Shown: positions 1-64,000, numbered from the stretch's first letter. The stretch is DNA of 64,000 bases from an uncultured Alphaproteobacteria bacterium (GCA_902563305.1 CACEWP010000001.1:207886-271885), one strand, 5' to 3'. Notes: generated by a model not told the origin, from the letters alone. Numbers and translations: made by a program.

Positions 1-1243
1 CTCTTATTCTGTCTATAAATCAGATGATAAAGTTCTTGTAAATTTATCAAAAATTTCAAATCTGAATGTTCTTCAAAAAAACTATCAGCTATTGCTTATT
101 GGAATGGCAATAAAAAATTACTGTAAGTCAGGGAATTTTTATGTTGACTATTTTGGTAATACAAAATCTTCTATTAAAAATTTTCTTTTAGGTTGGTCTC
201 TTTCTAATTATACATTTGATAAATTTAAGTCAAAAAAGAAAGATAAAAATAATGCAAAAATTTTCCATGAATTTGGAGAAGAAATAAAATCAGTAAGTGA
301 ATCATATTTCTTTACAAGGGACTTAATTAATACACCAGCTAATATTTTAGGGCCAGTGGAAATTTTTCAGTCTGCGAGTAAGTTCTTAAAAAAATTTTCT
401 GTTGTGCATTGTATCTCAGGTAAAAAATTAGAAAAAAACTTTCCTCTTATCTCTGCGGTTGGTCAGGCAGCAGATGATTCCAAGCAACCAATTTTTTGTG
501 AATTCAAATTGAAGAAGAAAACATCCAAAAAAAAAGTTTTCCTAATTGGAAAAGGGGTATCTTTCGATACCGGTGGGTTAAATATAAAAACTGGAACCGG
601 AATGTCATTGATGAAAAAGGATATGGGAGGAGCCGCGAATTGTATTGGTCTTGCCAAATTGGTCAGTGATTTTGACTTAGATGTAGACTTACGACTAGTA
701 TTATGTCTTGTCGAGAACTCAATATCAAAAAGATCGATAAGACCTTCTGATATAATTAAAAGTAGACAGGGAAGTTATGTAGAAATTGGTGATACTGATG
801 CTGAAGGTAGATTAATACTTGCTGATGCAATAAGTTATGCATGCGAAAACAAACCCGATTTAATTATTGATATGGCAACACTTACAGGTGCCTCAAGGGT
901 TGCAATGGGAATAGAGATTCCAAGTTTTTTTTGTAATAACGATGATCTATCTATGAAGTTAATAGATTTATCTCAAAAAATTGGTGATCCACTTTGGCAA
1001 CTTCCCTTATGGGAGAATTATTCAGACCAGCTTAACTCATCACATGCAGATTTCAAAAATATAGGAAACAGCATGTTTGGTGGAGCAATTACCGCGGCTT
1101 TATTTTTACAAAAATTTGTTAAAAATATTCCATGGATACATGTTGACCTTATGGCTTGGGCTAGAGCTAACAAATTTAGTTCATATGAAGGAGGAGAGGC
1201 AATGGGGATTAGAGCGCTTTTAGAACTTATAAAAAAACTTTAG
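1..1243 (+). CDS. M17-family leucyl aminopeptidase; 5' end lies outside the window
   Basis: The frame of the 92..1243 ORF is open from nt 2 with no stop, so the gene starts upstream of the window. M17 active-site motifs GDTDAEGRL and DMATLTGA are present. Confidence 0.85.
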   Translation, partial: SYSVYKSDDKVLVNLSKISNLNVLQKNYQLLLIGMAIKNYCKSGNFYVDYFGNTKSSIKNFLLGWSLSNYTFDKFKSKKKDKNNAKIFHEFGEEIKSVSESYFFTRDLINTPANILGPVEIFQSASKFLKKFSVVHCISGKKLEKNFPLISAVGQAADDSKQPIFCEFKLKKKTSKKKVFLIGKGVSFDTGGLNIKTGTGMSLMKKDMGGAANCIGLAKLVSDFDLDVDLRLVLCLVENSISKRSIRPSDIIKSRQGSYVEIGDTDAEGRLILADAISYACENKPDLIIDMATLTGASRVAMGIEIPSFFCNNDDLSMKLIDLSQKIGDPLWQLPLWENYSDQLNSSHADFKNIGNSMFGGAITAALFLQKFVKNIPWIHVDLMAWARANKFSSYEGGEAMGIRALLELIKKL

Positions 1244-2820
1244 AAAAATGCTGAACTGAGCAAACGTTTTGTATATTCGTTTTTAGGTTTAGAGAAAACC
1301 TTATTTTTTTCATCAAATTCAATTATCTTCCCTGCTTTCATAACCATAATTTTATCAGATAAAGCTTTAACTATTTTTAAATCATGACTGATAAATATAT
1401 AGGTTAATTTATTTTTTTCCTGAAGATCTAAAAGTAAGTCAACTATCTGAGATTGAACAGTCATATCAAGTGCACTTGTGGGCTCGTCAAGAATTATTAA
1501 TTCGGGATTTAAAATAAGAGCACGAGCAATTGCAATTCTTTGACGTTGCCCTCCTGAAAATTCATGTGGATACCTTGAGAGCATGGAGAAATCAAGACCT
1601 ACGTCATTAATAATTTTTTTAGTTAAATCTATCATCTCTTTTTTTGTTCTTTTTTTAAAGTGTACCTGAAGACCTTCACTCACAATATCTTCAATAGTAA
1701 GCCTAGGGCTTAATGAGGCAAATGGATCCTGAAATATTATCTGAATATTTTTTCTGTAAGACCTAAAGTTTTTTTCACTTAAATTTGAGATATTTTTATT
1801 CTTAAAAAAAACACTCCCATCAGAAGAAATAAGTTTTATCAATGCCTGGGCAAGAGAACTCTTCCCCGATCCACTCTCACCAACAATGCCTAAGGTCTCT
1901 CCTTTGAAAATATCAAATTTAAGATTTTTCACAGCTTGAAAATCATCGTCCTTATTTCTAAAGAAAACTTTGCTAGAATTTTTATAAAAAACGCTGAGAT
2001 TTTTGACAGATAAAATAATTTCATTTTTGTAATTTTTTATTTTTTTCTCTCTAGGCTTAGAATTAATAAGTTTTTTTGTGTAAATATGTTGAGGTTTATT
2101 AAAAACCTCTAACGTTTTATTCTGTTCAACAATTTTTCCTTTTTCCATAACACAAACTCTATCAGCAATCTGTCTTACTATCCCCAGGTCATGAGTTATA
2201 AGTAAAAGAGACATCTGATATTTTTTTCTTAGGCTATCTAAAAGATCTAAAATTTGTTTTTGAATAGTAACATCAAGGGCAGTTGTCGGTTCATCTGCAA
2301 TTAACAAGTCAGGATTATTGGCTATTGCCATAGCAATCATTACCCTTTGTCTTTGCCCTCCTGATAATTGATGTGGATAATGGTATAATCTTTTCTCTGG
2401 ATCCTCGATTCCAACTTCTTTTAGAAGATTTATACATTTAGATTTTTTTGATTTAAGGCTTATTTCAAAACACTCAGATATCTGTTTTTCAATTGTATGG
2501 AGAGGATTAAGAGAGGTCATAGGTTCCTGAAAAATCATTGAAATCTTTTTCCCTCTTATATTTTGTAAACTTGATTCGTCTAAATTTAAAAGATTTTGTT
2601 TTTCATATATTGCACTTCCAGAAATTTTCAGGTTTGAATTTGACCTTATTAATCTCATAATAGTTAAAGCAGTTACTGATTTTCCGGACCCGCTTTCACC
2701 AACAATTGCAAGACATTCTCCTCTAATAATTCTAAAGTTACTTTGTTTGACAGCATTAACTGTTTGATTATTAAATTCAAAAGTAATATTTAAATCTTTA
2801 ACTTCTAAAAGAGTTTGCAT
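1240..2820 (-). CDS. yejF: Peptide (microcin C-type) ABC transporter, fused double ATPase
   Basis: 526 aa with two ABC halves: Walker A GESGSGKS twice and signature LSGGQRQR twice. It is last in a co-directional binding protein-permease-permease-ATPase operon. Confidence 0.9.
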   Translation of the reverse strand: MQTLLEVKDLNITFEFNNQTVNAVKQSNFRIIRGECLAIVGESGSGKSVTALTIMRLIRSNSNLKISGSAIYEKQNLLNLDESSLQNIRGKKISMIFQEPMTSLNPLHTIEKQISECFEISLKSKKSKCINLLKEVGIEDPEKRLYHYPHQLSGGQRQRVMIAMAIANNPDLLIADEPTTALDVTIQKQILDLLDSLRKKYQMSLLLITHDLGIVRQIADRVCVMEKGKIVEQNKTLEVFNKPQHIYTKKLINSKPREKKIKNYKNEIILSVKNLSVFYKNSSKVFFRNKDDDFQAVKNLKFDIFKGETLGIVGESGSGKSSLAQALIKLISSDGSVFFKNKNISNLSEKNFRSYRKNIQIIFQDPFASLSPRLTIEDIVSEGLQVHFKKRTKKEMIDLTKKIINDVGLDFSMLSRYPHEFSGGQRQRIAIARALILNPELIILDEPTSALDMTVQSQIVDLLLDLQEKNKLTYIFISHDLKIVKALSDKIMVMKAGKIIEFDEKNKVFSKPKNEYTKRLLSSAFF

Positions 2821-2822
2821 TA

Positions 2823-3845
2823 TTAAATCACCTTTCTTGGATCAAATGCATCTCTCACAGCTTCACCAATAAATACTAGCAAACTCAATTGAAGAGAAAG
2901 CGTTACAAACGCAGAAAGTCCTAACCATGGGGCTTGTAAATTGGCTTTACCTTGAGCGACCATTTCACCTAGTGAAGGAGATCCAGGAGGCAATCCGAAC
3001 CCTAAAAAATCTAGAGAAGTAAGAGTGGCTATTGAACCTGACAATATAAATGGCATCAATGTTAATGTTGCTACCATTGCATTTGGGAGAACATGTTTAA
3101 ACATAAGCTTAACGTTATTAACTCCTAGCGCCTTAGCTGCTTTAACATATTCAAAGTTTCTAGCTCGAAGAAATTCAGCTCTGACAACACCTTCTAGAGA
3201 CATCCAACTGAATAAAAGCATTATAGATAAAAGAATCCAAAAACTTGGTTCAACAAAACTGGAAATAATAATTAGTAGATATAGAACTGGTAAACCCGAC
3301 CATATTTCAATAAATCTTTGGCCAAATAAATCAATTTTTCCTCCATAAAAACCCTGAATACCTCCGGCGAATATCCCAATCAAACTAGATAAAGCTGTTA
3401 AGGTTAATCCAAAAAAAACAGAAATTCTGAACCCATAAATTAATCGTGCTAATACATCTCTACCTTGATCATCTGTTCCTAATAAATTTTCAAAAGTAGG
3501 AGGAGATGGAGATGGAACTCTTAAGTCATAATTTATTGTGTCAAATGAATATTCAATAAGTGGCATAATAAAAAACCCCCGCTCATTTATTAATGTTTTA
3601 ACAAAAGGGTCCTTATAATCAGCTTCTGTTTCAAATTCACCACCAAAATACGTTTCTGGAATTTTTTCAAAAACCGGGAAATGTATTGTTTTATCAAAAA
3701 AAATAAAAATGGGTTTATCATTGGCGATGAATTCAGCAAAAATAGATATAAAAAACAGGAAGCTAAATATTAAGGCAGAATAGTAGCCTCTTTTATTAGC
3801 TCTAAAATTATTTAATCTTCTCAATGTCAATGGAGACAGCTTCAT
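2823..3845 (-). CDS. yejE: Peptide ABC transporter permease (DppC/OppC-like)
   Basis: 340 aa multi-TM protein with a binding-protein-dependent permease signature region (LGTDDQGRDVLARL, EAVRDAFDPR tail). It abuts yejF and yejB. Confidence 0.85.
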   Translation of the reverse strand: MKLSPLTLRRLNNFRANKRGYYSALIFSFLFFISIFAEFIANDKPIFIFFDKTIHFPVFEKIPETYFGGEFETEADYKDPFVKTLINERGFFIMPLIEYSFDTINYDLRVPSPSPPTFENLLGTDDQGRDVLARLIYGFRISVFFGLTLTALSSLIGIFAGGIQGFYGGKIDLFGQRFIEIWSGLPVLYLLIIISSFVEPSFWILLSIMLLFSWMSLEGVVRAEFLRARNFEYVKAAKALGVNNVKLMFKHVLPNAMVATLTLMPFILSGSIATLTSLDFLGFGLPPGSPSLGEMVAQGKANLQAPWLGLSAFVTLSLQLSLLVFIGEAVRDAFDPRKVI

Positions 3846-4951
3846 TAATTTCTCCTACTTTCAAAGTCAATTCTAGGATCAATTAAAACGTATGTTAGAT
3901 CGCTAACAAGTCTTAAAAGCAACCCTATTAAAGTAAAAATGTACAAACTTCCAAAAACTACAGGGTAGTCCCTACCAAGTGCAGCTTCAAAACCAAGAAG
4001 CCCGAGTCCATCTAAAGAAAAAATAACTTCTATGAGTAAGGAAGATGTGAAGAGAATATTTATAAATGCAGCTGGGAAACCTGAAATAACAATTAGCATT
4101 GCATTTCTAAATACGTGGCCGTATAGAACTTTCTGCTCACTTACTCCTTTCGCTCGTGCTGTTAAAACATATTGTTTATTTATTTCATCAAGAAAAGAGT
4201 TTTTAGTTAACATGGTAAGGCTTGCAAATCCTCCAATTACCATTGCCAGAACTGGTAATGCAAGATGCCAAAAATAATCAATAATTTTTTCTAAAAAGGA
4301 AAGTTTCTCCCAATTATCAGAAACTAACCCTCGTAGTGGAAAAATATCTAAGTAACTTCCTCCTGCAAAAATTACTATAAGAAAGATAGCGAACAAGAAA
4401 CCTGGAATTGCATAACCTATAATAATCAAAGATGAAGAGTAAATATCAAATTTTGATCCATCTCTTACAGCTTTTTTTATCCCCAAAGGAATGGAAATTA
4501 AATATACAAAAAGAGTTGTCCATAAACCGAGAGAAATTGAGACAGGTAACTTTTCTAAAATTAATGATATAACAGTTTTATCTTTATAAAAACTCTCGCC
4601 AAAATCAAAAACAAGATAATTCTTAAGCATCTCGAAAAATCTCTGGACAGGAGGCTTATCAAAGCCGTATTGTTTTTCTAATTCTTTGATTAAATCTGGA
4701 TCTATTCCTTGGGAACCTCTGTATTTACTCTCTGAAGAGCTAAAATTTTTTTGGGACTGATTGCTCGATAATTGTTCTCCGCCAGAAGTGGTAAATCTCT
4801 CTGTTACAGACATATCGGTTCCCTTAATTTGAGCAATAGCTTTTTCAACAGGTCCACCGGGGGCAGCCTGAATGATAATAAAATTTACCGTCAATATGCC
4901 TAAGAGAGTTGGTATAATAAGCAAAAGTCTTTTAATAATATAATTTAACAT
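3845..4951 (-). CDS. yejB: Peptide ABC transporter permease (DppB/OppB-like)
   Basis: 368 aa with the typical N-terminus [19 protein letters not shown] and C-terminus [11 protein letters not shown] of DppB-family permeases. Its start and stop codons overlap the neighbouring genes. Confidence 0.85.
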
Positions 4952-6870
4952 TAGCTACTTTTTCTTCTAATCTTCCACAATATAAATAATAAGAAAATTA
5001 ATAGCAGATAATAAATTGTATTGTTCTTTTTATTTATTTTATTGTCTGTGGGAGACAAGGCGCCGCGCAAATTTTCTGCTTTCTTAGGATCAAACCACCA
5101 AAAATCAAAACCTAAATCGTATTTTGGCGAAACCTTAGGTCTGGAAATTTTATTCCAATAGGCTACTCTATAATGTCCTATATGAAACTGAGGAATTAAA
5201 TAATAATTGAATAATAATATTCTATCTAAAACTCTAGTGTATGTTACGAGCTCTTCTCTGGATTTTGAACTAATAAGTTTATCAATTATTTCATCTAGTG
5301 CTGGATTCTTTACACCCATATAATTAGGGCTAGCTTTTTGATCTGCTGCAGCTGATCCCCAGTAATTTTTTTGTTCATTACCAGGAGAAATTATTGAACC
5401 ATAATTTACAACAATCATGTCATAATCAAAATCTTCAAGTCTCCTTATGTATTGGGAATCATCTTGAACTGTTCTTATAGAGACATTTATACCTAATTTT
5501 TTAAGATTTCTTTTCATTGGTAAAACAATTCTTTCAAATAGTGGTGATCTAAGTAAAATTTCAAATTCAAAAACTTCACCTGTTTTTTGATTTGTTAATA
5601 CATCATTTTTAATTATCCAACCTTCTTTTTTTAAGATTCTTCTAGCAGATCTAAGGTTTTTTCTTAAACCATTTTCTTCATCTGTATTAGGTGGGGTAAA
5701 AACAGTTGTAAAAACTTCGTCAGGAATTCTGCCTCTGTAATTCTCAAGAATATTTAATTCTTCCTCACTCGGCAAGCTATGAGATGCCAGCTCAGAGTTA
5801 TCAAAAAAGCTTTTTGTCCTTGTATATGCATTATAGAATAAGTTTCTATTAGACCATTCAAAATCAAAAGCATAAGTTAAAGCTTTCCTTACATTTCTAT
5901 TTTTAAAAATTGATTTTCTTGTGTTAAAAGCAAATCCTTGCATACCACTGGGTCTGTAATATTTAATTTCTTCAACTTTTACTTTCCCATCTTTAACTGC
6001 TCCAAATTGATATGCCGTTGCCCAGTTTTTTGAAGAATTTTCTTGTTTAAAATCATAAGCCCCGGATTTAAATGCTTCTAATGCAACAGTTTCATCTCTG
6101 TAGTAATCATAATGAATAGTATCGAAATTATATCTCCCAATGTTTACATTTAAATCTTTTCCCCAATAATTCTTATTTTTCTTTAAAGTAAGACTTCTTC
6201 CTGCTTTAACATCTGTAATTAAATATGGTCCACTACCCAATGGAGGCGTAAGGGTTGTTTTACTGAAGTCTTTGCCTTTCCAGTCGTTTTTTGAAAAAAT
6301 TGGTAGTTGATATCCAATTATTAATGGGAGTTCAGGGTTGGGTTCTCCTTTAAAATAAAATTTTACCTCATTTTCATTAATTCTTTCCACTTTTTCAACT
6401 TGCCCCCAATAAGTTTTATAAGTTGGATGCCCTTTAGATATTATTGTTTCAAAAGAAAATTTAACATCATCAGCTGTAATTTTACTACCATCAGAAAATC
6501 TTGCATTCTTTCTTATTTTAAATGCTACCCAAGATCTATCAGGCGGGACTTTTACTCCTTCAGCAATTAAACCATACTGACTAAACGGCTCATCGAATGA
6601 GGATTTCATTAGAGTTTCAAAAAGGTATCCTGCTTGGTAAGCAGGGACCCCCTTCAAAATATAAGGATTTAAGTTATCGAATGTTCCAATAGAGAATCGA
6701 TTAATTCTTCCGCCTTTAAAGGCGTTTTCGTTAGCATAATCAAATTTTTTAAAATTTTTGGTATATTTTAAATCTCCATGCATTGCGATTCCATGACTAT
6801 ACTCAATACAATGCAAATTATTAAAGAGGAGCAAAAGTAAAACAAAAACAAAACTTCTTATATATTTCAA
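4951..6870 (-). CDS. yejA: Family-5 extracellular solute-binding protein (peptide-binding, YejA-like)
   Basis: 639 aa with an N-terminal signal peptide. Its size and sequence are typical of YejA-type family-5 binding proteins, and it is first in the yej operon. A hydrophobic C-terminal tail ([14 protein letters not shown]) is unusual. Confidence 0.8.
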
Positions 6871-6880
6871 ATGTAACCTT

Positions 6881-7660
6881 TTATTGATTAAGATATCTTA
6901 GAGTTCTTTTATGGTGATTTTTTTCTATAGATGCAATAACTTTTCCCTCAGACTCTATACCTAATTGATTTCCATTCCAATCTGTAATAAAGCCTCCTTG
7001 TTCATTTATTAATGCAACTTGAGCCATATAATCCCAAGGTTTCATTTTTGCTTCTATTATCTGATCAACTTTTCCAGAGAGTAATAGGCCGTATGAATAA
7101 CAATCACTTCCAAAAATTGGAAATCCAATTTCTTTATAGATTTGTCTGATTACTTCTTCATCTTTATTTTCAAACATTAGAATTGATGTCGAAGAGACTA
7201 TTAACTCTTCATATTTTTTTTTGGGAACAATTAAAGAACATTTTTTTCCATTCAATTTCACACCTTCTTTATATCCTCCATACCATCTTTGTTTCAATAT
7301 AGGTATATCTATTACCCCTAAAACTGTTCGGTTATTTTCTATACAACTTATCAATGTTCCAAAAATAGGTTTTCCTGCAATAAAATTATGAGTTCCATCT
7401 AATGGATCTATCACCCACATAAAATTATCTTCTTTAACTTCTAAACCAAATTCTTCTCCTAAAACACTATGAGAGGGAAAAGTTTTTTTTAATTCTTCTC
7501 TAAATCTTAATTCAATTTCTTTGTCAATACTTGTAACAAAGGAACCATCTTTCTTTTCTTGAATTTTGAAGTGTTTAAAAAATTTTTTTTTTAATATATC
7601 TCCACTTAAATCTGCAAATGAATTTGCAAATTTAAGCAAATCTTGAACTGTAGTATTCAT
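6881..7660 (-). CDS. Inositol monophosphatase-family phosphatase (possibly histidinol-phosphatase HisN)
   Basis: IMPase motifs are present: WVIDPLDGTHNF and a downstream WDYMA-type motif. Length is 259 aa. Confidence 0.8.
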   Translation of the reverse strand: MNTTVQDLLKFANSFADLSGDILKKKFFKHFKIQEKKDGSFVTSIDKEIELRFREELKKTFPSHSVLGEEFGLEVKEDNFMWVIDPLDGTHNFIAGKPIFGTLISCIENNRTVLGVIDIPILKQRWYGGYKEGVKLNGKKCSLIVPKKKYEELIVSSTSILMFENKDEEVIRQIYKEIGFPIFGSDCYSYGLLLSGKVDQIIEAKMKPWDYMAQVALINEQGGFITDWNGNQLGIESEGKVIASIEKNHHKRTLRYLNQ

Positions 7661-8170
7661 TTATTTTAATGACTCAAGGTAAGATATTAAGTTTACTCGA
7701 TCGTTTATTTTGTTTAATCCCTTGTAAATCATCTTTGTACCATCAATATAATTTTTTGGATTTTCAAGAAAACCGTTAAGCTCTTGTCTTGTCCAATTCT
7801 TATTATAGTTTTTTAAAGCTTCAGAGTATTTAAAATCTGAAATAACTCCAACTTTTCTCCCTACTAAACCCCAAAGTGGAGGTCCAACTTTAATTTTTAA
7901 GTTAGGACTGAAATCATGACAAGCAGAACACTGTCTTGCTATTTTTGTACCTTTTTCAATACTTGCATTATTAAATAGTTCATTTATATCAATTTCCTCA
8001 TTCTCTGATGTTTTTTCAGTTGTTTCAATTTCTTTTTCCTCCACTTTTTCCTCTAAAACAACATATCCTTTTTGGATATTGTTAGCTTCATGATAGAATA
8101 TTTCATCAAGTACCTTGAAAGATTGAAACAAAATCAAGATTGACATCAAAGATAAAAAATATTTATTCAT
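7661..8170 (-). CDS. Membrane-anchored class I cytochrome c (CycM-like)
   Basis: It has an N-terminal TM helix, an acidic linker, the heme motif CSACH, then GPPLWGLVGRK and a distal Met region as in mitochondrial-type cytochrome c. Confidence 0.85.
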   Translation of the reverse strand: MNKYFLSLMSILILFQSFKVLDEIFYHEANNIQKGYVVLEEKVEEKEIETTEKTSENEEIDINELFNNASIEKGTKIARQCSACHDFSPNLKIKVGPPLWGLVGRKVGVISDFKYSEALKNYNKNWTRQELNGFLENPKNYIDGTKMIYKGLNKINDRVNLISYLESLK

Positions 8171-8216
8171 TTTTAATTAACCAAACAGAAACATTATATA
8201 TAAATAATTAGATATT

Positions 8217-8963
8217 GTGATCAATAAAAATAAAAAAAAGAGAATCGTTATTATCATTCCCGCACGACTAAAATCAATTAGGTTAGAAAAAAAACTTTTG
8301 AGAGATGTTAATGGTTTACCAATGATAGTTAGAGTTGCTCAAAGCGCAAAAGAATTGAAACTGGGAAGAGTAATTGTTGGAACAGATAGTTCGGAAATTT
8401 TTAATATTTGTGAAAAAAATAATATTGAATCGATGATGACTAAATCAGAACATAACAGTGGAACTGATAGAATTAATGAAGTTTATAGTAATATTGAAGA
8501 AGACTTTGATTTAATAGTAAATTTACAAGGAGATTTACCTGTCTTTAGAAAGGAGTTATTTGAAAAAACAATAAAACTCTTTTTAGATGACTCTGTTGAT
8601 ATAGGTTCAGCAGTTTGTGATCTAAAAGATGAAGAAATATTAGATAGAAATATAGTAAAAGCTGAGGTGCTCCTTGATAAAAGCAATTCAGGATTTGCGA
8701 TAGACTTCGTAAGAAGTCCCCCTCAACAAAGTAATAATCTATATCATCATATTGGAATATACATATACAGACCCAAAATTCTAAAAAAGTTTATAAAACT
8801 ACCTCAATCAATCAATGAGAAAGAGAGAAGTTTAGAACAGATGAGAGCAATGGATAATAATTTAAAAATAAAACTTGTTAAAGTGTCTCATAATCCTCCT
8901 AGCGTTGACACCATTGAAGATTTGACAAAAATAAGATTGCATTTTAAGAAAAATGATTTTTAA
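8217..8963 (+). CDS. kdsB: 3-deoxy-manno-octulosonate cytidylyltransferase (CMP-KDO synthetase)
   Basis: 248 aa with IIPARLKSIRLEKKLL, NSGTDRI, NLQGDLP and the EQMRA motif typical of KdsB. It has a GTG start. Confidence 0.9.
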   Translation: MINKNKKKRIVIIIPARLKSIRLEKKLLRDVNGLPMIVRVAQSAKELKLGRVIVGTDSSEIFNICEKNNIESMMTKSEHNSGTDRINEVYSNIEEDFDLIVNLQGDLPVFRKELFEKTIKLFLDDSVDIGSAVCDLKDEEILDRNIVKAEVLLDKSNSGFAIDFVRSPPQQSNNLYHHIGIYIYRPKILKKFIKLPQSINEKERSLEQMRAMDNNLKIKLVKVSHNPPSVDTIEDLTKIRLHFKKNDF

Positions 8964-8974
8964 TCACCCTAAGA

Positions 8975-9808
8975 ATGCAAAAAAAAAAAGTATCATTTCA
9001 GGGTCTTGAAGGAGCCTATTCAGATTTAGTCTGTAGAGAGTTTTATAAGGACTTTGATACAATGCCTTGTGAAAGTTTCCAGAAAACATTAGATGCCGTT
9101 ACTTCAGGCAGTGCGGATTTGGCATTAATACCTGTTGAGAATAATATTGCAGGCAGGGTTGCAGATATGCATTTTCTTTTAGAAAATATTAAGTTAAAGA
9201 TTGTTGCGGAACATTATAAGAAAATAGAACACCACTTGATGTCAAAAAAAGGAGGAACTATTAAAAAAATGTCAAAAGTCTACAGCCACGTTCACGCACT
9301 TTCACAATGTAAAAAAAATATAAAAAAACACGGATTTGAACCTGTAAATTTTATTGATACTGCGGGTGCTGCAAAGTTTGTTAGAGACTCTAATAAAGAG
9401 GATATTTCTGCTATTGCTTCAAAACTTGCTTCTGAGATTTATGGCTTGAAAATACTCAAAAAGAATTTTGAAGATAAAAAAGAAAATATTACTAGGTTTT
9501 TAGTTTTTTCCAAAAATAGTTTTAAAATTGATATTAAAAAAAAGGTAATTACGTCAATAGTTTTTAATACTAAAAATGCTCCAGCTTCTTTGTATAGGGC
9601 TCTAGGAGGATTTGCAATAAATAGTATTAATTTGACAAGATTGGAAAGTTTTTTTGTTAATAAAGATTTTAAGCAATTTTCTTTTATTATTGACGTTGAG
9701 TCACATCCAGAAAAGAAGAATTTCATTAGCGCATTAAAAGTACTTAAGAGCTTCTCAACAAAAGTAAGAGTACTGGGATTTTATGTGGCATCTCCATTTA
9801 GAAAATAA
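8975..9808 (+). CDS. pheA: Prephenate dehydratase (monofunctional, with ACT domain)
   Basis: 277 aa with FQGLEGAYSD, a PVENNIAGRV-type motif, and TRF..F plus ESRP-like (LTRLESF) ACT-domain motifs. Confidence 0.9.
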   Translation: MQKKKVSFQGLEGAYSDLVCREFYKDFDTMPCESFQKTLDAVTSGSADLALIPVENNIAGRVADMHFLLENIKLKIVAEHYKKIEHHLMSKKGGTIKKMSKVYSHVHALSQCKKNIKKHGFEPVNFIDTAGAAKFVRDSNKEDISAIASKLASEIYGLKILKKNFEDKKENITRFLVFSKNSFKIDIKKKVITSIVFNTKNAPASLYRALGGFAINSINLTRLESFFVNKDFKQFSFIIDVESHPEKKNFISALKVLKSFSTKVRVLGFYVASPFRK

Positions 9809-9849
9809 TATTATATTTAAAATTAAATTTTAAAATGTTAAGCTTAATA

Positions 9850-9940
9850 GGGAGTTGAATTTAGGCAATAGGTTCGCCAATCCGGTCAGGACTGAAAAGA
9901 AGCAGCCGTAACGTTTTCTATTGGGTTAAATTTCAGCTCC
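9850..9940 (+). ncRNA. ffs: Signal recognition particle RNA (small bacterial 4.5S type)
   Basis: The conserved domain IV core is GGTCAGG-ACT-GAAA-AGA-AGCAGCC (consensus GGUCAGGUCCGGAAGGAAGCAGCC, GNRA loop). The terminal arms GGGAGTTGAATTT and AAATTTCAGCTCC pair. It lies immediately upstream of dnaX, the usual alphaproteobacterial position. Confidence 0.85.
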
Positions 9941-9951
9941 TGCTAATCTTC

Positions 9952-11676
9952 ATGACTGAAACTAATAATTACATAGTATTAGCTAGAAAATACAGACCAA
10001 AAAAACTGTCACAAATAATTGGTCAGGAAGAAATATGTAAAGTTATTGAGGGTTCAGTAAAGCTAGACAGAATCGCACATGCTTATCTATTTTCGGGAAC
10101 AAGAGGAGTAGGCAAAACGACGTTGGCCAGAATTTTAGCCAAAATAGTGAATTGCATAAATTTAAAAACAGAAACTGTCGAGCCATGTGAAAGCTGTAAA
10201 AACTGCCACTCTATTGATTCTGGAAATAATATAGATGTTGTAGAAATTGATGCTGCAAGTAAAACTGGTGTTTCTGATGTCAGAGAAATTATTGACAATG
10301 TTAACTACAAACCAATTTCAGCAAAAAAAAAAATTTTTATTATCGACGAAGTTCATATGTTATCGAAAGCAGCATTTAATGCTCTTCTAAAAACATTGGA
10401 GGAACCACCTAATGATGTAATTTTTATTTTCGCTACCACAGAAACGGATAAAATTCCTCTAACTATTTTGTCTAGGTGTCAACAGTTTCAGCTAAAAAGA
10501 GTCGATTTAGATGAAATTACTAAATTTTTGAAGAAAATTTCTCTAAAAGAAGGTTTTGAAATTGGAGATGAGGGATGTAGTTTAATATCACAATCATCGG
10601 AGGGTTCTGTTAGAGATGCATTATCTATCCTTGATAATGTTCTGACTAGAGGAAACCCTATAGATTCGAAAAAAATTAGAGCTGTTTTAGGATTATCAGA
10701 TAACAATCTTTCAATAAATTTATTTAGATCACTATTAATGGGAGATGTTAAACTTTCATTCGAGACATTTGAAAATTTATACAATAAAGGAGTCTCAATA
10801 AAAATACTTAGTCAAACATTAATGGGTTTTACTTACCACTCTATGAGAATAAAAAGCGGAATTGACGATAAAAGCTCTATATTGGATTCCAAAAGTTTTG
10901 AAATTATCAAGTCAATTTCCAATGAGTATGAGATGGATTTCTTAGTCAGATTTTGGGAGTTAATTCAGAAGTATATTAATGAAATTAATAGATGCTTTGA
11001 TGAAAAGCAGTGCTTTGAAATGATTATAATGCGTCTATGCTATGTTTCACTTATACCAACTCCATTTGAGTTATTAAGAGATAAGGAATTAGTAAATAAA
11101 ATAGGAGTAAGAAAAGACATCAAATTCCCTTCAAATGTACCAAATGAATATGAAAAAAAAAATTTTGAAATAGCGGACTCACAAGTTCAAACTGTAAATA
11201 ATTTAGCAATTGATAAAAAGCCAAAAACAGTTACTGAAAATGACAATCAAAAAAGCGAAAAAAAAAGTAATTTATCAAAATTTAAGTCTATTGTGGATAA
11301 AATTGAAATGAATTCTGAGATGCAGATAGCCTATCACCTAAAAAATTCATTTAGGTTAGTTAGTTTAACATATAATAAAAATGTAAAAGAAATAGAATTA
11401 GAATGCATATCTAACAACAAAGGTTCAAGAAAAATTCTATGGCAAGCATCTAAACATATCAACGAAATTACAAATGAAAGGTGGATTATCAGTTTATCCA
11501 CAAAAAAAGGTATAATGTCTTTGAAGGAGTACCAAGAGGAGTTGAAGAGAGAAAAAATAAATGAGATAAAAAAAGATAGTTTTGTAAAAAAAATTCTTGA
11601 AATCATCCCCTCTTCTGAAATAGTCTCAATTAAAGAAATAGAAAATCATATGAAAGAAAAGGAATCCAATGAATAA
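9952..11676 (+). CDS. dnaX: DNA polymerase III subunit tau (gamma/tau)
   Basis: It has the AAA+ clamp-loader motifs GTRGVGKTT, IIDEVHML and SRC, and a Zn module CESCKNC. Length is 574 aa. It is followed by ybaB-recR as usual. Confidence 0.95.
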   Translation: MTETNNYIVLARKYRPKKLSQIIGQEEICKVIEGSVKLDRIAHAYLFSGTRGVGKTTLARILAKIVNCINLKTETVEPCESCKNCHSIDSGNNIDVVEIDAASKTGVSDVREIIDNVNYKPISAKKKIFIIDEVHMLSKAAFNALLKTLEEPPNDVIFIFATTETDKIPLTILSRCQQFQLKRVDLDEITKFLKKISLKEGFEIGDEGCSLISQSSEGSVRDALSILDNVLTRGNPIDSKKIRAVLGLSDNNLSINLFRSLLMGDVKLSFETFENLYNKGVSIKILSQTLMGFTYHSMRIKSGIDDKSSILDSKSFEIIKSISNEYEMDFLVRFWELIQKYINEINRCFDEKQCFEMIIMRLCYVSLIPTPFELLRDKELVNKIGVRKDIKFPSNVPNEYEKKNFEIADSQVQTVNNLAIDKKPKTVTENDNQKSEKKSNLSKFKSIVDKIEMNSEMQIAYHLKNSFRLVSLTYNKNVKEIELECISNNKGSRKILWQASKHINEITNERWIISLSTKKGIMSLKEYQEELKREKINEIKKDSFVKKILEIIPSSEIVSIKEIENHMKEKESNE

Positions 11677-11992
11677 TATGTCGCAAATTATGAAACAGGC
11701 CAAGGTTATGCAAGAAAAAATGGCCGAGATGCAAAAAAAAATTGAGCAAACAGAAGTTGAAGGTGCTTCTGGAGGTGGAGCTGTGAAAGTTTTAATTAAT
11801 GGCAAACATGAGGTCAAGAAAATTAATATAGATAAATCACTAATTGATCCAAACGAATGTGAGGTATTAGAAGACTTGATTATTGCAGCTCTAAATGACG
11901 CAAATAAGAAGATTGCAGAAAATACCAACAACCAGTTAGGCTCTATCTCAGGTGGAATGGGTTTGCCACCTGGTATGAAACTGCCTTTCTAA
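11669..11992 (+). CDS. ybaB: Nucleoid-associated protein YbaB/EbfC
   Basis: 107 aa. The sequence MQKKIEQTEVEGASGGGAVKVLINGKHEVKKINID is typical of YbaB. It overlaps the dnaX stop by 8 nt. Confidence 0.9.
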   Translation: MNNMSQIMKQAKVMQEKMAEMQKKIEQTEVEGASGGGAVKVLINGKHEVKKINIDKSLIDPNECEVLEDLIIAALNDANKKIAENTNNQLGSISGGMGLPPGMKLPF

Positions 11993-11999
11993 TTAATTA

Positions 12000-12599
12000 A
12001 TGTCGTCCCTTGGAGAACTAATAAACCTATTTTCTAAATTTCCTAGTTTAGGTCCAAGGTCAGCTAGAAGGATTGTGCTTTATTTGTTAAAAAATAAGGA
12101 TAAAATTATCCCTTCTCTAATTACTTCCATGGAGCAGCTAAGAACTGAGCTTTCTTTTTGTGAAAAATGTGGAAATGTTGATATAGTTAATCCGTGTAGT
12201 ATATGTATGGATGAAAAAAGGAATAATGGTAAGATTTGTGTTGTTGAGGATATAGGTGATTTGTGGGCAATTGAAAAAAGCAAGGCCTTTGATGGTACTT
12301 ACCATGTTTTAGGTGGAGTTTTGTCTGCAATGGATGGCGTTGGGCCAGAACAATTAAATTTATCATCTTTATTAAGGAAATTGAAATTTGGAGATGTTCA
12401 AGAGGTAATTATTGCAACAAATGCGACAACAGAAGGACAAATTACAGGTCAATACATAGTAGACAATTGCTCAAAATTTAAGGTATTAATTACAAAATTG
12501 GCTCAGGGCATTCCTATTGGAGGTGAACTCGATCTTTTGGATTACAATACTATGTCAGCAGCATTTACATCTAGAGCCCAGATAAAGAATTCTATTTAA
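12000..12599 (+). CDS. recR: Recombination protein RecR
   Basis: 199 aa with the LPSLGPRSARR helix-hairpin-helix, a C4 zinc finger (CEKCGN..CSIC) and a Toprim region VVEDIGDLWAIE. Confidence 0.95.
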   Translation: MSSLGELINLFSKFPSLGPRSARRIVLYLLKNKDKIIPSLITSMEQLRTELSFCEKCGNVDIVNPCSICMDEKRNNGKICVVEDIGDLWAIEKSKAFDGTYHVLGGVLSAMDGVGPEQLNLSSLLRKLKFGDVQEVIIATNATTEGQITGQYIVDNCSKFKVLITKLAQGIPIGGELDLLDYNTMSAAFTSRAQIKNSI

Positions 12600-12600
12600 T

Positions 12601-13584
12601 CTATGTATTGTCAAGCTTAAGTAGCTTATCTTTTTTATTTGAGATCTTTTTTGTAGTAATTAAAATGTCATTTAGATCAATTTGTGCATTTGAGAAATGA
12701 CTATCCATCTTTTTCACTCTATTCTCTAACCTTGACAACTCTGTATTTAGATCCTTTAGTTGTTGAAAAATAAGATTAGAGTTGTTCTTTATTTTTTTAT
12801 CTCTAATTAAACTCTCTATTGAATTAAGTATTATCCATAGTGTAGTTGGTGAAATTAAAAAAATTTTGCTCTCATAAAAAGTTTCACTTAACTCTGGAAA
12901 TAATTTAAAAACTTCAAGGTAGATCTGTTCGCTTGGTATAAAGATTAGAGCTATCTCAGCTGTTTCACCGGGAATGATATATTTTTCTCTAACACTAGCA
13001 ATATGATTGTTAATATCAGACTTAAATATTTTTAAAAACTTATTTTTTTCATCTTTTGATGTTGTTTTCTGAATCTTATCATAACTTTCTTTGGGGAACT
13101 TAGAGTCAATACATATTTTGTTTAACGAACCCGAAGACAATATCATGCAATCAACTCTAGAATTATTAGATAAGGTTTTTTGGAATTCATAATTATCTTT
13201 TGGAAGATAATCTTTAATTAGATTTTCAAGTAGAATCTCTCCAAATCTGCCCCTTTGGGTAGTATTAGATAGAAAGTTTTTTAAATCTACAACATTCTCC
13301 GTGAGACTGGATATATTTTGCTGTGCCCTGTCTATCAATGACATTTTTTCTCTGATTTGACTTAAATTATTTAAATTTTCTGAAGAAGATCTATCAAATT
13401 TATTGTCAATTTTATCAAAATTCCTGATTATTAAATCTGATATAGATTTTTCTAGGATTGATTGTTTTTCTAGTAGAATCTTTATTCTCTCTTTTGTATT
13501 GTTGTTTGATATAAAAAATTGTAAAAATATAAGAAAAAGAGAGAATAAAATAATTAAATATAAAATGTTATTTTCAAAATTCAT
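12601..13584 (-). CDS. rmuC: DNA recombination protein RmuC
   Basis: It has an N-terminal TM helix, a long coiled coil and a C-terminal RmuC nuclease-like region. The start was moved to the internal Met (MNFENN...) because the longer ORF would overlap the def start. Confidence 0.75.
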   Translation of the reverse strand: MNFENNILYLIILFSLFLIFLQFFISNNNTKERIKILLEKQSILEKSISDLIIRNFDKIDNKFDRSSSENLNNLSQIREKMSLIDRAQQNISSLTENVVDLKNFLSNTTQRGRFGEILLENLIKDYLPKDNYEFQKTLSNNSRVDCMILSSGSLNKICIDSKFPKESYDKIQKTTSKDEKNKFLKIFKSDINNHIASVREKYIIPGETAEIALIFIPSEQIYLEVFKLFPELSETFYESKIFLISPTTLWIILNSIESLIRDKKIKNNSNLIFQQLKDLNTELSRLENRVKKMDSHFSNAQIDLNDILITTKKISNKKDKLLKLDNT

Positions 13585-13592
13585 AATAATAT

Positions 13593-14117
13593 ATGAGTGT
13601 TTTAGATATACTAACAATACCTGATAAAAGATTGAAGCACAAATCATCTGATGTGCGAGACTTTGATGAAAAATTAGAAAAGATTGTAGCAGATATGTTT
13701 GACACTCTTTATGCTTCTGGAAACGGTATTGGTCTAGCTGCCCCTCAGATTGGAATCAGCAAAAGAATCGTAGTAATTGATTTAAAAGAAGAAGGAAAAC
13801 AAAATCAAATTGTCTTAATTAATCCTAAAATTATAAGTACGTCAGATGAAAATTCTATTAATCAAGAGGGTTGTTTGTCCATTCCAGGTTATTATGCTGA
13901 TGTTGAGAGGTCAAATGAAGTAAGAGTTGAATGGAGTGACGTAAATGGAAAAAAAATTAAAAAAAAATGTTCCGGATTACTCTCTATATGTATTCAACAT
14001 GAAATTGATCATCTAGATGGAATACTTTTTATAGATTATTTGTCGAATTTAAAGAGAAAAAGAGCTTTTGAAAAAGTAAAGAAATATCAAAAAATACAAA
14101 ATGAAAAAATTGAATGA
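13593..14117 (+). CDS. def: Peptide deformylase
   Basis: All three Def motifs are present: GIGLAAPQ, EGCLS and QHEIDH. Confidence 0.95.
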   Translation: MSVLDILTIPDKRLKHKSSDVRDFDEKLEKIVADMFDTLYASGNGIGLAAPQIGISKRIVVIDLKEEGKQNQIVLINPKIISTSDENSINQEGCLSIPGYYADVERSNEVRVEWSDVNGKKIKKKCSGLLSICIQHEIDHLDGILFIDYLSNLKRKRAFEKVKKYQKIQNEKIE

Positions 14118-15054
14118 TATTTGTGTAGGTTTCTATGGAACACCTGAGTTTTCATTAAATTTTCTAAAAGATTTATTTTTAAACAACATAAAAATTTCTT
14201 ATATTGTTACGCAACCTCCAAAAAACTCTGGTAGAGGAAAAAAAATTAGGCTATCTCCCGTACATGAATGGGGGGAAAAAAAACAAATTAAAATCTACAC
14301 ACCATCGAATACCACAGAAAAAAACTTTGTTAATAATATTGTGCGAGAAAAAGTTGATCTGAACATCGTAGTTGCATATGGCAACCTATTGACTAAAAAA
14401 ATTATTGATCTTCCAAATTATATAAGTTTGAATGTTCACGCCTCTTTACTTCCAAGATGGAGAGGAGCTGCACCGATCCAAAGGTCGATATTGTCGAATG
14501 ATAAGGAAACCGGGGTTTGTATAATGAGAGTAGATGAGAAACTAGATTCAGGACCAATTATAAATTCTGAGAAGTTTGAAATAAAAGATGATGATAACTA
14601 TGATGCGATTTATAATCGAACTATCGATGTGGGAAAAAGATTACTTAAAAAAGCAATTATTACAATTATTAATAATCAAACCAATTATGAATTTCAAGAT
14701 GAGTCTTTAGTTACTTACGCTAAAAAAATTTCAAAGTCTGAATCAAAAATATTTTGGAATAAGAGTGCACATGAAATTAATCTTAAAATCAGAGCTTTTA
14801 GTGAAACACCAGGTGCATGGACTATTTTAAAAGACTCTAATACAAGAATAAAGATTCTTAAAGCACATATTATTAAGGAAGAGCAAATTGAATCAAACTC
14901 CTCATATAATGTTGGAGATATAACTGAAAGATTTGAGGTAAAATGTAGTAAGGATTTTTTGAAAGTAGAAGTTTTACAAAAGGAGGGTAGAAATCCCATA
15001 TCAGCTAGCGATTTTTTAAATGGCAATAACATAAAGGACTTGAAATTTAATTAA
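14101..15054 (+). CDS. fmt: Methionyl-tRNA formyltransferase
   Basis: 317 aa with the motif NVHASLLPRWRGAAPIQR. It overlaps def, giving the canonical def-fmt pair. Confidence 0.95.
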   Translation: MKKLNDICVGFYGTPEFSLNFLKDLFLNNIKISYIVTQPPKNSGRGKKIRLSPVHEWGEKKQIKIYTPSNTTEKNFVNNIVREKVDLNIVVAYGNLLTKKIIDLPNYISLNVHASLLPRWRGAAPIQRSILSNDKETGVCIMRVDEKLDSGPIINSEKFEIKDDDNYDAIYNRTIDVGKRLLKKAIITIINNQTNYEFQDESLVTYAKKISKSESKIFWNKSAHEINLKIRAFSETPGAWTILKDSNTRIKILKAHIIKEEQIESNSSYNVGDITERFEVKCSKDFLKVEVLQKEGRNPISASDFLNGNNIKDLKFN

Positions 15055-15800
15055 TGAAAAGAGTCAAATTAACAATAGAGTACGATGGAAGTAATTACGT
15101 TGGTTGGCAAAAGCAAAAAGATGGTAAGTCTATTCAACAAGAGATAGAAAGCTGCTTAGAGAAATTATTTAAACAAAAGATAGAAACATTTGCGTCTGGA
15201 AGAACTGATGCAGGTGTACATGCATTTGGTCAAGTAGCTCACTTTGATATTTATAAACCTAAAATAGAAATAAATAAAATTTATTTAGCATTAAATTATT
15301 TATTAAAAAATTCAGAGAATCAGATAATAATTCTCAAGTCAGAGAAAATTTCTAGTTTATTTAATTCAAGGTTTTCTGTAAGAAAAAAAATCTACTTATA
15401 TAAAATTTTAAATAGAACAACACCTTCATCCATATTTAAAAATAAAGTCTGGTTTATTCCTCAGAAGCTAAATATAGAAAAAATGAAACAATCATCGAAA
15501 ATATTAATTGGTAATTTTGATTTTAGCGCATTTAGATCTATTAATTGTCAGGCTGAAAATCCTAAGAGATCAATTAAAGACATAAAAATCCTGAAGAAGA
15601 ATAATCTGATTGAGATAAGAGTAATAGGAAAATCTTTTTTGCATAATCAAGTTAGAATAATTGTTGGAACATTAGTAAATTCTGGTTTAGAGAAATGGGA
15701 TGAAAAAGAGGTTAAAAAAATCCTACATTCAAGAGATAGAAGAAATGCTGGTCCAACGGCTCCAGCACATGGGCTATATTTAGAGAAAATTATGTATTAA
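15054..15800 (+). CDS. truA: tRNA pseudouridine(38-40) synthase
   Basis: 248 aa. YDGSNYVGWQKQ and GRTDAGVHA contain the catalytic Asp, and FLHNQVR is present. Confidence 0.95.
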   Translation: MKRVKLTIEYDGSNYVGWQKQKDGKSIQQEIESCLEKLFKQKIETFASGRTDAGVHAFGQVAHFDIYKPKIEINKIYLALNYLLKNSENQIIILKSEKISSLFNSRFSVRKKIYLYKILNRTTPSSIFKNKVWFIPQKLNIEKMKQSSKILIGNFDFSAFRSINCQAENPKRSIKDIKILKKNNLIEIRVIGKSFLHNQVRIIVGTLVNSGLEKWDEKEVKKILHSRDRRNAGPTAPAHGLYLEKIMY

Positions 15801-16935
15801 ACTTTTTGCTAAAAATATCATTTAATAATTCAAAGTAAATCTCAGTTAATTTATTTATATTTTTAATTTCAACCATTTCGTTAGTTTTATGCATTGTTTT
15901 GCCAACCAAACCGAATTCTAGAACTGGGCAGATTTGTGATATAAATCTGGCATCTGAAGTGCCTCCTGAAGTGCTCAATACGGGCTGAATTTTTGTAATT
16001 TTTTTTATTGATTTCATAAGAGAGTCAGTAAAAATCTTTGAATTATTTATAAAAGATTCACCAGAAACTTTTGAAATAAGCTTATAATTTGCGGTTATAT
16101 TTTTAATTCTTTTATTTACTATTTTTATTATTTCTGAAGACTTAAAATTATCGTTAAATCTTACATTAAATTTAATACAAACCTTACCGGGTATTAAATT
16201 TGATACTTCATTGCAAGTATCAACTGATGTAAAGACCAATTTAGTCGGCTGAAAGTTTTTAGATCCTTCATCGAAAGGTTTACTTAATTCTTTGCAAACT
16301 TGAATAGAATGGTTTATTGGATTATCAGCCTTTTCAGGATAAGCAACGTGACCTTGTTCTCCATTAATTTCAAGTGAAAAATTTACACTTCCTCTTCTAC
16401 CAATTTTAATCATCTCACCAAGTTTATTTGGATTTGTAGGTTCTCCAACAAGACAGAAATCAACTGTTTGTTTTTCTTTTTTTAACCATTTAATGACGCT
16501 TTTTGTTCCATGCTCGGCTTCTCCCTCCTCATCAGAAGTCAGAAGAAGAGAAATTGTGCCATTAAAGTTAAAATTTTCTTTTTCAATAAAATTGATAGCA
16601 GCAATTATAAATGACGCAATTGCAGTTTTCATGTCACTTGCACCCCTGCCATATAATTTACCATTTTCTATTTTTGGTTTAAATGGATCCGAGTCCCATT
16701 TGTTAAGATCTCCAGGAGGAACAACATCAGTATGTCCTGCAAAACAAAATGTAGGTCCTTTTCCTCCCTTGAGAAGAGCATATAGATTTTTGATTTTATA
16801 TTTACCAAATTCTAGAAAGTGACATTCAAATTTATTTTTTTTTAAAATTTTCTGAATATATTCTAGAGAACCCGAACTCTTAGGAGTAACACTTTTAAAT
16901 TCTATAAGTTTCGATGATAATTCAACGGGATCCAT
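15790..16935 (-). CDS. dapE: Succinyl-diaminopimelate desuccinylase
   Basis: 381 aa M20 peptidase with motifs GHTDVVP, SDEEG and GGTSDARF. It is adjacent to dapD. Confidence 0.9.
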   Translation of the reverse strand: MDPVELSSKLIEFKSVTPKSSGSLEYIQKILKKNKFECHFLEFGKYKIKNLYALLKGGKGPTFCFAGHTDVVPPGDLNKWDSDPFKPKIENGKLYGRGASDMKTAIASFIIAAINFIEKENFNFNGTISLLLTSDEEGEAEHGTKSVIKWLKKEKQTVDFCLVGEPTNPNKLGEMIKIGRRGSVNFSLEINGEQGHVAYPEKADNPINHSIQVCKELSKPFDEGSKNFQPTKLVFTSVDTCNEVSNLIPGKVCIKFNVRFNDNFKSSEIIKIVNKRIKNITANYKLISKVSGESFINNSKIFTDSLMKSIKKITKIQPVLSTSGGTSDARFISQICPVLEFGLVGKTMHKTNEMVEIKNINKLTEIYFELLNDIFSKKFNT

Positions 16936-17786
16936 TATGACCTAAGTAGATCGTTAATTGAAGTTTTTGATCTTGTTTTTTCATCAACTTTTTTTACAAT
17001 CACAGCGCAATAAAGATTTGGTCCATTCTCTTTGCTTTTCAATTTTTTCCCAGGCAAAGATCCTGGAACAACAACAGAGTATGGAGGTATTTCACCAAAA
17101 AAAATCTCACCGGTATCTCTGTCTACAATCTTTGTAGATGCACCGATATAAACTCCCATTGAAATAACACTTCCTTCTTTAACTATAACTCCTTCGGCTA
17201 TTTCAGACCTTGCTCCAATAAAACAATTATCCTCAATTATCACTGGGTTTGCTTGAAGAGGTTCTAAAACGCCTCCTATGCCGGCACCACCTGATATATG
17301 TACATTTTTTCCAATTTGAGCACAAGAACCAACTGTTGCCCATGTATCTATCATTGTTCCGCTATCCACAAAAGCACCCAGATTTATAAAGGAGGGCATT
17401 AATACAACATTCTCCGCAACAAAAGCTGAATATCTTACAATTGCTCCAGGTACAGACCTAAAGTTTCTCTTTGTCCATTCGTCTTCAACCCAGCCAGAGG
17501 TTTTTAGGAATGCTTTATCGAACCAACTATATTGTCCTCTTCTTGCATTAGAAATCCCGCTGGAGAACATTACATTATCCTGTGTTTTAAAAGAAAGAAG
17601 TATTGCTTTCTTAATCCATTCATTGGTTTGCCACTCTTTATTAATTTTTTCACAAACTCTAATTTCACCAGAATCAAGAAGTTCTAGCACGCTAAAGATC
17701 TTTTCTTTAATAGTTTGATCAGAAAAGTTTATGTTTTTTTTTTCTAGCCAAAATTGATCAATTTCATCTTTTATTTTAGTGTTCAT
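16935..17786 (-). CDS. dapD: Tetrahydrodipicolinate N-succinyltransferase
   Basis: 283 aa. Hexapeptide-repeat left-handed beta-helix region ([36 protein letters not shown]) typical of DapD. Confidence 0.9.
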
Positions 17787-18459
17787 TTTTTTCTTCGATT
17801 TTTAAGACTTTTATTATCACATCTAGCGCATTTATTATAGTTTTAAATCTAAAATCTATATATGAATCTAGTTCATCAATGGATTCATTAGATATATGTA
17901 TAGTAGTAAATCCAATTGATGAAGAATATTTCAAATTTTTTTTTAAGTCTTCAAAATAAACTGTTTTCCCGGGATTTAGTTTGTACTTTTTGATGAGTTG
18001 GTTAAGAGACTTTTTCATAGGCTTTGGAATGTAACCTGTTTTTTTAATATCAAAAATGTCCAAAAATACTTCTTTAATTCCTAGCTTATTTAAAACTTTT
18101 TCTGCATAAGTATAGTTTGCATTAGTATAAATAATTTTTTCTCCAGGAAGAGACCGAAGCCTATCTTTAAGGATTTTGGATTTAGACAATTTATTAAAGT
18201 TAACATTATGAACATAATTACAAAATTCGTCTGGATCTATATTATAGTTTCTCATCAGACCATAAAGAGTTGTTCCATATTTCTTATAGTATTTTTTTTG
18301 TAATTTAAAGGAATCATCCTCAGAAATTTTAAGCTTGATTGAAATAAATTTTTTCATTTTTAAATCAATCTGATTAAAAATTCCTATTGATGAGGAATAA
18401 AGGGTGTTATCTAGATCAAATATCCAAGTTGTTCTGCCCTTTAATTTTGATGACAACAT
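17776..18459 (-). CDS. HAD-superfamily hydrolase (pyrimidine 5'-nucleotidase-like)
   Basis: It has the DxDxT nucleophile motif (IFDLDNTLY) and is 227 aa. The architecture is typical of the SSM1/YjjG-like HAD subfamily. Confidence 0.7.
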
Positions 18460-19356
18460 TTAGTTAGTAATTAAGGTGCCAACACCACGTTCGGTAAACA
18501 TTTCTAAAAGTAAAGCATGAGGTAATTTACCATTTAGTATAACTGCTGCTTTAACTCCATTTTTTACTGCCTCCATGCAGGTTTCTACTTTTGGTATCAT
18601 TCCACCTGAAATTGTTCCATTTTTGATAAGTTTTTTTGCCTCGTTTAGTGAAATTTCAGTTAATAAATTTCCTTTTTTATCAAGAACTCCATCAACATCT
18701 GTTAAAAGGATTAATCTCTCAGAGAGTATAGCAGAAGCTATACTTCCTGACATTGTATCGGCATTAATATTAAAAGTATTAAAATTTCTATCAAATCCGA
18801 TAGGTGAGATTACAGGAATAAAGTGAGATTCCAGAAACCAATTTAGTACTTCTTTATTCATTTTATCTGGCTTTCCTACAAAACCAATATCAGAGTTTTT
18901 TAATGATTTAGTATTTCTGCCCGTAAAAACTATTTTTTTTGTACGAGCTAACAAAGCATCTTTTCCAGATAAACCTATTCCTCGTCCACCTTCTCTATTG
19001 ATTTCCATAACTATTTCTTTATTTATGGATCCAGATAGAACCATCTCTACAATATCCATAGTTTGTTTATCAGTAACTCTCAATCCTTTAACAAAATTTG
19101 TTTTAACACCAAGTTTATCTAACATTTTTTTTATCTTTGGTCCTCCACCATGAACAACGACTGGATTAATTCCAACCTGTTTCAGAAGAACTATGTCTTT
19201 TGCAAAACTACTACTAAGATTTTTCTCTCCTATCACTGCACCGCCAAATTTTATGGTTATATTCTTTCCTGAATACCTTTGCATAAAAGGTAATGCTTGA
19301 GAAAGTATTGAAGCTTGATTAATTAAGTCTTTGGTGTTTGCTTTTGAAATAATCAT
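18460..19356 (-). CDS. argB: Acetylglutamate kinase
   Basis: 298 aa amino-acid kinase with KFGG, VVVHGGGP and NINADT motifs. Confidence 0.95.
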   Translation of the reverse strand: MIISKANTKDLINQASILSQALPFMQRYSGKNITIKFGGAVIGEKNLSSSFAKDIVLLKQVGINPVVVHGGGPKIKKMLDKLGVKTNFVKGLRVTDKQTMDIVEMVLSGSINKEIVMEINREGGRGIGLSGKDALLARTKKIVFTGRNTKSLKNSDIGFVGKPDKMNKEVLNWFLESHFIPVISPIGFDRNFNTFNINADTMSGSIASAILSERLILLTDVDGVLDKKGNLLTEISLNEAKKLIKNGTISGGMIPKVETCMEAVKNGVKAAVILNGKLPHALLLEMFTERGVGTLITN

Positions 19357-19357
19357 T

Positions 19358-19936
19358 TTATAAAGAATGCATTAAGAACTTCTTCAGTAAAATTATAGTA
19401 TTAGCCTCCTTAATACTAGTGTTAAAGAACTTTTTATTCAATTTTTTATCTGCAACTTCGTTATATTTTTTTAAAAGTTCTTTTTGAGCATTATTTTTTA
19501 GTCTGTCTTTTTTTGTAAAAATAAGTAATATTTTATTCTCAAGATATAAATTTAATCTATTTAATATTAAATTATCAATATCTTTTATACCATGAAGCGA
19601 ATCAATTAATAAAAGAAGCATAATTATGTTTTTTCTTTTTCTTACATATTGATCAATTAGATTATCAAGCTTGGATTCATTTTTTTTTGGAATAAAAGAA
19701 AAACCATAGCCTGGAAAGTCAACAAATCTCATTTTTTTTTTAATTTCAAAAAAAATTAAAGATCTTGTTCTTCCTGGAGTTTTTGATGTTCGTGCTAGCT
19801 TTGATTTTGTTATAGAATTTATTAAAGATGACTTTCCTACATTAGAACGTCCCCAAAAAACAATTTCAGGTATGCCATCTTTTGGTAAATCTCTAAAATC
19901 ATGTATTTCAGTTAAAAATTTCCAAGATTCATTCAT
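19358..19936 (-). CDS. engB: Ribosome-biogenesis GTPase EngB/YihA
   Basis: It has G1 GRSNVGKSS, G3 DFPGYG and G4 TKKD. It sits between yidC and argB as in many alphaproteobacteria. Confidence 0.9.
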   Translation of the reverse strand: MNESWKFLTEIHDFRDLPKDGIPEIVFWGRSNVGKSSLINSITKSKLARTSKTPGRTRSLIFFEIKKKMRFVDFPGYGFSFIPKKNESKLDNLIDQYVRKRKNIIMLLLLIDSLHGIKDIDNLILNRLNLYLENKILLIFTKKDRLKNNAQKELLKKYNEVADKKLNKKFFNTSIKEANTIILLKKFLMHSL

Positions 19937-19944
19937 TAAATTTT

Positions 19945-21648
19945 TTATGCTGATATTTCATTTTTTTTCTGTTTCTTTAATAGAACATATTGTTGCGCAA
20001 TGGAAAGAATATTATTTATTGTCCAATAAACCACCATGCCAGATGGAAAAGTTGCTAATAAAAAAGTAAAAATAAATGGTAGCATCATAAAAATTTTTGC
20101 TTGAATTGGATCTGGAGGTGGAGGATTAATTTTTTGTTGTAAATACATTGTTAATCCCATTAATAATGGCCATATGCCGATCGTCAAAAATAATGGAGGA
20201 TCCCAGGGAATTAAACCAAAAAGATTAAACATGCTTGTAGGGTCAGGTGCAGATAAATCTTTGATCCACCCAAAGAATGGAGCATGTCTCATTTCTATGG
20301 ATACAAATAAAACTTTATATAAGGCAAAAAAGATTGGGATTTGAATTAATATAGGTAAACAACCTGATGCGGGGTTAATTTTTTTTTCTTTATACATTGC
20401 AAACATTTCTTGATTCATTTTAGCTTTGTCATCCTTATATCTCTCTCTTAACCTTTGTATTTCGGGTGTCAGAATTCTCATGGCATTCATTGATTTAAAT
20501 GACTTGTTTGCAAGAGGGAAGAGAACTATTCGTATACAAATTGTAAGAATGATAATTCCAATCCCAAAGTTACCTGCTAGCCCAGAAAGAAAATGTAAGG
20601 CATAAAAAAGTGGTTTGGTAAGAAAATAAAACCAACCAAAATCTACAGACAAATCTAGTTTGTTTATCTTAAGAGTGTCAATATATTCATCTATCAATGG
20701 TACCTCTTTAGCACCAGCGAATATATAGGACTTTATTTTTAAACTTTCATTATTAGGAAGTGATTTAATTGAGTCATTTATAAAATCTATTTGGATAGAA
20801 TTACGATCTTTTTTGAGATTTTTAAACCTTGCCTTGAATGGTTGGTCATTTTCTGGAAAAATTGCCACCTGCCAGTAATGATCTGTATATCCTATCCAAC
20901 CATTCTTAGTTATTTCTACAATTTCATTTTCCTCCTCTATTTCGTCGTATGAAACTTCTTTCAATGTATCATTGAATACTCCAAGAGGACCTTCGTGAAG
21001 AATAAAAAATTTATTTTGCGGTCTATAGTTTTTTCTCCTTAAATAAGAAAAATTAGTAAGTTCGATAGTTTTTCCAGATTTATTTATAACCTCATCTTCA
21101 ACTGAAATCATGAAGTTGTCATCAATATTAATGTTTCTTTTAAACTCAAGGCCAGATTCATTTCTCCAAGTTAGATTAATTTCTTCATCTGAATTAAAAC
21201 TTTTTTTTGGTGCACGCCACAAAGAGTCTTTCCCAGGCATTGATATTGATCTATCAGTGGAAGCCCAACCAAGTCTGAGAAAGTAGGGTTTTTCAGATTT
21301 AACACTGGAAAGGATCTGAATGTTTTCTTTTTTTTCTATTGTTTTAAAGTAATCTTTCAAAAATAGATCATCAAAAGTAGCTCCGTATAAATTAATTGAG
21401 CCTTGCAGCCGTTTAGAATCAAATTTTATTCTTTTTTCTTTAAACTCAGATTTAACTTCAGTTTTTTTAGTATTTAATATTGGAAGATCTTTATCTAATT
21501 TCTGAAACTCGACATCATTGTTTTGTAATTCGATTTGCTGTTGATTTTGGACCTGGGTTTTTGGGTTGAAGAAGGCGTCATATCCAATTAAGACGACTAA
21601 AGAAAATACAACAGCTAACAATAAGTTTTTTTGATTATCCATGAGCAA
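19945..21648 (-). CDS. yidC: Membrane protein insertase YidC
   Basis: 567 aa with an N-terminal TM helix, a large periplasmic domain and a conserved C-terminal 5-TM core (NFGIGIIILT, PLANKS, GCLPILIQIPIFFALY). It lies downstream of rnpA. Confidence 0.95.
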   Translation of the reverse strand: MLMDNQKNLLLAVVFSLVVLIGYDAFFNPKTQVQNQQQIELQNNDVEFQKLDKDLPILNTKKTEVKSEFKEKRIKFDSKRLQGSINLYGATFDDLFLKDYFKTIEKKENIQILSSVKSEKPYFLRLGWASTDRSISMPGKDSLWRAPKKSFNSDEEINLTWRNESGLEFKRNINIDDNFMISVEDEVINKSGKTIELTNFSYLRRKNYRPQNKFFILHEGPLGVFNDTLKEVSYDEIEEENEIVEITKNGWIGYTDHYWQVAIFPENDQPFKARFKNLKKDRNSIQIDFINDSIKSLPNNESLKIKSYIFAGAKEVPLIDEYIDTLKINKLDLSVDFGWFYFLTKPLFYALHFLSGLAGNFGIGIIILTICIRIVLFPLANKSFKSMNAMRILTPEIQRLRERYKDDKAKMNQEMFAMYKEKKINPASGCLPILIQIPIFFALYKVLFVSIEMRHAPFFGWIKDLSAPDPTSMFNLFGLIPWDPPLFLTIGIWPLLMGLTMYLQQKINPPPPDPIQAKIFMMLPFIFTFLLATFPSGMVVYWTINNILSIAQQYVLLKKQKKNEISA

Positions 21649-21689
21649 AAATAATATTAATATATGATAGTAGTTTATATTTCAATATA

Positions 21690-22022
21690 TTAAATTACTA
21701 AATCTTTAAGAATATTAACTAAATCATGCTCTAAGATTTGAAATTTTTTTTTTTCAATGCCTTTTTTTGGTATGATTTCGATATTCAGGTTATTTGGTAT
21801 TATTTGTAAGTTTTTTCTTACTATTTCTCTTAGAATTCTCTTTAAATAGTTTCTAACTACTGAACCGCCAATCTTTTTTGAAACAGTAAGTCCGAAACTA
21901 GAATAATCATTTTTAGAAATATTATAGTTTACTATAAAATATTTTCCGTAGATTGTTTTACCAACCTTTCTAACATCCAAAAATTGTGATCTTTTTTTTA
22001 AGCTAGAGAATTTATTAAGCAG
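21690..22022 (-). CDS. rnpA: Ribonuclease P protein component
   Basis: It is basic and has the RnpA motifs LKKRSQF and [14 protein letters not shown]. The track ORF extends to 22103 but that part overlaps rpmH in another frame. The true start is probably a non-ATG codon near 22022 (CTG), so the 5' end is uncertain. Confidence 0.75.
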
Positions 22023-22149
22023 AGAGTTTTTTTCTGCCTTTTTGTCTTCTTCTTGTAAGCACTTTTTTCCCACCGGGGGAAGACATTCTTGATCTAAAGC
22101 CATGTCTGTTTTTCCTGACTCTATTACTTGGTTGAAATGTTCTTTTCAT
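22015..22149 (-). CDS. rpmH: 50S ribosomal protein L34 (too short for the ORF track)
   Basis: My own translation of the minus strand gives [44 protein letters not shown] followed by a stop. This is a near-consensus L34 directly upstream of rnpA. Confidence 0.9.
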
Positions 22150-22204
22150 AATTTAACTCTACAATACTTAATATAGTACAAAATTGTTTTTGTAAATTTA
22201 TTTA

Positions 22205-23875
22205 TTAATTTCCTCTAACAGTTCCATCTCTTCTTGAGTCCGCTGCTGCTATATATCCATCATCACTTTTTATGATTATTACAATACCACTCGTCAAATT
22301 TCTTTTTAAACCTTTGGTGCTTATTTCATTATTTAATAAATCATCTTCAACAAATATATTTCCTTTGATTTTTATATAATTTGGCTTCTCAATTGCTTTT
22401 TCAATACTTTCATTCATATAAAGAACAGCTATTAAACATTTAAAAACATAAGAAATTATGGCTTTTCCTCCGGGTGAACCCAACGTTAAAAAAAAATCAT
22501 CATTTTTGTCAAACACAATAATTGGTGACATTGAGCTTAATGGTCTTTTTCCCGGTTGTGGACGATTTTTTATTTTATTTCCAAATTTATCAATATTATT
22601 AAATGAAAAATCAGTTAATTGATTATTTAAGAAAAACCCGTTTGTAAAAAGTCTTGAACCAAATGAACTTTCAATACTTGAGGTTAAAGATAAAACATTA
22701 TTATATTTGTCAATCAAACTGAAATGCGATGTAGAACTCGTTATTTCTGAAAAATTATTGATGAAACTTCTATTTTTAGAATTTTTAGATTGTTCGAAAT
22801 TTTTCACAAGGTAATCTTTATTTAGAAGTTTAGTAATATCAATTTTTACAAATTTTGGGTCCGCTAATTCAATGTCTCTTAAGGAGTATACGAAATTTAA
22901 AATTTCTAACGTATCTTCTAAATCAGGAATTTCTTTCTTTTCTTTTAAGTATTCAAATAATATAAGTGCCTGAACAATACTTATAGTTCCAGATGTTGGT
23001 AAATTAGGTCCGCAAACTTTAAACTTAATTTTTAGTTCATAACATAATGCAGGGTTTTTTTCAGGCTTATAGCTAATCAAGTCTTCAAGCTCTAGTTTCC
23101 CAGGATTTTTAGATTTTTGTACCACCGAAACAATATCACTTGCTATTCTTTTCCTATAAAAAATTGAAACATCTTTGGAAATATCATTTAGAGTCCGAGT
23201 ATAGTCCTTGTTAATAAATTTTTTTTCAGGATTTTTCTTTACTCTTGCGAATATTGAATCAGGGTAAATTGAAAATAAAAAACGCTCCTTTTTTAATGCA
23301 TTTAAAAGTCTTTTTGGTGGAATAAATCCATCCATAGATAGTTCTAATACAGGTTTAATAACTTCATCCCATTCGAGTATCCCATAAAGTTTATGAAATA
23401 AGTAAAGGGTTTTTAAAGTAGACGGAACACCAACTGATGATCCACCGACGACTGCATCAAAAAATTTTTTGGGTTTGCCGTTTTTCAAAAAAACATTTTC
23501 TCTTAAGCCATTCGGCGCTTTTTCTCTTCCCTCTATACTAATTATTTCATTGGTTTTTTTATCGTAGTAGGTTAGGAATAGCCCTCCTCCTAAACCTGAT
23601 GATTGCGGTTCTACTAAACCTAATGTCAGTTGGATTGCGACAGCTGCATCAGCAACTGAGCCACCTTTACTAAGTATGTCATAACCGACTTTTGTAGAAT
23701 AATCATTGGCAGTTGCAACAGTAAAGTTTTTAAAAAAACCCAATTTTAACTTTTTACCTAAATCCTTTCCCGAGGATTTTTCTGGTTGGATAGATTGATA
23801 AATATCATTACAATATAGATTACTAGGTATATTTAAAATAAAAAAAATAAGGAAAAAAAATATTTTTTTTTTCAT
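22205..23875 (-). CDS. ggt: Gamma-glutamyltranspeptidase
   Basis: 556 aa with a signal peptide. The autoprocessing and catalytic region TSHFSLIDKYNN is present (Thr nucleophile context), and the C-terminal GAADSRRDG motif is typical of GGT. Confidence 0.9.
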   Translation of the reverse strand: MKKKIFFFLIFFILNIPSNLYCNDIYQSIQPEKSSGKDLGKKLKLGFFKNFTVATANDYSTKVGYDILSKGGSVADAAVAIQLTLGLVEPQSSGLGGGLFLTYYDKKTNEIISIEGREKAPNGLRENVFLKNGKPKKFFDAVVGGSSVGVPSTLKTLYLFHKLYGILEWDEVIKPVLELSMDGFIPPKRLLNALKKERFLFSIYPDSIFARVKKNPEKKFINKDYTRTLNDISKDVSIFYRKRIASDIVSVVQKSKNPGKLELEDLISYKPEKNPALCYELKIKFKVCGPNLPTSGTISIVQALILFEYLKEKKEIPDLEDTLEILNFVYSLRDIELADPKFVKIDITKLLNKDYLVKNFEQSKNSKNRSFINNFSEITSSTSHFSLIDKYNNVLSLTSSIESSFGSRLFTNGFFLNNQLTDFSFNNIDKFGNKIKNRPQPGKRPLSSMSPIIVFDKNDDFFLTLGSPGGKAIISYVFKCLIAVLYMNESIEKAIEKPNYIKIKGNIFVEDDLLNNEISTKGLKRNLTSGIVIIIKSDDGYIAAADSRRDGTVRGN

Positions 23876-23932
23876 AAATCAAAGTATAAATTATTTTTAC
23901 TTTCATTAAACATAATTATTAGTAGGTGTGTT

Positions 23933-24718
23933 TTGAAGATTTTAAAAAGAAGAAACTCTATTAAGAATATCTTTTCTAAATCAAAAATAGTTTGTTTAAC
24001 AGCTTATACTGCTCCAATTGCAAAAGTTGCCGATGAATATGCAGATATCATCCTTGTTGGAGATTCTGTAGGCCCTGTTTTATATGGATATAAAACAACT
24101 AGAGATGTTGATCTAGATACTATGATTAGGCATGCAAAATCAGTAGTTAAAAACACAAAAACTGCACTTATTGTCGTCGATATGCCATTTGGTACATACG
24201 AAAAATCAAAATTTGATGCATTAAAGAATGCAAAAAAGATTATTTCTTCAAGCGGGGCTATGGCAGTTAAATTAGAAGGTGGAGAGAAAATTTTCGAGAC
24301 AATTAAATTTTTAACAAAAAATAAAATTAAAGTTATGGGGCATTTAGGGATGCTTCCTCAATCGATGAGGGGTAAACCAAGGGTTTATGGAAGAAATTTA
24401 AAAGAAAAAGAACAATTGTTTAAAGACTTATCATTATTGAAGAAAGCTGGCGTTTTCTCGGTTGTCATTGAATGTACTCTGAAAAAACTCGTTGATGATT
24501 TAATTGAAAAAACTGATTTACCATTGATAGGTATTGGTGCGTCTTCTAAATGCGTGGGTCAAATACTTGTTACTGAAGATATTCTTGGTATGACTGAATT
24601 TAATTCAAAATTTTCTAAACAATATTTTAAATTTTATAAGAGTGCAAAAATAGCTATAAAGAAATTTGCAGAGGATGTAAGAAGTAAAAAATATCCAAAG
24701 AAAAATCAATGTTACTAA
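23933..24718 (+). CDS. panB: 3-methyl-2-oxobutanoate hydroxymethyltransferase
   Basis: 261 aa with LTAYT, LVGDS, DMPF, KLEGG and HLG(L/M)PQS motifs. It has a TTG start and is followed by panC. Confidence 0.9.
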   Translation: MKILKRRNSIKNIFSKSKIVCLTAYTAPIAKVADEYADIILVGDSVGPVLYGYKTTRDVDLDTMIRHAKSVVKNTKTALIVVDMPFGTYEKSKFDALKNAKKIISSSGAMAVKLEGGEKIFETIKFLTKNKIKVMGHLGMLPQSMRGKPRVYGRNLKEKEQLFKDLSLLKKAGVFSVVIECTLKKLVDDLIEKTDLPLIGIGASSKCVGQILVTEDILGMTEFNSKFSKQYFKFYKSAKIAIKKFAEDVRSKKYPKKNQCY

Positions 24719-25569
24719 TACGTAAGTCAGAAAAGTTATCTGCAGAAATTAACTTTTTAAAGCAACAAGACAAAAAGATTATTTTCGTTCCAACCATGGG
24801 AAATTTACACGCTGGTCATAAAAGTTTATTCAAGAAACATAAAGAGCATATATATCTGGCCAGTATTTTTGTAAATCCACTGCAATTTAATGATATAGAT
24901 GATTTTAAAAACTATCCAAGAACCATTCAAAAAGATATTGAAATTTTAGATAAGCAAAATGTCGATATTTTATATATGCCATACAAAAATTTTTTAAATC
25001 AGAAGCCTCATTATAATATAGGCAAAATTTCAAGAAAATTATGTGGTAAGGATAGAAAAGGTCATTTTGAGGGCGTTGCTGTTGTTATTATTAAATTTTT
25101 AAGATTAATTAATCCTGATTATATTTTACTAGGTGAAAAAGATTATCAGCAAGCGTTAATAATTAAAAAAATTATTAAAGATTTTAACTTTAAAACTAAG
25201 GCTAAAATATTTCCTACTGTTAGAGATAAAAATGATGTTGCTCTTTCCTCGAGAAATCAGTTGCTTAAAAAAAACTTTTTTTTAGCTAAACATCTTCCCA
25301 AAGTCTTAAAGCAAATTATGAGAGAAATAAAAAAAGGTGAATTTAATTTAATCAGAATTGATCATTTCAAGAAACTTTTAAAGAGTAAGGGTATTGAAAA
25401 AGTCTTTTATTTAAAAATTTTGAAAGAAATTAGTTTGGATGAACTTGACGAAAAGCCAGCACTATGCAGAGTTTTTATATCAGCATCTATTAATGGAATA
25501 AGACTGATTGACAACATGCCAATCGATAGAAGGATAAAGCTTGTTGACGGAAATATAATTTGTAAGTGA
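24709..25569 (+). CDS. panC: Pantoate--beta-alanine ligase
   Basis: 286 aa with PTMGNLHAGH (HIGH-like), FVNPLQF and SSRN motifs. Confidence 0.9.
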   Translation: MLLIRKSEKLSAEINFLKQQDKKIIFVPTMGNLHAGHKSLFKKHKEHIYLASIFVNPLQFNDIDDFKNYPRTIQKDIEILDKQNVDILYMPYKNFLNQKPHYNIGKISRKLCGKDRKGHFEGVAVVIIKFLRLINPDYILLGEKDYQQALIIKKIIKDFNFKTKAKIFPTVRDKNDVALSSRNQLLKKNFFLAKHLPKVLKQIMREIKKGEFNLIRIDHFKKLLKSKGIEKVFYLKILKEISLDELDEKPALCRVFISASINGIRLIDNMPIDRRIKLVDGNIICK

Positions 25570-25570
25570 T

Positions 25571-26740
25571 TTAATTTTTTAGATAAATGTGAACTTCTTC
25601 TGCCTGTGCGGATGAACTTGTTGATGAAGCTATTGAGAGTCTCTCTGTGGGAACTCCCATTTCTACTATTTTTGAAAAAACTTCTGAGGCACGATCCCTT
25701 GCTTGATCTGCATAGCTTGAACCGCCGGCTGGACTAACTGCAACAACTTCAAACCCCGCCGAAGGCATTTGTTCTAATGCACCTGATATCGATTCAAACA
25801 ATGCAGTTGAATAATCAAAATTTGAATCATCAAATTTAATTACTAGGATTGCATTGTCATAATTGATAGGAGCAACTTTAACTTGCTTGGGAGTTGATGG
25901 GGACTCGGATTGTTGAGCATTTGTGGTGCTCGTTTTTGTTGGGGGAGTGCTAACAGTTCCTCCAAACTTACCAACTTCAACATCTTCGGCTAATTGCTTC
26001 ATATACTGTCTTTCGTCATTGAGAATTTTAATTTCCCTAGTAATTTTTTCCTCTAATTCAGTCATCAATCTGTCATAAAGAACTGAGGTTCTTTGAACGT
26101 CATCTTTTAAAACCTTTAGTTGATTGTGGTCCTCATCGATCGCACCTGAAATAAAGAAGCTTGAGTCAATTGCATTTTTCAAATGACCAATAAGAGCAGC
26201 ATCTGCAGTTACTCTGTTGTTAACAATTTGTAAATTATTAACATTATTTTGAATATCCTCTAGAGCTCTTTGCGCATCATTCCATTGTCCAACTAATATT
26301 GGATTACCTGGGGTTGTGCCGATTTGAAGTCTAGATCTAATCGCACTTGACAAACCTTGATAAACTGAAGTCTGTTCATCGACTAAATCTTTAAATCTTA
26401 AAAAGTCATTGTTATGAGACGAAATAGCATTCTGTATGCTAGTAAGATCGGCTCTGAATTGATTTATTTTTCCGCCTACAAAAGTTCCAGTTGGCCCTGT
26501 ATCGTTTACTACTTGGGCTTGAGCCATGGCAGGTGGAGGTGCATATTGAGAAGGAGGTATTTCTTGAGCATTAGTTTGCTGACTAAATTCGTCAACCGCT
26601 GCGGGAACTTCTTCTAGTGCAGGTGGTGCTGCAACTTCCTCATCAGATAATGACGGAAAAACGTATTCTTGGACACCAGTGCAAGAATAGGATGTGAAGA
26701 TAAAAGCAAATGCAAGAAAGTTAAAATATTTTTTTATCAT
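25571..26740 (-). CDS. Exported (probable lipo-)protein with a Pro/Ala/Gln-rich linker, coiled coil and degenerate OmpA-like C-terminal domain
   Basis: It has a signal peptide ending ...SYSC, then low-complexity AAPPALEEVPAAVDE...APPPAMAQAQ, a long heptad-like central region, and a C-terminus (FEVVAVSPAGGSSYADQARDRASEVFSKIVEMGVPTERL) that follows the OmpA_C pattern. I recognise no closer family. Confidence 0.5.
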   Translation of the reverse strand: MIKKYFNFLAFAFIFTSYSCTGVQEYVFPSLSDEEVAAPPALEEVPAAVDEFSQQTNAQEIPPSQYAPPPAMAQAQVVNDTGPTGTFVGGKINQFRADLTSIQNAISSHNNDFLRFKDLVDEQTSVYQGLSSAIRSRLQIGTTPGNPILVGQWNDAQRALEDIQNNVNNLQIVNNRVTADAALIGHLKNAIDSSFFISGAIDEDHNQLKVLKDDVQRTSVLYDRLMTELEEKITREIKILNDERQYMKQLAEDVEVGKFGGTVSTPPTKTSTTNAQQSESPSTPKQVKVAPINYDNAILVIKFDDSNFDYSTALFESISGALEQMPSAGFEVVAVSPAGGSSYADQARDRASEVFSKIVEMGVPTERLSIASSTSSSAQAEEVHIYLKN

Positions 26741-26900
26741 TTTATATATACGCGTAATTAATAGTTGTTAACATTAGTTCGATTTATAATTTATAGCCTA
26801 TAAATTTTTATAAATAAACAAAAAAAAATTTTATTAAATTATATTTTAAAAGAATTAAAAGTTATAAGTTAATTTAATTTTGTATAGAATTAAAAACTTT

Positions 26901-26977
26901 GTGCCCGTAGCTTAACTGGATAGAGCATCTGACTACGAATCAGAAGGTTGGGAGTTCGACTCTCTCCGGGCACGCCA
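26901..26977 (+). tRNA. tRNA-Arg (anticodon ACG), CCA encoded
   Basis: A manual cloverleaf works. Acceptor stem GTGCCCG/CGGGCAC, D arm GCTT..GAGC, anticodon stem TCTGA/TCAGA with loop CTACGAA, T arm GGGAG-TTCGACT-CTCTC, discriminator G, then CCA. Confidence 0.95.
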
Positions 26978-26991
26978 AAAAAAAAAAAAGA

Positions 26992-27047
26992 AACATTAAC
27001 TACTATAGGTTGACATTTTTTTAACATTAATTACTATATGTTGTATT
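26992..27047 (+). promoter_or_regulatory. Two tandem operator-like repeats upstream of nrdA (probable NrdR boxes)
   Basis: AACATTAACTACTATAGGTTGACAT (26992-27016) and AACATTAATTACTATATGTTGTATT (27023-27047) are near-identical direct repeats 31 bp apart, which is three helical turns. The ACTATA(T/G)GTTG core resembles the NrdR box, and tandem NrdR boxes with this spacing are typical upstream of nrd operons. Confidence 0.5.
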
Positions 27048-27075
27048 CGTAAATCTTTAGGGTAGGAAATTTTTG

Positions 27076-28938
27076 ATGAAACAAACAAATGTGAATGTAC
27101 TTAATCTAGAGGAAGAAAAACTAGATGAGAAAAAAATAAAGCATAACCCCAAGAGGGTTTCAACAGATGATACAAGAAACAGATTCTTAACTGATTTTGG
27201 AAAAGCTACACTTGAGGATAGATATCTGCTTCCTGGTGAAAAATTCCAAGAAATGTTTATGAGAGTTGCTCAGTCGTACAGTGACGATGAAGCTCATGCT
27301 CAAAGAATATATAATTATATTTCAAAATTATGGTTTATGCCCGCCACACCAATATTATCAAATGGCGGGGCGAAAAGAGGACTTCCAATCTCGTGTTTTT
27401 TAAATACAGTGCACGATAGTCTCGATGGTATTCTGTCAACGTGGGGAGAAAACGTTTGGCTTGCTTCTAATGGTGGTGGAATAGGAACATATTGGGGAGA
27501 AGTGAGGTCAATTGGTGAAACAGTTAAAAAATCCGGACAAACATCAGGAATTATCCCATTTGTAAGAGTCATGGACTCGCTTACTTTAGCAATTTCTCAA
27601 GGTTCTTTGAGAAGGGGCTCTGCGGCGTGTTACCTTGATATTCATCATCCAGAAATAGAAGAATTTCTAGAGATAAGAAAACCATCAGGAGATTTTAATA
27701 GAAAGAGTTTAAATCTTCACCACGGTATAAATATTACTGATGAATTTATGGAATGTGTTAAGCATAACAAAGAATTTTGTTTAAAAAGTCCCAAAACCAA
27801 AGAAACTCTTAGAAAAGTTAATGCAAGAGAATTATGGCAAAAAATTTTGGAGACAAGAATGCAAACAGGTGAACCATATTTGGTTTTCATGGATACCGTC
27901 AATAAAAATATGGCAAATCATCAAAGAAAATTAGGTATGAAAGTAAGAACGTCTAATCTATGCAGTGAAATAATGTTACATACTGGTCTAGATCATCATG
28001 GTAAAGACAGAACTGCAGTATGTTGTTTGTCATCAGTAAATCTTGAAAAATGGGATGAGTGGTCTGAAGAGACACAGTTTATTGAAGATATTATGAGATT
28101 TTTAGACAATGTACTTGAAGATTTCATTACAAATGCACCTGAGTCAATGAAAAATGCTGTATACTCTGCTAAAATGGAGAGATCCGTTGGTTTGGGAGCA
28201 ATGGGCTTTCACAGTTTCCTCCAAAAAAAAGGGATTCCATTCGAGAGTGCTCTTGCAAAAAGTTGGAATGCAAAATTTTTCAAACATTTGAAGAAAGAGG
28301 CAGATAAAGCATCATTAATTTTAGCCATGGAAAAAGGCCCATGTCCGGACGCGGCTGAAAACGGTGTAAAAGCAAGGTTTAGTCATAAGTTAGCTATAGC
28401 TCCTACTGCTTCAATAAGCATAATTTGTGGTGGAACAAGTGCATGCGTAGAGCCTATCCCTGCAAATATATACACACACAAAACATTATCTGGATCTTTT
28501 ACAGTTAAAAATAAATATCTTGAAAACTTACTCGAGTCAAAAGGTCTCAATAACGATAAAACTTGGCAGAGTATATTGGAGAATGATGGCTCAATAACTC
28601 ATTTAGAGGAACTAAGCGAAAACGAAAAATCTGTATTTAAGACGGCATTCGAAATTGATCAAAGGTGGATAGTTGAGATGGCAGCTGATAGAACTCCTTA
28701 TATTTGTCAAAGTCAGTCAATTAATCTTTATTTATCAGCAGACATTGATAAATGGGATCTTATGATGTTACACTGGAAAGCATGGGAATTAGGTGTTAAG
28801 AGTTTATATTATTGTAGATCAAAGTCTATTCAAAGAGCAAGTTATGCTGGAGTTGAGGCAGATAATACCAAGCAATGGCCTTCAAAAAAAATAGTTGAAG
28901 AAAAAACTGACTATGAAGAATGTTTATCATGTCAATAA
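27076..28938 (+). CDS. nrdA: Ribonucleoside-diphosphate reductase alpha subunit (class I, short form with no obvious N-terminal ATP-cone)
   Basis: About 620 aa. It has the catalytic-site region NLCSEI, the LPISCFL motif and a C-terminal redox tail CLSCQ. It is followed by nrdB. ATG at 27076 is preferred over the TTG at 27073. Confidence 0.9.
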   Translation: MKQTNVNVLNLEEEKLDEKKIKHNPKRVSTDDTRNRFLTDFGKATLEDRYLLPGEKFQEMFMRVAQSYSDDEAHAQRIYNYISKLWFMPATPILSNGGAKRGLPISCFLNTVHDSLDGILSTWGENVWLASNGGGIGTYWGEVRSIGETVKKSGQTSGIIPFVRVMDSLTLAISQGSLRRGSAACYLDIHHPEIEEFLEIRKPSGDFNRKSLNLHHGINITDEFMECVKHNKEFCLKSPKTKETLRKVNARELWQKILETRMQTGEPYLVFMDTVNKNMANHQRKLGMKVRTSNLCSEIMLHTGLDHHGKDRTAVCCLSSVNLEKWDEWSEETQFIEDIMRFLDNVLEDFITNAPESMKNAVYSAKMERSVGLGAMGFHSFLQKKGIPFESALAKSWNAKFFKHLKKEADKASLILAMEKGPCPDAAENGVKARFSHKLAIAPTASISIICGGTSACVEPIPANIYTHKTLSGSFTVKNKYLENLLESKGLNNDKTWQSILENDGSITHLEELSENEKSVFKTAFEIDQRWIVEMAADRTPYICQSQSINLYLSADIDKWDLMMLHWKAWELGVKSLYYCRSKSIQRASYAGVEADNTKQWPSKKIVEEKTDYEECLSCQ

Positions 28939-28967
28939 ATTTAAATAAAATATAAAGGAGAAAAAAA

Positions 28968-30005
28968 ATGGATGGAATAGAAGATAAAATTGTAGCGAAG
29001 AAACAACCAGGTTTATTAACCTCCTCACACTCTTATAAACCATTTAGATATCCATGGGCTTATGATTTTTGGAAAAGACAACAGCAGGTTCATTGGATGC
29101 CAGAGGAGGTTCCATTAGGAGAAGATTGTAAAGATTGGGTTACTAAATTGAATGATAATGAAAGAAACCTTTTAACACAAATTTTCAGATTTTTTACACA
29201 GTCAGATGTTGAGGTAAATGACAATTATATGGAAAGATATTCTCAAGTTTTTAAACCTACAGAGGTTAAAATGATGATGTCTGCTTTTTCTAATATAGAA
29301 ACAGTCCACATAGCTGCATATGCTCTTCTATTAGAAACAATTGGAATGCCTGATACAGAATTTTCCGCTTTTCTTAAATACAAAGAGATGGCAGATAAAC
29401 ATGACTACATGCAACAATTTACTGTTGACTCAAACCACGAAATTGCAAAGACTGTTGCAATGTTTGGAGGTTTCACAGAAGGCTTACAACTTTTTGCAAG
29501 TTTCGCAATGTTACTGAATTTTCCAAGACATAATAAAATGAGAGGTATGGGTCAAATTGTTACATGGTCCGTGAGAGACGAATCACTTCATTGTGAAGGA
29601 ATGGTTAAACTTTTTCATGAATTTGTCAGGGAAACTAAGTGTATGACAAAAAAACTTAGAACTGAGATAATCGAATGTTGCGAGAAAGTAGTTGAATTAG
29701 AAGACAATTTCATTGATCTTGCATTTGAAATGGGTCCTGTTGAAGGTATGGAACCTAAAGATATAAAAAATTATATAAGGTATATAGCAGACTGGAGATT
29801 AAAACAATTAAGCTTGGACCCTATGTTTGGAATCAAGGAGCATCCACTTCCTTGGTTGACAGAAATATTAAATGGAGTCGAACATGCAAACTTCTTCGAA
29901 GCAAGAGCAACCGAATACTCTAAGGTAGCTACCTCTGGAAACTGGGACGGTAAAGAGGGAGTTTGGTCTACGTTTGACAATAAGTTGAAAAGTTTTGGCT
30001 CTTAG
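28968..30005 (+). CDS. nrdB: Ribonucleoside-diphosphate reductase beta subunit (di-iron/tyrosyl radical type)
   Basis: The metal ligands and radical Tyr are readable: QSDVEV (Asp), IETVHIAAY (Glu-x-x-His and Tyr at +4), and VRDESLH (Glu-x-x-His). Confidence 0.9.
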   Translation: MDGIEDKIVAKKQPGLLTSSHSYKPFRYPWAYDFWKRQQQVHWMPEEVPLGEDCKDWVTKLNDNERNLLTQIFRFFTQSDVEVNDNYMERYSQVFKPTEVKMMMSAFSNIETVHIAAYALLLETIGMPDTEFSAFLKYKEMADKHDYMQQFTVDSNHEIAKTVAMFGGFTEGLQLFASFAMLLNFPRHNKMRGMGQIVTWSVRDESLHCEGMVKLFHEFVRETKCMTKKLRTEIIECCEKVVELEDNFIDLAFEMGPVEGMEPKDIKNYIRYIADWRLKQLSLDPMFGIKEHPLPWLTEILNGVEHANFFEARATEYSKVATSGNWDGKEGVWSTFDNKLKSFGS

Positions 30006-30013
30006 CTTACTTT

Positions 30014-31105
30014 CTATTTTTCTATATAAAGTGACTGAGAGGGGAAAGCAAAAGAACATTTTCTCTTCTCGACTATTTTTTTGATCTCAACCGCAAGCCA
30101 ATCTTTGGATTCAATAAACCTTTTATAATCGTTAGTTTTTGTAAAACATCGAACCAATATATCAATAGAACTAGGAGCAAATTCGTTAATCTTAACAATA
30201 ACAGGGGTGGATTCTGATACAATAAAATCATTATTGTTTAAACGTATTGAATTCTCAATATCAGAACAAATATTTCTCAACTGATTTATTGTTGTTTTAT
30301 ATTCCACCCCAATGATCCAATTAATTCGTCTATTTGATATTTCGGTGATGTTTATTACTGCATTTTCCGCAAATTGGTAGTTGGGAATGAAGCATAGAGA
30401 TTTATCAAACTTCCTTATGGCTGTCGACCTGAACCCAATTTTTTCAACGCTACCTTCAATAATATTTTCAATGATGACAACATCTCCTTTTTTAAATCTT
30501 TTTTCAACTAAAACTAAAACGCCAGAAATTAAATTTTTAAATAAATCTTGTGCACCAAGTGCAACAGCTACTCCAAACAAACCCAATCCAGCAATAATTG
30601 GACCTACTTTTACCCCCCATAATTCAAGAACGGCTGAAAGACCTACAATAAAAACTACTATTTTTATTGAACTAATTAACCAGTCTAACAAATCATTTGT
30701 TAAAATTGATTTAAGATTTTTAATTTTATGACTCAGTGGTTCGACAGTTTTGCTAATGATCCAAAAAATTATTATCGTAAAAAGAGATTGATTTAGGTTG
30801 TTAAAAAAGATGTTGATCTTTTGAGGTGCATTTATAATGTTGGTTGCAATAAAAATACCAGCAGATATCACAGAAAATTCAATTAGACTATCAAGTGACT
30901 TTAAAAAAGAATCTTTACTTTTTTTGTCTAAAAACTTAACGATGATTGATGTTTTTTTAACAATTATTTTTTTAATCAACTTTCTTGAAAAGATGAAAAT
31001 TATTAAAACCAAAAGTGATAAGATAAAATTTAAAAGTGTAATATCTAGAAAAATAATTTTATTTCCAAGAACAATTTGCTCGTATATTTTATTAAATGTT
31101 TCCAT
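30014..31105 (-). CDS. Small-conductance mechanosensitive channel (MscS family)
   Basis: 363 aa with several N-terminal TM helices, then the MscS pore and beta-domain signature (GLGLFGVAVALGAQDLFKNLISGVLVL..KRFKKGDVV). Confidence 0.85.
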   Translation of the reverse strand: METFNKIYEQIVLGNKIIFLDITLLNFILSLLVLIIFIFSRKLIKKIIVKKTSIIVKFLDKKSKDSFLKSLDSLIEFSVISAGIFIATNIINAPQKINIFFNNLNQSLFTIIIFWIISKTVEPLSHKIKNLKSILTNDLLDWLISSIKIVVFIVGLSAVLELWGVKVGPIIAGLGLFGVAVALGAQDLFKNLISGVLVLVEKRFKKGDVVIIENIIEGSVEKIGFRSTAIRKFDKSLCFIPNYQFAENAVINITEISNRRINWIIGVEYKTTINQLRNICSDIENSIRLNNNDFIVSESTPVIVKINEFAPSSIDILVRCFTKTNDYKRFIESKDWLAVEIKKIVEKRKCSFAFPSQSLYIEK

Positions 31106-31619
31106 GTGAAATTATTTTCTTAAGTATTTTTGTTGAGTCTTCATAATCAAAACCTTGTTGAATAAGTTTACTTAATACTTTATCAAAAAGCTGTGTTTCT
31201 GTAAGACTTAATTTTTTTTGCTTTTCTATGATTTTTGATTTATTTAAATAGTTTCTTAGGAGTAATTCATTAAGATTTTCTTCATTAAATTTATTTGTAA
31301 GAAACGTCGAAGCAGTCTCATTATCAAATTGTGCTAAAAATATCTTGTATCTAATTTTTTTTTTGGAAAAACCTTTTTCTACACAACTTTGAAATAGATT
31401 TTCTAACATATTTTTTTCATTAAAGAATCCGATTTTTTCGAAGTGTTTAATAACCTCAATCATCTCAGATTTAGATTTTTCGTATTCAATTTTACTTATT
31501 TTTTTTTCGAAAAAATCCTTGGTGATTTTTTTTTTTAATATATCCTCAAATTTTTTTTTGGTAACAGTATATCTAGAAAGATAATAATTTGAATATTTTT
31601 TAAAATAGTCAGATATCAT
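31092..31619 (-). CDS. recX: RecA regulator RecX
   Basis: 175 aa helical repeat protein with YYLSRY..T..K and repeated ~45-aa helical modules typical of RecX. The assignment is from pattern only. Confidence 0.65.
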   Translation of the reverse strand: MISDYFKKYSNYYLSRYTVTKKKFEDILKKKITKDFFEKKISKIEYEKSKSEMIEVIKHFEKIGFFNEKNMLENLFQSCVEKGFSKKKIRYKIFLAQFDNETASTFLTNKFNEENLNELLLRNYLNKSKIIEKQKKLSLTETQLFDKVLSKLIQQGFDYEDSTKILKKIISHGNI

Positions 31620-31662
31620 ATTTACGAAACAAGTTTAGTATAGGATAAAAGCATTTATAATT

Positions 31663-32451
31663 ATGTATAATATAAAAAGTTTTAAAGGTTTCAATTGGAT
31701 TGGGTTTTTTACTCTTTACAAGAAGGAAGTAAAAAGATTTTTTAATGTTTTTGCTCAAACTATTTTAGCCCCAGCTGTAACCACAATTTTATTCTATTTA
31801 ATTTTTACATTATCAATCGATAGGAATTTTTTAATGTCTGGTGACCTTGTGTATTCGGAGTTTTTAGCACCTGGTTTGATTTGTATGTCCATAATGCAAA
31901 ATGCTTTTGCAAATACATCATCTTCAATTTTGATTTCCAAGGTTCAGGGTAATATTGTTGATGTCCTTATGCCACCAATGTCAGAGTTAGAACTTACTTT
32001 TTCTTATTCTCTTGGCGGTATAACTAGAGGTATACTTGTTGGTATGTCAGTGGGTTTGTTAATTTATAATTTTGTGCCTTTGAAAATTTTTAATCTATCA
32101 ATTATCATTTTTTTTGGAATTTTTTCTTCTTTATTTTTATCATTATTAGGAATTTTGTGCGGTGTATGGGCAAAAAAGTTCGATCATATGGCATCCATTA
32201 CCAATTTTATTATCTTGCCACTTACATTTCTTTCAGGTACTTTTTACACGGTTGATAGATTACCAGAATTTTGGAGCTTTCTAGCAAGTTGGAATCCCTT
32301 TTTTTATATGATAGATGGTTTTAGATATGGATTTTTAGGTCAAGGAGACAGTAACATTTTTGTAGGATGTATAGTGTTAGTGAGTTTAAATCTAGTTTTA
32401 TTATTTTTAACAATATATATTTTTAGAAAAGGTTATGGTTTAAGGTCATAA
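31663..32451 (+). CDS. ABC-2 type transporter permease (YadH-like); no partner ATPase adjacent
   Basis: 262 aa with 6 predicted TM segments and ABC-2 family features (WNPFFYMIDGFRYGFLG). It is flanked by recX and argD, and neither is an ABC ATPase. Confidence 0.8.
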   Translation: MYNIKSFKGFNWIGFFTLYKKEVKRFFNVFAQTILAPAVTTILFYLIFTLSIDRNFLMSGDLVYSEFLAPGLICMSIMQNAFANTSSSILISKVQGNIVDVLMPPMSELELTFSYSLGGITRGILVGMSVGLLIYNFVPLKIFNLSIIIFFGIFSSLFLSLLGILCGVWAKKFDHMASITNFIILPLTFLSGTFYTVDRLPEFWSFLASWNPFFYMIDGFRYGFLGQGDSNIFVGCIVLVSLNLVLLFLTIYIFRKGYGLRS

Positions 32452-33615
32452 ATGAGTATTTTAAATGTTTATAACCCTTTAAGTATTGAAGTTGACCATG
32501 GTGATGGTGTATATTTATATTCAAAAGAGGGTACAAGATACCTTGATTTTACCAGTGGAATTGGTGTAACCAGTTTAGGACATAGCCATCCTTCATTAAT
32601 ATCAGCTCTCAAAGACCAAGCTGAAAAGATATGGCACTGCTCGAATCTCTTTAAAATCGAAAATCAGCAAATTGTTGCAGATAAAATTACAAAAAATTCA
32701 TTTGCTGATTCTGTTTTTTTTTGCAACTCTGGAACTGAGGCAGTTGAGGCTGGAGTTAAAGCAATAAGAAAGTACTATAACTACAAAAAAGAAAAAAAAT
32801 TTAAAATAATATGTGCAAGAAACTCTTTTCATGGAAGAACTTATGCCGCAATATCTGCAAGTGGGAAATCTAAACTCACTGACGGATTTGAACCAATATT
32901 AAATGGATTTAAACAGGTTGATTTTAACAACAGTAAAGAATTATTAAAAAAAATTGATAAAGAAACCGCTGGGATAATGATTGAAACAGTTCAAGGTGAG
33001 GGAGGAATTACTCCGGCAAAAAAACAATATTTAAGAGATGTTCAGAAAATTGCTGATGATAATGATATTTTATTGTTCTTTGATGAAGTTCAATGTGGAA
33101 TAGGTAGAACTGGAAAATTTTTAGCCACAGAATGGGTGAAGGAGTTGAAGCCTAATTTAGTAGCGGTAGCCAAAGGAATTGGGGGTGGCTTTCCAATTGG
33201 TGCACTTTTGTTAGATAAAAAAACTTCTAAGTCTATGAATCCAGGATCGCATGGCTCAACTTTTGGAGGGAATCCGCTTGGAATGGCTGTTGCTAATGAA
33301 GTTCTGAACTTTATTTTAAATGAAGAATTCTTAGATCATGTAAGAGAGATTGGGTATAACTTAAGAAAACTTTTAAAAGAAGAAATTGTTCCAAAGTTTC
33401 CTAAATTAGTTTCAGAAGTTAGAGGAATAGGTCTTATGATAGGATTGGTGGCTTTAGAAAAAAATGAAATTCTAATAAAAGCATTGATTAAAGAAAAATT
33501 ACTTACTGTAAAAGCAGGACAAAATGTTATTAGAATGTTACCTCCATTAATTTTGGAAATGAAACATGTCGATGAAGCTATAGCCAAAATTGATAAAGCT
33601 TTTTCCAATATATGA
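32452..33615 (+). CDS. argD: Acetylornithine aminotransferase
   Basis: 387 aa class-III aminotransferase with GIGVTSLGH, FCNSGTEA, DEVQCGIGRTG and the Lys region VAVAKGIGGG. Confidence 0.9.
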   Translation: MSILNVYNPLSIEVDHGDGVYLYSKEGTRYLDFTSGIGVTSLGHSHPSLISALKDQAEKIWHCSNLFKIENQQIVADKITKNSFADSVFFCNSGTEAVEAGVKAIRKYYNYKKEKKFKIICARNSFHGRTYAAISASGKSKLTDGFEPILNGFKQVDFNNSKELLKKIDKETAGIMIETVQGEGGITPAKKQYLRDVQKIADDNDILLFFDEVQCGIGRTGKFLATEWVKELKPNLVAVAKGIGGGFPIGALLLDKKTSKSMNPGSHGSTFGGNPLGMAVANEVLNFILNEEFLDHVREIGYNLRKLLKEEIVPKFPKLVSEVRGIGLMIGLVALEKNEILIKALIKEKLLTVKAGQNVIRMLPPLILEMKHVDEAIAKIDKAFSNI

Positions 33616-34529
33616 AGAATAAAATGAAGAACCCTTTTAGACATTTTTTAAATTTAGATGAGATTGATACCAAAGAAATAAATCTTATTTTAAAAGAGAG
33701 TCATAAAGTAAAAAAAAATTACAAAAAAAAACAATTTACTGAAAAGAAAATTTTAGCAATGATTTTTGAGAAACCATCAACCAGAACCAGAGTTTCTTTT
33801 GAGGTCGGAATGAAATTGCTTAATGGGGATGTTGTTATTTTGGATCATGCAGATTCACAACTTGGAAGAGGAGAATCACTTGAAGATACTATGAAGGTTT
33901 TATCTAAGTATACAGATATAGTTGTGTATAGAGGTTCAAATGAAGAAAGACTTTATAAACTTTCAAAAGTATCAACAGTTCCAATAATAAATGGGCTAAC
34001 AGATGCTAGTCATCCTTGTCAAATAATAGCAGATATAATGACACTACAAGAAAAATTTGAATCATTAAACGATTTAAACATCAGCTGGATCGGAGATGGA
34101 AACAATGTTTGTAATTCATGGATCCATGCAAGTATCCATTTTGATTTTAATTTTAAAATTTCCTGTCCGCCGGGTAATTTTCCTCAAAAAAAACTCTTAA
34201 AAAAATTTAAAAAAGGCAATATACAACTTTATAATGATCCTTATGAAGCTGTAATAGATTCTGATGTGATTATCACAGATACATGGGTATCAATGGGTAT
34301 GAAAAATAATCCCGAAAGATTAAAGAAATTTAAAAAGTTTCAAATAAATGAAAAGTTATTAAAAAAGACAAATAAACAAACTTATTTTTTGCATTGCCTA
34401 CCTGCACACAGGGGTTGTGAGGTTACCGACGGCGTAATTGACGGAAAAAAATCATTAGTTTGGGTTGAAGCAGAAAATAGATTGTATGCTCATCAAGCTA
34501 TATTGCTCTGGTGTTTAAAAAAAATATAG
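33612..34529 (+). CDS. argF: Ornithine carbamoyltransferase
   Basis: It has STRTR, HPCQ and HCLP motifs. Length is 305 aa. It overlaps the argD stop. Confidence 0.95.
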   Translation: MKNKMKNPFRHFLNLDEIDTKEINLILKESHKVKKNYKKKQFTEKKILAMIFEKPSTRTRVSFEVGMKLLNGDVVILDHADSQLGRGESLEDTMKVLSKYTDIVVYRGSNEERLYKLSKVSTVPIINGLTDASHPCQIIADIMTLQEKFESLNDLNISWIGDGNNVCNSWIHASIHFDFNFKISCPPGNFPQKKLLKKFKKGNIQLYNDPYEAVIDSDVIITDTWVSMGMKNNPERLKKFKKFQINEKLLKKTNKQTYFLHCLPAHRGCEVTDGVIDGKKSLVWVEAENRLYAHQAILLWCLKKI

Positions 34530-34532
34530 TAA

Positions 34533-35981
34533 TTATCTTTTCCATAATTGAGGGGAGAGCAGTATTAAGATAGGGAAAAGCTCGAGTCTACCAACAAGCA
34601 TTCCCAGACACAAAAAAAGTTTAGTAAAATCAGAAATTGAAGAATAATTTCCACTAGGTCCAATAATTTCATTCAATCCAGGACCGACATTTGCTAATGT
34701 AGCTGCTGCTCCAGACAAAGACGTCAGAATTTGTTGACCATCATAAGCTAGGACCAGGCTAAGAGCTGCAAAAATAAATATATATAAGAAAAAGTAACTG
34801 GTAACAGAATTTAATATATCTTCACTAATTTCTCTTGAATTGTATGTTGGTAGAAAAACACCTCTTGGTTGAATTATTTTTTTTATTAGATTAAGAGATG
34901 ACTTTATCAGTATTTGAACTCTAAAAATCTTTAAACCACAACTAGAAGAACCTGAACACCCACCTATTAACATCAGGAATAAAAATAACAAGGTTGTGAA
35001 TGATCCCCAAACGCTAAAATCATAGGTGCTAAAACCACTTCCTGTTGAGATGGATACTACAGCAAAAGCAGAGATCCTTAGCGACTGAAAGAAATCAACC
35101 TCATAATATCTCTTAAGCCAAAAGGAAACAATAACAGTGACTATTAATATTAAAACCAAAAAAAATTGTACTTGTGAGCTTTTTATTAAGTCAGTTACTT
35201 TTCCTCTTAGTGATTGAAATAATAAAATAAAAGGTAACGAAGAAAGAATCATGAAGAAAATAGTAACTATTTCCGTTGATATGGAATCAAAAAACCCAAT
35301 GGACATATCCTTTGTAGAAAATCCACCGGTTGCAATTATTGTCATTCCATGGGCAATGCTATCAAATAATGACATGCCTGAAATAAATAAAGCTATGCAA
35401 CAAATAACTGAGAGAAAAATATATACAAATCCAATCCCAGTAGCGATTTTAGTTGTTCTTGGAAGTACTTTTTCCTCCTTAGAGCTAAATTCACTTTGGA
35501 ATAACTGCATACCTCCAATTTTTAAGATTGGGAAAATGGCAATAGCAATTACGATAATTCCTATACCACCAAGCCATTGAAGCATTGCGCGCCAAATTAA
35601 AATAGATTTTGAAGTGTTGTCTAGATTCTGAATTACGGTAGCTCCAGTGGTTGTTAATCCAGACATTGATTCAAAAAAAGAATCTGAAAGAGATAAGCTA
35701 GTTGTACCCAAAAAGAAAGGTAATGCTCCGATAGATGCTAAAATTATCCATGAAATAAGTGTTAATAAAAAAGCAGATAAAACTTCTACATCTTTATCTT
35801 TTCTTTTGAAAATAAAAGAAACATTTAAGCCAGTAAAGAGACAAACAATTGATATAACAAAAAAAACTACCCAATCAGTTCCACCATGATAATAATCAAT
35901 TAACCCGGGAATAAACGAATAGATTGAAAAAAAAACTAGTAAGTTTCCAATTATAAAGAGAGAAGACTTTAGGTTTTCCAT
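34533..35981 (-). CDS. trkH: Trk-type potassium uptake protein TrkH
   Basis: 482 aa polytopic membrane protein with repeated pore-loop motifs (TTTGAT, ATGGFS, STGSGFS, NVGPG). Confidence 0.9.
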   Translation of the reverse strand: MENLKSSLFIIGNLLVFFSIYSFIPGLIDYYHGGTDWVVFFVISIVCLFTGLNVSFIFKRKDKDVEVLSAFLLTLISWIILASIGALPFFLGTTSLSLSDSFFESMSGLTTTGATVIQNLDNTSKSILIWRAMLQWLGGIGIIVIAIAIFPILKIGGMQLFQSEFSSKEEKVLPRTTKIATGIGFVYIFLSVICCIALFISGMSLFDSIAHGMTIIATGGFSTKDMSIGFFDSISTEIVTIFFMILSSLPFILLFQSLRGKVTDLIKSSQVQFFLVLILIVTVIVSFWLKRYYEVDFFQSLRISAFAVVSISTGSGFSTYDFSVWGSFTTLLFLFLMLIGGCSGSSSCGLKIFRVQILIKSSLNLIKKIIQPRGVFLPTYNSREISEDILNSVTSYFFLYIFIFAALSLVLAYDGQQILTSLSGAAATLANVGPGLNEIIGPSGNYSSISDFTKLFLCLGMLVGRLELFPILILLSPQLWKR

Positions 35982-35984
35982 AAT

Positions 35985-36368
35985 TTAATTAAGATTATTT
36001 TCTTTGTTTGGAATATCCAAAGAAAATGCTGGTATATCCACCTGAAATTCTTGACCATCCCAACTTTCCATTTTGTAACTTCCATGCATAAGCCCCGAGC
36101 TTGTTTTAAGTGGCGTTCCACTTGTATATTCAAATTCATCTCCTGGTTCAATTGTGGGTTGTTCACCAACAACACCTTTTCCCTTAACTTCCCTTAAATT
36201 TCCATTTGAATCAAAAATTTTCCAATGCCTGCTGATCAATTTAATTCTCTCATTTCCGTTATTTTTAATCCTTACTTTATATGCCCATAGATAAGAATCT
36301 TCAAACGGATCTGAGTGATCCTCAAGATAAGTAGGTTCAACTAAAACTGTAACTTTATATTTTTGCAT
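35985..36368 (-). CDS. apaG: ApaG (DUF525) protein
   Basis: 127 aa. YAYKVRIKN.G...KLISRHW.I.D..G and VVGEQP.I.PG..F.Y.S match the ApaG signature. Confidence 0.9.
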   Translation of the reverse strand: MQKYKVTVLVEPTYLEDHSDPFEDSYLWAYKVRIKNNGNERIKLISRHWKIFDSNGNLREVKGKGVVGEQPTIEPGDEFEYTSGTPLKTSSGLMHGSYKMESWDGQEFQVDIPAFSLDIPNKENNLN

Positions 36369-36377
36369 AATAATTTC

Positions 36378-37568
36378 TCATTTGTTTATTTTTTTTAAAG
36401 CATTATCGATATCATCTATCAGGTCTTCAGGGTCTTCTAAACCTACAGAGAGTCTGATTAAATTTTTTGTAATTCCTAATTCTTTCTTTTCTCTATTGTT
36501 CAGCCTATGGTGAGTTGTAGTTTCTGGGTGAGTGATTAATGATTTATTGTCTCCTAGATTATTGGAAATATTTATTAATGACAAATTATTTAAAAATGAA
36601 AATGATTCTTCTTTACTTTCAATATTCTTTGAAACAATTTCAAATGAAATAATATTTCCTCCACTTTTCATTTGTTTTTTTGCCACATGTAGCTGTGGCG
36701 AACTTTCAAGATAAGGATAGTAAATTTTTTTAATTAAATTAGATTGCTTTAGATAATCAATAATCAAATTTGCGCTATTTACCTGTTTTTGTATTCTTAG
36801 CTCCAGTGTCTCAAGACCTTTAATTAAAACCCATGCATTAAAGGGGCTGATTGATGGCCCGGTATTCCTAATAAAAGGTTTTACAAATTTATCACAATAT
36901 TTTTTCCTTCCCAGAATGGCACCACCCAAAACTCTTCCATGTCCATCAATATGTTTAGTTGCAGAGTACATCACTAAGTCTGCTCCTAGGTCAATTGGCT
37001 TTTGTAGTAATGGTGTAGCAAAAACATTGTCAACAACAACTAATACTTGTTTTTTTTTGGCTATTTTTGTTACTTCTTTGATGTCAATTATTTCCAAACA
37101 AGGGTTGGAAGGAGTTTCAAAGAAAATCATTGAGGTTTTTTTTTTAAGTGCTTTTTCCCACGAATTCAAATCTTTGCCATCAATTAGCTCAACTTCAATT
37201 CCAAATTTTGGAAGAATTACAGTTAAAATATGATGACAACTTCCAAAAAGGGCTCTGCCGGCAACGACTCTGTCACCTTTTTTAAGATACGACATGAAAA
37301 TAGTAAAAACCGCCGACATTCCTGTCGAGGTGGCCCAACAAACCTCTGCACCCTCAATATCAGCTAATTTTTTCTGAAGTATTTCAACTGTTGGATTACC
37401 AAACCTTGAATACATGAACCTTTTTTTTTCTTCTTTGAAAGCTTCTTCTGCTTCTTCAGCAGTTTTGTATGTAAAGCCTGAAGTTAAAAATAATGGTTCA
37501 CTTGTTTCCATGAATTCGGTTCTAAGTAATCCAGATCTTATTAATTTTGTTGAAATTTTTTTTCTCAT
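36378..37568 (-). CDS. metZ: O-succinylhomoserine sulfhydrylase (Cys/Met-metabolism PLP enzyme)
   Basis: 396 aa with YSRFGNPT and the PLP-lysine region YSATKHIDGHG. This is the MetZ-like subgroup common in alphaproteobacteria. Confidence 0.85.
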   Translation of the reverse strand: MRKKISTKLIRSGLLRTEFMETSEPLFLTSGFTYKTAEEAEEAFKEEKKRFMYSRFGNPTVEILQKKLADIEGAEVCWATSTGMSAVFTIFMSYLKKGDRVVAGRALFGSCHHILTVILPKFGIEVELIDGKDLNSWEKALKKKTSMIFFETPSNPCLEIIDIKEVTKIAKKKQVLVVVDNVFATPLLQKPIDLGADLVMYSATKHIDGHGRVLGGAILGRKKYCDKFVKPFIRNTGPSISPFNAWVLIKGLETLELRIQKQVNSANLIIDYLKQSNLIKKIYYPYLESSPQLHVAKKQMKSGGNIISFEIVSKNIESKEESFSFLNNLSLINISNNLGDNKSLITHPETTTHHRLNNREKKELGITKNLIRLSVGLEDPEDLIDDIDNALKKINK

Positions 37569-37618
37569 ATAAATTTTAGATTAACATTTTCTAAAATTTA
37601 TTTATAGTAGTGAAAGTT

Positions 37619-38887
37619 ATGAGAGCAAAGTTTTTTTTAATTATATCTTTTTGTATAATTTTTTCTATTTCTTCTATTGTTGAAACTAGGGAGTTGTCAA
37701 TTCAACAACTTGAAGAGAGAAAAAAAGCTGATCTTGAAAGAAAAAAAGCAAGAGAGAAACGTGGAAAGAAAAATTTTCAAAAAAAAATTTCAATTACAAC
37801 GGATGTAGTATTTATATCCAAAGAGAGAGAGGTTCCACCTGTACTCTCAAACCTTGACCCTATTCTTGAAGACGAGGGTTTTTATGGTGTAAAATTAGCA
37901 ATCGAAGATAATCTCACAACTGGTAGATTTCTTGGCCACGATTACAAAGCAGAATTCCACAGAGTATTGTTGGATGAAGACATAGGAATTGAATTTAAAA
38001 AGCTTATGAAAAAAGGAAAAAAGTTTTTTGTAGTAGATTTTAATCATAACGAACTTCTCTCATTAATGAAAATCCCTGGAATTGAAGAAGTTTTAATTTT
38101 TAATACTAGAGCAAAAAGCGATTCTTTGAGGAATGAAGAGTGCAGAAAAAATTTTTTTCATATTGCACCTAGTTATTCTATTTTATCTGATGCATTAACA
38201 CAGTATTTAGTAAAAAAAAAATGGAAAAAATGGTTTTTGGTTACTGGACCTAAAAAAAACGATCGACTTTATGCTGATGCATTGAAAAAATCTGCAAAAA
38301 AATTTAATATAAAAATTAAAGATCAGAAAACTTGGGACTTTACGTCTGACTTGAGAAGAACAGCAGGAAAAGAAGTTCCAATTTTTACGAAAACTTCAAA
38401 CTATGATGTTCTTGTTGTTGCCGATGAGGCAGGAGAATTTGGAGAATATCTAGCTTACAGAACATGGGACCCAAGACCGGTTGTTGGAACGCAAGGTCTT
38501 AAACCAAACTCTTGGCATCGTACACATGAGCAGTGGGGGGCAACACAAATGCAAAATAGGTTTAGAAGAGAAAGTGGTAGATGGATGACAGAAGTTGACT
38601 ATCATTCGTGGACAGCTGTAAGAGCTATTGGAGAAAGTATTACTAGAACGAATAGTAATAATGTAAGAGATGTTCAAGAATATATGCTAGGTGATAAATT
38701 TGGTTTAGGTGCCTATAAAGGTGTGAAAGTTTCTTTTAGATCTTGGAATGGCCAATTAAGGCAGCCTGTTCTATTAGCTGCGCCAAGGTCTATGGTATCA
38801 GTTTCACCTCAAGATGGATATATTCATCCTGTTAGTGAACTAGATACCTTAGGGAAAGATAGGCCCGAATCTTCTTGTAAATTCTAA
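37619..38887 (+). CDS. Periplasmic binding protein of the PQQ-dehydrogenase-associated ABC system (PedA1/LutA-like)
   Basis: It has a signal peptide, a Lys/Glu-rich ~35-aa spacer, then a type-I (LivJ-like) binding-protein body. It is first of four genes with the same order as pedA1-pedA2-pedB-pedC. ATG 37619 was chosen over GTG 37610. Confidence 0.7.
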   Translation: MRAKFFLIISFCIIFSISSIVETRELSIQQLEERKKADLERKKAREKRGKKNFQKKISITTDVVFISKEREVPPVLSNLDPILEDEGFYGVKLAIEDNLTTGRFLGHDYKAEFHRVLLDEDIGIEFKKLMKKGKKFFVVDFNHNELLSLMKIPGIEEVLIFNTRAKSDSLRNEECRKNFFHIAPSYSILSDALTQYLVKKKWKKWFLVTGPKKNDRLYADALKKSAKKFNIKIKDQKTWDFTSDLRRTAGKEVPIFTKTSNYDVLVVADEAGEFGEYLAYRTWDPRPVVGTQGLKPNSWHRTHEQWGATQMQNRFRRESGRWMTEVDYHSWTAVRAIGESITRTNSNNVRDVQEYMLGDKFGLGAYKGVKVSFRSWNGQLRQPVLLAAPRSMVSVSPQDGYIHPVSELDTLGKDRPESSCKF

Positions 38888-38909
38888 AATTTTTAATACA
38901 TTATATTTT

Positions 38910-39875
38910 ATGAAAATTATTTTTATCTTATTATTTTATTCATTTTTTAATTTTAATTTCGTCAAAGCTAATTTGGCCTATATTACTAACGAAAAAGACA
39001 ATACAGTAAGCGTAATTGATATAAAAAAGAAAAAAGTTATTAAAACAGTTAAAGTTGGACAAAGACCCAGAGGGATTATAATGTCCAATGATGGCAAACT
39101 AGTTCTCATTTGTGCTTCTGACGATGACAGAGTTGAAGTAAGAGATGCAGAAACATTAAAACTAAAGTATCATTTACCTTCAGGACCTGATCCAGAACTT
39201 TTTATTTTATCACCTGAAAATGATATTCTTTACATTGCCAATGAAGACGACGCAATGGTAACTGTGGTAGATATGAATGATAAAATGATTATTGATGATA
39301 TACCTGTTGGTGTTGAGCCAGAAGGTATGGGGCTTACAAACAATGGTAAGGTTTTAGTTAACACTTCTGAAACCACAAATATGGCACACTTTATAAATAC
39401 TGATACCCTTGAAATCACAGAAAACGTATTAGTAGATGCAAGACCAAGGGTAGCTATGTTTACCCCAGACAACAAAGAGGTTTGGGTTTCTGCTGAGATT
39501 GGAGGGACAGTCAAAGTAATTAGCCCGAGTAATCATGAGGTTACTCATACAATAGGGTTCGAAATACCCGGAGTAAATGAGGAAAGTATTCAACCCGTTG
39601 GTGTTAGACATACTGATGATGGAAAATATACATTTGTAGCTTTAGGTCCTGCAAATAGAATCGCGGTTATTGATCAAAAAACTAAAAAAGTTATCAAATA
39701 TTTGCTAGTTGGTCAGAGAGTGTGGCAACTTGCATTTACTCCTGATCAGAAAACACTACTGAGTACAAACGGAGTTAGTAATGATGTTTCTATTATTAAT
39801 GTAGATAAACTTAAAGTTGAAAAGTCAGTCAAAGTTGGAAGATTTCCTTGGGGAGTTGTTATAAGTCCTAACTAG
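38910..39875 (+). CDS. Secreted YVTN-repeat beta-propeller protein (PedA2/LutB-like)
   Basis: It has a signal peptide and repeated ~40-aa YVTN-type blades (YITNEKDNTVSVID..., YIANEDDAMVTVVD..., LLSTNGVSNDVSIIN...). Confidence 0.75.
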   Translation: MKIIFILLFYSFFNFNFVKANLAYITNEKDNTVSVIDIKKKKVIKTVKVGQRPRGIIMSNDGKLVLICASDDDRVEVRDAETLKLKYHLPSGPDPELFILSPENDILYIANEDDAMVTVVDMNDKMIIDDIPVGVEPEGMGLTNNGKVLVNTSETTNMAHFINTDTLEITENVLVDARPRVAMFTPDNKEVWVSAEIGGTVKVISPSNHEVTHTIGFEIPGVNEESIQPVGVRHTDDGKYTFVALGPANRIAVIDQKTKKVIKYLLVGQRVWQLAFTPDQKTLLSTNGVSNDVSIINVDKLKVEKSVKVGRFPWGVVISPN

Positions 39876-39901
39876 AAAGGCACTATTAACTAACATGCAC
39901 A

Positions 39902-40627
39902 ATGACCGTTGCGCTAGAAATTAAAAATGTTTCTCATAATTTTGGAAAATTCACTGCTCTTGATGATGTAAGTCTAAATATAAATTCTGGTGATTTCACA
40001 GTTTTGTTAGGGTTGAACGGTGCTGGAAAAACAACCCTTTACTCGTTAATCACAAGACTTTACAATAACAATTCCGGAACGATTAAAATATATGGATTCG
40101 ATGTCAGAGAGAATCCTGTTAATGCACTTAAAAATATCGGAGTTGTTTTTCAGCAACCTACCTTGGATCTTGATCTGAGCGTTAAAGAAAACCTTCAGTA
40201 CCACTCTTCACTTCATGGTATAAGTTCTGAAGAGGCAAACAAAAGAATTGACAACGAAATAGGTAGAATAAAATTAGATGAGAAGATTAAAAGTAAAGTA
40301 AGGTCATTATCAGGCGGTCAGAGACGAAGAGTTGAAATTGCAAGATCACTCCTTCACAAACCCAAGCTATTACTTCTGGATGAACCAACTGTTGGTCTAG
40401 ACATAGGCTCAAGGCAAATGATCTTAGATCACGTAAAAAGTTTATGTAAAAAAAATAATTTAGCAGTTCTATGGGCTACACATTTAATTGATGAGATTGA
40501 CAAGGGTGAAAAGGTGATAGTTATCCATAAAGGAAGTGTTATTGAATCTGGGGATGTTTCAAAAATAGTTAAAAAAACAAAAACTAAGAATATCAGAGAT
40601 GCATTTAATAAATTAGTGGGAATTTAA
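39902..40627 (+). CDS. ABC transporter ATP-binding protein (PedB/LutE-like)
   Basis: It has Walker A GLNGAGKTT, signature LSGGQRRRVEIA and Walker B LLLLDEPT. Length is 241 aa. Confidence 0.9.
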   Translation: MTVALEIKNVSHNFGKFTALDDVSLNINSGDFTVLLGLNGAGKTTLYSLITRLYNNNSGTIKIYGFDVRENPVNALKNIGVVFQQPTLDLDLSVKENLQYHSSLHGISSEEANKRIDNEIGRIKLDEKIKSKVRSLSGGQRRRVEIARSLLHKPKLLLLDEPTVGLDIGSRQMILDHVKSLCKKNNLAVLWATHLIDEIDKGEKVIVIHKGSVIESGDVSKIVKKTKTKNIRDAFNKLVGI

Positions 40628-40632
40628 AAAAT

Positions 40633-41436
40633 ATGGAACTTATAATATTTGCAAGATGTTTTAAGGGCATCGTTTTAAGAGAAGCTTTAAGATTTATTCA
40701 TCAGAAAGAACGCTTTTTTTCTGCTTTAGTTAGACCATTAGTTTGGTTAGGAATTTTTGCTGCTGGATTTAGATCCGTTCTAGGTGTTGCGATTATTCCT
40801 CCTTATGAAACTTATATTCCTTACGAGGTCTACATTGCTCCAGGGTTAATAGCTATGATTCAATTGTTTAATGGAATGCAAAGTTCTCTTTCCATGGTTT
40901 ATGACAGAGAAATGGGTAGTATGAAAACCATGCTGGTTAGTCCTATTCCTAGATGGTTCTTATTGATTTCAAAATTACTTGCTGGAGTTTTTGTTTCCAT
41001 ACTTCAAGTTTATGCCTTTTTATTAATAGCATCTATTTGGGATATCATCCCACCAATTTCTGGATACTTTACAATTCTTCCTGCTCTTATAGTGTCAGGT
41101 TTAATGCTTGGTTCTTTAGGGATGTTTCTATCTTCAGCAATAAAACAATTAGAAAATTTTGCTGGTGTTATGAATTTTGTTATTTTTCCAATGTTCTTTG
41201 CCTCATCTGCTTTATACCCATTATGGAAGATTGAAGAAACTAGCGAATGGTTGTATTATGTTTGTTTTTATAACCCATTTACTTACGCAGTTGAATCAAT
41301 CAGATTTTCTCTTTATTCTCAGGTTAATATAGAGTATACAATTGGTATTTTAGTTTTTACGTTAATATTTTTATTTTTATCAATTCTAGGATATGATCCT
41401 GCAAGGGGAAATTTACAGAAAAAGGGAGGAAAATAA
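40633..41436 (+). CDS. ABC-2 type permease (PedC/LutF-like)
   Basis: 267 aa with 6 TM segments and ABC-2 family features. It lies directly downstream of the ATPase. Confidence 0.85.
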   Translation: MELIIFARCFKGIVLREALRFIHQKERFFSALVRPLVWLGIFAAGFRSVLGVAIIPPYETYIPYEVYIAPGLIAMIQLFNGMQSSLSMVYDREMGSMKTMLVSPIPRWFLLISKLLAGVFVSILQVYAFLLIASIWDIIPPISGYFTILPALIVSGLMLGSLGMFLSSAIKQLENFAGVMNFVIFPMFFASSALYPLWKIEETSEWLYYVCFYNPFTYAVESIRFSLYSQVNIEYTIGILVFTLIFLFLSILGYDPARGNLQKKGGK

Positions 41437-41438
41437 TT

Positions 41439-41858
41439 ATGAAAAATTTTTTAGTTTCTTTATTTACAATTCTCTTAATAAGTCCTTTTGTTTATTCTAA
41501 GGGTGATCTTTCAATAAGATCAAAGAAACTTGAATTAAAACTCGGTTCTGACAAAAGTGATTACGATATGTCCCAAAAAATTTTTAAAATGGAAACCGGA
41601 AAAGCATACAGACTAGAGATATCAAGTATGGGTTTTAAAGAGTATGAATTGGAAGCAGAAGAGTTCTTCCGAAATATTTGGATACGTTCGATTGAGATTG
41701 AAGGTGTTGAATTAGATGCTCCAATTATCAACGAAATCGAATTTGAGAGGGAAGGTGAAATAGAAATAAAGTTTGTACCGATAAGACCTGGAGAATATGA
41801 TTTTGAAATTGAAAGATTACAAAACAAAGGGATGGTAGGAAAGTTTATAGTTGAATGA
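41439..41858 (+). CDS. Secreted, highly acidic cupredoxin-like protein lacking the Cys/His copper ligands
   Basis: It has a signal peptide (MKNFLVSLFTILLISPFVYS). The C-terminus PGEYDFEIERLQNKGMVGKFIV follows the cupredoxin pattern PGxYxFxC....H...GMxGxxxV, with Cys replaced by Glu and His replaced by Asn/Gln/Lys. I counted about 21 Glu and 6 Asp in a mature protein of about 119 aa. Its start is 3 nt after the permease stop. Confidence 0.55.
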   Translation: MKNFLVSLFTILLISPFVYSKGDLSIRSKKLELKLGSDKSDYDMSQKIFKMETGKAYRLEISSMGFKEYELEAEEFFRNIWIRSIEIEGVELDAPIINEIEFEREGEIEIKFVPIRPGEYDFEIERLQNKGMVGKFIVE

Positions 41859-41879
41859 TTTATTAACCTAGGAGGAAAA

Positions 41880-42533
41880 ATGAAAGTCTCAAATTATTTC
41901 AAAATTTTTTTATGCCTTATGATAGTTACTGTCATAAACTTTACAACAAGCGCTTTTTCACAGGAAAAGTCTCCAAAAAAGTGGCCATGTGACCAAGTTT
42001 ATAATCCAAAATTAAACTTAAGCGCGATTTGGCAGGGTCCGTCAATTGAAGATTCTCTTAAAGATTGGTGGAAACATGATGATGTAATTGAATATGTAAA
42101 TCTTCTTGCTGAACCAACTCTTAACGAGAAAGAAGGTACAGCAATTATAGAGGATTTTGCAAAAAAATATACATACTTGGGAGTTATTAAAAAAGCTGAA
42201 CAAAAAGATAAACTGGTTTTTCTATTTGCAGGTTTATATCAAAAGGCCAAGGAAAGAAGAGCAAGACAGTATAGAGGGATAGTAAAATTTGTTGATCGTC
42301 AAGAAAGTCTAAGAAAAGCAATTGGGGAATCATCTAAATTAATAAGAAAATATAGAAAAGAAAAGGTAGATATTAAAAGTCCAAAATTTATGGCTGCTAA
42401 TTCTCAACTAGAGTGGAATACTAGAGTTTTTGACCAAAGAACACGCTTGACCGAGTATGTATGCGAAGAACCAGTTTTTAATACTCAAAGATTAGGGTAT
42501 CAGGCTAGAAAAATACTAACTTATCTAAAGTAA
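41880..42533 (+). CDS. Secreted protein of unknown function (predicted helical, two Cys)
   Basis: It has a signal peptide ending SAFS/QE. I recognise no motif. It is co-directional with the preceding gene, 22 nt downstream, with SD AGGAGGAAAAATG. Confidence 0.5.
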   Translation: MKVSNYFKIFLCLMIVTVINFTTSAFSQEKSPKKWPCDQVYNPKLNLSAIWQGPSIEDSLKDWWKHDDVIEYVNLLAEPTLNEKEGTAIIEDFAKKYTYLGVIKKAEQKDKLVFLFAGLYQKAKERRARQYRGIVKFVDRQESLRKAIGESSKLIRKYRKEKVDIKSPKFMAANSQLEWNTRVFDQRTRLTEYVCEEPVFNTQRLGYQARKILTYLK

Positions 42534-42617
42534 ACTTTATATTTCTTTAAGATTTTAATGAATTTTAAATGAATAATAAAATCATTTTATTTTAATAAAA
42601 TTACAGTATATATATGA

Positions 42618-42634
42618 TAGCCCACGGTGGGCTA
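42618..42634 (+). promoter_or_regulatory. GC-rich perfect hairpin just upstream of the pqqA ribosome-binding site
   Basis: TAGCCCA-CGG-TGGGCTA is a 7-bp perfect stem and stands out in AT-rich DNA. It is 30 nt upstream of the pqqA ATG and follows TATATAT/TATGAT -10-like sequences. No U-run follows it. Confidence 0.45.
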
Positions 42635-42664
42635 ATTAATCTAAACCATAAAAAGGAGTAAATT

Positions 42665-42742
42665 ATGGCTTGGACAAAACCAATGATTTCTGAGATCTCT
42701 GTAGGTCTAGAAATCAATTCATACGCTTGCGCTGAGAAGTAA
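42665..42742 (+). CDS. pqqA: PQQ precursor peptide PqqA (too short for the ORF track)
   Basis: My own translation is MAWTKPMISEISVGLEINSYACAEK, with the conserved W-x-x-P and the E-x-x-x-Y cross-link motif (EINSY). SD AAGGAG lies 7 nt upstream. It is immediately 5' of pqqB. Confidence 0.9.
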   Translation: MAWTKPMISEISVGLEINSYACAEK

Positions 42743-42761
42743 TCTTAGCAATAGCAATTGC

Positions 42762-42789
42762 CCCCTTAAGTCTAATTAGATTTAAGGGG
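42762..42789 (+). promoter_or_regulatory. Stem-loop between pqqA and pqqB (transcript stabiliser or attenuator)
   Basis: CCCCTTAAG-(10 nt)-TTTAAGGGG forms a 9-bp stem including one G.U pair. It starts 20 nt after the pqqA stop and ends 19 nt before the pqqB ATG. No U-run follows, so it is not a canonical terminator. Confidence 0.5.
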
Positions 42790-42807
42790 AGCATTTGGTG
42801 TATATAT

Positions 42808-43740
42808 ATGTTAAAAGTTTTGATTTTAGGTTCAGCAGCTGGTGGAGGTTCTCCTCAGTGGAACTGTAATAGTTCTGTAAGCAGAGCGGTTAGAGAAGGC
42901 AAATCGGGAACATCTCCAAGAACACAATCATCTATTGCTGTTACTTCAAATGATGAAGAATGGATTTTATTTAATGCATCACCTGATCTTGGTTCACAAA
43001 TTCTCAAAAATCACCAAATGCACCCAAAAAAAGATTTAAGACATAGTCCAATTAGCGGAGTGGTTTTGACCAATGGTGATGTTGACCACGTAGCAGGACT
43101 TCTTACTTTAAGGGAAAGACAGAATTTATCTGTGTATGCTCACAATAGAGTTCATTCTGTTTTAAAGGATAATTCTATATTTAATGTTTTAAACCCTGAT
43201 TATGTTGAAAGAAGAGAGTTGCGAATGAATGAGAAATTTGAATTAAAAGATAAAGAGGGTAAGGGGTTAGGTTTAGAGATTGAAGCATTCGAAGTTCCTG
43301 GAAAAATTGCTTTGTGGTTAGAAGATGAATCTAAAGGAGATGACTTTGGCTCTGAGGATGGTGATACCATTGGTTTGAAAATTTGTTCTAAAAATGATAA
43401 TGAATTTTTCTATTATATTCCAGCCTGTGCCAAGATGACAAAGAAATTAGCTGATAAAATAAGGGATTCAGAGGTTGTATTATTTGATGGAACATTATGG
43501 CAAAATGACGAGATGGCTTCTAGTAAAGTTGGAGAAAAAACAGGACAAAGAATGGGACATATGAACAACTCTGGAGATGATGGATCTATTGAAGCATTTA
43601 AAAAATTAAATGTAAAAAGGAAAATTTTTATACATATTAATACTACCAACCCAATTCTTCTTGAAGATTCGAGAGAGAGAAAAATTGTTGAACAGAATGG
43701 TTGGGAGGTTAGTTACGATGGAATGGAGATAAAAATATGA
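42808..43740 (+). CDS. pqqB: PQQ biosynthesis protein B (metallo-beta-lactamase fold)
   Basis: The N-terminus LILGSAAGGGSPQWNC and the HVAG motif region are present. Length is 310 aa. Confidence 0.95.
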   Translation: MLKVLILGSAAGGGSPQWNCNSSVSRAVREGKSGTSPRTQSSIAVTSNDEEWILFNASPDLGSQILKNHQMHPKKDLRHSPISGVVLTNGDVDHVAGLLTLRERQNLSVYAHNRVHSVLKDNSIFNVLNPDYVERRELRMNEKFELKDKEGKGLGLEIEAFEVPGKIALWLEDESKGDDFGSEDGDTIGLKICSKNDNEFFYYIPACAKMTKKLADKIRDSEVVLFDGTLWQNDEMASSKVGEKTGQRMGHMNNSGDDGSIEAFKKLNVKRKIFIHINTTNPILLEDSRERKIVEQNGWEVSYDGMEIKI

Positions 43741-44522
43741 ATAACATTGCTCGAAAAGAATTAGATAATGATATGTTGATGACGAAAAACGAGTTTGAAC
43801 ACAGGTTAAGAGAAATTGGAAACGAGAGATATCATGATAATTGTAGATTTCATCATCTCCTACATAGCGGTAAGCTTAACAGAGGACAGGTACAGGCTTG
43901 GGCAATTAACAGATATTATTATCAAATAAACATATCAATTAAAGATTCGGCTCTTATGTCTAGAATTAAAGATCCTTCACTACGAAGAGTTTGGATAAAA
44001 AGAATTTTGGATCATGACGGAAGAAAAGGAGACGAGGGAGGTATTGAACGTTGGTATAAACTAACGGACGGGTTGGATTTAGATAGAAATTATGTGAAGT
44101 CAACAGATGGAGTCTTACCTGCAACTAAATTTGCTGTAGATGCGTATGTCACATTTGTCAGAGAAAAATCGCTTTTAGAAGGAGTTACCTCCTCTCTCAC
44201 AGAACTCTTTGCACCAAAAATCCATAAAGAGAGAATAGTAGGTATGCTTGAAAACTATGACTTTATAAATGATATAACAATGGCTTATTTCAAAAAAAGA
44301 GTTGATCAGGCTACTGACGACGCCGATTTTGTGTTAGACTATGCAATCAAGAATGCAAAAACAAGAGAGGAACAAAATTCTGTGTGTGATGCATTGAAAT
44401 TTAAAACGGATGTTTTGTGGGTAATGCAAGACGCATTATATCACTCGTACGTAAATGGTCATGTTCCTCCAGGGGCATTCTTGCCAGAGGATTTTGATGA
44501 CAGATATACTGAAGATAAATGA
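43737..44522 (+). CDS. pqqC: Pyrroloquinoline-quinone synthase
   Basis: 261 aa with the typical RYHDNCRFHHLLHSGKLNRGQVQAWAINRYYYQ region. Confidence 0.95.
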   Translation: MNNIARKELDNDMLMTKNEFEHRLREIGNERYHDNCRFHHLLHSGKLNRGQVQAWAINRYYYQINISIKDSALMSRIKDPSLRRVWIKRILDHDGRKGDEGGIERWYKLTDGLDLDRNYVKSTDGVLPATKFAVDAYVTFVREKSLLEGVTSSLTELFAPKIHKERIVGMLENYDFINDITMAYFKKRVDQATDDADFVLDYAIKNAKTREEQNSVCDALKFKTDVLWVMQDALYHSYVNGHVPPGAFLPEDFDDRYTEDK

Positions 44523-44784
44523 AAATGTTAAACCTAAATTTCCAAAACACGTTAAATTTAGGCATAACAAAGCCAGAGATGAATGGGTTATTCTTGCACC
44601 TGAGAGACTTGTTAAACTGGATGATATTGCAGTTGAAATCCTCAAGTTGGTTGATGGGAAAGTCTCAGTCGAAGATATTTCCATTGAATTATCCAAAAAA
44701 TTTAATGCTCCAAAAGAGGTTATAATGAGTGATGTTATAAATATGTTACAAGAGCTATCAGATAAAGGATTTATTGAAGAATGA
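44497..44784 (+). CDS. pqqD: PqqA-binding chaperone PqqD
   Basis: It contains the PqqD/RRE-like sequence DEWVILAPERLVKLDDIAVEILKLVDGKVSVEDI. The start was set at the internal Met (MTDILK...), which gives a 26-nt overlap with pqqC. The exact start is uncertain. Confidence 0.85.
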   Translation: MTDILKINENVKPKFPKHVKFRHNKARDEWVILAPERLVKLDDIAVEILKLVDGKVSVEDISIELSKKFNAPKEVIMSDVINMLQELSDKGFIEE

Positions 44785-45938
44785 AGAGCGATAATATAAC
44801 TTCCAAGGGAGGCAATTTGAAAACAGCTTCACAGCATGGTATTCAAGCACCTCTTGCTCTTTTAGCAGAGTTATCTCACAGATGTCCACTTCAATGTCCG
44901 TATTGCTCAAATCCAGTGCAATTAGAAAAAAAAACAGGAGAGTTAACAACAGATGAATGGAGGTCAGTGATTGATCAAGCTGTAGAGATGGGCATGCATC
45001 AAATCCATCTATCTGGAGGAGAGCCAACCGTTAGACACGATTTAGAGGAGATTGTTGAGCATTGTACAAAAAAAGGTCTCTATACAAATTTAATTACATC
45101 TGGAGTTTTGTTAAATCCAGACAGACTGAAGAAATTAGAAAAACTAGGTTTAGAGCATGTTCAACTTTCATTTCAAGACACCGAAAAAGAAAATGCAGAT
45201 AGGATTGGTGGATATAAGGGGGGGCATGAGAAGAAATTAGAAGTAGCTAAATGGGTTAGAGATGTTGAATTGCCACTTACCTGCAATTGTGTGGTTCATA
45301 GGCAAAATATTGACAACCTTGAAAATTTTATTCAAATGGCACTTGACCTTGATGCAGAAAGGGTCGAGATAGCACAAGTTCAATATTACGGATGGGCTTT
45401 AAAGAATAGAGCAGCATTCATTCCAACACCAGAACAACTTGATCATGCAACAGAGATTGTAGAAAAGGCAAGAGTCGATTTAAAGGGTAAGCTTGTTATT
45501 GACTATGTTATTCCTGATTACTACGCCAAGCATCCTAAAAATTGTATGGGCGGTTGGGGCAGAAGATTTTTGAATATGAATCCAAAGGGAGATGTGTTAC
45601 CTTGTCATGCTGCAGAAACAATACCACATCTTAAATTTGATAATGTAAGGGAACGAAGCTTAAAATGGATTTGGGAAAACTCTGAAGCATTTAATTTATA
45701 CAGAGGAACCGATTGGATGCCTGATCCATGTAAATCCTGTGATAGAAAAGAAATAGATTGGGGAGGTTGTAGATGTCAGGCAATGGCATTAACTGGTGAT
45801 GCTAAAAACACAGATCCAGCATGTTCAATATCTCCACTTCACAGTGAAATTTTTTCAATGGCTGCAGATGAGGCAAGAAGGGCTCCTCCAGAGTTTATTT
45901 ACAGAAGATATGGTGTTAGATTTAATTCACCTGTTTGA
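44781..45938 (+). CDS. pqqE: Radical SAM/SPASM enzyme PqqE
   Basis: It has the CPLQCPYC radical-SAM cluster motif and C-terminal SPASM cysteines (CKSCDRKEIDWGGCRC). Length is 385 aa. Confidence 0.95.
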   Translation: MKSDNITSKGGNLKTASQHGIQAPLALLAELSHRCPLQCPYCSNPVQLEKKTGELTTDEWRSVIDQAVEMGMHQIHLSGGEPTVRHDLEEIVEHCTKKGLYTNLITSGVLLNPDRLKKLEKLGLEHVQLSFQDTEKENADRIGGYKGGHEKKLEVAKWVRDVELPLTCNCVVHRQNIDNLENFIQMALDLDAERVEIAQVQYYGWALKNRAAFIPTPEQLDHATEIVEKARVDLKGKLVIDYVIPDYYAKHPKNCMGGWGRRFLNMNPKGDVLPCHAAETIPHLKFDNVRERSLKWIWENSEAFNLYRGTDWMPDPCKSCDRKEIDWGGCRCQAMALTGDAKNTDPACSISPLHSEIFSMAADEARRAPPEFIYRRYGVRFNSPV

Positions 45939-46043
45939 AGAATATATAGATTAAATTTGATTGATAGGCATTATCAATTGTGATTGACAAATCATTATTT
46001 AATAACTAAGTATAATAAATTAAATTTAATAAAAGGACATAAA

Positions 46044-46475
46044 ATGAAAAAAATTTTTTTAACTCTGTTATTTGTATTATTTTCAGGAAGCGCATTTTCA
46101 GCTGATGTTACAATAAAAATGCTTAATAAAAACAAAGAGACAAAAAAAAGAATGGTTTATAGCCAAGAACTAGTTAAAATTGATGCTGGAAAGTCCATTG
46201 AATGGGTTGCAACAGATAAAGGACATAACGTTGAAATGCTTGCTGGTCCAGATGGATATGAACTTCCAAAGAAGACTAAACTCGGTGATAACGTTACTAT
46301 TAAATTTTCAGTTCCTGGAATTTATCTTTATCAATGTTCTCCTCATGCTGCTATGGGTATGATAGGTTTGGTTGTAGTAGGGGGTGATACTTCTAACATG
46401 GAAGTAATAAAAAAGAAAAAACTGACAGGTAGTAAATCAAAAAAGAAAAGAGATAAATTACTTAGTGAAATTTAA
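46044..46475 (+). CDS. Pseudoazurin (type 1 blue copper protein)
   Basis: It has the signal peptide MKKIFLTLLFVLFSGSAFSA. The copper ligands are in pseudoazurin spacing: GHNVE ... YQCSPHAAMGMIG (His, Cys, His, Met). The start was moved from the TTG at 45984 to the ATG with SD AAAAGGA. Confidence 0.85.
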   Translation: MKKIFLTLLFVLFSGSAFSADVTIKMLNKNKETKKRMVYSQELVKIDAGKSIEWVATDKGHNVEMLAGPDGYELPKKTKLGDNVTIKFSVPGIYLYQCSPHAAMGMIGLVVVGGDTSNMEVIKKKKLTGSKSKKKRDKLLSEI

Positions 46476-46500
46476 TTTTAATTTATTAAAAATATTTTAA

Positions 46501-46534
46501 AGCTCAATTAATTTTTAATTGGGCTTTTTTTTTA
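46501..46534 (+). terminator. Rho-independent terminator after pseudoazurin, between convergent genes
   Basis: AGCTCAATT-(7 nt)-AATTGGGCT forms a 9-bp stem with one G.U pair, followed by a run of 9 T. Confidence 0.7.
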
Positions 46535-46537
46535 AAT

Positions 46538-47413
46538 TTATTTAACTGGAGCTCGACCTTTTATTAGAGCGTCGGTGGTACTATCGATTTTTTTTCGCTT
46601 CCCAGGTCGGAGTGTTAATGTTGGAATACTGTGCTTGACTAATATTTTATCAATTTCTTTTTGATTTTCTTTAATAAATTTATTAAGTTTTTTTTTCCAA
46701 TCAGTTTCACCGTCTCTTACTCCCATTGTTGTGTAATAGTCCATCCTTCCCCAACCTTGATCTGTTGTTTCTAGTGGGATAAATGTATAATTACTTTCAT
46801 CAAGCCCTTTTTTTTTAAGGTAATAGACTGCTATTGGACCTGACATGAAAACGATATCTACCAAACCATCCATTAAGTCCTCTATCATTGATTCACCTAT
46901 TACAGCTTTCCTAGGGTCAAAAGTAAGGTTGTAAGGCCTAACTCTACTCATAAGATTATAGCGTTGAAGAACAAAAGTTGGAGGTGTTCCGGCTTGCACG
47001 CCAATACTTAGGTTTGCGAGCTGAGGATGATCTGGTCTATCAACGTCTATACCATTATCTTTTAAAAATATCATTCCATATGACCACCTCATGTATGGAA
47101 CGGTATTTAAAACTAATTCATTGCCAGCGGTAATACCAATAATGATGTCGCACTTTTTCTTATTGAGGGTATTTCTGACATAACCTATGACTTGAGGAAA
47201 AAATTCATATACAACAGGTATATTAAGCTTTTTACCCAAAAGTTCAGCTATATCATTCTCGAAACCTTCACCATCTTCGTTTGAGAAAGGTAGGTTTGAG
47301 GGATCTGCGCAGACGCGTAAATTTTTGGTGTCAACAGCTTCAATAGCAGATTCTCTTGCATTGGCTTCTATATTTAAAACCAAAGCAAGGGTTATAACAA
47401 ATTTAAAGAGCAT
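46538..47413 (-). CDS. xoxJ: Periplasmic binding-protein-like XoxJ/MoxJ
   Basis: 291 aa with a signal peptide and a family-3 binding-protein fold pattern (LRVCADPSNLPFSNE). It is third in the xoxF-xoxG-xoxJ order. Confidence 0.85.
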   Translation of the reverse strand: MLFKFVITLALVLNIEANARESAIEAVDTKNLRVCADPSNLPFSNEDGEGFENDIAELLGKKLNIPVVYEFFPQVIGYVRNTLNKKKCDIIIGITAGNELVLNTVPYMRWSYGMIFLKDNGIDVDRPDHPQLANLSIGVQAGTPPTFVLQRYNLMSRVRPYNLTFDPRKAVIGESMIEDLMDGLVDIVFMSGPIAVYYLKKKGLDESNYTFIPLETTDQGWGRMDYYTTMGVRDGETDWKKKLNKFIKENQKEIDKILVKHSIPTLTLRPGKRKKIDSTTDALIKGRAPVK

Positions 47414-47432
47414 TATAATTTAAATATTATTA

Positions 47433-48047
47433 TTATTCTGCTTCTTTAAATTTTGGAAGTTTTGGGAGTCTTACTCCTCTTCTGATTTTACCTTCAGCCC
47501 TCGCCTTAACATATCGATACATGTCTTCAACGTGAGGAGCAACGTTTGTATTAGCTCCAAAGGCTGGCATAACATTACCTTTTTGAGCACCTTCTGCTTC
47601 ACCTCTTCCATTCATTATTACATTGAAAAAATCATCATAAGATAAACCTTCTTGAAGAGATACCATTAGTGATGGGGCGTATGTACTCCCCATTGCATCT
47701 GGTCCGTGACAAACATGACATTCCGCATGATAGGCTCTCCACCCTTTGTAGGTAGCGAAATCCATCCAACCATATTGCATTTCTACTAGGCTGTCATCAC
47801 CTCTACATTCTTCAAGATCTTCTTCGGATACCATGTCAACAGCTTTTCCCTTGCAATTGATTTGGATAAGGTTTAGGGGTGTACCATCTTCTTTCAAACG
47901 ATCACCTTTACCATATTTTATAACATATGTTGGGTTATCATCTTTGTCGAAAGCAGGTTCAACTGCTTCTGGAGTAGGAATAGCTTTTGCACTAAATCCG
48001 ACTACAAGAGAAGCTATTAGAGCATATTTGTTAAGTTTAAAGTTCAT
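47433..48047 (-). CDS. xoxG: Cytochrome c (cL-type) electron acceptor XoxG
   Basis: It has a signal peptide and a single heme motif CHVCHG. Length is 204 aa. It lies directly downstream of xoxF. Confidence 0.85.
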   Translation of the reverse strand: MNFKLNKYALIASLVVGFSAKAIPTPEAVEPAFDKDDNPTYVIKYGKGDRLKEDGTPLNLIQINCKGKAVDMVSEEDLEECRGDDSLVEMQYGWMDFATYKGWRAYHAECHVCHGPDAMGSTYAPSLMVSLQEGLSYDDFFNVIMNGRGEAEGAQKGNVMPAFGANTNVAPHVEDMYRYVKARAEGKIRRGVRLPKLPKFKEAE

Positions 48048-48099
48048 GTTTCAAAATCCTAATTAATCATTAAAAAAATATCTATTATTTATATTGTAA

Positions 48100-48108
48100 A
48101 TTATACCA
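48100..48108 (-). promoter_or_regulatory. Candidate extended -10 promoter element for xoxG-xoxJ
   Basis: The minus strand reads TGGTATAAT (TGn + TATAAT). It lies between the xoxF terminator and the xoxG ATG, about 50 nt upstream of that ATG. TATAAT-like strings are common in AT-rich DNA, so this call is weak. Confidence 0.35.
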
Positions 48109-48138
48109 AAATCTCAAGAAATTTAAAAAATTTTTTTC

Positions 48139-48168
48139 AAAAAAAAAGCCCGACAAAAAAGCCGGGCT
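48139..48168 (-). terminator. Rho-independent terminator directly after xoxF
   Basis: The minus strand reads AGCCCGGC-UUUUUU-GUCGGGCU followed by 8 U. This is an 8-bp GC-rich stem in which one position pairs as G.U only on the minus strand. It starts 24 nt after the xoxF stop. Confidence 0.8.
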
Positions 48169-48191
48169 TCTTTTAAATACTGTTTACGCTA

Positions 48192-50024
48192 CTACGGTAA
48201 AGCGAAGACAGTTAATACGCCACCTAATGCAGTGTGGTTACTTAGTGCAGAGTATGCACCAACAGCACCTAAACCTGCAGTTGGATCAGTAAGACCAGCA
48301 GCTAGACCAATTCCAGCCCATCCACCAACACCTGATAGGATACCAACATATTGCTTACCTTTGTGTTTGTAAGACATGAAGTTACCAATAATACCAGAAG
48401 GTGTTTTGAACGAGAATAGTTCTTTACCAGTTTTACTTTCAACAGCTTTAGCGTATCCTTCTAGCGTACCGTAGAAAGTAATTCCACCAGCTGTAGCCAT
48501 AGCACCACTCCATACAGAGAAAGGCTCAGGGTTAGACCATACGATCTTACCTTTGTCAGCATCCCATGCAATGAAGTTACCTAGGTGAGTTCCGCCTGGA
48601 GCTGGGTACATTGATAATGTAGCACCAACATAAGCGTTACCAGCTACGTAGTCAACCTTGAATGGTTCATAATCCATACAAACGTGGTTTGTTGGAACCA
48701 TGAACAATCCAGACATTCTATCGTAAGCAGCAGGCTGCTGGTCTTTAGAACCTAGAGCCGCTGGGCAGATGTTAGTAGTGTTAACATCTTCACCTTGGTG
48801 TGCAGTTGAATATCTGTCAACAACTTGTGGACGACCTGTTTTCATATCAACGTGAGTTGCCCAGTTCACAGCTGGATCGTACTTCTCTGCTACTAATAGC
48901 TCACCAGAAGCTCTATCCATTGTGTAAGCAAAACCGTTTCTGTCAAAGTGTACAAGTGTTTGACGGTTTTTACCTTTTACTTTCATGTCAACAAGAATCA
49001 TCTCGTTAACACCGTCGTAATCCCACTCATCGTAAGGAGTCATTTGATATAACCATTTAGCCATACCATTGTCTGGGTTACGAGCGTTAATAGTCATAGA
49101 CCATTTGTTGTCACCAGGACGAACAACTGGATTCCATGTTGATGGGTTACCTGTACCGTAGTACAAAGTGTTTAATTTAGAGTCATATCCGTAGAAACCC
49201 CAAATTGAACCACCACCAATTTTCCATGCGTCACCAGGCCAAGTTTTCAATGAAGAATCTTTACCAATTGGTTTTAACATAGAAGTAGTTTTGTTTGGAT
49301 CAACTAGCATGTCCTTATCTGGACCCATGCTGTAAGCTCTCCAAAGTCTCTTACCACTGTTGATATCGTACTGTGTCCAGTTACATCTCACACCGAATTC
49401 AGCACCAGAACAACCAACACCTACCATGTCTTTGATAATGAATGGTTGACCTGAACCAGTAGAAGCAGAGACACCATATTTACCAGTACCAGCGTGTAGA
49501 TTAGTTGTAATCCACTTCTCTTTACCAGTTTTAGCGTCTAACGCAATTACTGAAGTATCAGCAGCATGTAGAACGATAGTACCATTTGGGTGATAGTTAA
49601 CACCACGGTTCACGTTATCACAGCACATAACTGAGATAACTCTGTCCATAGTTTCACCACCTGGATACTTACCACCTTTTACAGGGTTGTATTTCCACAT
49701 GATTCTTTGGTTATCATTAAGATCTAAAGCGTACACAATGTTTGGAATTGCAGTGTGAACATACATTACATCTCCAATTACTAGTGGACCACCTTCGTGA
49801 CCTCTAAGTACACCAGTAGAGAAAGTCCAAGCGACTTTCAAGCTACCTACGTTACTTTTATTGATTTGATCAAGTGTAGAGTAACGATGTCCAGCGTAAT
49901 CACCAGACTGTTGTACCCACTGACTTGGATCTTTCATCATTTTTTCTAGCTTAGAGTTAGCACTTACAGCGAATGGAAGAGCTAAAGCAGCAGAAGCAAT
50001 GATGCTTTTTTTCAAAATACTCAT
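48192..50024 (-). CDS. xoxF: Lanthanide-dependent PQQ methanol/alcohol dehydrogenase XoxF
   Basis: It is a PQQ eight-bladed propeller with the vicinal disulfide CC ([10 protein letters not shown]). EWDYDGVNE carries the extra Asp (D-Y-D) that marks Ln-dependent XoxF, where Ca-dependent MxaF has D-Y-A. The signal peptide is [22 protein letters not shown] and the SD is AAAGGAGAA. The start is set at the 24th codon of the track ORF. Confidence 0.95.
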
Positions 50025-50169
50025 AAAGTATTTCTCCTTTATTACGATTAATATTTGGGCGAAAGCCCGGTTATTGATTGGAACCAAAACCATAACAAAA
50101 ATCGTTAGGTTATTTGATTTCCTCCCATGGTTATATTATGTCTGAATACCATAAATTCAAGGTAAAAAT

Positions 50170-50315
50170 ATGAATACAACATGAACATATATTCATTCTT
50201 AGGCATATTTTATACTTTTTATCAATAAAAACAGATACTTAAAATGAGATTTAGGCAATAAAAAAGTTGTGGATAACTAGTAAAAAATTTTTACGATATG
50301 AACATCAGATGAATA
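50170..50315. promoter_or_regulatory. Two copies of a tandem ATGAAYA half-site pair in the xoxF / soxYZ-like divergent intergenic region
   Basis: ATGAATAcaacATGAACAT (50170-50188) and ATGAACATcagATGAATAT (50298-50316). In both, the half-sites start 11 bp apart. Each pair sits about 150-170 bp upstream of one of the two divergent start codons. The first pair also contains the inverted repeat ATGAATA...TATTCAT. Confidence 0.3.
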
Positions 50316-50465
50316 TAGATATCAAGTTTTGTTCAGAAAATTAAAAAAATCAATAATTACAATTACTTACAAGGCATAAAAAAATTGTATTTTCACCGAT
50401 TTTTCAATCATAATTAATTTTTTTTTTTGTTAAAATTTGTAACATTAATGTATATATTTATCTTT

Positions 50466-51296
50466 ATGAAAAAATCTTTGATTATAAAGGTATTCTATCT
50501 GTTTTTGGCATTTAACTATTCATTGATTAATGCAAAAGATTCCAGCCCACCCCCTGTCACATGGGAAAAAAATGTAAAACAGCTTTTGTATGATGATGAC
50601 GTTATAATTAGAGATGGTTCTGGTCTCATGGAGCTTGTAACACCCTACAGAGCTTTAGATGCAGCAATAGTTCCCGTAACTGTAAATTTTACAGAAAATC
50701 AAACAGATAAAGACTTTGTTAAATATTTAACACTAGTAGTTGACGAAAATCCCTCTCCAATAGTAGGAAAATTTAAGTTCTCTCCTAAAATTGGAAATGC
50801 GAGTTTTACCACAAGAATCCGCATTGATAAATACACATACGTAAGAGCGATTGCTGAAAAAAATAATGGTGAAAAATTTATGATATCAAACTTTGTGAAA
50901 GCAGCAGGTGGTTGCTCAGCACCCAGTCTCGCTGATATGGATTCTGTCATGGCCAGATTAGGAAAAATGAAAATGAAGTTTATTGAAACCAGTAAATCCT
51001 CTAATTCATTAAATAAAGCTAAATTTTTGATTAGCCATCCTAATTTTTCTGGTTTGCAATTTAATCAGTTAACTAGATCTGAGATTCCTGCTCACTTTAT
51101 TAATTACATCAAGATTGAGCAAGATGGTAAATTGATTTTTGAAGCTACGCCAGACATCTCACTATCTGAAGATCCTTCATTTACATTTAATTATATCAAC
51201 AGTGGTGGACCTCTTATTGTGAGTGTTAAGGATAGTGATGGCCAAACTTTTTCAGATTCATTCTCATACTCGCGAATTACCGCTAGTAAAGACTAA
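50466..51296 (+). CDS. Periplasmic SoxY-SoxZ fusion protein (quinoprotein dehydrogenase-associated SoxYZ-like carrier)
   Basis: It has a signal peptide. The N-terminal half follows the SoxY pattern and ends in the carrier-cysteine motif VKAAGGCSAP. The C-terminal half follows the SoxZ pattern (ISHPNFSGLQ...IPAHFINYIKIEQDGKLIFEA...SLSEDPSFTF). The start is set at ATG 50466. Confidence 0.75.
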   Translation: MKKSLIIKVFYLFLAFNYSLINAKDSSPPPVTWEKNVKQLLYDDDVIIRDGSGLMELVTPYRALDAAIVPVTVNFTENQTDKDFVKYLTLVVDENPSPIVGKFKFSPKIGNASFTTRIRIDKYTYVRAIAEKNNGEKFMISNFVKAAGGCSAPSLADMDSVMARLGKMKMKFIETSKSSNSLNKAKFLISHPNFSGLQFNQLTRSEIPAHFINYIKIEQDGKLIFEATPDISLSEDPSFTFNYINSGGPLIVSVKDSDGQTFSDSFSYSRITASKD

Positions 51297-51646
51297 AAGC
51301 ATTCCAACTCAGAAGCAGCCTGTGCTCTGAATAATTTCATCATTCTTTCTTTTGATAAGCCTACACTTTTAAATGCTTCTTCTCTTGGACTCGCACCTTC
51401 CCAGAGACGAGCGATAGCCTCGGCCTGAGCATATTCTTCATAACTAATTCTCTTTGCGATTTCATCAATAGCACAGGAGCATTTAGCCATGAAATCTCTA
51501 TTAGTAGCATTTGAGCTCATGCACGCAAAAACAAATTCTGATCTTGCAAGTGTTGGAAAATCATTTGATTTGGAGGTGTTTGCAAAAAAACTTGTAGTAA
51601 AGATTACCGCACATATAAGTATTGAAGTAAATTTAATTTTAATCAT
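51293..51646 (-). CDS. Small exported Cys-containing helical protein, unknown function
   Basis: 117 aa with a signal peptide (MIKIKFTSILICAVIFTTSFFA). The mature part has five Cys: ACM, CSC (two) and a C-terminal ECF... counted by eye as four positions clustered in three places. Its ATG overlaps the stop of the upstream gene by 4 nt, which suggests translational coupling. Confidence 0.5.
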   Translation of the reverse strand: MIKIKFTSILICAVIFTTSFFANTSKSNDFPTLARSEFVFACMSSNATNRDFMAKCSCAIDEIAKRISYEEYAQAEAIARLWEGASPREEAFKSVGLSKERMMKLFRAQAASELECF

Positions 51647-52476
51647 GATTTATTTTGTTCCTTTCTACTTTTATATTCTTCTCTTAATTCTTTATTTGTC
51701 CTAATTCCTTGAAATTGTAGGGTTTCTTTAACCATATCATCCGGATCTTCTAAATCCTTTATAAAAGTTTGAATCTTATAAATGTATCCAGGAATCTCGT
51801 CTGACATTATAATAACAAATTTCTTAGTTTTATATCTAGAGACTCTGTTTTTTAGTTCAGTTTTTGTGAAAGGCTGAAAGGATATTTTTTTAGCTAAAAT
51901 ATTTTTATTATTATATTCAATGTTTATGTCCTCTATTTCAGTTGCTGCAATAGTATGCCTGATTCTACTCCTAAAAAATAAAGCGTTACCACCTGTCAAT
52001 CTTTGCATATCTCTAGAATCTCTCTCAAAAAACAACATAAAAACAGGATTGCCTTTTGCTCCAATTTGAGGAGGAAATCTTACTTTATTTCTACCCTTAA
52101 GGTATCTAAAGGTTATATGCTTGGTATTATCCTTTTCGACCTTTACTATATTAAGAACTACATTTCCTATAAAATTATCTTCACGTGTGGATTCTTTTTG
52201 AAATTTGTAAAATATTCTAGAAGGCTCGTTGATTGATTTTAAATGTTCATCAATAAATAAAGCAATATTGGCGCTTGACATTTCTTTTATTAATTCAAGT
52301 TTGAATTCTTCCGTACCCCACTTTATTCTTTTCTCTTCGGCATCTTCGGCCTTAGAAAAATCTTCTGAATTTTCAATATGATCGTTTGAAAAAGAAAAAG
52401 AAAATATAAGACTTACTAGAAAAAAAAGAAAGCAAGAGATATGAAATAAAGAATTTGATTTGTTATTAAATTTCAT
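51643..52476 (-). CDS. Exported or membrane-anchored protein, unknown function
   Basis: The start is set at the internal Met MKFNNKSNSLFHISCFLFFLVSLIFSFSFS (hydrophobic signal or anchor), because the longer ORF would cross the divergent gene's start. I recognise no motif. Confidence 0.45.
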   Translation of the reverse strand: MKFNNKSNSLFHISCFLFFLVSLIFSFSFSNDHIENSEDFSKAEDAEEKRIKWGTEEFKLELIKEMSSANIALFIDEHLKSINEPSRIFYKFQKESTREDNFIGNVVLNIVKVEKDNTKHITFRYLKGRNKVRFPPQIGAKGNPVFMLFFERDSRDMQRLTGGNALFFRSRIRHTIAATEIEDINIEYNNKNILAKKISFQPFTKTELKNRVSRYKTKKFVIIMSDEIPGYIYKIQTFIKDLEDPDDMVKETLQFQGIRTNKELREEYKSRKEQNKS

Positions 52477-52528
52477 TGCGCTATATTTATGGTCTATATT
52501 TATATAATTTTCAACCAAGATTTTGTTT

Positions 52529-53023
52529 ATGTCAAATAAATACAAAAATATTTCAGTAATTTCAACTGGTTCATGGGTTCCCTCAAACCTTAGTTATCCA
52601 AAAAATTCAAAGGGAACTTACGAGGTGCAAATTAAAGAATTAACATTAATGGCCTCAATCGGTATTCATGAACATGAAAAAATAAAAAAACAAAGAGTAA
52701 GTATATCACTGTCAATTAAAGTTAATGATAATATTGGCAGTGTTAATGAAGATATAGATAATTTTGTTTCATATGAAAAAGTTATAAAAAGTTTAAAGAA
52801 AATTATTTCTAAAGGTCATATAGAATTATTAGAAACTCTTGGTGAAAAAATATCCAAAATGTGTTTTGAAGATGAACGAATTTTGTCGATTTGGATGAAA
52901 TTAGAAAAACTAGATGTTTTTCCTGACACAAAAAGTGTTGGAATTGAGATTGTTAGGGATAAATTAGATTATACTAGAAAAAAGGCAAATAAAAGCAACA
53001 TTGAAAAGATAAAGAAAAAATAA
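52529..53023 (+). CDS. Dihydroneopterin aldolase-family protein (pterin branch of H4MPT biosynthesis)
   Basis: It has the FolB-like core (LMASIGIHEHEKIKKQRVSISLSI...VSYEKV...ELLETLGEKI). It is first gene of a co-directional cofactor-biosynthesis string. Confidence 0.7.
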   Translation: MSNKYKNISVISTGSWVPSNLSYPKNSKGTYEVQIKELTLMASIGIHEHEKIKKQRVSISLSIKVNDNIGSVNEDIDNFVSYEKVIKSLKKIISKGHIELLETLGEKISKMCFEDERILSIWMKLEKLDVFPDTKSVGIEIVRDKLDYTRKKANKSNIEKIKKK

Positions 53024-53042
53024 TTCCATAAATATTTGTATT

Positions 53043-53654
53043 ATGTGGATTATAAAGATAGGTGGAAGTTGGATAGATAAAGTTGAGTTAAACGAACTTG
53101 TAACACATCTTAGTAAACACAGTAAATTTGAAAACATTATAATAGTAGTTGGTGGAGGATGTTTTGCAGATGCAGTAAGACGAGTCTATACAAGTAATCA
53201 AATGTCTGAAAAAACCGGTCATTTTTTAGCCCTGAAAGGTACCGAAATGTTTGCACACATTATAAAAGAAATTAATAAAAATATCTCATTAATAAATAAT
53301 ATTGAATCACTAAAAGTTTTAGATCGAAAATTAAAAGTTTGGATGCCGTCTAGAGTTCTAAAGGATGAACCCTCATTTATAAATTCATGGGAATCAACTT
53401 CAGACTCTGTTGCTGCTTGGCTTCACACAAAAGTAAAATCAAAGGGACTTGTTTTCGTAAAATCTTTAATTTTAAAAAAAAAAAAATATCAATTAAAGAA
53501 CTTACAAGACACAAATGTTCTCGATAAAAATGTAGATAAATATCTTTATAAACAAAAAAATATCAAGATTGTTGGACCAGAGATTATTGATTTATTTAGG
53601 AATGCTAAAGATTGGAAGAAATTTTATTATGATCTTAATGAGGTTAAACTTTGA
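53043..53654 (+). CDS. Amino-acid-kinase-fold protein of the H4MPT/methanofuran cluster (MfnE-like)
   Basis: It has the N-terminal IIKIGGS and VVGGG motifs of the Asp/Glu/uridylate kinase fold. Length is 203 aa. The MfnE assignment comes from family membership and context only. Confidence 0.55.
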   Translation: MWIIKIGGSWIDKVELNELVTHLSKHSKFENIIIVVGGGCFADAVRRVYTSNQMSEKTGHFLALKGTEMFAHIIKEINKNISLINNIESLKVLDRKLKVWMPSRVLKDEPSFINSWESTSDSVAAWLHTKVKSKGLVFVKSLILKKKKYQLKNLQDTNVLDKNVDKYLYKQKNIKIVGPEIIDLFRNAKDWKKFYYDLNEVKL

Positions 53655-54208
53655 CCAGTGAAAAATTAAAAAAAAGATGGGCTTGGGTTTTAACTGGATC
53701 TGGTCATTTTTTTAATGAAACAATAGAACTAATTAATATGCTAAAAGAGGTGGATCTTTTTGTTTCAAAGGCTGCGGAAGAAGTTTTAGTTATGTATAAA
53801 AAGAAAGGTAAGATTTCAAATTTTGTTAAAATTTATCAAGACAATTCTGCAAGTTCGGCTTCTGTGGGTAAATTCTATAAAGGGACCTACCACACGTTAG
53901 TCATGGCTCCAACATCTAGTAATACTGTAGCAAAATGTGTTTATGGTATTTCTGATAGTCTTGCAACAAATATATTTGCTCAATCGGGAAAATGTAAAGT
54001 TGAATGTATTTTTTTTCCTTGTGATACTGCACCAGAACTACAAACAATGGCACCAAGTGGAGTTGTAGATGTATTTCCAAGAGATATTGATTTACAGAAT
54101 GTAAAGAAACTTAAAAAATTTTCTATGACTAATGTTGTAATGAGTTTTCAGGAATTGAAAAAAGAAATATTTGAAAGAAAAAAATGTCTGAAAAAATTTT
54201 ATTCTTAA
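53651..54208 (+). CDS. AfpA-family flavoprotein (dihydromethanopterin reductase DmrB-like)
   Basis: It has the flavoprotein pattern WAWVLTGSGH...LVMAPTSSNTVAKCVYGISDSLATN. Length is 185 aa. The TTG start overlaps the previous stop. Confidence 0.65.
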   Translation: MTSEKLKKRWAWVLTGSGHFFNETIELINMLKEVDLFVSKAAEEVLVMYKKKGKISNFVKIYQDNSASSASVGKFYKGTYHTLVMAPTSSNTVAKCVYGISDSLATNIFAQSGKCKVECIFFPCDTAPELQTMAPSGVVDVFPRDIDLQNVKKLKKFSMTNVVMSFQELKKEIFERKKCLKKFYS

Positions 54209-55566
54209 CTGGAAAGTTAGCAGAGCGTCAATTAAGAAGAATCTTGACATCAATGAAGCCTGAATTTAGTTATAAAATAAATCAGATCGGTGTGAATGTA
54301 GCAGCCTTGATGTCAGAAAACATTATCATGAGACGATTAGATAAAGAACAAAAAGCAGACAGAATTATAGTTCCAGGAAAATTTAGGGGTGATTTGAAAA
54401 AATTAACGAGATATTTTAATATCCCAGTAGAACGAGGACCAGACGACATTAGTCATTTACCGGATTATTTTGGAATAAAAAAACCAGATGAGGATTTGTT
54501 AGAATATGAATGCGAAATATTTGCAGAAATAGTGGATGCAGCCGACATTAGTGTTAGAAAAATTCTTAAAATTGCTAAAGACTACATTAATCAAGGTGCA
54601 AATGTTATTGATTTGGGTTGTATGCCGGATACAAAGTTTGATCACCTTGAAGAGACTGTCAAAGCATTAAAATCTAAAGGATACAAAGTTTCAGTTGATT
54701 CTGCAAATTCTGAAGAATTAATTCGTGGATCTAATTCTGGTGCAGATTACATCTTAAGTTTAAATGAAAGAAATTTAAATATTCTTGATAAACTGAAAAA
54801 TAGTATTCCAATAATAATCCCTTCATCTCCAGGAGATTTCAAGTCCCTTGAACGAGTTATAAAAAAACTTAAACACCAAAGAATAGAATTTTTTGCTGAC
54901 CCTATTTTGGATCCTATTCATTATGGATTTGCTGATTCAATAATGAGATATATCCAATTGAGAAAAAATTATCCTGACATAAAGATTTTCATGGGCACAG
55001 GTAATTTAACTGAACTTACGGATAGTGATTCAGCTGGAGTAAACGCAACACTGATGGGCTTAGTTTCTGAGTTATCTATCAATGCAGTTTTGGTAGTTCA
55101 GGTAAGTGGTCATTGTAAAAATTCTATAAAGGAAACCGATGTAGCAAGAAAAATTATGTACTTTTCCAAAGAAAACAAGAGATTACCATTTAGAATCGAT
55201 AATAGTTTGATGGGAATGTCAGAGAGAAAACCAACAAGAAAAACAAAAAAAGAAATCAAAGAAATCAAAGATTTCATCAGAGATAAAAATTTTAGAATTT
55301 ATCTTGGAGAAAATGGGATAAATATTTTTAACTCTTCTCTACATTTAATAAATACAGACCCATTTGAATTTTATGAAAAATTAGAAATAAGTGAGGATGC
55401 TAGTCATGCATTTTATTTAGGGGTTGAATTGGCAAGAGCTCAAATTGCTTGGCAACTTGGAAAGAACTATGATCAAGATAATGAATTAAACTGGGGAGTG
55501 GCATCAGTAAAAGAAAAAAAAAATTTAAAAAAACGCCCTCTGTTAAAATCAACGCAAAAAAAATGA
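54184..55566 (+). CDS. Dihydropteroate synthase-related protein with an N-terminal extra domain
   Basis: 460 aa. The central part has the pterin-binding TIM-barrel pattern (GANVIDLGCMPD...SVDSANSEE...GTGNLTELTDSDS), preceded by ~110 aa of unknown function. Confidence 0.65.
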   Translation: MSEKILFLTGKLAERQLRRILTSMKPEFSYKINQIGVNVAALMSENIIMRRLDKEQKADRIIVPGKFRGDLKKLTRYFNIPVERGPDDISHLPDYFGIKKPDEDLLEYECEIFAEIVDAADISVRKILKIAKDYINQGANVIDLGCMPDTKFDHLEETVKALKSKGYKVSVDSANSEELIRGSNSGADYILSLNERNLNILDKLKNSIPIIIPSSPGDFKSLERVIKKLKHQRIEFFADPILDPIHYGFADSIMRYIQLRKNYPDIKIFMGTGNLTELTDSDSAGVNATLMGLVSELSINAVLVVQVSGHCKNSIKETDVARKIMYFSKENKRLPFRIDNSLMGMSERKPTRKTKKEIKEIKDFIRDKNFRIYLGENGINIFNSSLHLINTDPFEFYEKLEISEDASHAFYLGVELARAQIAWQLGKNYDQDNELNWGVASVKEKKNLKKRPLLKSTQKK

Positions 55567-56114
55567 TTTTTGAAACTATAATTTCGACCGTAAATTCAGA
55601 GGGGATTGTTAATTTTGCTCCATTTGGAATCAAAAAAGTTAAAAATTTTGTATATATTTCTCCTTATGTTCCTTCAACTACACTAATGAATTTGGAGCAC
55701 ACAAGATGTGCTTCGATTAATTACATTGATGACGCATCATTTTTTATAAATTGTATTATTGGAAAAAAAAATTTTAAAAAAGAAAAATGTTTTAAAATTA
55801 AAGGATACTTCCTAAAAGATGCTTTGGCTCATGACGAAGTTGTTGTTCAATCAATAAAGGAGAACAGGATAAGGCCAAAATTTAAATGTAAAATTGTAAA
55901 TAAATTGGAACATAAGCGTTTTGAAGGTTTTAATAGGGCACGTGGATCATTAATTGAAGCTTGTATCTTAGCTTCAAGAGTAAAAATTCTAAAAAAAGAG
56001 TATATTTTAAAAGAATTAAATAATCTAACTAACCCTATAGAAAAGACAGCTGGAATAAAAGAAAAGAAGAGTTGGTTAATAATTAAGAGTTTTATATTAA
56101 ATGCTATCAAATAG
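55563..56114 (+). CDS. DUF447-family protein (MfnF-like, methanofuran biosynthesis)
   Basis: 183 aa. The N-terminus IFETIISTVNSEGIVNFAPFGI is typical of the flavin-reductase-like DUF447 fold. It sits in the H4MPT/methanofuran cluster. Confidence 0.55.
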   Translation: MIFETIISTVNSEGIVNFAPFGIKKVKNFVYISPYVPSTTLMNLEHTRCASINYIDDASFFINCIIGKKNFKKEKCFKIKGYFLKDALAHDEVVVQSIKENRIRPKFKCKIVNKLEHKRFEGFNRARGSLIEACILASRVKILKKEYILKELNNLTNPIEKTAGIKEKKSWLIIKSFILNAIK

Positions 56115-56823
56115 AAATAATAATATTTCAAGAAAAACTAAATTTCTAATCAGTTTGAAAAAAATTGAGGAAATTTCAAATGAAGTAATAGAAGAGGTCG
56201 ATATTTTAGATCTAAAAAATCCTCTTAAAGGAGCGATTGGTGCTTGGGAGTTGAATAATATCAAAAGGGTAATTTCAATTCATAAAAATAACATAGCAAT
56301 TTCTGCAACGCTAGGAGACGTTTTTGGAGATAAAGAATTTTTAATAAAATTAAAGAAATTTGATTGTCTTGGGTTAGATTTTATAAAATTTGGTTTGTTA
56401 TCAATAGATCAAACAAATCTATTTGAAAAATTAACAATGATTGAATCTAAAGTTTTTAAAACGAATTTGGTTTGCGTGGTATTTGTTGACATAAAAAATA
56501 ATCTAAACTTAGTAAATAATAACTTAGATTATTTTTTCAGATGTGGAGTAAAAAATATTCTTCTTGATACTTTCTGTAAAAAAAACGGAGACTTATTAAA
56601 TTTTTGTAAAAAAGATTATCTAAGAAAATTTATATCCAAATGTAAAAAAAATAATATTCAAATTGGTTTGGCTGGCGGGTTGACAGAAATACAGGTTCCT
56701 TTAATCTTAAAACTAAATCCGGATATAGTAGGGTTTAGGTCTGCGATATGTAAGTCGAACAAAAGAACTTCCTCGATTGATATCAATAAAATAAAGAAAT
56801 TATCAGGTTATTTTAACTCTTGA
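56101..56823 (+). CDS. DUF556 / MfnB-like (5-formylfuran-3-yl)methyl phosphate synthase
   Basis: 240 aa TIM-barrel-like protein. The sequence LISLKKIEEISNEVIEEVDILDLKNPLKGAIGAW and the later GLAGGL motif match the MfnB family pattern. Confidence 0.6.
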   Translation: MLSNRNNNISRKTKFLISLKKIEEISNEVIEEVDILDLKNPLKGAIGAWELNNIKRVISIHKNNIAISATLGDVFGDKEFLIKLKKFDCLGLDFIKFGLLSIDQTNLFEKLTMIESKVFKTNLVCVVFVDIKNNLNLVNNNLDYFFRCGVKNILLDTFCKKNGDLLNFCKKDYLRKFISKCKKNNIQIGLAGGLTEIQVPLILKLNPDIVGFRSAICKSNKRTSSIDINKIKKLSGYFNS

Positions 56824-57833
56824 AGTAATAAAGCTATTGATAATGCTGGAGCGTGGAAGGTTGCCTCTTTTCTTAATTGTGTTTTTTTGAAGAATTTTTG
56901 AAAATATACTACCTTAATTTTTTTTTTCTTAAAATATTCAAATAAAATATCCTGACCAATTCCTGAAACTATTATTGGAGCGTTAGTTAAATTATGTTTA
57001 TTTTTAAGTTTTTTAGTTGTACTAAATATTTTGTCAAGTTGAATTAAAGAAAGCTTTTTTGAGATAAGTTCTAATTTTCCTTTATTTTTTATTTCGTAAT
57101 CAAACCCAAAACTTCTTGAAACTCTAAGCAGGCTTTCCTTCAATGTCTTTTGAGTATTGTTAGCAGTGTCATCTAAGTCTACATTTTTATTTAATTTTTT
57201 TAGAATCCTATAAATGTCAGAGGTTGTGGAAAAAAACTCTGGAATAATATTTAGCAAATTATTTTTTAAGAGAAGTTGATTTGTTAAACCAAAGATGGGT
57301 GTACGAGTGTAACCAGTATATAGAAGTTCGTAATTATTTAATCTTGAAAAATCATCTGTATGCTCATTAATCAATTTATAATTTTTTATGCAAACGAAAT
57401 CTGTTGTTGTTGAACCAAAATCAATTAAAATTGCATTTTTTATTTTGGTTTCTATAAACTTACCGATTCCATGCCAATTCATTGATATGAGCTCTTTATA
57501 TTTAGGGTTTTTTGAAAAGAGTTTTTTAGAGCTTATGTAAAAATACTTGTCAAATTCTAAATATTTACACTCACTAATAATTTGATTAGCACCATGTTTT
57601 CTGCTTTTAAAATTATCACATAGCTCTGCAGACATAGTGATTGCACATTTAGCTGATTTGTTATTTATAGTTTTATTGATTTTTTGAAAGGCTATTTTGA
57701 GCTTTTCGATTCCTTCCCAAATTTTACATTTCGTGTATTTTACAAAAATAATTTCTTTATGAGAATTTAATCCAATTACTTTTAAATGGGCACCTCCAAT
57801 ATCGATTCCTAAATACTTAATTTCATGCATCAA
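56808..57833 (-). CDS. Hydantoinase/oxoprolinase-like (ASKHA fold) H4MPT-linked C1-transfer pathway protein, function unknown
   Basis: It has the N-terminal phosphate-1 motif LGIDIGGAHLKV and a later DFGSTTTD motif. Length is 341 aa. Its tail overlaps the convergent MfnB-like gene by 16 nt. Confidence 0.6.
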   Translation of the reverse strand: MMHEIKYLGIDIGGAHLKVIGLNSHKEIIFVKYTKCKIWEGIEKLKIAFQKINKTINNKSAKCAITMSAELCDNFKSRKHGANQIISECKYLEFDKYFYISSKKLFSKNPKYKELISMNWHGIGKFIETKIKNAILIDFGSTTTDFVCIKNYKLINEHTDDFSRLNNYELLYTGYTRTPIFGLTNQLLLKNNLLNIIPEFFSTTSDIYRILKKLNKNVDLDDTANNTQKTLKESLLRVSRSFGFDYEIKNKGKLELISKKLSLIQLDKIFSTTKKLKNKHNLTNAPIIVSGIGQDILFEYFKKKKIKVVYFQKFFKKTQLRKEATFHAPALSIALLLQELK

Positions 57834-58786
57834 AAGTAATATTTATATTTTTTAATAAACTTTGGAACAGATTTTTTTAATTTTTTAGTGATATAGAACT
57901 CAGTAATTTCTTTTAAAATTTTCGAGTCATAGGATTTATCTAGTCCACAATACGAACTTGTAAATCTGGAATTAATTTCTAGTATCAACCATTCACCTCC
58001 TTCTCTAACTATATCCACACCAATAAGACCAAAAAGACCTTTGAAGTTTTTACAAAGTTTATTTGCAAGTGTTTCAATCTCATCGCGATGATCTTCTAAC
58101 CCTCCCATTATACAACCTATCTGTTTTACTTTATTTGAGGTGTGCTCCAAAATTTGTTCATTACAGCAGACAACTTTAGATTTGCCACTTTTACACAACA
58201 TTAAAAAGCTTCCTTTTGTACCTTTGTAAAATCTTTGAACAATATAATTTTTATCCATTTTTAATAAGTTATTTTTTCTTATGAAAATTTTATCAGAACC
58301 AGCTCCATAGTTCGGTTTTATAATTACTTCTTCTTCATTGTGGGTTTTTGATTTATAAAAATTTACTGTGGGTATATTTAGTTGCTTTAAGATATTTATA
58401 GTTTCCGTTTTTGAAGCGAACGTTTTTAAAATTGTTTTTTTAGAACTCATTACATCAAATGCTTTAGGTATGCTTGAATGAAGCTTGATGGATAGCTTTT
58501 TAGTTTCTGGAGCTATAATTAATAATTTATTATCAGTGTTTAGTTTTTTTAAAATATCAATGTATTCTGTTTTAGGGTTGGTATATAAAATTTTAATTTT
58601 TTTAGAATTTCCAACTTTGAATTTTTCGTTTCTTATGACAAAGATTTTTTTAACTTGGTGATTGTTAATAAAGTTTTTAATAATTGAATTTGAAATATTT
58701 AAAGCTTCTTTTAGTATTTCTCTGTCTTTATATAAATTAATATAAGACTGAGATGTAAAATGCTCTAAAAGGATAATATTTGACAT
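57830..58786 (-). CDS. ATP-grasp ligase (MfnD-like tyramine--glutamate ligase candidate)
   Basis: 318 aa. The C-terminal ATP-grasp core is GLIGVDIV..GGEWLILEINSRFT. It overlaps the downstream hydantoinase-like gene by 4 nt. Confidence 0.55.
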   Translation of the reverse strand: MSNIILLEHFTSQSYINLYKDREILKEALNISNSIIKNFINNHQVKKIFVIRNEKFKVGNSKKIKILYTNPKTEYIDILKKLNTDNKLLIIAPETKKLSIKLHSSIPKAFDVMSSKKTILKTFASKTETINILKQLNIPTVNFYKSKTHNEEEVIIKPNYGAGSDKIFIRKNNLLKMDKNYIVQRFYKGTKGSFLMLCKSGKSKVVCCNEQILEHTSNKVKQIGCIMGGLEDHRDEIETLANKLCKNFKGLFGLIGVDIVREGGEWLILEINSRFTSSYCGLDKSYDSKILKEITEFYITKKLKKSVPKFIKKYKYYF

Positions 58787-58800
58787 TAGAAAAAGTGATT

Positions 58801-59496
58801 ATGCAGATTATATTAGCAGTTGATATTGTAGAAGGTAAAGTGGTAAAAGCATTTGCAGGTATTCGGTCCAACTATAAACCACTGTTTTTAAATCATAAAG
58901 ATTATTCCAATCCTTTAGTCCTAATAAAAGAAATAGTTAAAAGAACAAATTTAAAAAAAATTTATATAGCTGATATTGATGCAATCAGTAAGACTGGAGA
59001 TAATAGTATTTTAATAGATAAAATTCTAAATAATTTCCCAAATTTAACTTTTCTAATTGATGCTGGTTTTCAGTATCCTGTAAGTGTTTATAATTATCAC
59101 AAGAGAAAATTTTTGAAAAAAATTGAGAACTATAAAGTTGTTTTAGGAACTGAAACAATTAAAAATTATAATTTAAAATCTTATAAATTTTCAAAAAAAT
59201 TTGAACTTTCAATCGATTTTAATGGAAAAGAATCTGAATGGTTAAAGAGAATCAGAAAAGAAAAATATCCCATGGATATAATTTTAATGTTTTTAGATAA
59301 AGTTGGTGGAAGAGGACTCAATTTTAAGTTTATTAAGAAACTATATCGTAAACTCTCCAATCATAATTTATCTATCGCTGGTGGTATAAAAACTGAGCAA
59401 GAAATAAAACAGTTATCGAGAATGGGGTTTGTAGGTGTTCTATCCGCAACCATGATTCATAAAAAATTATCTAGGGACAGTATATTGAGTCCCTAG
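58801..59496 (+). CDS. HisA/HisF-related TIM-barrel protein of the H4MPT cluster, function unknown
   Basis: MQIILAVDIVEGKVVKAF... is HisA-like, and a C-terminal AGGIKT phosphate-binding motif is present. ATG 58801 is preferred over TTG 58780. Confidence 0.6.
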   Translation: MQIILAVDIVEGKVVKAFAGIRSNYKPLFLNHKDYSNPLVLIKEIVKRTNLKKIYIADIDAISKTGDNSILIDKILNNFPNLTFLIDAGFQYPVSVYNYHKRKFLKKIENYKVVLGTETIKNYNLKSYKFSKKFELSIDFNGKESEWLKRIRKEKYPMDIILMFLDKVGGRGLNFKFIKKLYRKLSNHNLSIAGGIKTEQEIKQLSRMGFVGVLSATMIHKKLSRDSILSP

Positions 59497-59532
59497 AATT
59501 TATTTGCTTTTAAAAAATGAGAACAACCTTGA

Positions 59533-59568
59533 AAGCCATCCGCCATCATTAGCTTTATTTGATGGCTT
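59533..59568. terminator. Inverted repeat between the convergent HisA-like and fae genes (possible terminator)
   Basis: AAGCCATC-(20 nt)-GATGGCTT forms an 8-bp perfect stem. The loop is long and no U-run follows directly, so the call is weak. Confidence 0.3.
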
Positions 59569-59583
59569 CATGTCGGATGTATT

Positions 59584-60093
59584 TCATTTTGCTGCAAAAG
59601 GGTGTTCTGCAGAATCTTTCTCAGAAACAACATCTTTTGCTTTTGGTTCGCCTGCCACTGCTCTTTCTATTGATTCTTTAGTGGCTTTATAATTGTACTC
59701 TTGAATTTTTTTATCATCTTCCGCAAGCCAATGTATAAAAACACCAACAGATATAAATAAATCGTCAGCTTCATCTGCAGGAATTGTCCCCTCAGCAACA
59801 CAATCCATAACAGCTTTTGCAACACCGTGTTGTGCAGGACCAAACATTTGGACAGCTTGTTTTGCTCCTTTGATAGTTACTTTATTAAACATACATGTAG
59901 CGGGCTTAGTCATTAAGTTGGGTGCAACCACAGCTAAGAGAGCTGTAAATCCATCTTTGTTGTTAGTTAAGCTATTTGCAAATGCAGTTTCAGCTGGAGT
60001 ACCCCTTGGTCCTATGATTAGGTCGATGTGTGCGACTTCATTACCATCACCAACTAGAGATTCTCCAACAAGCATTTTTGTGATTTTTGCCAT
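59584..60093 (-). CDS. fae: Formaldehyde-activating enzyme
   Basis: 169 aa and near-colinear with known Fae: [31 protein letters not shown]...[11 protein letters not shown]...GVFIHW...HPFAAK. It has a strong SD, AAGGAGGAAATATG. Confidence 0.95.
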
Positions 60094-60135
60094 ATTTCCT
60101 CCTTATAAGGTTACTATAGTGTCCTTTACAAACTT

Positions 60136-60978
60136 TTATAAAGGATGTTTGAATATATCTTTAATTTTGTATATTAGCAAGGTTGTTACAGTTAAATCAG
60201 CACAAGTACCTGGATTAGAGTGAAATTTTTTCAGATAATGATCAAATTCTTTTATTAAATTTTCATTATTTTTAAAGGTTTTAAATTTTTTTTTAAACTG
60301 CAATCCCATTTTCATAACAATGTCAGCTCTTTTTTGACCAATTTTTCTTTGAATATGACTATCCGTGGAATTTCCTAAAAAATTTAAATATAATATTTGA
60401 ATAGCTTTATTAATTGCAATTTTGTTTTTAAGTAGTTTAAGAATTGGTAATCCAAAATCAAAGATTTCTTTGTAATTTTCAATATAGCATCTTGAAACCC
60501 TATCCCATTTTGATCCAACACTCATGATTTCATAAAAACTCAGGTTATTAGATGTAAAAATATTTCCAATCCCTTCATACTTATTAATGCCAGCAGGTTT
60601 AACAAATTCTATTGCTCTAAGAATTAGTTTGCCATCTTTTTTTGAAATTGAGGATAGTAAATTTTTCAACTCAAGTTTAAAGTTATTAACTTTATCTTTC
60701 AAACAAACTCTTAGAATAGGTGCACATAGCATTATAATTCCAAGGTTGTAGTTTGAGTTAAGTTGTGTTTTGCAACTTTTTGCAGAATAAAAAATTGCCT
60801 CTCCAAGTGAAAGTTTTTTATTAGTTAAATATTCCGATGAAATTTTAGCTGCATATTTAAATTTTATTTCCGACATACCTGGTATTGAAGAAAATAAGCT
60901 ATGATTTCCTGGTTTAAAAACTTTTAATTCATCACAACAAGTTTGGAAGTAAATATTTTTTAAGATTTTGGAGTTCAT
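60136..60978 (-). CDS. Triphosphoribosyl-dephospho-CoA synthase (CitG/MdcB)-family protein of the H4MPT cluster
   Basis: 280 aa helical protein. The CitG-like pattern includes a Pro-Gly-containing N-terminal region and the motif NPGTCADL near the C-terminus. It is embedded between the RimK-like ligase and fae. Confidence 0.55.
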   Translation of the reverse strand: MNSKILKNIYFQTCCDELKVFKPGNHSLFSSIPGMSEIKFKYAAKISSEYLTNKKLSLGEAIFYSAKSCKTQLNSNYNLGIIMLCAPILRVCLKDKVNNFKLELKNLLSSISKKDGKLILRAIEFVKPAGINKYEGIGNIFTSNNLSFYEIMSVGSKWDRVSRCYIENYKEIFDFGLPILKLLKNKIAINKAIQILYLNFLGNSTDSHIQRKIGQKRADIVMKMGLQFKKKFKTFKNNENLIKEFDHYLKKFHSNPGTCADLTVTTLLIYKIKDIFKHPL

Positions 60979-61829
60979 TTAATTTTTTTTAGAAAATCAT
61001 TCACTAAAATTTGTGAGATATTTTTATTTTCTACTCCTTGAATAGCCTTCCAAGAGGGAATACTGTTAACCTCTAAAACGTAATACTTTTTTCTAAAATA
61101 TTTTATATCAATTCCTCCGTAACCCAGTTTAAAGATTTTAGATACCTTTATGCTAATTTTTTCCAATTCTTCTGTTATTGGTAGCTTGCTAACTGATGCT
61201 CCTTGAAAGGCATTTGTGAACATTATTTTGGAAGTTCTTTTCATAACTGAGACTGGCTTATGATTACTGATTAAAACTCTTATGTCAGAATAATTATTTT
61301 GATTAGGATTACCAATAAATGTCTGAAGATATGATACATTCCCAATAACATTTGTCTTATTTAATTTTGACTTAGAGTTTATAAATGAAATATCCTTACC
61401 TTGAGATCCAAAAATTGGTTTTAATAAATAGTTTCTTTTCTTAAATCTGGTAATTTTTCCAATCTCAACAATTGTTTGAGGCGAGTTAATTTCATTTATT
61501 TTTAACAATCCTGTGGTTCTGACCTTATCGACAGTAGTCTCTATAACTTTTGGTGAATTATGAATGTATATGCCTGTTTCTTCTAAGAGGTGCAAAAAAG
61601 TTAGTTTTGTTGTAATTTCCTCTAAAGGGCCATTATTAATAAATCTTAACCATATTCCTCTAATTTTTTTGAACTCTGGGTTTAGAAAATTTTTTGCTCT
61701 GTTATTGAAGTCGGCTCGCAGTTGATTAAATTTAATTTTAAGAACTGCATATCCTTTTTTTTTAAATGAAGTCTCTAATTGTTCACTATGCCAATCATGT
61801 ATATCACCAATTATTGCTATAGTTGGCAT
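60975..61829 (-). CDS. RimK-type ATP-grasp alpha-L-glutamate ligase (MptN-like)
   Basis: 284 aa. It has RimK-like LKPIFGSQGKDI and a C-terminal YVLEVNSIPSWK motif. It overlaps both neighbours. Confidence 0.65.
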   Translation of the reverse strand: MPTIAIIGDIHDWHSEQLETSFKKKGYAVLKIKFNQLRADFNNRAKNFLNPEFKKIRGIWLRFINNGPLEEITTKLTFLHLLEETGIYIHNSPKVIETTVDKVRTTGLLKINEINSPQTIVEIGKITRFKKRNYLLKPIFGSQGKDISFINSKSKLNKTNVIGNVSYLQTFIGNPNQNNYSDIRVLISNHKPVSVMKRTSKIMFTNAFQGASVSKLPITEELEKISIKVSKIFKLGYGGIDIKYFRKKYYVLEVNSIPSWKAIQGVENKNISQILVNDFLKKIK

Positions 61830-61830
61830 T

Positions 61831-62787
61831 TTAGGATGTAAAAGACTTTTCTAATAAATCAGGTTTAACTTCGCCTGATAAATAAGATTTTCCAGATTTT
61901 TTAGAATTAATTAAAACACTTGCAGGACTAAATAAAGAGCCGTCTATTTTATAAAAATCTTTTTTATAGTCTAAAAAGATTTGCTTGAAGGGCTTCCCAT
62001 AATCTTGAGAATTATAACTAGGAAGTTCATTAGAAAGTTTTATTATTTCATCCTCATCCGCATCTACACAAAGACTAACTTTACCTCCATAAATTATTGC
62101 ATCATTTGTTCTACCCATACCTGAAATAAAATCTTTTGCAACTGGAGGGATTGGGGCTGTAGCAAATCCATAAAGAACTTTCTCCAGAGGAAACTTCAGT
62201 TCATGGATTTTATGGATTGCAACCTCTAACACTCTTGCCACTACTTGAATTGTTCCACAGATTGAGGTTGTAGGAGTGAGAATGAAAGTTATATCTTGAG
62301 TTTCAATTTTACAATCAGAGGAAATTTTTTTGACAATTTCCTTAGGGGGTGGCTTATCAACCTCTAATATTATACAAGTTGATGAACTTTTATCTTTATA
62401 TTTTAGTTCAGAAAAGATCTCTTCCTTTTGCGCTAATGATCTAGCAGGCCCAGAGCCTAATGAGAAAAAATCCTCATGACTTAAACTCCATCCAGCATAC
62501 TGAGAGCCTAAACAAGCAAGCACAGGATTGGAAGCATGAACTGAAATGTTACTAAATGAAGACTTTAGACCAAAAGATGGAGAAATGTTTACACTTCCTA
62601 ATCCACCCAAACAGATCTCAGAAATTTTTATTCCCGCCTCTATGCTACCTGAAGTATTTATTCCAGCATCTAAGATATTAGAATTTAATGGTCCTTTACA
62701 TTTTATCAGTCCAAGGATTTCTGATTTATATATTAGATTATCAAGCAAAATATTTGTTTGTTTGTTAATGCTATATTCCATTGTCAA
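61831..62787 (-). CDS. mch: Methenyl-tetrahydromethanopterin cyclohydrolase
   Basis: 318 aa. Typical Mch pattern (GLGSVNI..., ACLGSQYAGW, GSGPARSLAQKEE), in context next to fae and H4MPT genes. Confidence 0.85.
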   Translation of the reverse strand: MTMEYSINKQTNILLDNLIYKSEILGLIKCKGPLNSNILDAGINTSGSIEAGIKISEICLGGLGSVNISPSFGLKSSFSNISVHASNPVLACLGSQYAGWSLSHEDFFSLGSGPARSLAQKEEIFSELKYKDKSSSTCIILEVDKPPPKEIVKKISSDCKIETQDITFILTPTTSICGTIQVVARVLEVAIHKIHELKFPLEKVLYGFATAPIPPVAKDFISGMGRTNDAIIYGGKVSLCVDADEDEIIKLSNELPSYNSQDYGKPFKQIFLDYKKDFYKIDGSLFSPASVLINSKKSGKSYLSGEVKPDLLEKSFTS

Positions 62788-62788
62788 T

Positions 62789-63853
62789 TTAATTGAGATT
62801 TTTAATGATTTTATACGACATTTTTTCTAATTTTTCTCTTAGAATTTCAACTTTTTTTGACTTTTTGTGAATTAAGCAGATAGGCTCATTAATTTTTATT
62901 ATTTGATTATTTACAGGTAATTCAGAATAAGAGTTATTATTTCCTAGACTTTCAATAAATTCAAAGTTTTTTTTTTCTATAATAATTCTTTTGTTACTGT
63001 AAACAATTTTAGTTCCAAAAGAGAATTTTGAGTTTAAACTTTTTTTAGAGAATGTATTTTTATATATATTATTGTAGATTTTATAGATCATATTTGTACT
63101 CAATCCCGGTCTAGCGTTTAATTCAATTACAAAAATTTTTTTTGTCTTTTTCTGTAAAACTAAATCCAAATTATTTATCCCATTTAGTTCAAATAAACTT
63201 CCTATTAAATTACATATTTTTTTTATTCGTTCAAAAATTTTTAAATCTACCTTTTTAGACACAATAGTTTCAATAATAAAAGGATTGAGATTATCTTCTT
63301 TGAAATATTGATTGCAGATCGAAAGTACTTTTATTCTTAGTTTATCACAAAAAAATTGGACTGATATGTGCTCTCCAATTATTTCTTCTTGGTAATATTC
63401 TGACTCTTTCAAATTTTTTCCTGAAAAATGATTAAAAACCATATACCCGCCATAAGATTGGAAGTCTTTAACCAAACATTTTTTTGAGAAAGGTTTGGTT
63501 AAAGACCATCTAGGAATATTGATATTATATTTTTTTAGTTCTTGAAAAAATTTCTGGGATCTTATTAGCTTATGTTTTTTGATTGTATTGCCTCTATCAA
63601 ATTTATTTATCGAAATTGATTGCAGAGAAAGGTGTTCAGAAAAGCCTGACCCTATCAGAATTTCAAGATTTTCTTTATTTTTAATTTTTTCAATAAAATT
63701 TTTTATTTTTAAATCTTCACCAAAGTTTAAACATATAATTTTGTCGCAATATTTTTTTAGATTGAGACTAATATATTTGCAAACCACAAACACTTTATAG
63801 TTTAATTTGAAAAAAATTTTTGCCAAATCTTCACAAGATGAGGCAATTATCAA
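62789..63853 (-). CDS. ATP-grasp carboligase-like protein of the H4MPT cluster (orf5-type)
   Basis: 354 aa with the ATP-grasp core IFVIELNARPG. It has an apparent TTG start, with the in-frame stop only 7 codons upstream. Confidence 0.6.
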   Translation of the reverse strand: MIIASSCEDLAKIFFKLNYKVFVVCKYISLNLKKYCDKIICLNFGEDLKIKNFIEKIKNKENLEILIGSGFSEHLSLQSISINKFDRGNTIKKHKLIRSQKFFQELKKYNINIPRWSLTKPFSKKCLVKDFQSYGGYMVFNHFSGKNLKESEYYQEEIIGEHISVQFFCDKLRIKVLSICNQYFKEDNLNPFIIETIVSKKVDLKIFERIKKICNLIGSLFELNGINNLDLVLQKKTKKIFVIELNARPGLSTNMIYKIYNNIYKNTFSKKSLNSKFSFGTKIVYSNKRIIIEKKNFEFIESLGNNNSYSELPVNNQIIKINEPICLIHKKSKKVEILREKLEKMSYKIIKNLN

Positions 63854-63863
63854 AATTTTTTTT

Positions 63864-64000
63864 TTAATGGCTTAATACTTCTCTTGCTGTTATCAGTGCT
63901 TCATCAAAATTTAGATAAAGTGGTTTGTCTGTAGAACACATTTTTTCAAACATTCTGTATTGAGTTTTAACTTTTATGTCACCTGATGTAAGTGGTCCAA
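63864..64000 (-). CDS. 3' end of a further minus-strand gene running off the window (possibly methylene-H4MPT dehydrogenase MtdB)
   Basis: My own translation of the minus strand gives ...GPLTSGDIKVKTQYRMFEKMCSTDKPLYLNFDEALITAREVLSH followed by a stop (TAA at 63864-63866). The MtdB guess comes only from the usual mtdB-mch neighbourhood. Confidence 0.35.
   Translation of the reverse strand, partial: GPLTSGDIKVKTQYRMFEKMCSTDKPLYLNFDEALITAREVLSH

Follow-up and report, generated by a model that had tools for sequence, protein, structure and literature searches.

A lut/ped-type operon with a probable role in lanthanide uptake and an additional gene for an acidic secreted protein in a marine alphaproteobacterium

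Gene content of the locus

The window analyzed here is a 64-kb stretch of DNA from a streamlined marine alphaproteobacterium with a G+C content of about 30%. ORF calls over this window delineate an operon-like block of six packed, co-directional genes on the + strand. The first gene (37619..38887) codes for a lutA/pedA1-type periplasmic substrate-binding protein matching TIGR03863 (PQQ_ABC_bind). Its ORF opens with a GTG at 37610 and the ATG at 37619 gives a protein of 422 residues, the length found in relatives. Gene 2 (38910..39875) codes for a lutB/pedA2-type secreted YVTN beta-propeller (TIGR03866, PQQ_ABC_repeats), gene 3 (39902..40627) for a lutE/pedB-type ABC ATPase (TIGR03864) whose translation contains the Walker A, signature and Walker B motifs, and gene 4 (40633..41436) for a lutF/pedC-type ABC-2 permease (TIGR03861, phenyl_ABC_PedC; Pfam ABC2_membrane, 1.7e-28). 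The last two genes code for a secreted acidic protein, predicted to be a beta-sandwich, from a family associated with lut clusters (gene 5, 41439..41858) and for an exported, predicted helical protein of the LutG family with two invariant cysteines and a WPCxQ motif (gene 6, 41880..42533). The successive intergenic gaps are 22, 26, 5, 2 and 21 nt and no + strand terminator-like site is found within the six-gene block. The close spacing behind the permease had been pointed out in a preliminary description of the locus with gaps of 3 and 22 nt; the actual values are 2 and 21 nt, each figure having been one too high because coordinate differences were used.

The genes for PQQ biosynthesis follow on the same strand. 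A small ORF with an E-x-x-x-Y motif in the gap 5' of pqqB is assigned to pqqA (42665..42742, MAWTKPMISEISVGLEINSYACAEK), and pqqB, pqqC, pqqD and pqqE (42808..45938) were recognized from their translations and from a Pfam match for PqqD. The syntenic pqqB-E genes of relatives match Lactamase_B_2, TENA_THI-4, PqqD and Radical_SAM/SPASM. They are followed by a gene for a pseudoazurin-type blue copper protein (45984..46475, + strand; Pfam Copper-bind, 4.7e-15) with intact His/Cys/His/Met ligands. On the - strand lie xoxJ (46538-47413, Pfam SBP_bac_3), xoxG (47433-48047, Pfam Cytochrome_CBB3) and xoxF (48192-50093, Pfam PQQ), whose product carries the lanthanide-type DYD motif, read as WDYDG in the translation. 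The module thus stands directly upstream of pqqABCDE and a lanthanide-type xoxF, as initially described, with pqqA-E and xoxJGF all within 8 kb on its 3' side. Relatives with about 80% identity share this arrangement, as seen on their contigs of 0.36-1.5 Mb.

The core ABC genes

All four core proteins score above the curated NCBIfam cut-offs of their respective families: 473.6 bits for gene 1 against TIGR03863 (cut-off 413.6), 480.6 bits for gene 2 against TIGR03866 (287.3), 342.9 bits for gene 3 against TIGR03864 (302.25) and 400.7 bits for gene 4 against TIGR03861 (241.35). The generic Pfam model for LivJ-type proteins, Peripla_BP_6, gives just 39.7 bits with gene 1. Genes 1-4 genuinely belong to the PedA1A2BC/LutABEF families associated with PQQ dehydrogenases, as had been proposed from their content and order, and the scores of genes 1 and 2 rule out a generic LivJ or YVTN identity. 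The pairing of an importer-type binding protein with an ABC-2 permease is a trait of the whole family and is not peculiar to this locus.

The genes downstream of the permease

Gene 6 codes for a protein of 217 residues with a hydrophobic signal-like N-terminal segment and has no family match in Pfam or NCBIfam. It belongs to a family of 359 representative clusters that is missing from these curated libraries and is found at no fewer than 513 genomic loci, 80 of which were sampled for their neighborhoods. In most of these 80 the gene lies directly 3' of the permease gene; the exact order binding protein, propeller, ATPase, permease, gene 6 is found in 54, the other 26 being mostly gene-5-containing or partial and truncated versions, and 63 of the 80 have xoxJ no more than 3 kb away. 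One Bradyrhizobium locus (L008) comprises genes for a TonB receptor, a kinase, a regulator, an esterase, the binding protein, the propeller, the ATPase, the permease and a gene-6 homologue. This layout equals the published Bradyrhizobium order lutH...frmB-lutA-B-E-F-G (PMC12628762 supplement), with the gene-6 homologue at the lutG position. On S. meliloti pSymB, tblastn with gene 6 gives a single match, at a distance of four genes from xoxF; this is the site of SMb20169, which was published as the hit for lutG (PMC12628762). By homology, gene 6 is a member of the LutG family, the link being made through the best BLAST hits published for Bradyrhizobium and for S. meliloti. Its AlphaFold2 model is all-helical (pLDDT 84) and matched nothing in the PDB by fold or by sequence. 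Across the family, Trp, Cys, Gln and Arg residues are invariant but no carboxylates are, which gives no indication that gene 6 itself binds lanthanides.

Gene 5 also begins with a hydrophobic signal-like segment and has no Pfam or NCBIfam match at curated cut-offs. Its mature part, nearly invariant across marine relatives, has a pI of 4.8 and contains 27 Asp and Glu residues and lacks both His and Cys. AlphaFold2 models the protein as a beta-sandwich, at a confidence (pLDDT 52) too poor to show a metal site. Neither gene 5 nor gene 6 gave a convincing match to PDB chains, alone or as family profiles. The gene-5 family comprises at least 1,540 clusters, and at eight independent loci a homologue is found between the genes for the propeller and the ATPase. 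Homologues directly follow the propeller gene in L015, L053, L070, L085, L086, L087 and L088, and a homologue with 28% identity (E 5e-18) is found directly 3' of lutB in S. meliloti. In the rhizobial lut clusters sampled the gene is thus placed right after the propeller, whereas the marine version stands behind the permease. As judged from these homologues, the family accompanies lut clusters in many Rhizobiales.

Genes 5 and 6 had been presented as secreted proteins that could not be placed in a family and that extend the module. The absence of a family holds for the curated libraries only, since these libraries lack a match; both proteins belong to large families. Neither is a lineage-specific addition, as homologues are widespread in soil Alphaproteobacteria: gene 6 occupies the lutG position and follows the permease in most sampled loci, and gene 5 recurs inside rhizobial clusters. 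The neighborhood survey thus finds both downstream genes conserved with the module.

Linked receptor and lanthanide-binding proteins

No TonB-dependent receptor, Plug domain, TonB, ExbB/D or PepSY protein was found among the 62 ORFs of at least 150 residues in the window, by Pfam scan or by reading for obvious homologues. A search of the window with a LutH-like receptor from Bradyrhizobium retrieved nothing at a threshold as loose as E <= 10, and the EF-hand-like motif D-x-[DN]-x-[DNS]-G...[ED] is absent from every ORF of at least 60 residues. The early observation that neither an outer-membrane receptor nor lanmodulin is encoded in these 64 kb is thereby borne out; it applies to the window, the genomes of relatives measuring about 1.2-1.5 Mb. 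In four relatives, no such component, including a LutH-like receptor, lies within 10 kb of the module. The missing linked receptor, initially taken as a distinctive trait, is the majority state, found in 53 of 81 non-marine loci. The literature already describes P. putida (PMC6839425) as well as S. meliloti (PMC12628762) as having lut-type clusters devoid of a linked TonB receptor. Because these species and the 53 loci are alike in this respect, putative receptor independence is not special to the marine locus.

Proposed function of the operon

The locus is an ordinary and complete copy of the known ped/lut ABC cluster for lanthanide uptake. The best explanation, to which a probability of about 0.78 is given, is a single operon lutA-lutB-lutE-lutF-[acidic beta-sandwich protein]-lutG serving lanthanide import. 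What the operon transports, in which direction, and what genes 5 and 6 do are proposals, drawn for the transporter and gene 6 by analogy with M. extorquens AM1 and P. putida KT2440. In AM1, La builds up in the periplasm of lutA, lutE and lutF mutants and their cytoplasmic deposits are lost, and lutG mutants show slow lanthanide-dependent growth (PMC7391723). In KT2440, growth at nanomolar La depends on pedA1A2BC and the defect is rescued by high La (PMC6839425). A requirement in lanthanide-dependent growth or import is established for AM1, PA1 and KT2440 only (PMC7391723, PMC6839425), and no structure or transport assay of any Lut or Ped transporter is reported in the cited literature. By this analogy, the binding protein, aided by the propeller, would capture a lanthanide species in the periplasm and pass it on to the ABC-2 permease and its ATPase, which would move it into the cytoplasm at the expense of ATP. 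The neighboring methanol dehydrogenase XoxF, which depends on lanthanide and PQQ, would require this import for its expression and function. As the LutG counterpart, gene 6 would act as an exported accessory protein. Gene 5 would be a second periplasmic one, its consistently acidic, His- and Cys-free composition suggesting the binding or buffering of a hard cation (lanthanide or calcium) in preference to a role in copper-based electron transfer.

ABC-2/DrrAB-like permeases and ATPases form a fold class better known for export. Apart from their own families, the closest models for the ATPase and the permease are those of DrrA/DrrB-type exporters (202 bits for TIGR01188 and 121.5 bits for TIGR01247). 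The pair could accordingly be read as an exporter delivering, for example, PQQ or a chelator to the periplasm, where the binding protein, the propeller and the LutG-family protein would be the acceptors. The operon adjoins pqqABCDE, and the LutG family has invariant Arg and Trp residues that might accommodate a ligand both anionic and aromatic, as PQQ is. However, a dedicated binding protein is a hallmark of importers, and both the periplasmic retention of La in the AM1 mutants (PMC7391723) and the rescue by high La in KT2440 (PMC6839425) fit import, making export very unlikely. Still less credible is a role of gene 5 as a conventional blue-copper electron carrier for XoxF/XoxG. Relatives are named 'copper-binding protein' or 'plastocyanin' in the source databases, and the rhizobial members have conserved His and Met residues (alignment positions 72, 82, 93, 94 and 132). 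The resemblance extends to weak matches to plastocyanin, to Cu nitrite reductase (family profile, E 0.009) and to Cupredoxin_1 (E 1e-3 in two of seven members, below cut-off), yet no family match reaches a curated cut-off. The mature marine protein, with neither His nor Cys, fails to supply the His, Cys, His, Met ligand set, so that a type-1 copper site is impossible, and the genuine pseudoazurin is encoded 4 kb downstream.

A further reading holds that the locus represents a minimal, receptor-independent rare-earth system in which two lineage-specific secreted proteins replace the TonB receptor and lanmodulin. The emptiness of the window and of the four relatives' neighborhoods agrees with this proposal, as does the distribution of LutH-like receptors, present within 10 kb of none of nine gene-5-containing loci against 28 of 72 others (Fisher p = 0.024, confounded by phylogeny). 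Nevertheless, the wide occurrence of both families in soil Alphaproteobacteria speaks against it. Moreover, a gene-6 homologue and a linked LutH-like receptor occur together in 28 loci; LutG is therefore no receptor substitute. Replacement of the receptor by genes 5 and 6 thus appears unlikely compared with a standard lut/ped import operon.

Comparison with characterized systems

The lut cluster of M. extorquens AM1 comprises lutABCDEFGH and lanM (META1_1778-1787, PMC7391723). Its genes for the binding protein, the propeller, the ABC ATPase, the ABC-2 permease and a LutG-type exported protein share a strand and have the relative order seen in the marine operon, and it is likewise associated with xoxF and pqq genes. 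Genetic work connects the AM1 cluster with lanthanide import (PMC7391723). The marine window lacks the LutH receptor, lanmodulin, the LanD-like three-helix protein and the PepSY protein of AM1, and its operon has the acidic beta-sandwich gene inserted between lutF and lutG. The rhizobial gene-5 homologues occupy the lutC position. The pedA1A2BC genes of P. putida KT2440 belong to the four identical families, the NCBIfam models having been built around the ped system. The KT2440 genome is devoid of a LutH-type receptor homologue (PMC6839425), as is the 64-kb marine window. The ped system serves the ethanol dehydrogenase PedH, whereas the marine module adjoins XoxF. Bradyrhizobium shares the five-gene order A-B-E-F-G beside xoxJ but differs by a linked TonB receptor and the absence of gene 5. 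S. meliloti pSymB shares the gene-5 homologue within the cluster and lacks a lutH homologue (PMC12628762); in contrast to the marine operon, its lutG is detached and lies near xoxF.

Gene 5 resembles lanmodulin, LanD (landiscernin) and lanpepsy in being small, secreted, strongly acidic and encoded inside a lanthanide-uptake cluster. Neither lanmodulin nor LanD was recognized at the locus. No ORF of at least 60 residues carries an EF-hand motif, and sequence searches of the PDB with genes 5 and 6 were negative. LanD is a 6.8-kDa disulfide-stapled three-helix bundle (PMC11551332) encoded just 5' of the ATPase gene, where the 26-nt gap of the marine operon holds no ORF. Gene 6, with 217 residues, has a family profile that retrieves no LanD chain at E <= 10, and gene 5 is predicted to be all-beta (model pLDDT 52) whereas LanD is helical. 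What is new here could be the gene-5 family, as a putative periplasmic metal binder. The marine protein differs from the rhizobial ones, which have the conserved His/Met positions and a poly-Asp tract that it lacks. Tentatively, and with rather low odds, the family may represent a new class of periplasmic lanthanide-binding or -buffering proteins standing in for lanmodulin or LanD where there is no dedicated TonB receptor. If true, the streamlined marine alphaproteobacteria, which may account for most xoxF5 expression in the ocean, could be among such receptor-less lanthanide users.

The lut-type transporter block

The locus had initially been presented as a possibly receptor-independent lanthanide ABC module extended by two secreted proteins that could not be placed in any family. 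The claimed novelty is not supported, because both extra genes are conserved companions of lut clusters and an unlinked receptor is commonplace; taken as a discovery, the locus is unremarkable. The six co-directional genes of the preliminary description were confirmed as + strand ORFs (genes 1 to 6, 37.6-42.5 kb) in a window of ~30% G+C, with spacers of 22, 26, 5, 2 and 21 nt and no terminator-like site on the + strand inside the block. The top promoter-like match of the region lies just 5' of gene 1, such matches being no commoner than chance. The ORF of gene 1 opens at GTG 37610; read from ATG 37619, the start chosen earlier, it encodes 422 aa, as do its orthologues in relatives.

Genes 1 to 4 were compared with four NCBIfam families centred on PQQ-dependent alcohol dehydrogenase systems. 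All exceed the curated cut-offs: gene 1 as binding protein TIGR03863 (473.6 bits, cut-off 413.6), gene 2 as propeller TIGR03866 (480.6, cut-off 287.3), gene 3 as ATPase TIGR03864 (342.9, cut-off 302.25) and gene 4 as PedC permease TIGR03861 (400.7, cut-off 241.35). The generic Pfam LivJ-type model scores only 39.7 bits on gene 1. By NCBIfam and Pfam these proteins are therefore closer to PedA1/LutA-type families than to generic LivJ/YVTN proteins, and the identification as a ped/lut module stands. Beyond their own families, the ATPase and the permease most resemble the DrrA/DrrB exporters (NCBIfam). This is the pairing of importer-like and exporter-like parts initially regarded as an oddity; it belongs to the whole family and not to this locus. 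Within gene 1, a Lys/Glu/Arg-rich low-complexity stretch (residues ~25-60, window 37700-37790) separates the signal peptide from the start of the TIGR03863 match (residue 79).

Gene 6 and the LutG family

Gene 6 (41880-42533, 217 aa) had no match in Pfam, NCBIfam or the PDB, and its exact protein sequence is absent from the records. Homologues in 359 clusters (E <= 0.001) nevertheless emerged when representatives were searched exhaustively; they typically have ~205-215 aa and 22-45% identity. Their signal peptide is divergent and their invariant residues are W35, C37, Q39 (WPCxQ motif), W51, R127, Q141, R182, R187 and C195, giving a WPCxQ ... CExP signature with two invariant Cys; the family alignment holds no invariant carboxylate. 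None of 37 members matched a curated Pfam or NCBIfam family, and the family profile found nothing real in the PDB. AlphaFold2 predicts an all-helical protein (pLDDT 84) in which two helices span ~50 residues each. Against PDB folds this model gave generic long-helix matches only, all with E >= 0.18 and TM < 0.5, and fold assignment was dropped.

A scan of one genome per species, using a profile of a 10-sequence subset, found at least 513 loci of the family. In the best 80 of these, a sample which that profile skews to Bradyrhizobium and Xanthobacteraceae, the order binding protein-propeller-ATPase-permease is directly followed by the gene-6 homologue in 54 loci, as detected by local phmmer with the proteins of the window. 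The sample also includes Acetobacteraceae, Geminicoccus, Rhizobiaceae and Phyllobacterium. Most of the remaining loci carry the same block with gene 5 or are partial or truncated, and the block was undetected upstream of the homologue in six of the 80, three of them on short contigs. In 63 of the 80, xoxJ is found no more than 3 kb downstream.

The Bradyrhizobium sp. BWA-3-5 locus (L008) reads TonB receptor, histidine kinase, response regulator, esterase, binding protein, propeller, ATPase, permease and gene-6 homologue. This order is that of the published Bradyrhizobium layout, lutH ... frmB, lutA, lutB, lutE, lutF, lutG, whose locus tags run consecutively (PMC12628762 supplement), the gene-6 homologue occupying the place of lutG. 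On Sinorhizobium meliloti pSymB, tblastn with gene 6 gave a single match, a 'hypothetical protein' of 213 aa encoded four genes away from xoxF, falling where SMb20169 lies; the latter is the published top match of LutG from Methylorubrum extorquens AM1 in S. meliloti (PMC12628762). Judged by these concordant positions and homologies, gene 6 is assigned to the LutG family, and it can no longer be called unplaceable.

The product of AM1 lutG is exported, and without it lanthanide-dependent growth is slowed to roughly the same degree as in the absence of lutA or lutB (PMC7391723). No biochemical characterisation was found in the literature on META1p1780, lutC and lutG. In several loci the LutG-family gene stands apart from lutABEF, beside xoxFGJ (S. 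meliloti pSymB, L085 15944-16585, and the loci L060, L076 and L082), so LutG may be functionally tied to XoxF rather than to the transporter. Gene 6 has a pI of 9.6, and direct Ln3+ binding by this basic, Arg/Trp-conserving family appears unlikely.

The acidic gene-5 family

Gene 5 (41439-41858) codes for 139 aa with a signal peptide. In the marine relatives its mature part is almost invariant and the signal peptide drifts. The mature protein has a pI of 4.8, with 27 Asp+Glu, no His and no Cys. The last two features exclude a blue-copper site, and with it that reading of the name 'copper-binding protein' used in source records. The family profile gave a weak match to the cupredoxin domain of copper nitrite reductase (PDB, E 0.009), the Cupredoxin_1 match fell below its cut-off, and seven members compared with Pfam and NCBIfam were assigned to no family.

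Homologues were located by a local iterative search or in samples of the family search. In nine sampled lut clusters they lie directly after the propeller gene: in MAGs of Rhizobiaceae (L015), Proteobacteria (L053) and an alphaproteobacterium (L048), in Pseudaminobacter (L070) and Oryzibacter (L075), on S. meliloti pSymB (L085; 28% identity, E 5e-18), and in a Neorhizobium-like genome and two metagenomic contigs (L086-L088). In a profile search the family comprised at least 1,540 clusters (90% identity), the majority from Mesorhizobium, Rhizobium, Neorhizobium, Sinorhizobium and Shinella; gene 5 is hence not the unplaceable protein first described. It follows the permease gene in the marine clade, whereas in rhizobial clusters it precedes the ATPase gene, and the marine placement is a gene-order variant that adds no new component. 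In AM1, lutC occupies the place after the propeller gene. Microvirga ossetica, the Methylobacteriaceae comparison for LutC, carries lutE-F-G, xoxJGF and lutB-A, and its locus contains no gene-5 homologue.

All gene-5 homologues examined are acidic (pI 4.2-4.8), and E32, E68, E75, E91, E101, E103 and E105 are acidic in every subgroup. The family could bind Ln3+ directly. No lanmodulin, LanD or lanpepsy chain was among the PDB matches of genes 5 and 6 in sequence and profile searches. In rhizobial homologues (L015 7665-8156, L053 7737-8222, L070 7729-8226) the signal peptide is immediately followed by a tract of 4-6 Asp, and alignment positions 72, 82, 93, 94 and 132 hold conserved His/Met. The marine clade lacks the poly-Asp tract, and its residues at these positions are Glu, Ile, Asp, Ala and Met, so the two subgroups may differ in the ligands they bind. 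A structure predicted from a shallow alignment reached a pLDDT of 52; it was not used in the fold search, and no metal site can be assigned from it. Gene 5 represents an uncharacterised protein family within the locus, and both it and gene 6 are cheap targets for metal-binding assays. The LutG family (WPCxQ ... CExP) and the acidic gene-5 family are two definitions missing from curated libraries.

Outer-membrane receptor

Among the window ORFs of at least 150 aa there is no TonB-dependent receptor, TonB, ExbB/D or PepSY protein. A Bradyrhizobium LutH-like receptor used as query gave no match in the window even at E <= 10, and no EF-hand-like motif was found there. Of the 81 non-marine loci, 28 (nearly all Bradyrhizobium) have a LutH-like receptor within 10 kb; the other 53 do not, and neither do the window and its four marine relatives. 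A LutH homologue has been reported absent from Pseudomonas putida KT2440 (PMC6839425) and S. meliloti 2011 (PMC12628762). An unlinked or absent receptor is thus the common state of lut clusters: the module does lack one in the window, as originally noted, but this does not set it apart. None of the nine loci containing gene 5 has a linked receptor (p = 0.024, for loci that are not phylogenetically independent); confounded by phylogeny, this anti-association is a lead only.

The locus documents a marine alphaproteobacterium with a full lutABEFG core beside xoxF and pqq and no linked outer-membrane receptor. It can serve in annotating marine metagenomes and in asking how picomolar lanthanides pass the outer membrane.

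Proposed function

The best-supported reading, by analogy with the genetics of AM1 and KT2440 for both direction and substrate, is that of a lutABEFG-type importer. The binding protein and the propeller would act in the periplasm, the ABC-2 permease and the ATPase would carry lanthanide species into the cytoplasm, and LutG and the acidic gene-5 protein would be periplasmic accessories. Export by the ABC-2 pair, for instance of PQQ, though compatible with the sequence, fits poorly with the La deposits seen in the periplasm of AM1 transporter mutants (PMC7391723) and with the rescue of the KT2440 pedA1A2BC defect by high La (PMC6839425).

Genomic neighbourhood

A 131-nt gap separates the block from pqqA (42665-42742), which is followed by pqqB, pqqC, pqqD and pqqE, by a pseudoazurin gene with intact copper ligands and, on the opposite strand, by xoxJ, xoxG and xoxF. 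The XoxF translation contains WDYDG, the lanthanide-type Asp motif. Beyond xoxF come a SoxY-SoxZ fusion, tetrahydromethanopterin/methanofuran biosynthesis genes, fae (59584-60093) and mch (61831-62787). The six-gene operon thus opens a ~26 kb methylotrophy island; the genes 5' of it are housekeeping genes. The genes in 52523-63853 are a tetrahydromethanopterin/methanofuran-linked formaldehyde oxidation set, also including FolB-like, amino-acid-kinase-like, flavoprotein, DUF6513/pterin-binding, DUF447, 4-HFC-P synthase, hydantoinase-like, ATP-grasp, His_biosynth-like and CitG-like genes.

Directly 3' of pqqA, a G+C-rich inverted repeat (42743-42807, GCCCCCTTAAG...TTAAGGGGAGC) would fit a stem-loop controlling the pqqA:pqqB-E transcript ratio. 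The SoxY-SoxZ fusion (50427-51296, +) adjoins xoxF, as it does in the marine relatives L001-L004 and in two unrelated lut/xoxF loci (L086 17360-18226, L088 14805-15674), which suggests a conserved but unexplained link with the XoxF system. Three ORFs have no Pfam match at E <= 1e-4: 51643-52545 (-, 300 aa) and 51293-51646 (-, 117 aa), which separate the SoxYZ gene from those for pterin biosynthesis, and 25571-26740 (-, 389 aa). A rhodanese-like 'PQQ-dependent catabolism-associated CXXCW motif protein' is encoded in soil lut/xox loci (L008 10709-11284, -; L085 9427-9972, -); the cluster in the window showed no equivalent. The relatives L001-L004 (~80% identical) carry an additional Peripla_BP_2 (siderophore/metallophore-type) binding-protein gene in the pseudoazurin-xoxJ interval (~15100-16010, -); in the window this interval is a gap of just 62 nt (46475-46538). 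A chelate-binding protein beside xoxJGF could bear on lanthanide acquisition in these bacteria.

Source organism

Marine metagenomes are almost the sole source of close homologues of genes 5 and 6, and the homologues that are named carry the labels 'Pelagibacteraceae bacterium TMED65', 'Rickettsiales bacterium' or 'Alphaproteobacteria bacterium'. In four relatives (contigs of 0.36-1.5 Mb) the locus recurs gene for gene. Among methanol-oxidation enzymes of the surface ocean, lanthanide-dependent XoxF is reported to have the highest transcription by a wide margin, and the top oceanic xoxF5 transcripts were traced to poorly placed alphaproteobacterial MAGs 'previously classified as Rickettsiales' (PMC11996626, 2025). 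Going by the source labels, the window may be part of this highly expressed xoxF5 group ('Clade X', PMC11996626), and the locus would be of ecological relevance if its host is truly among the ocean's main methanol oxidisers.
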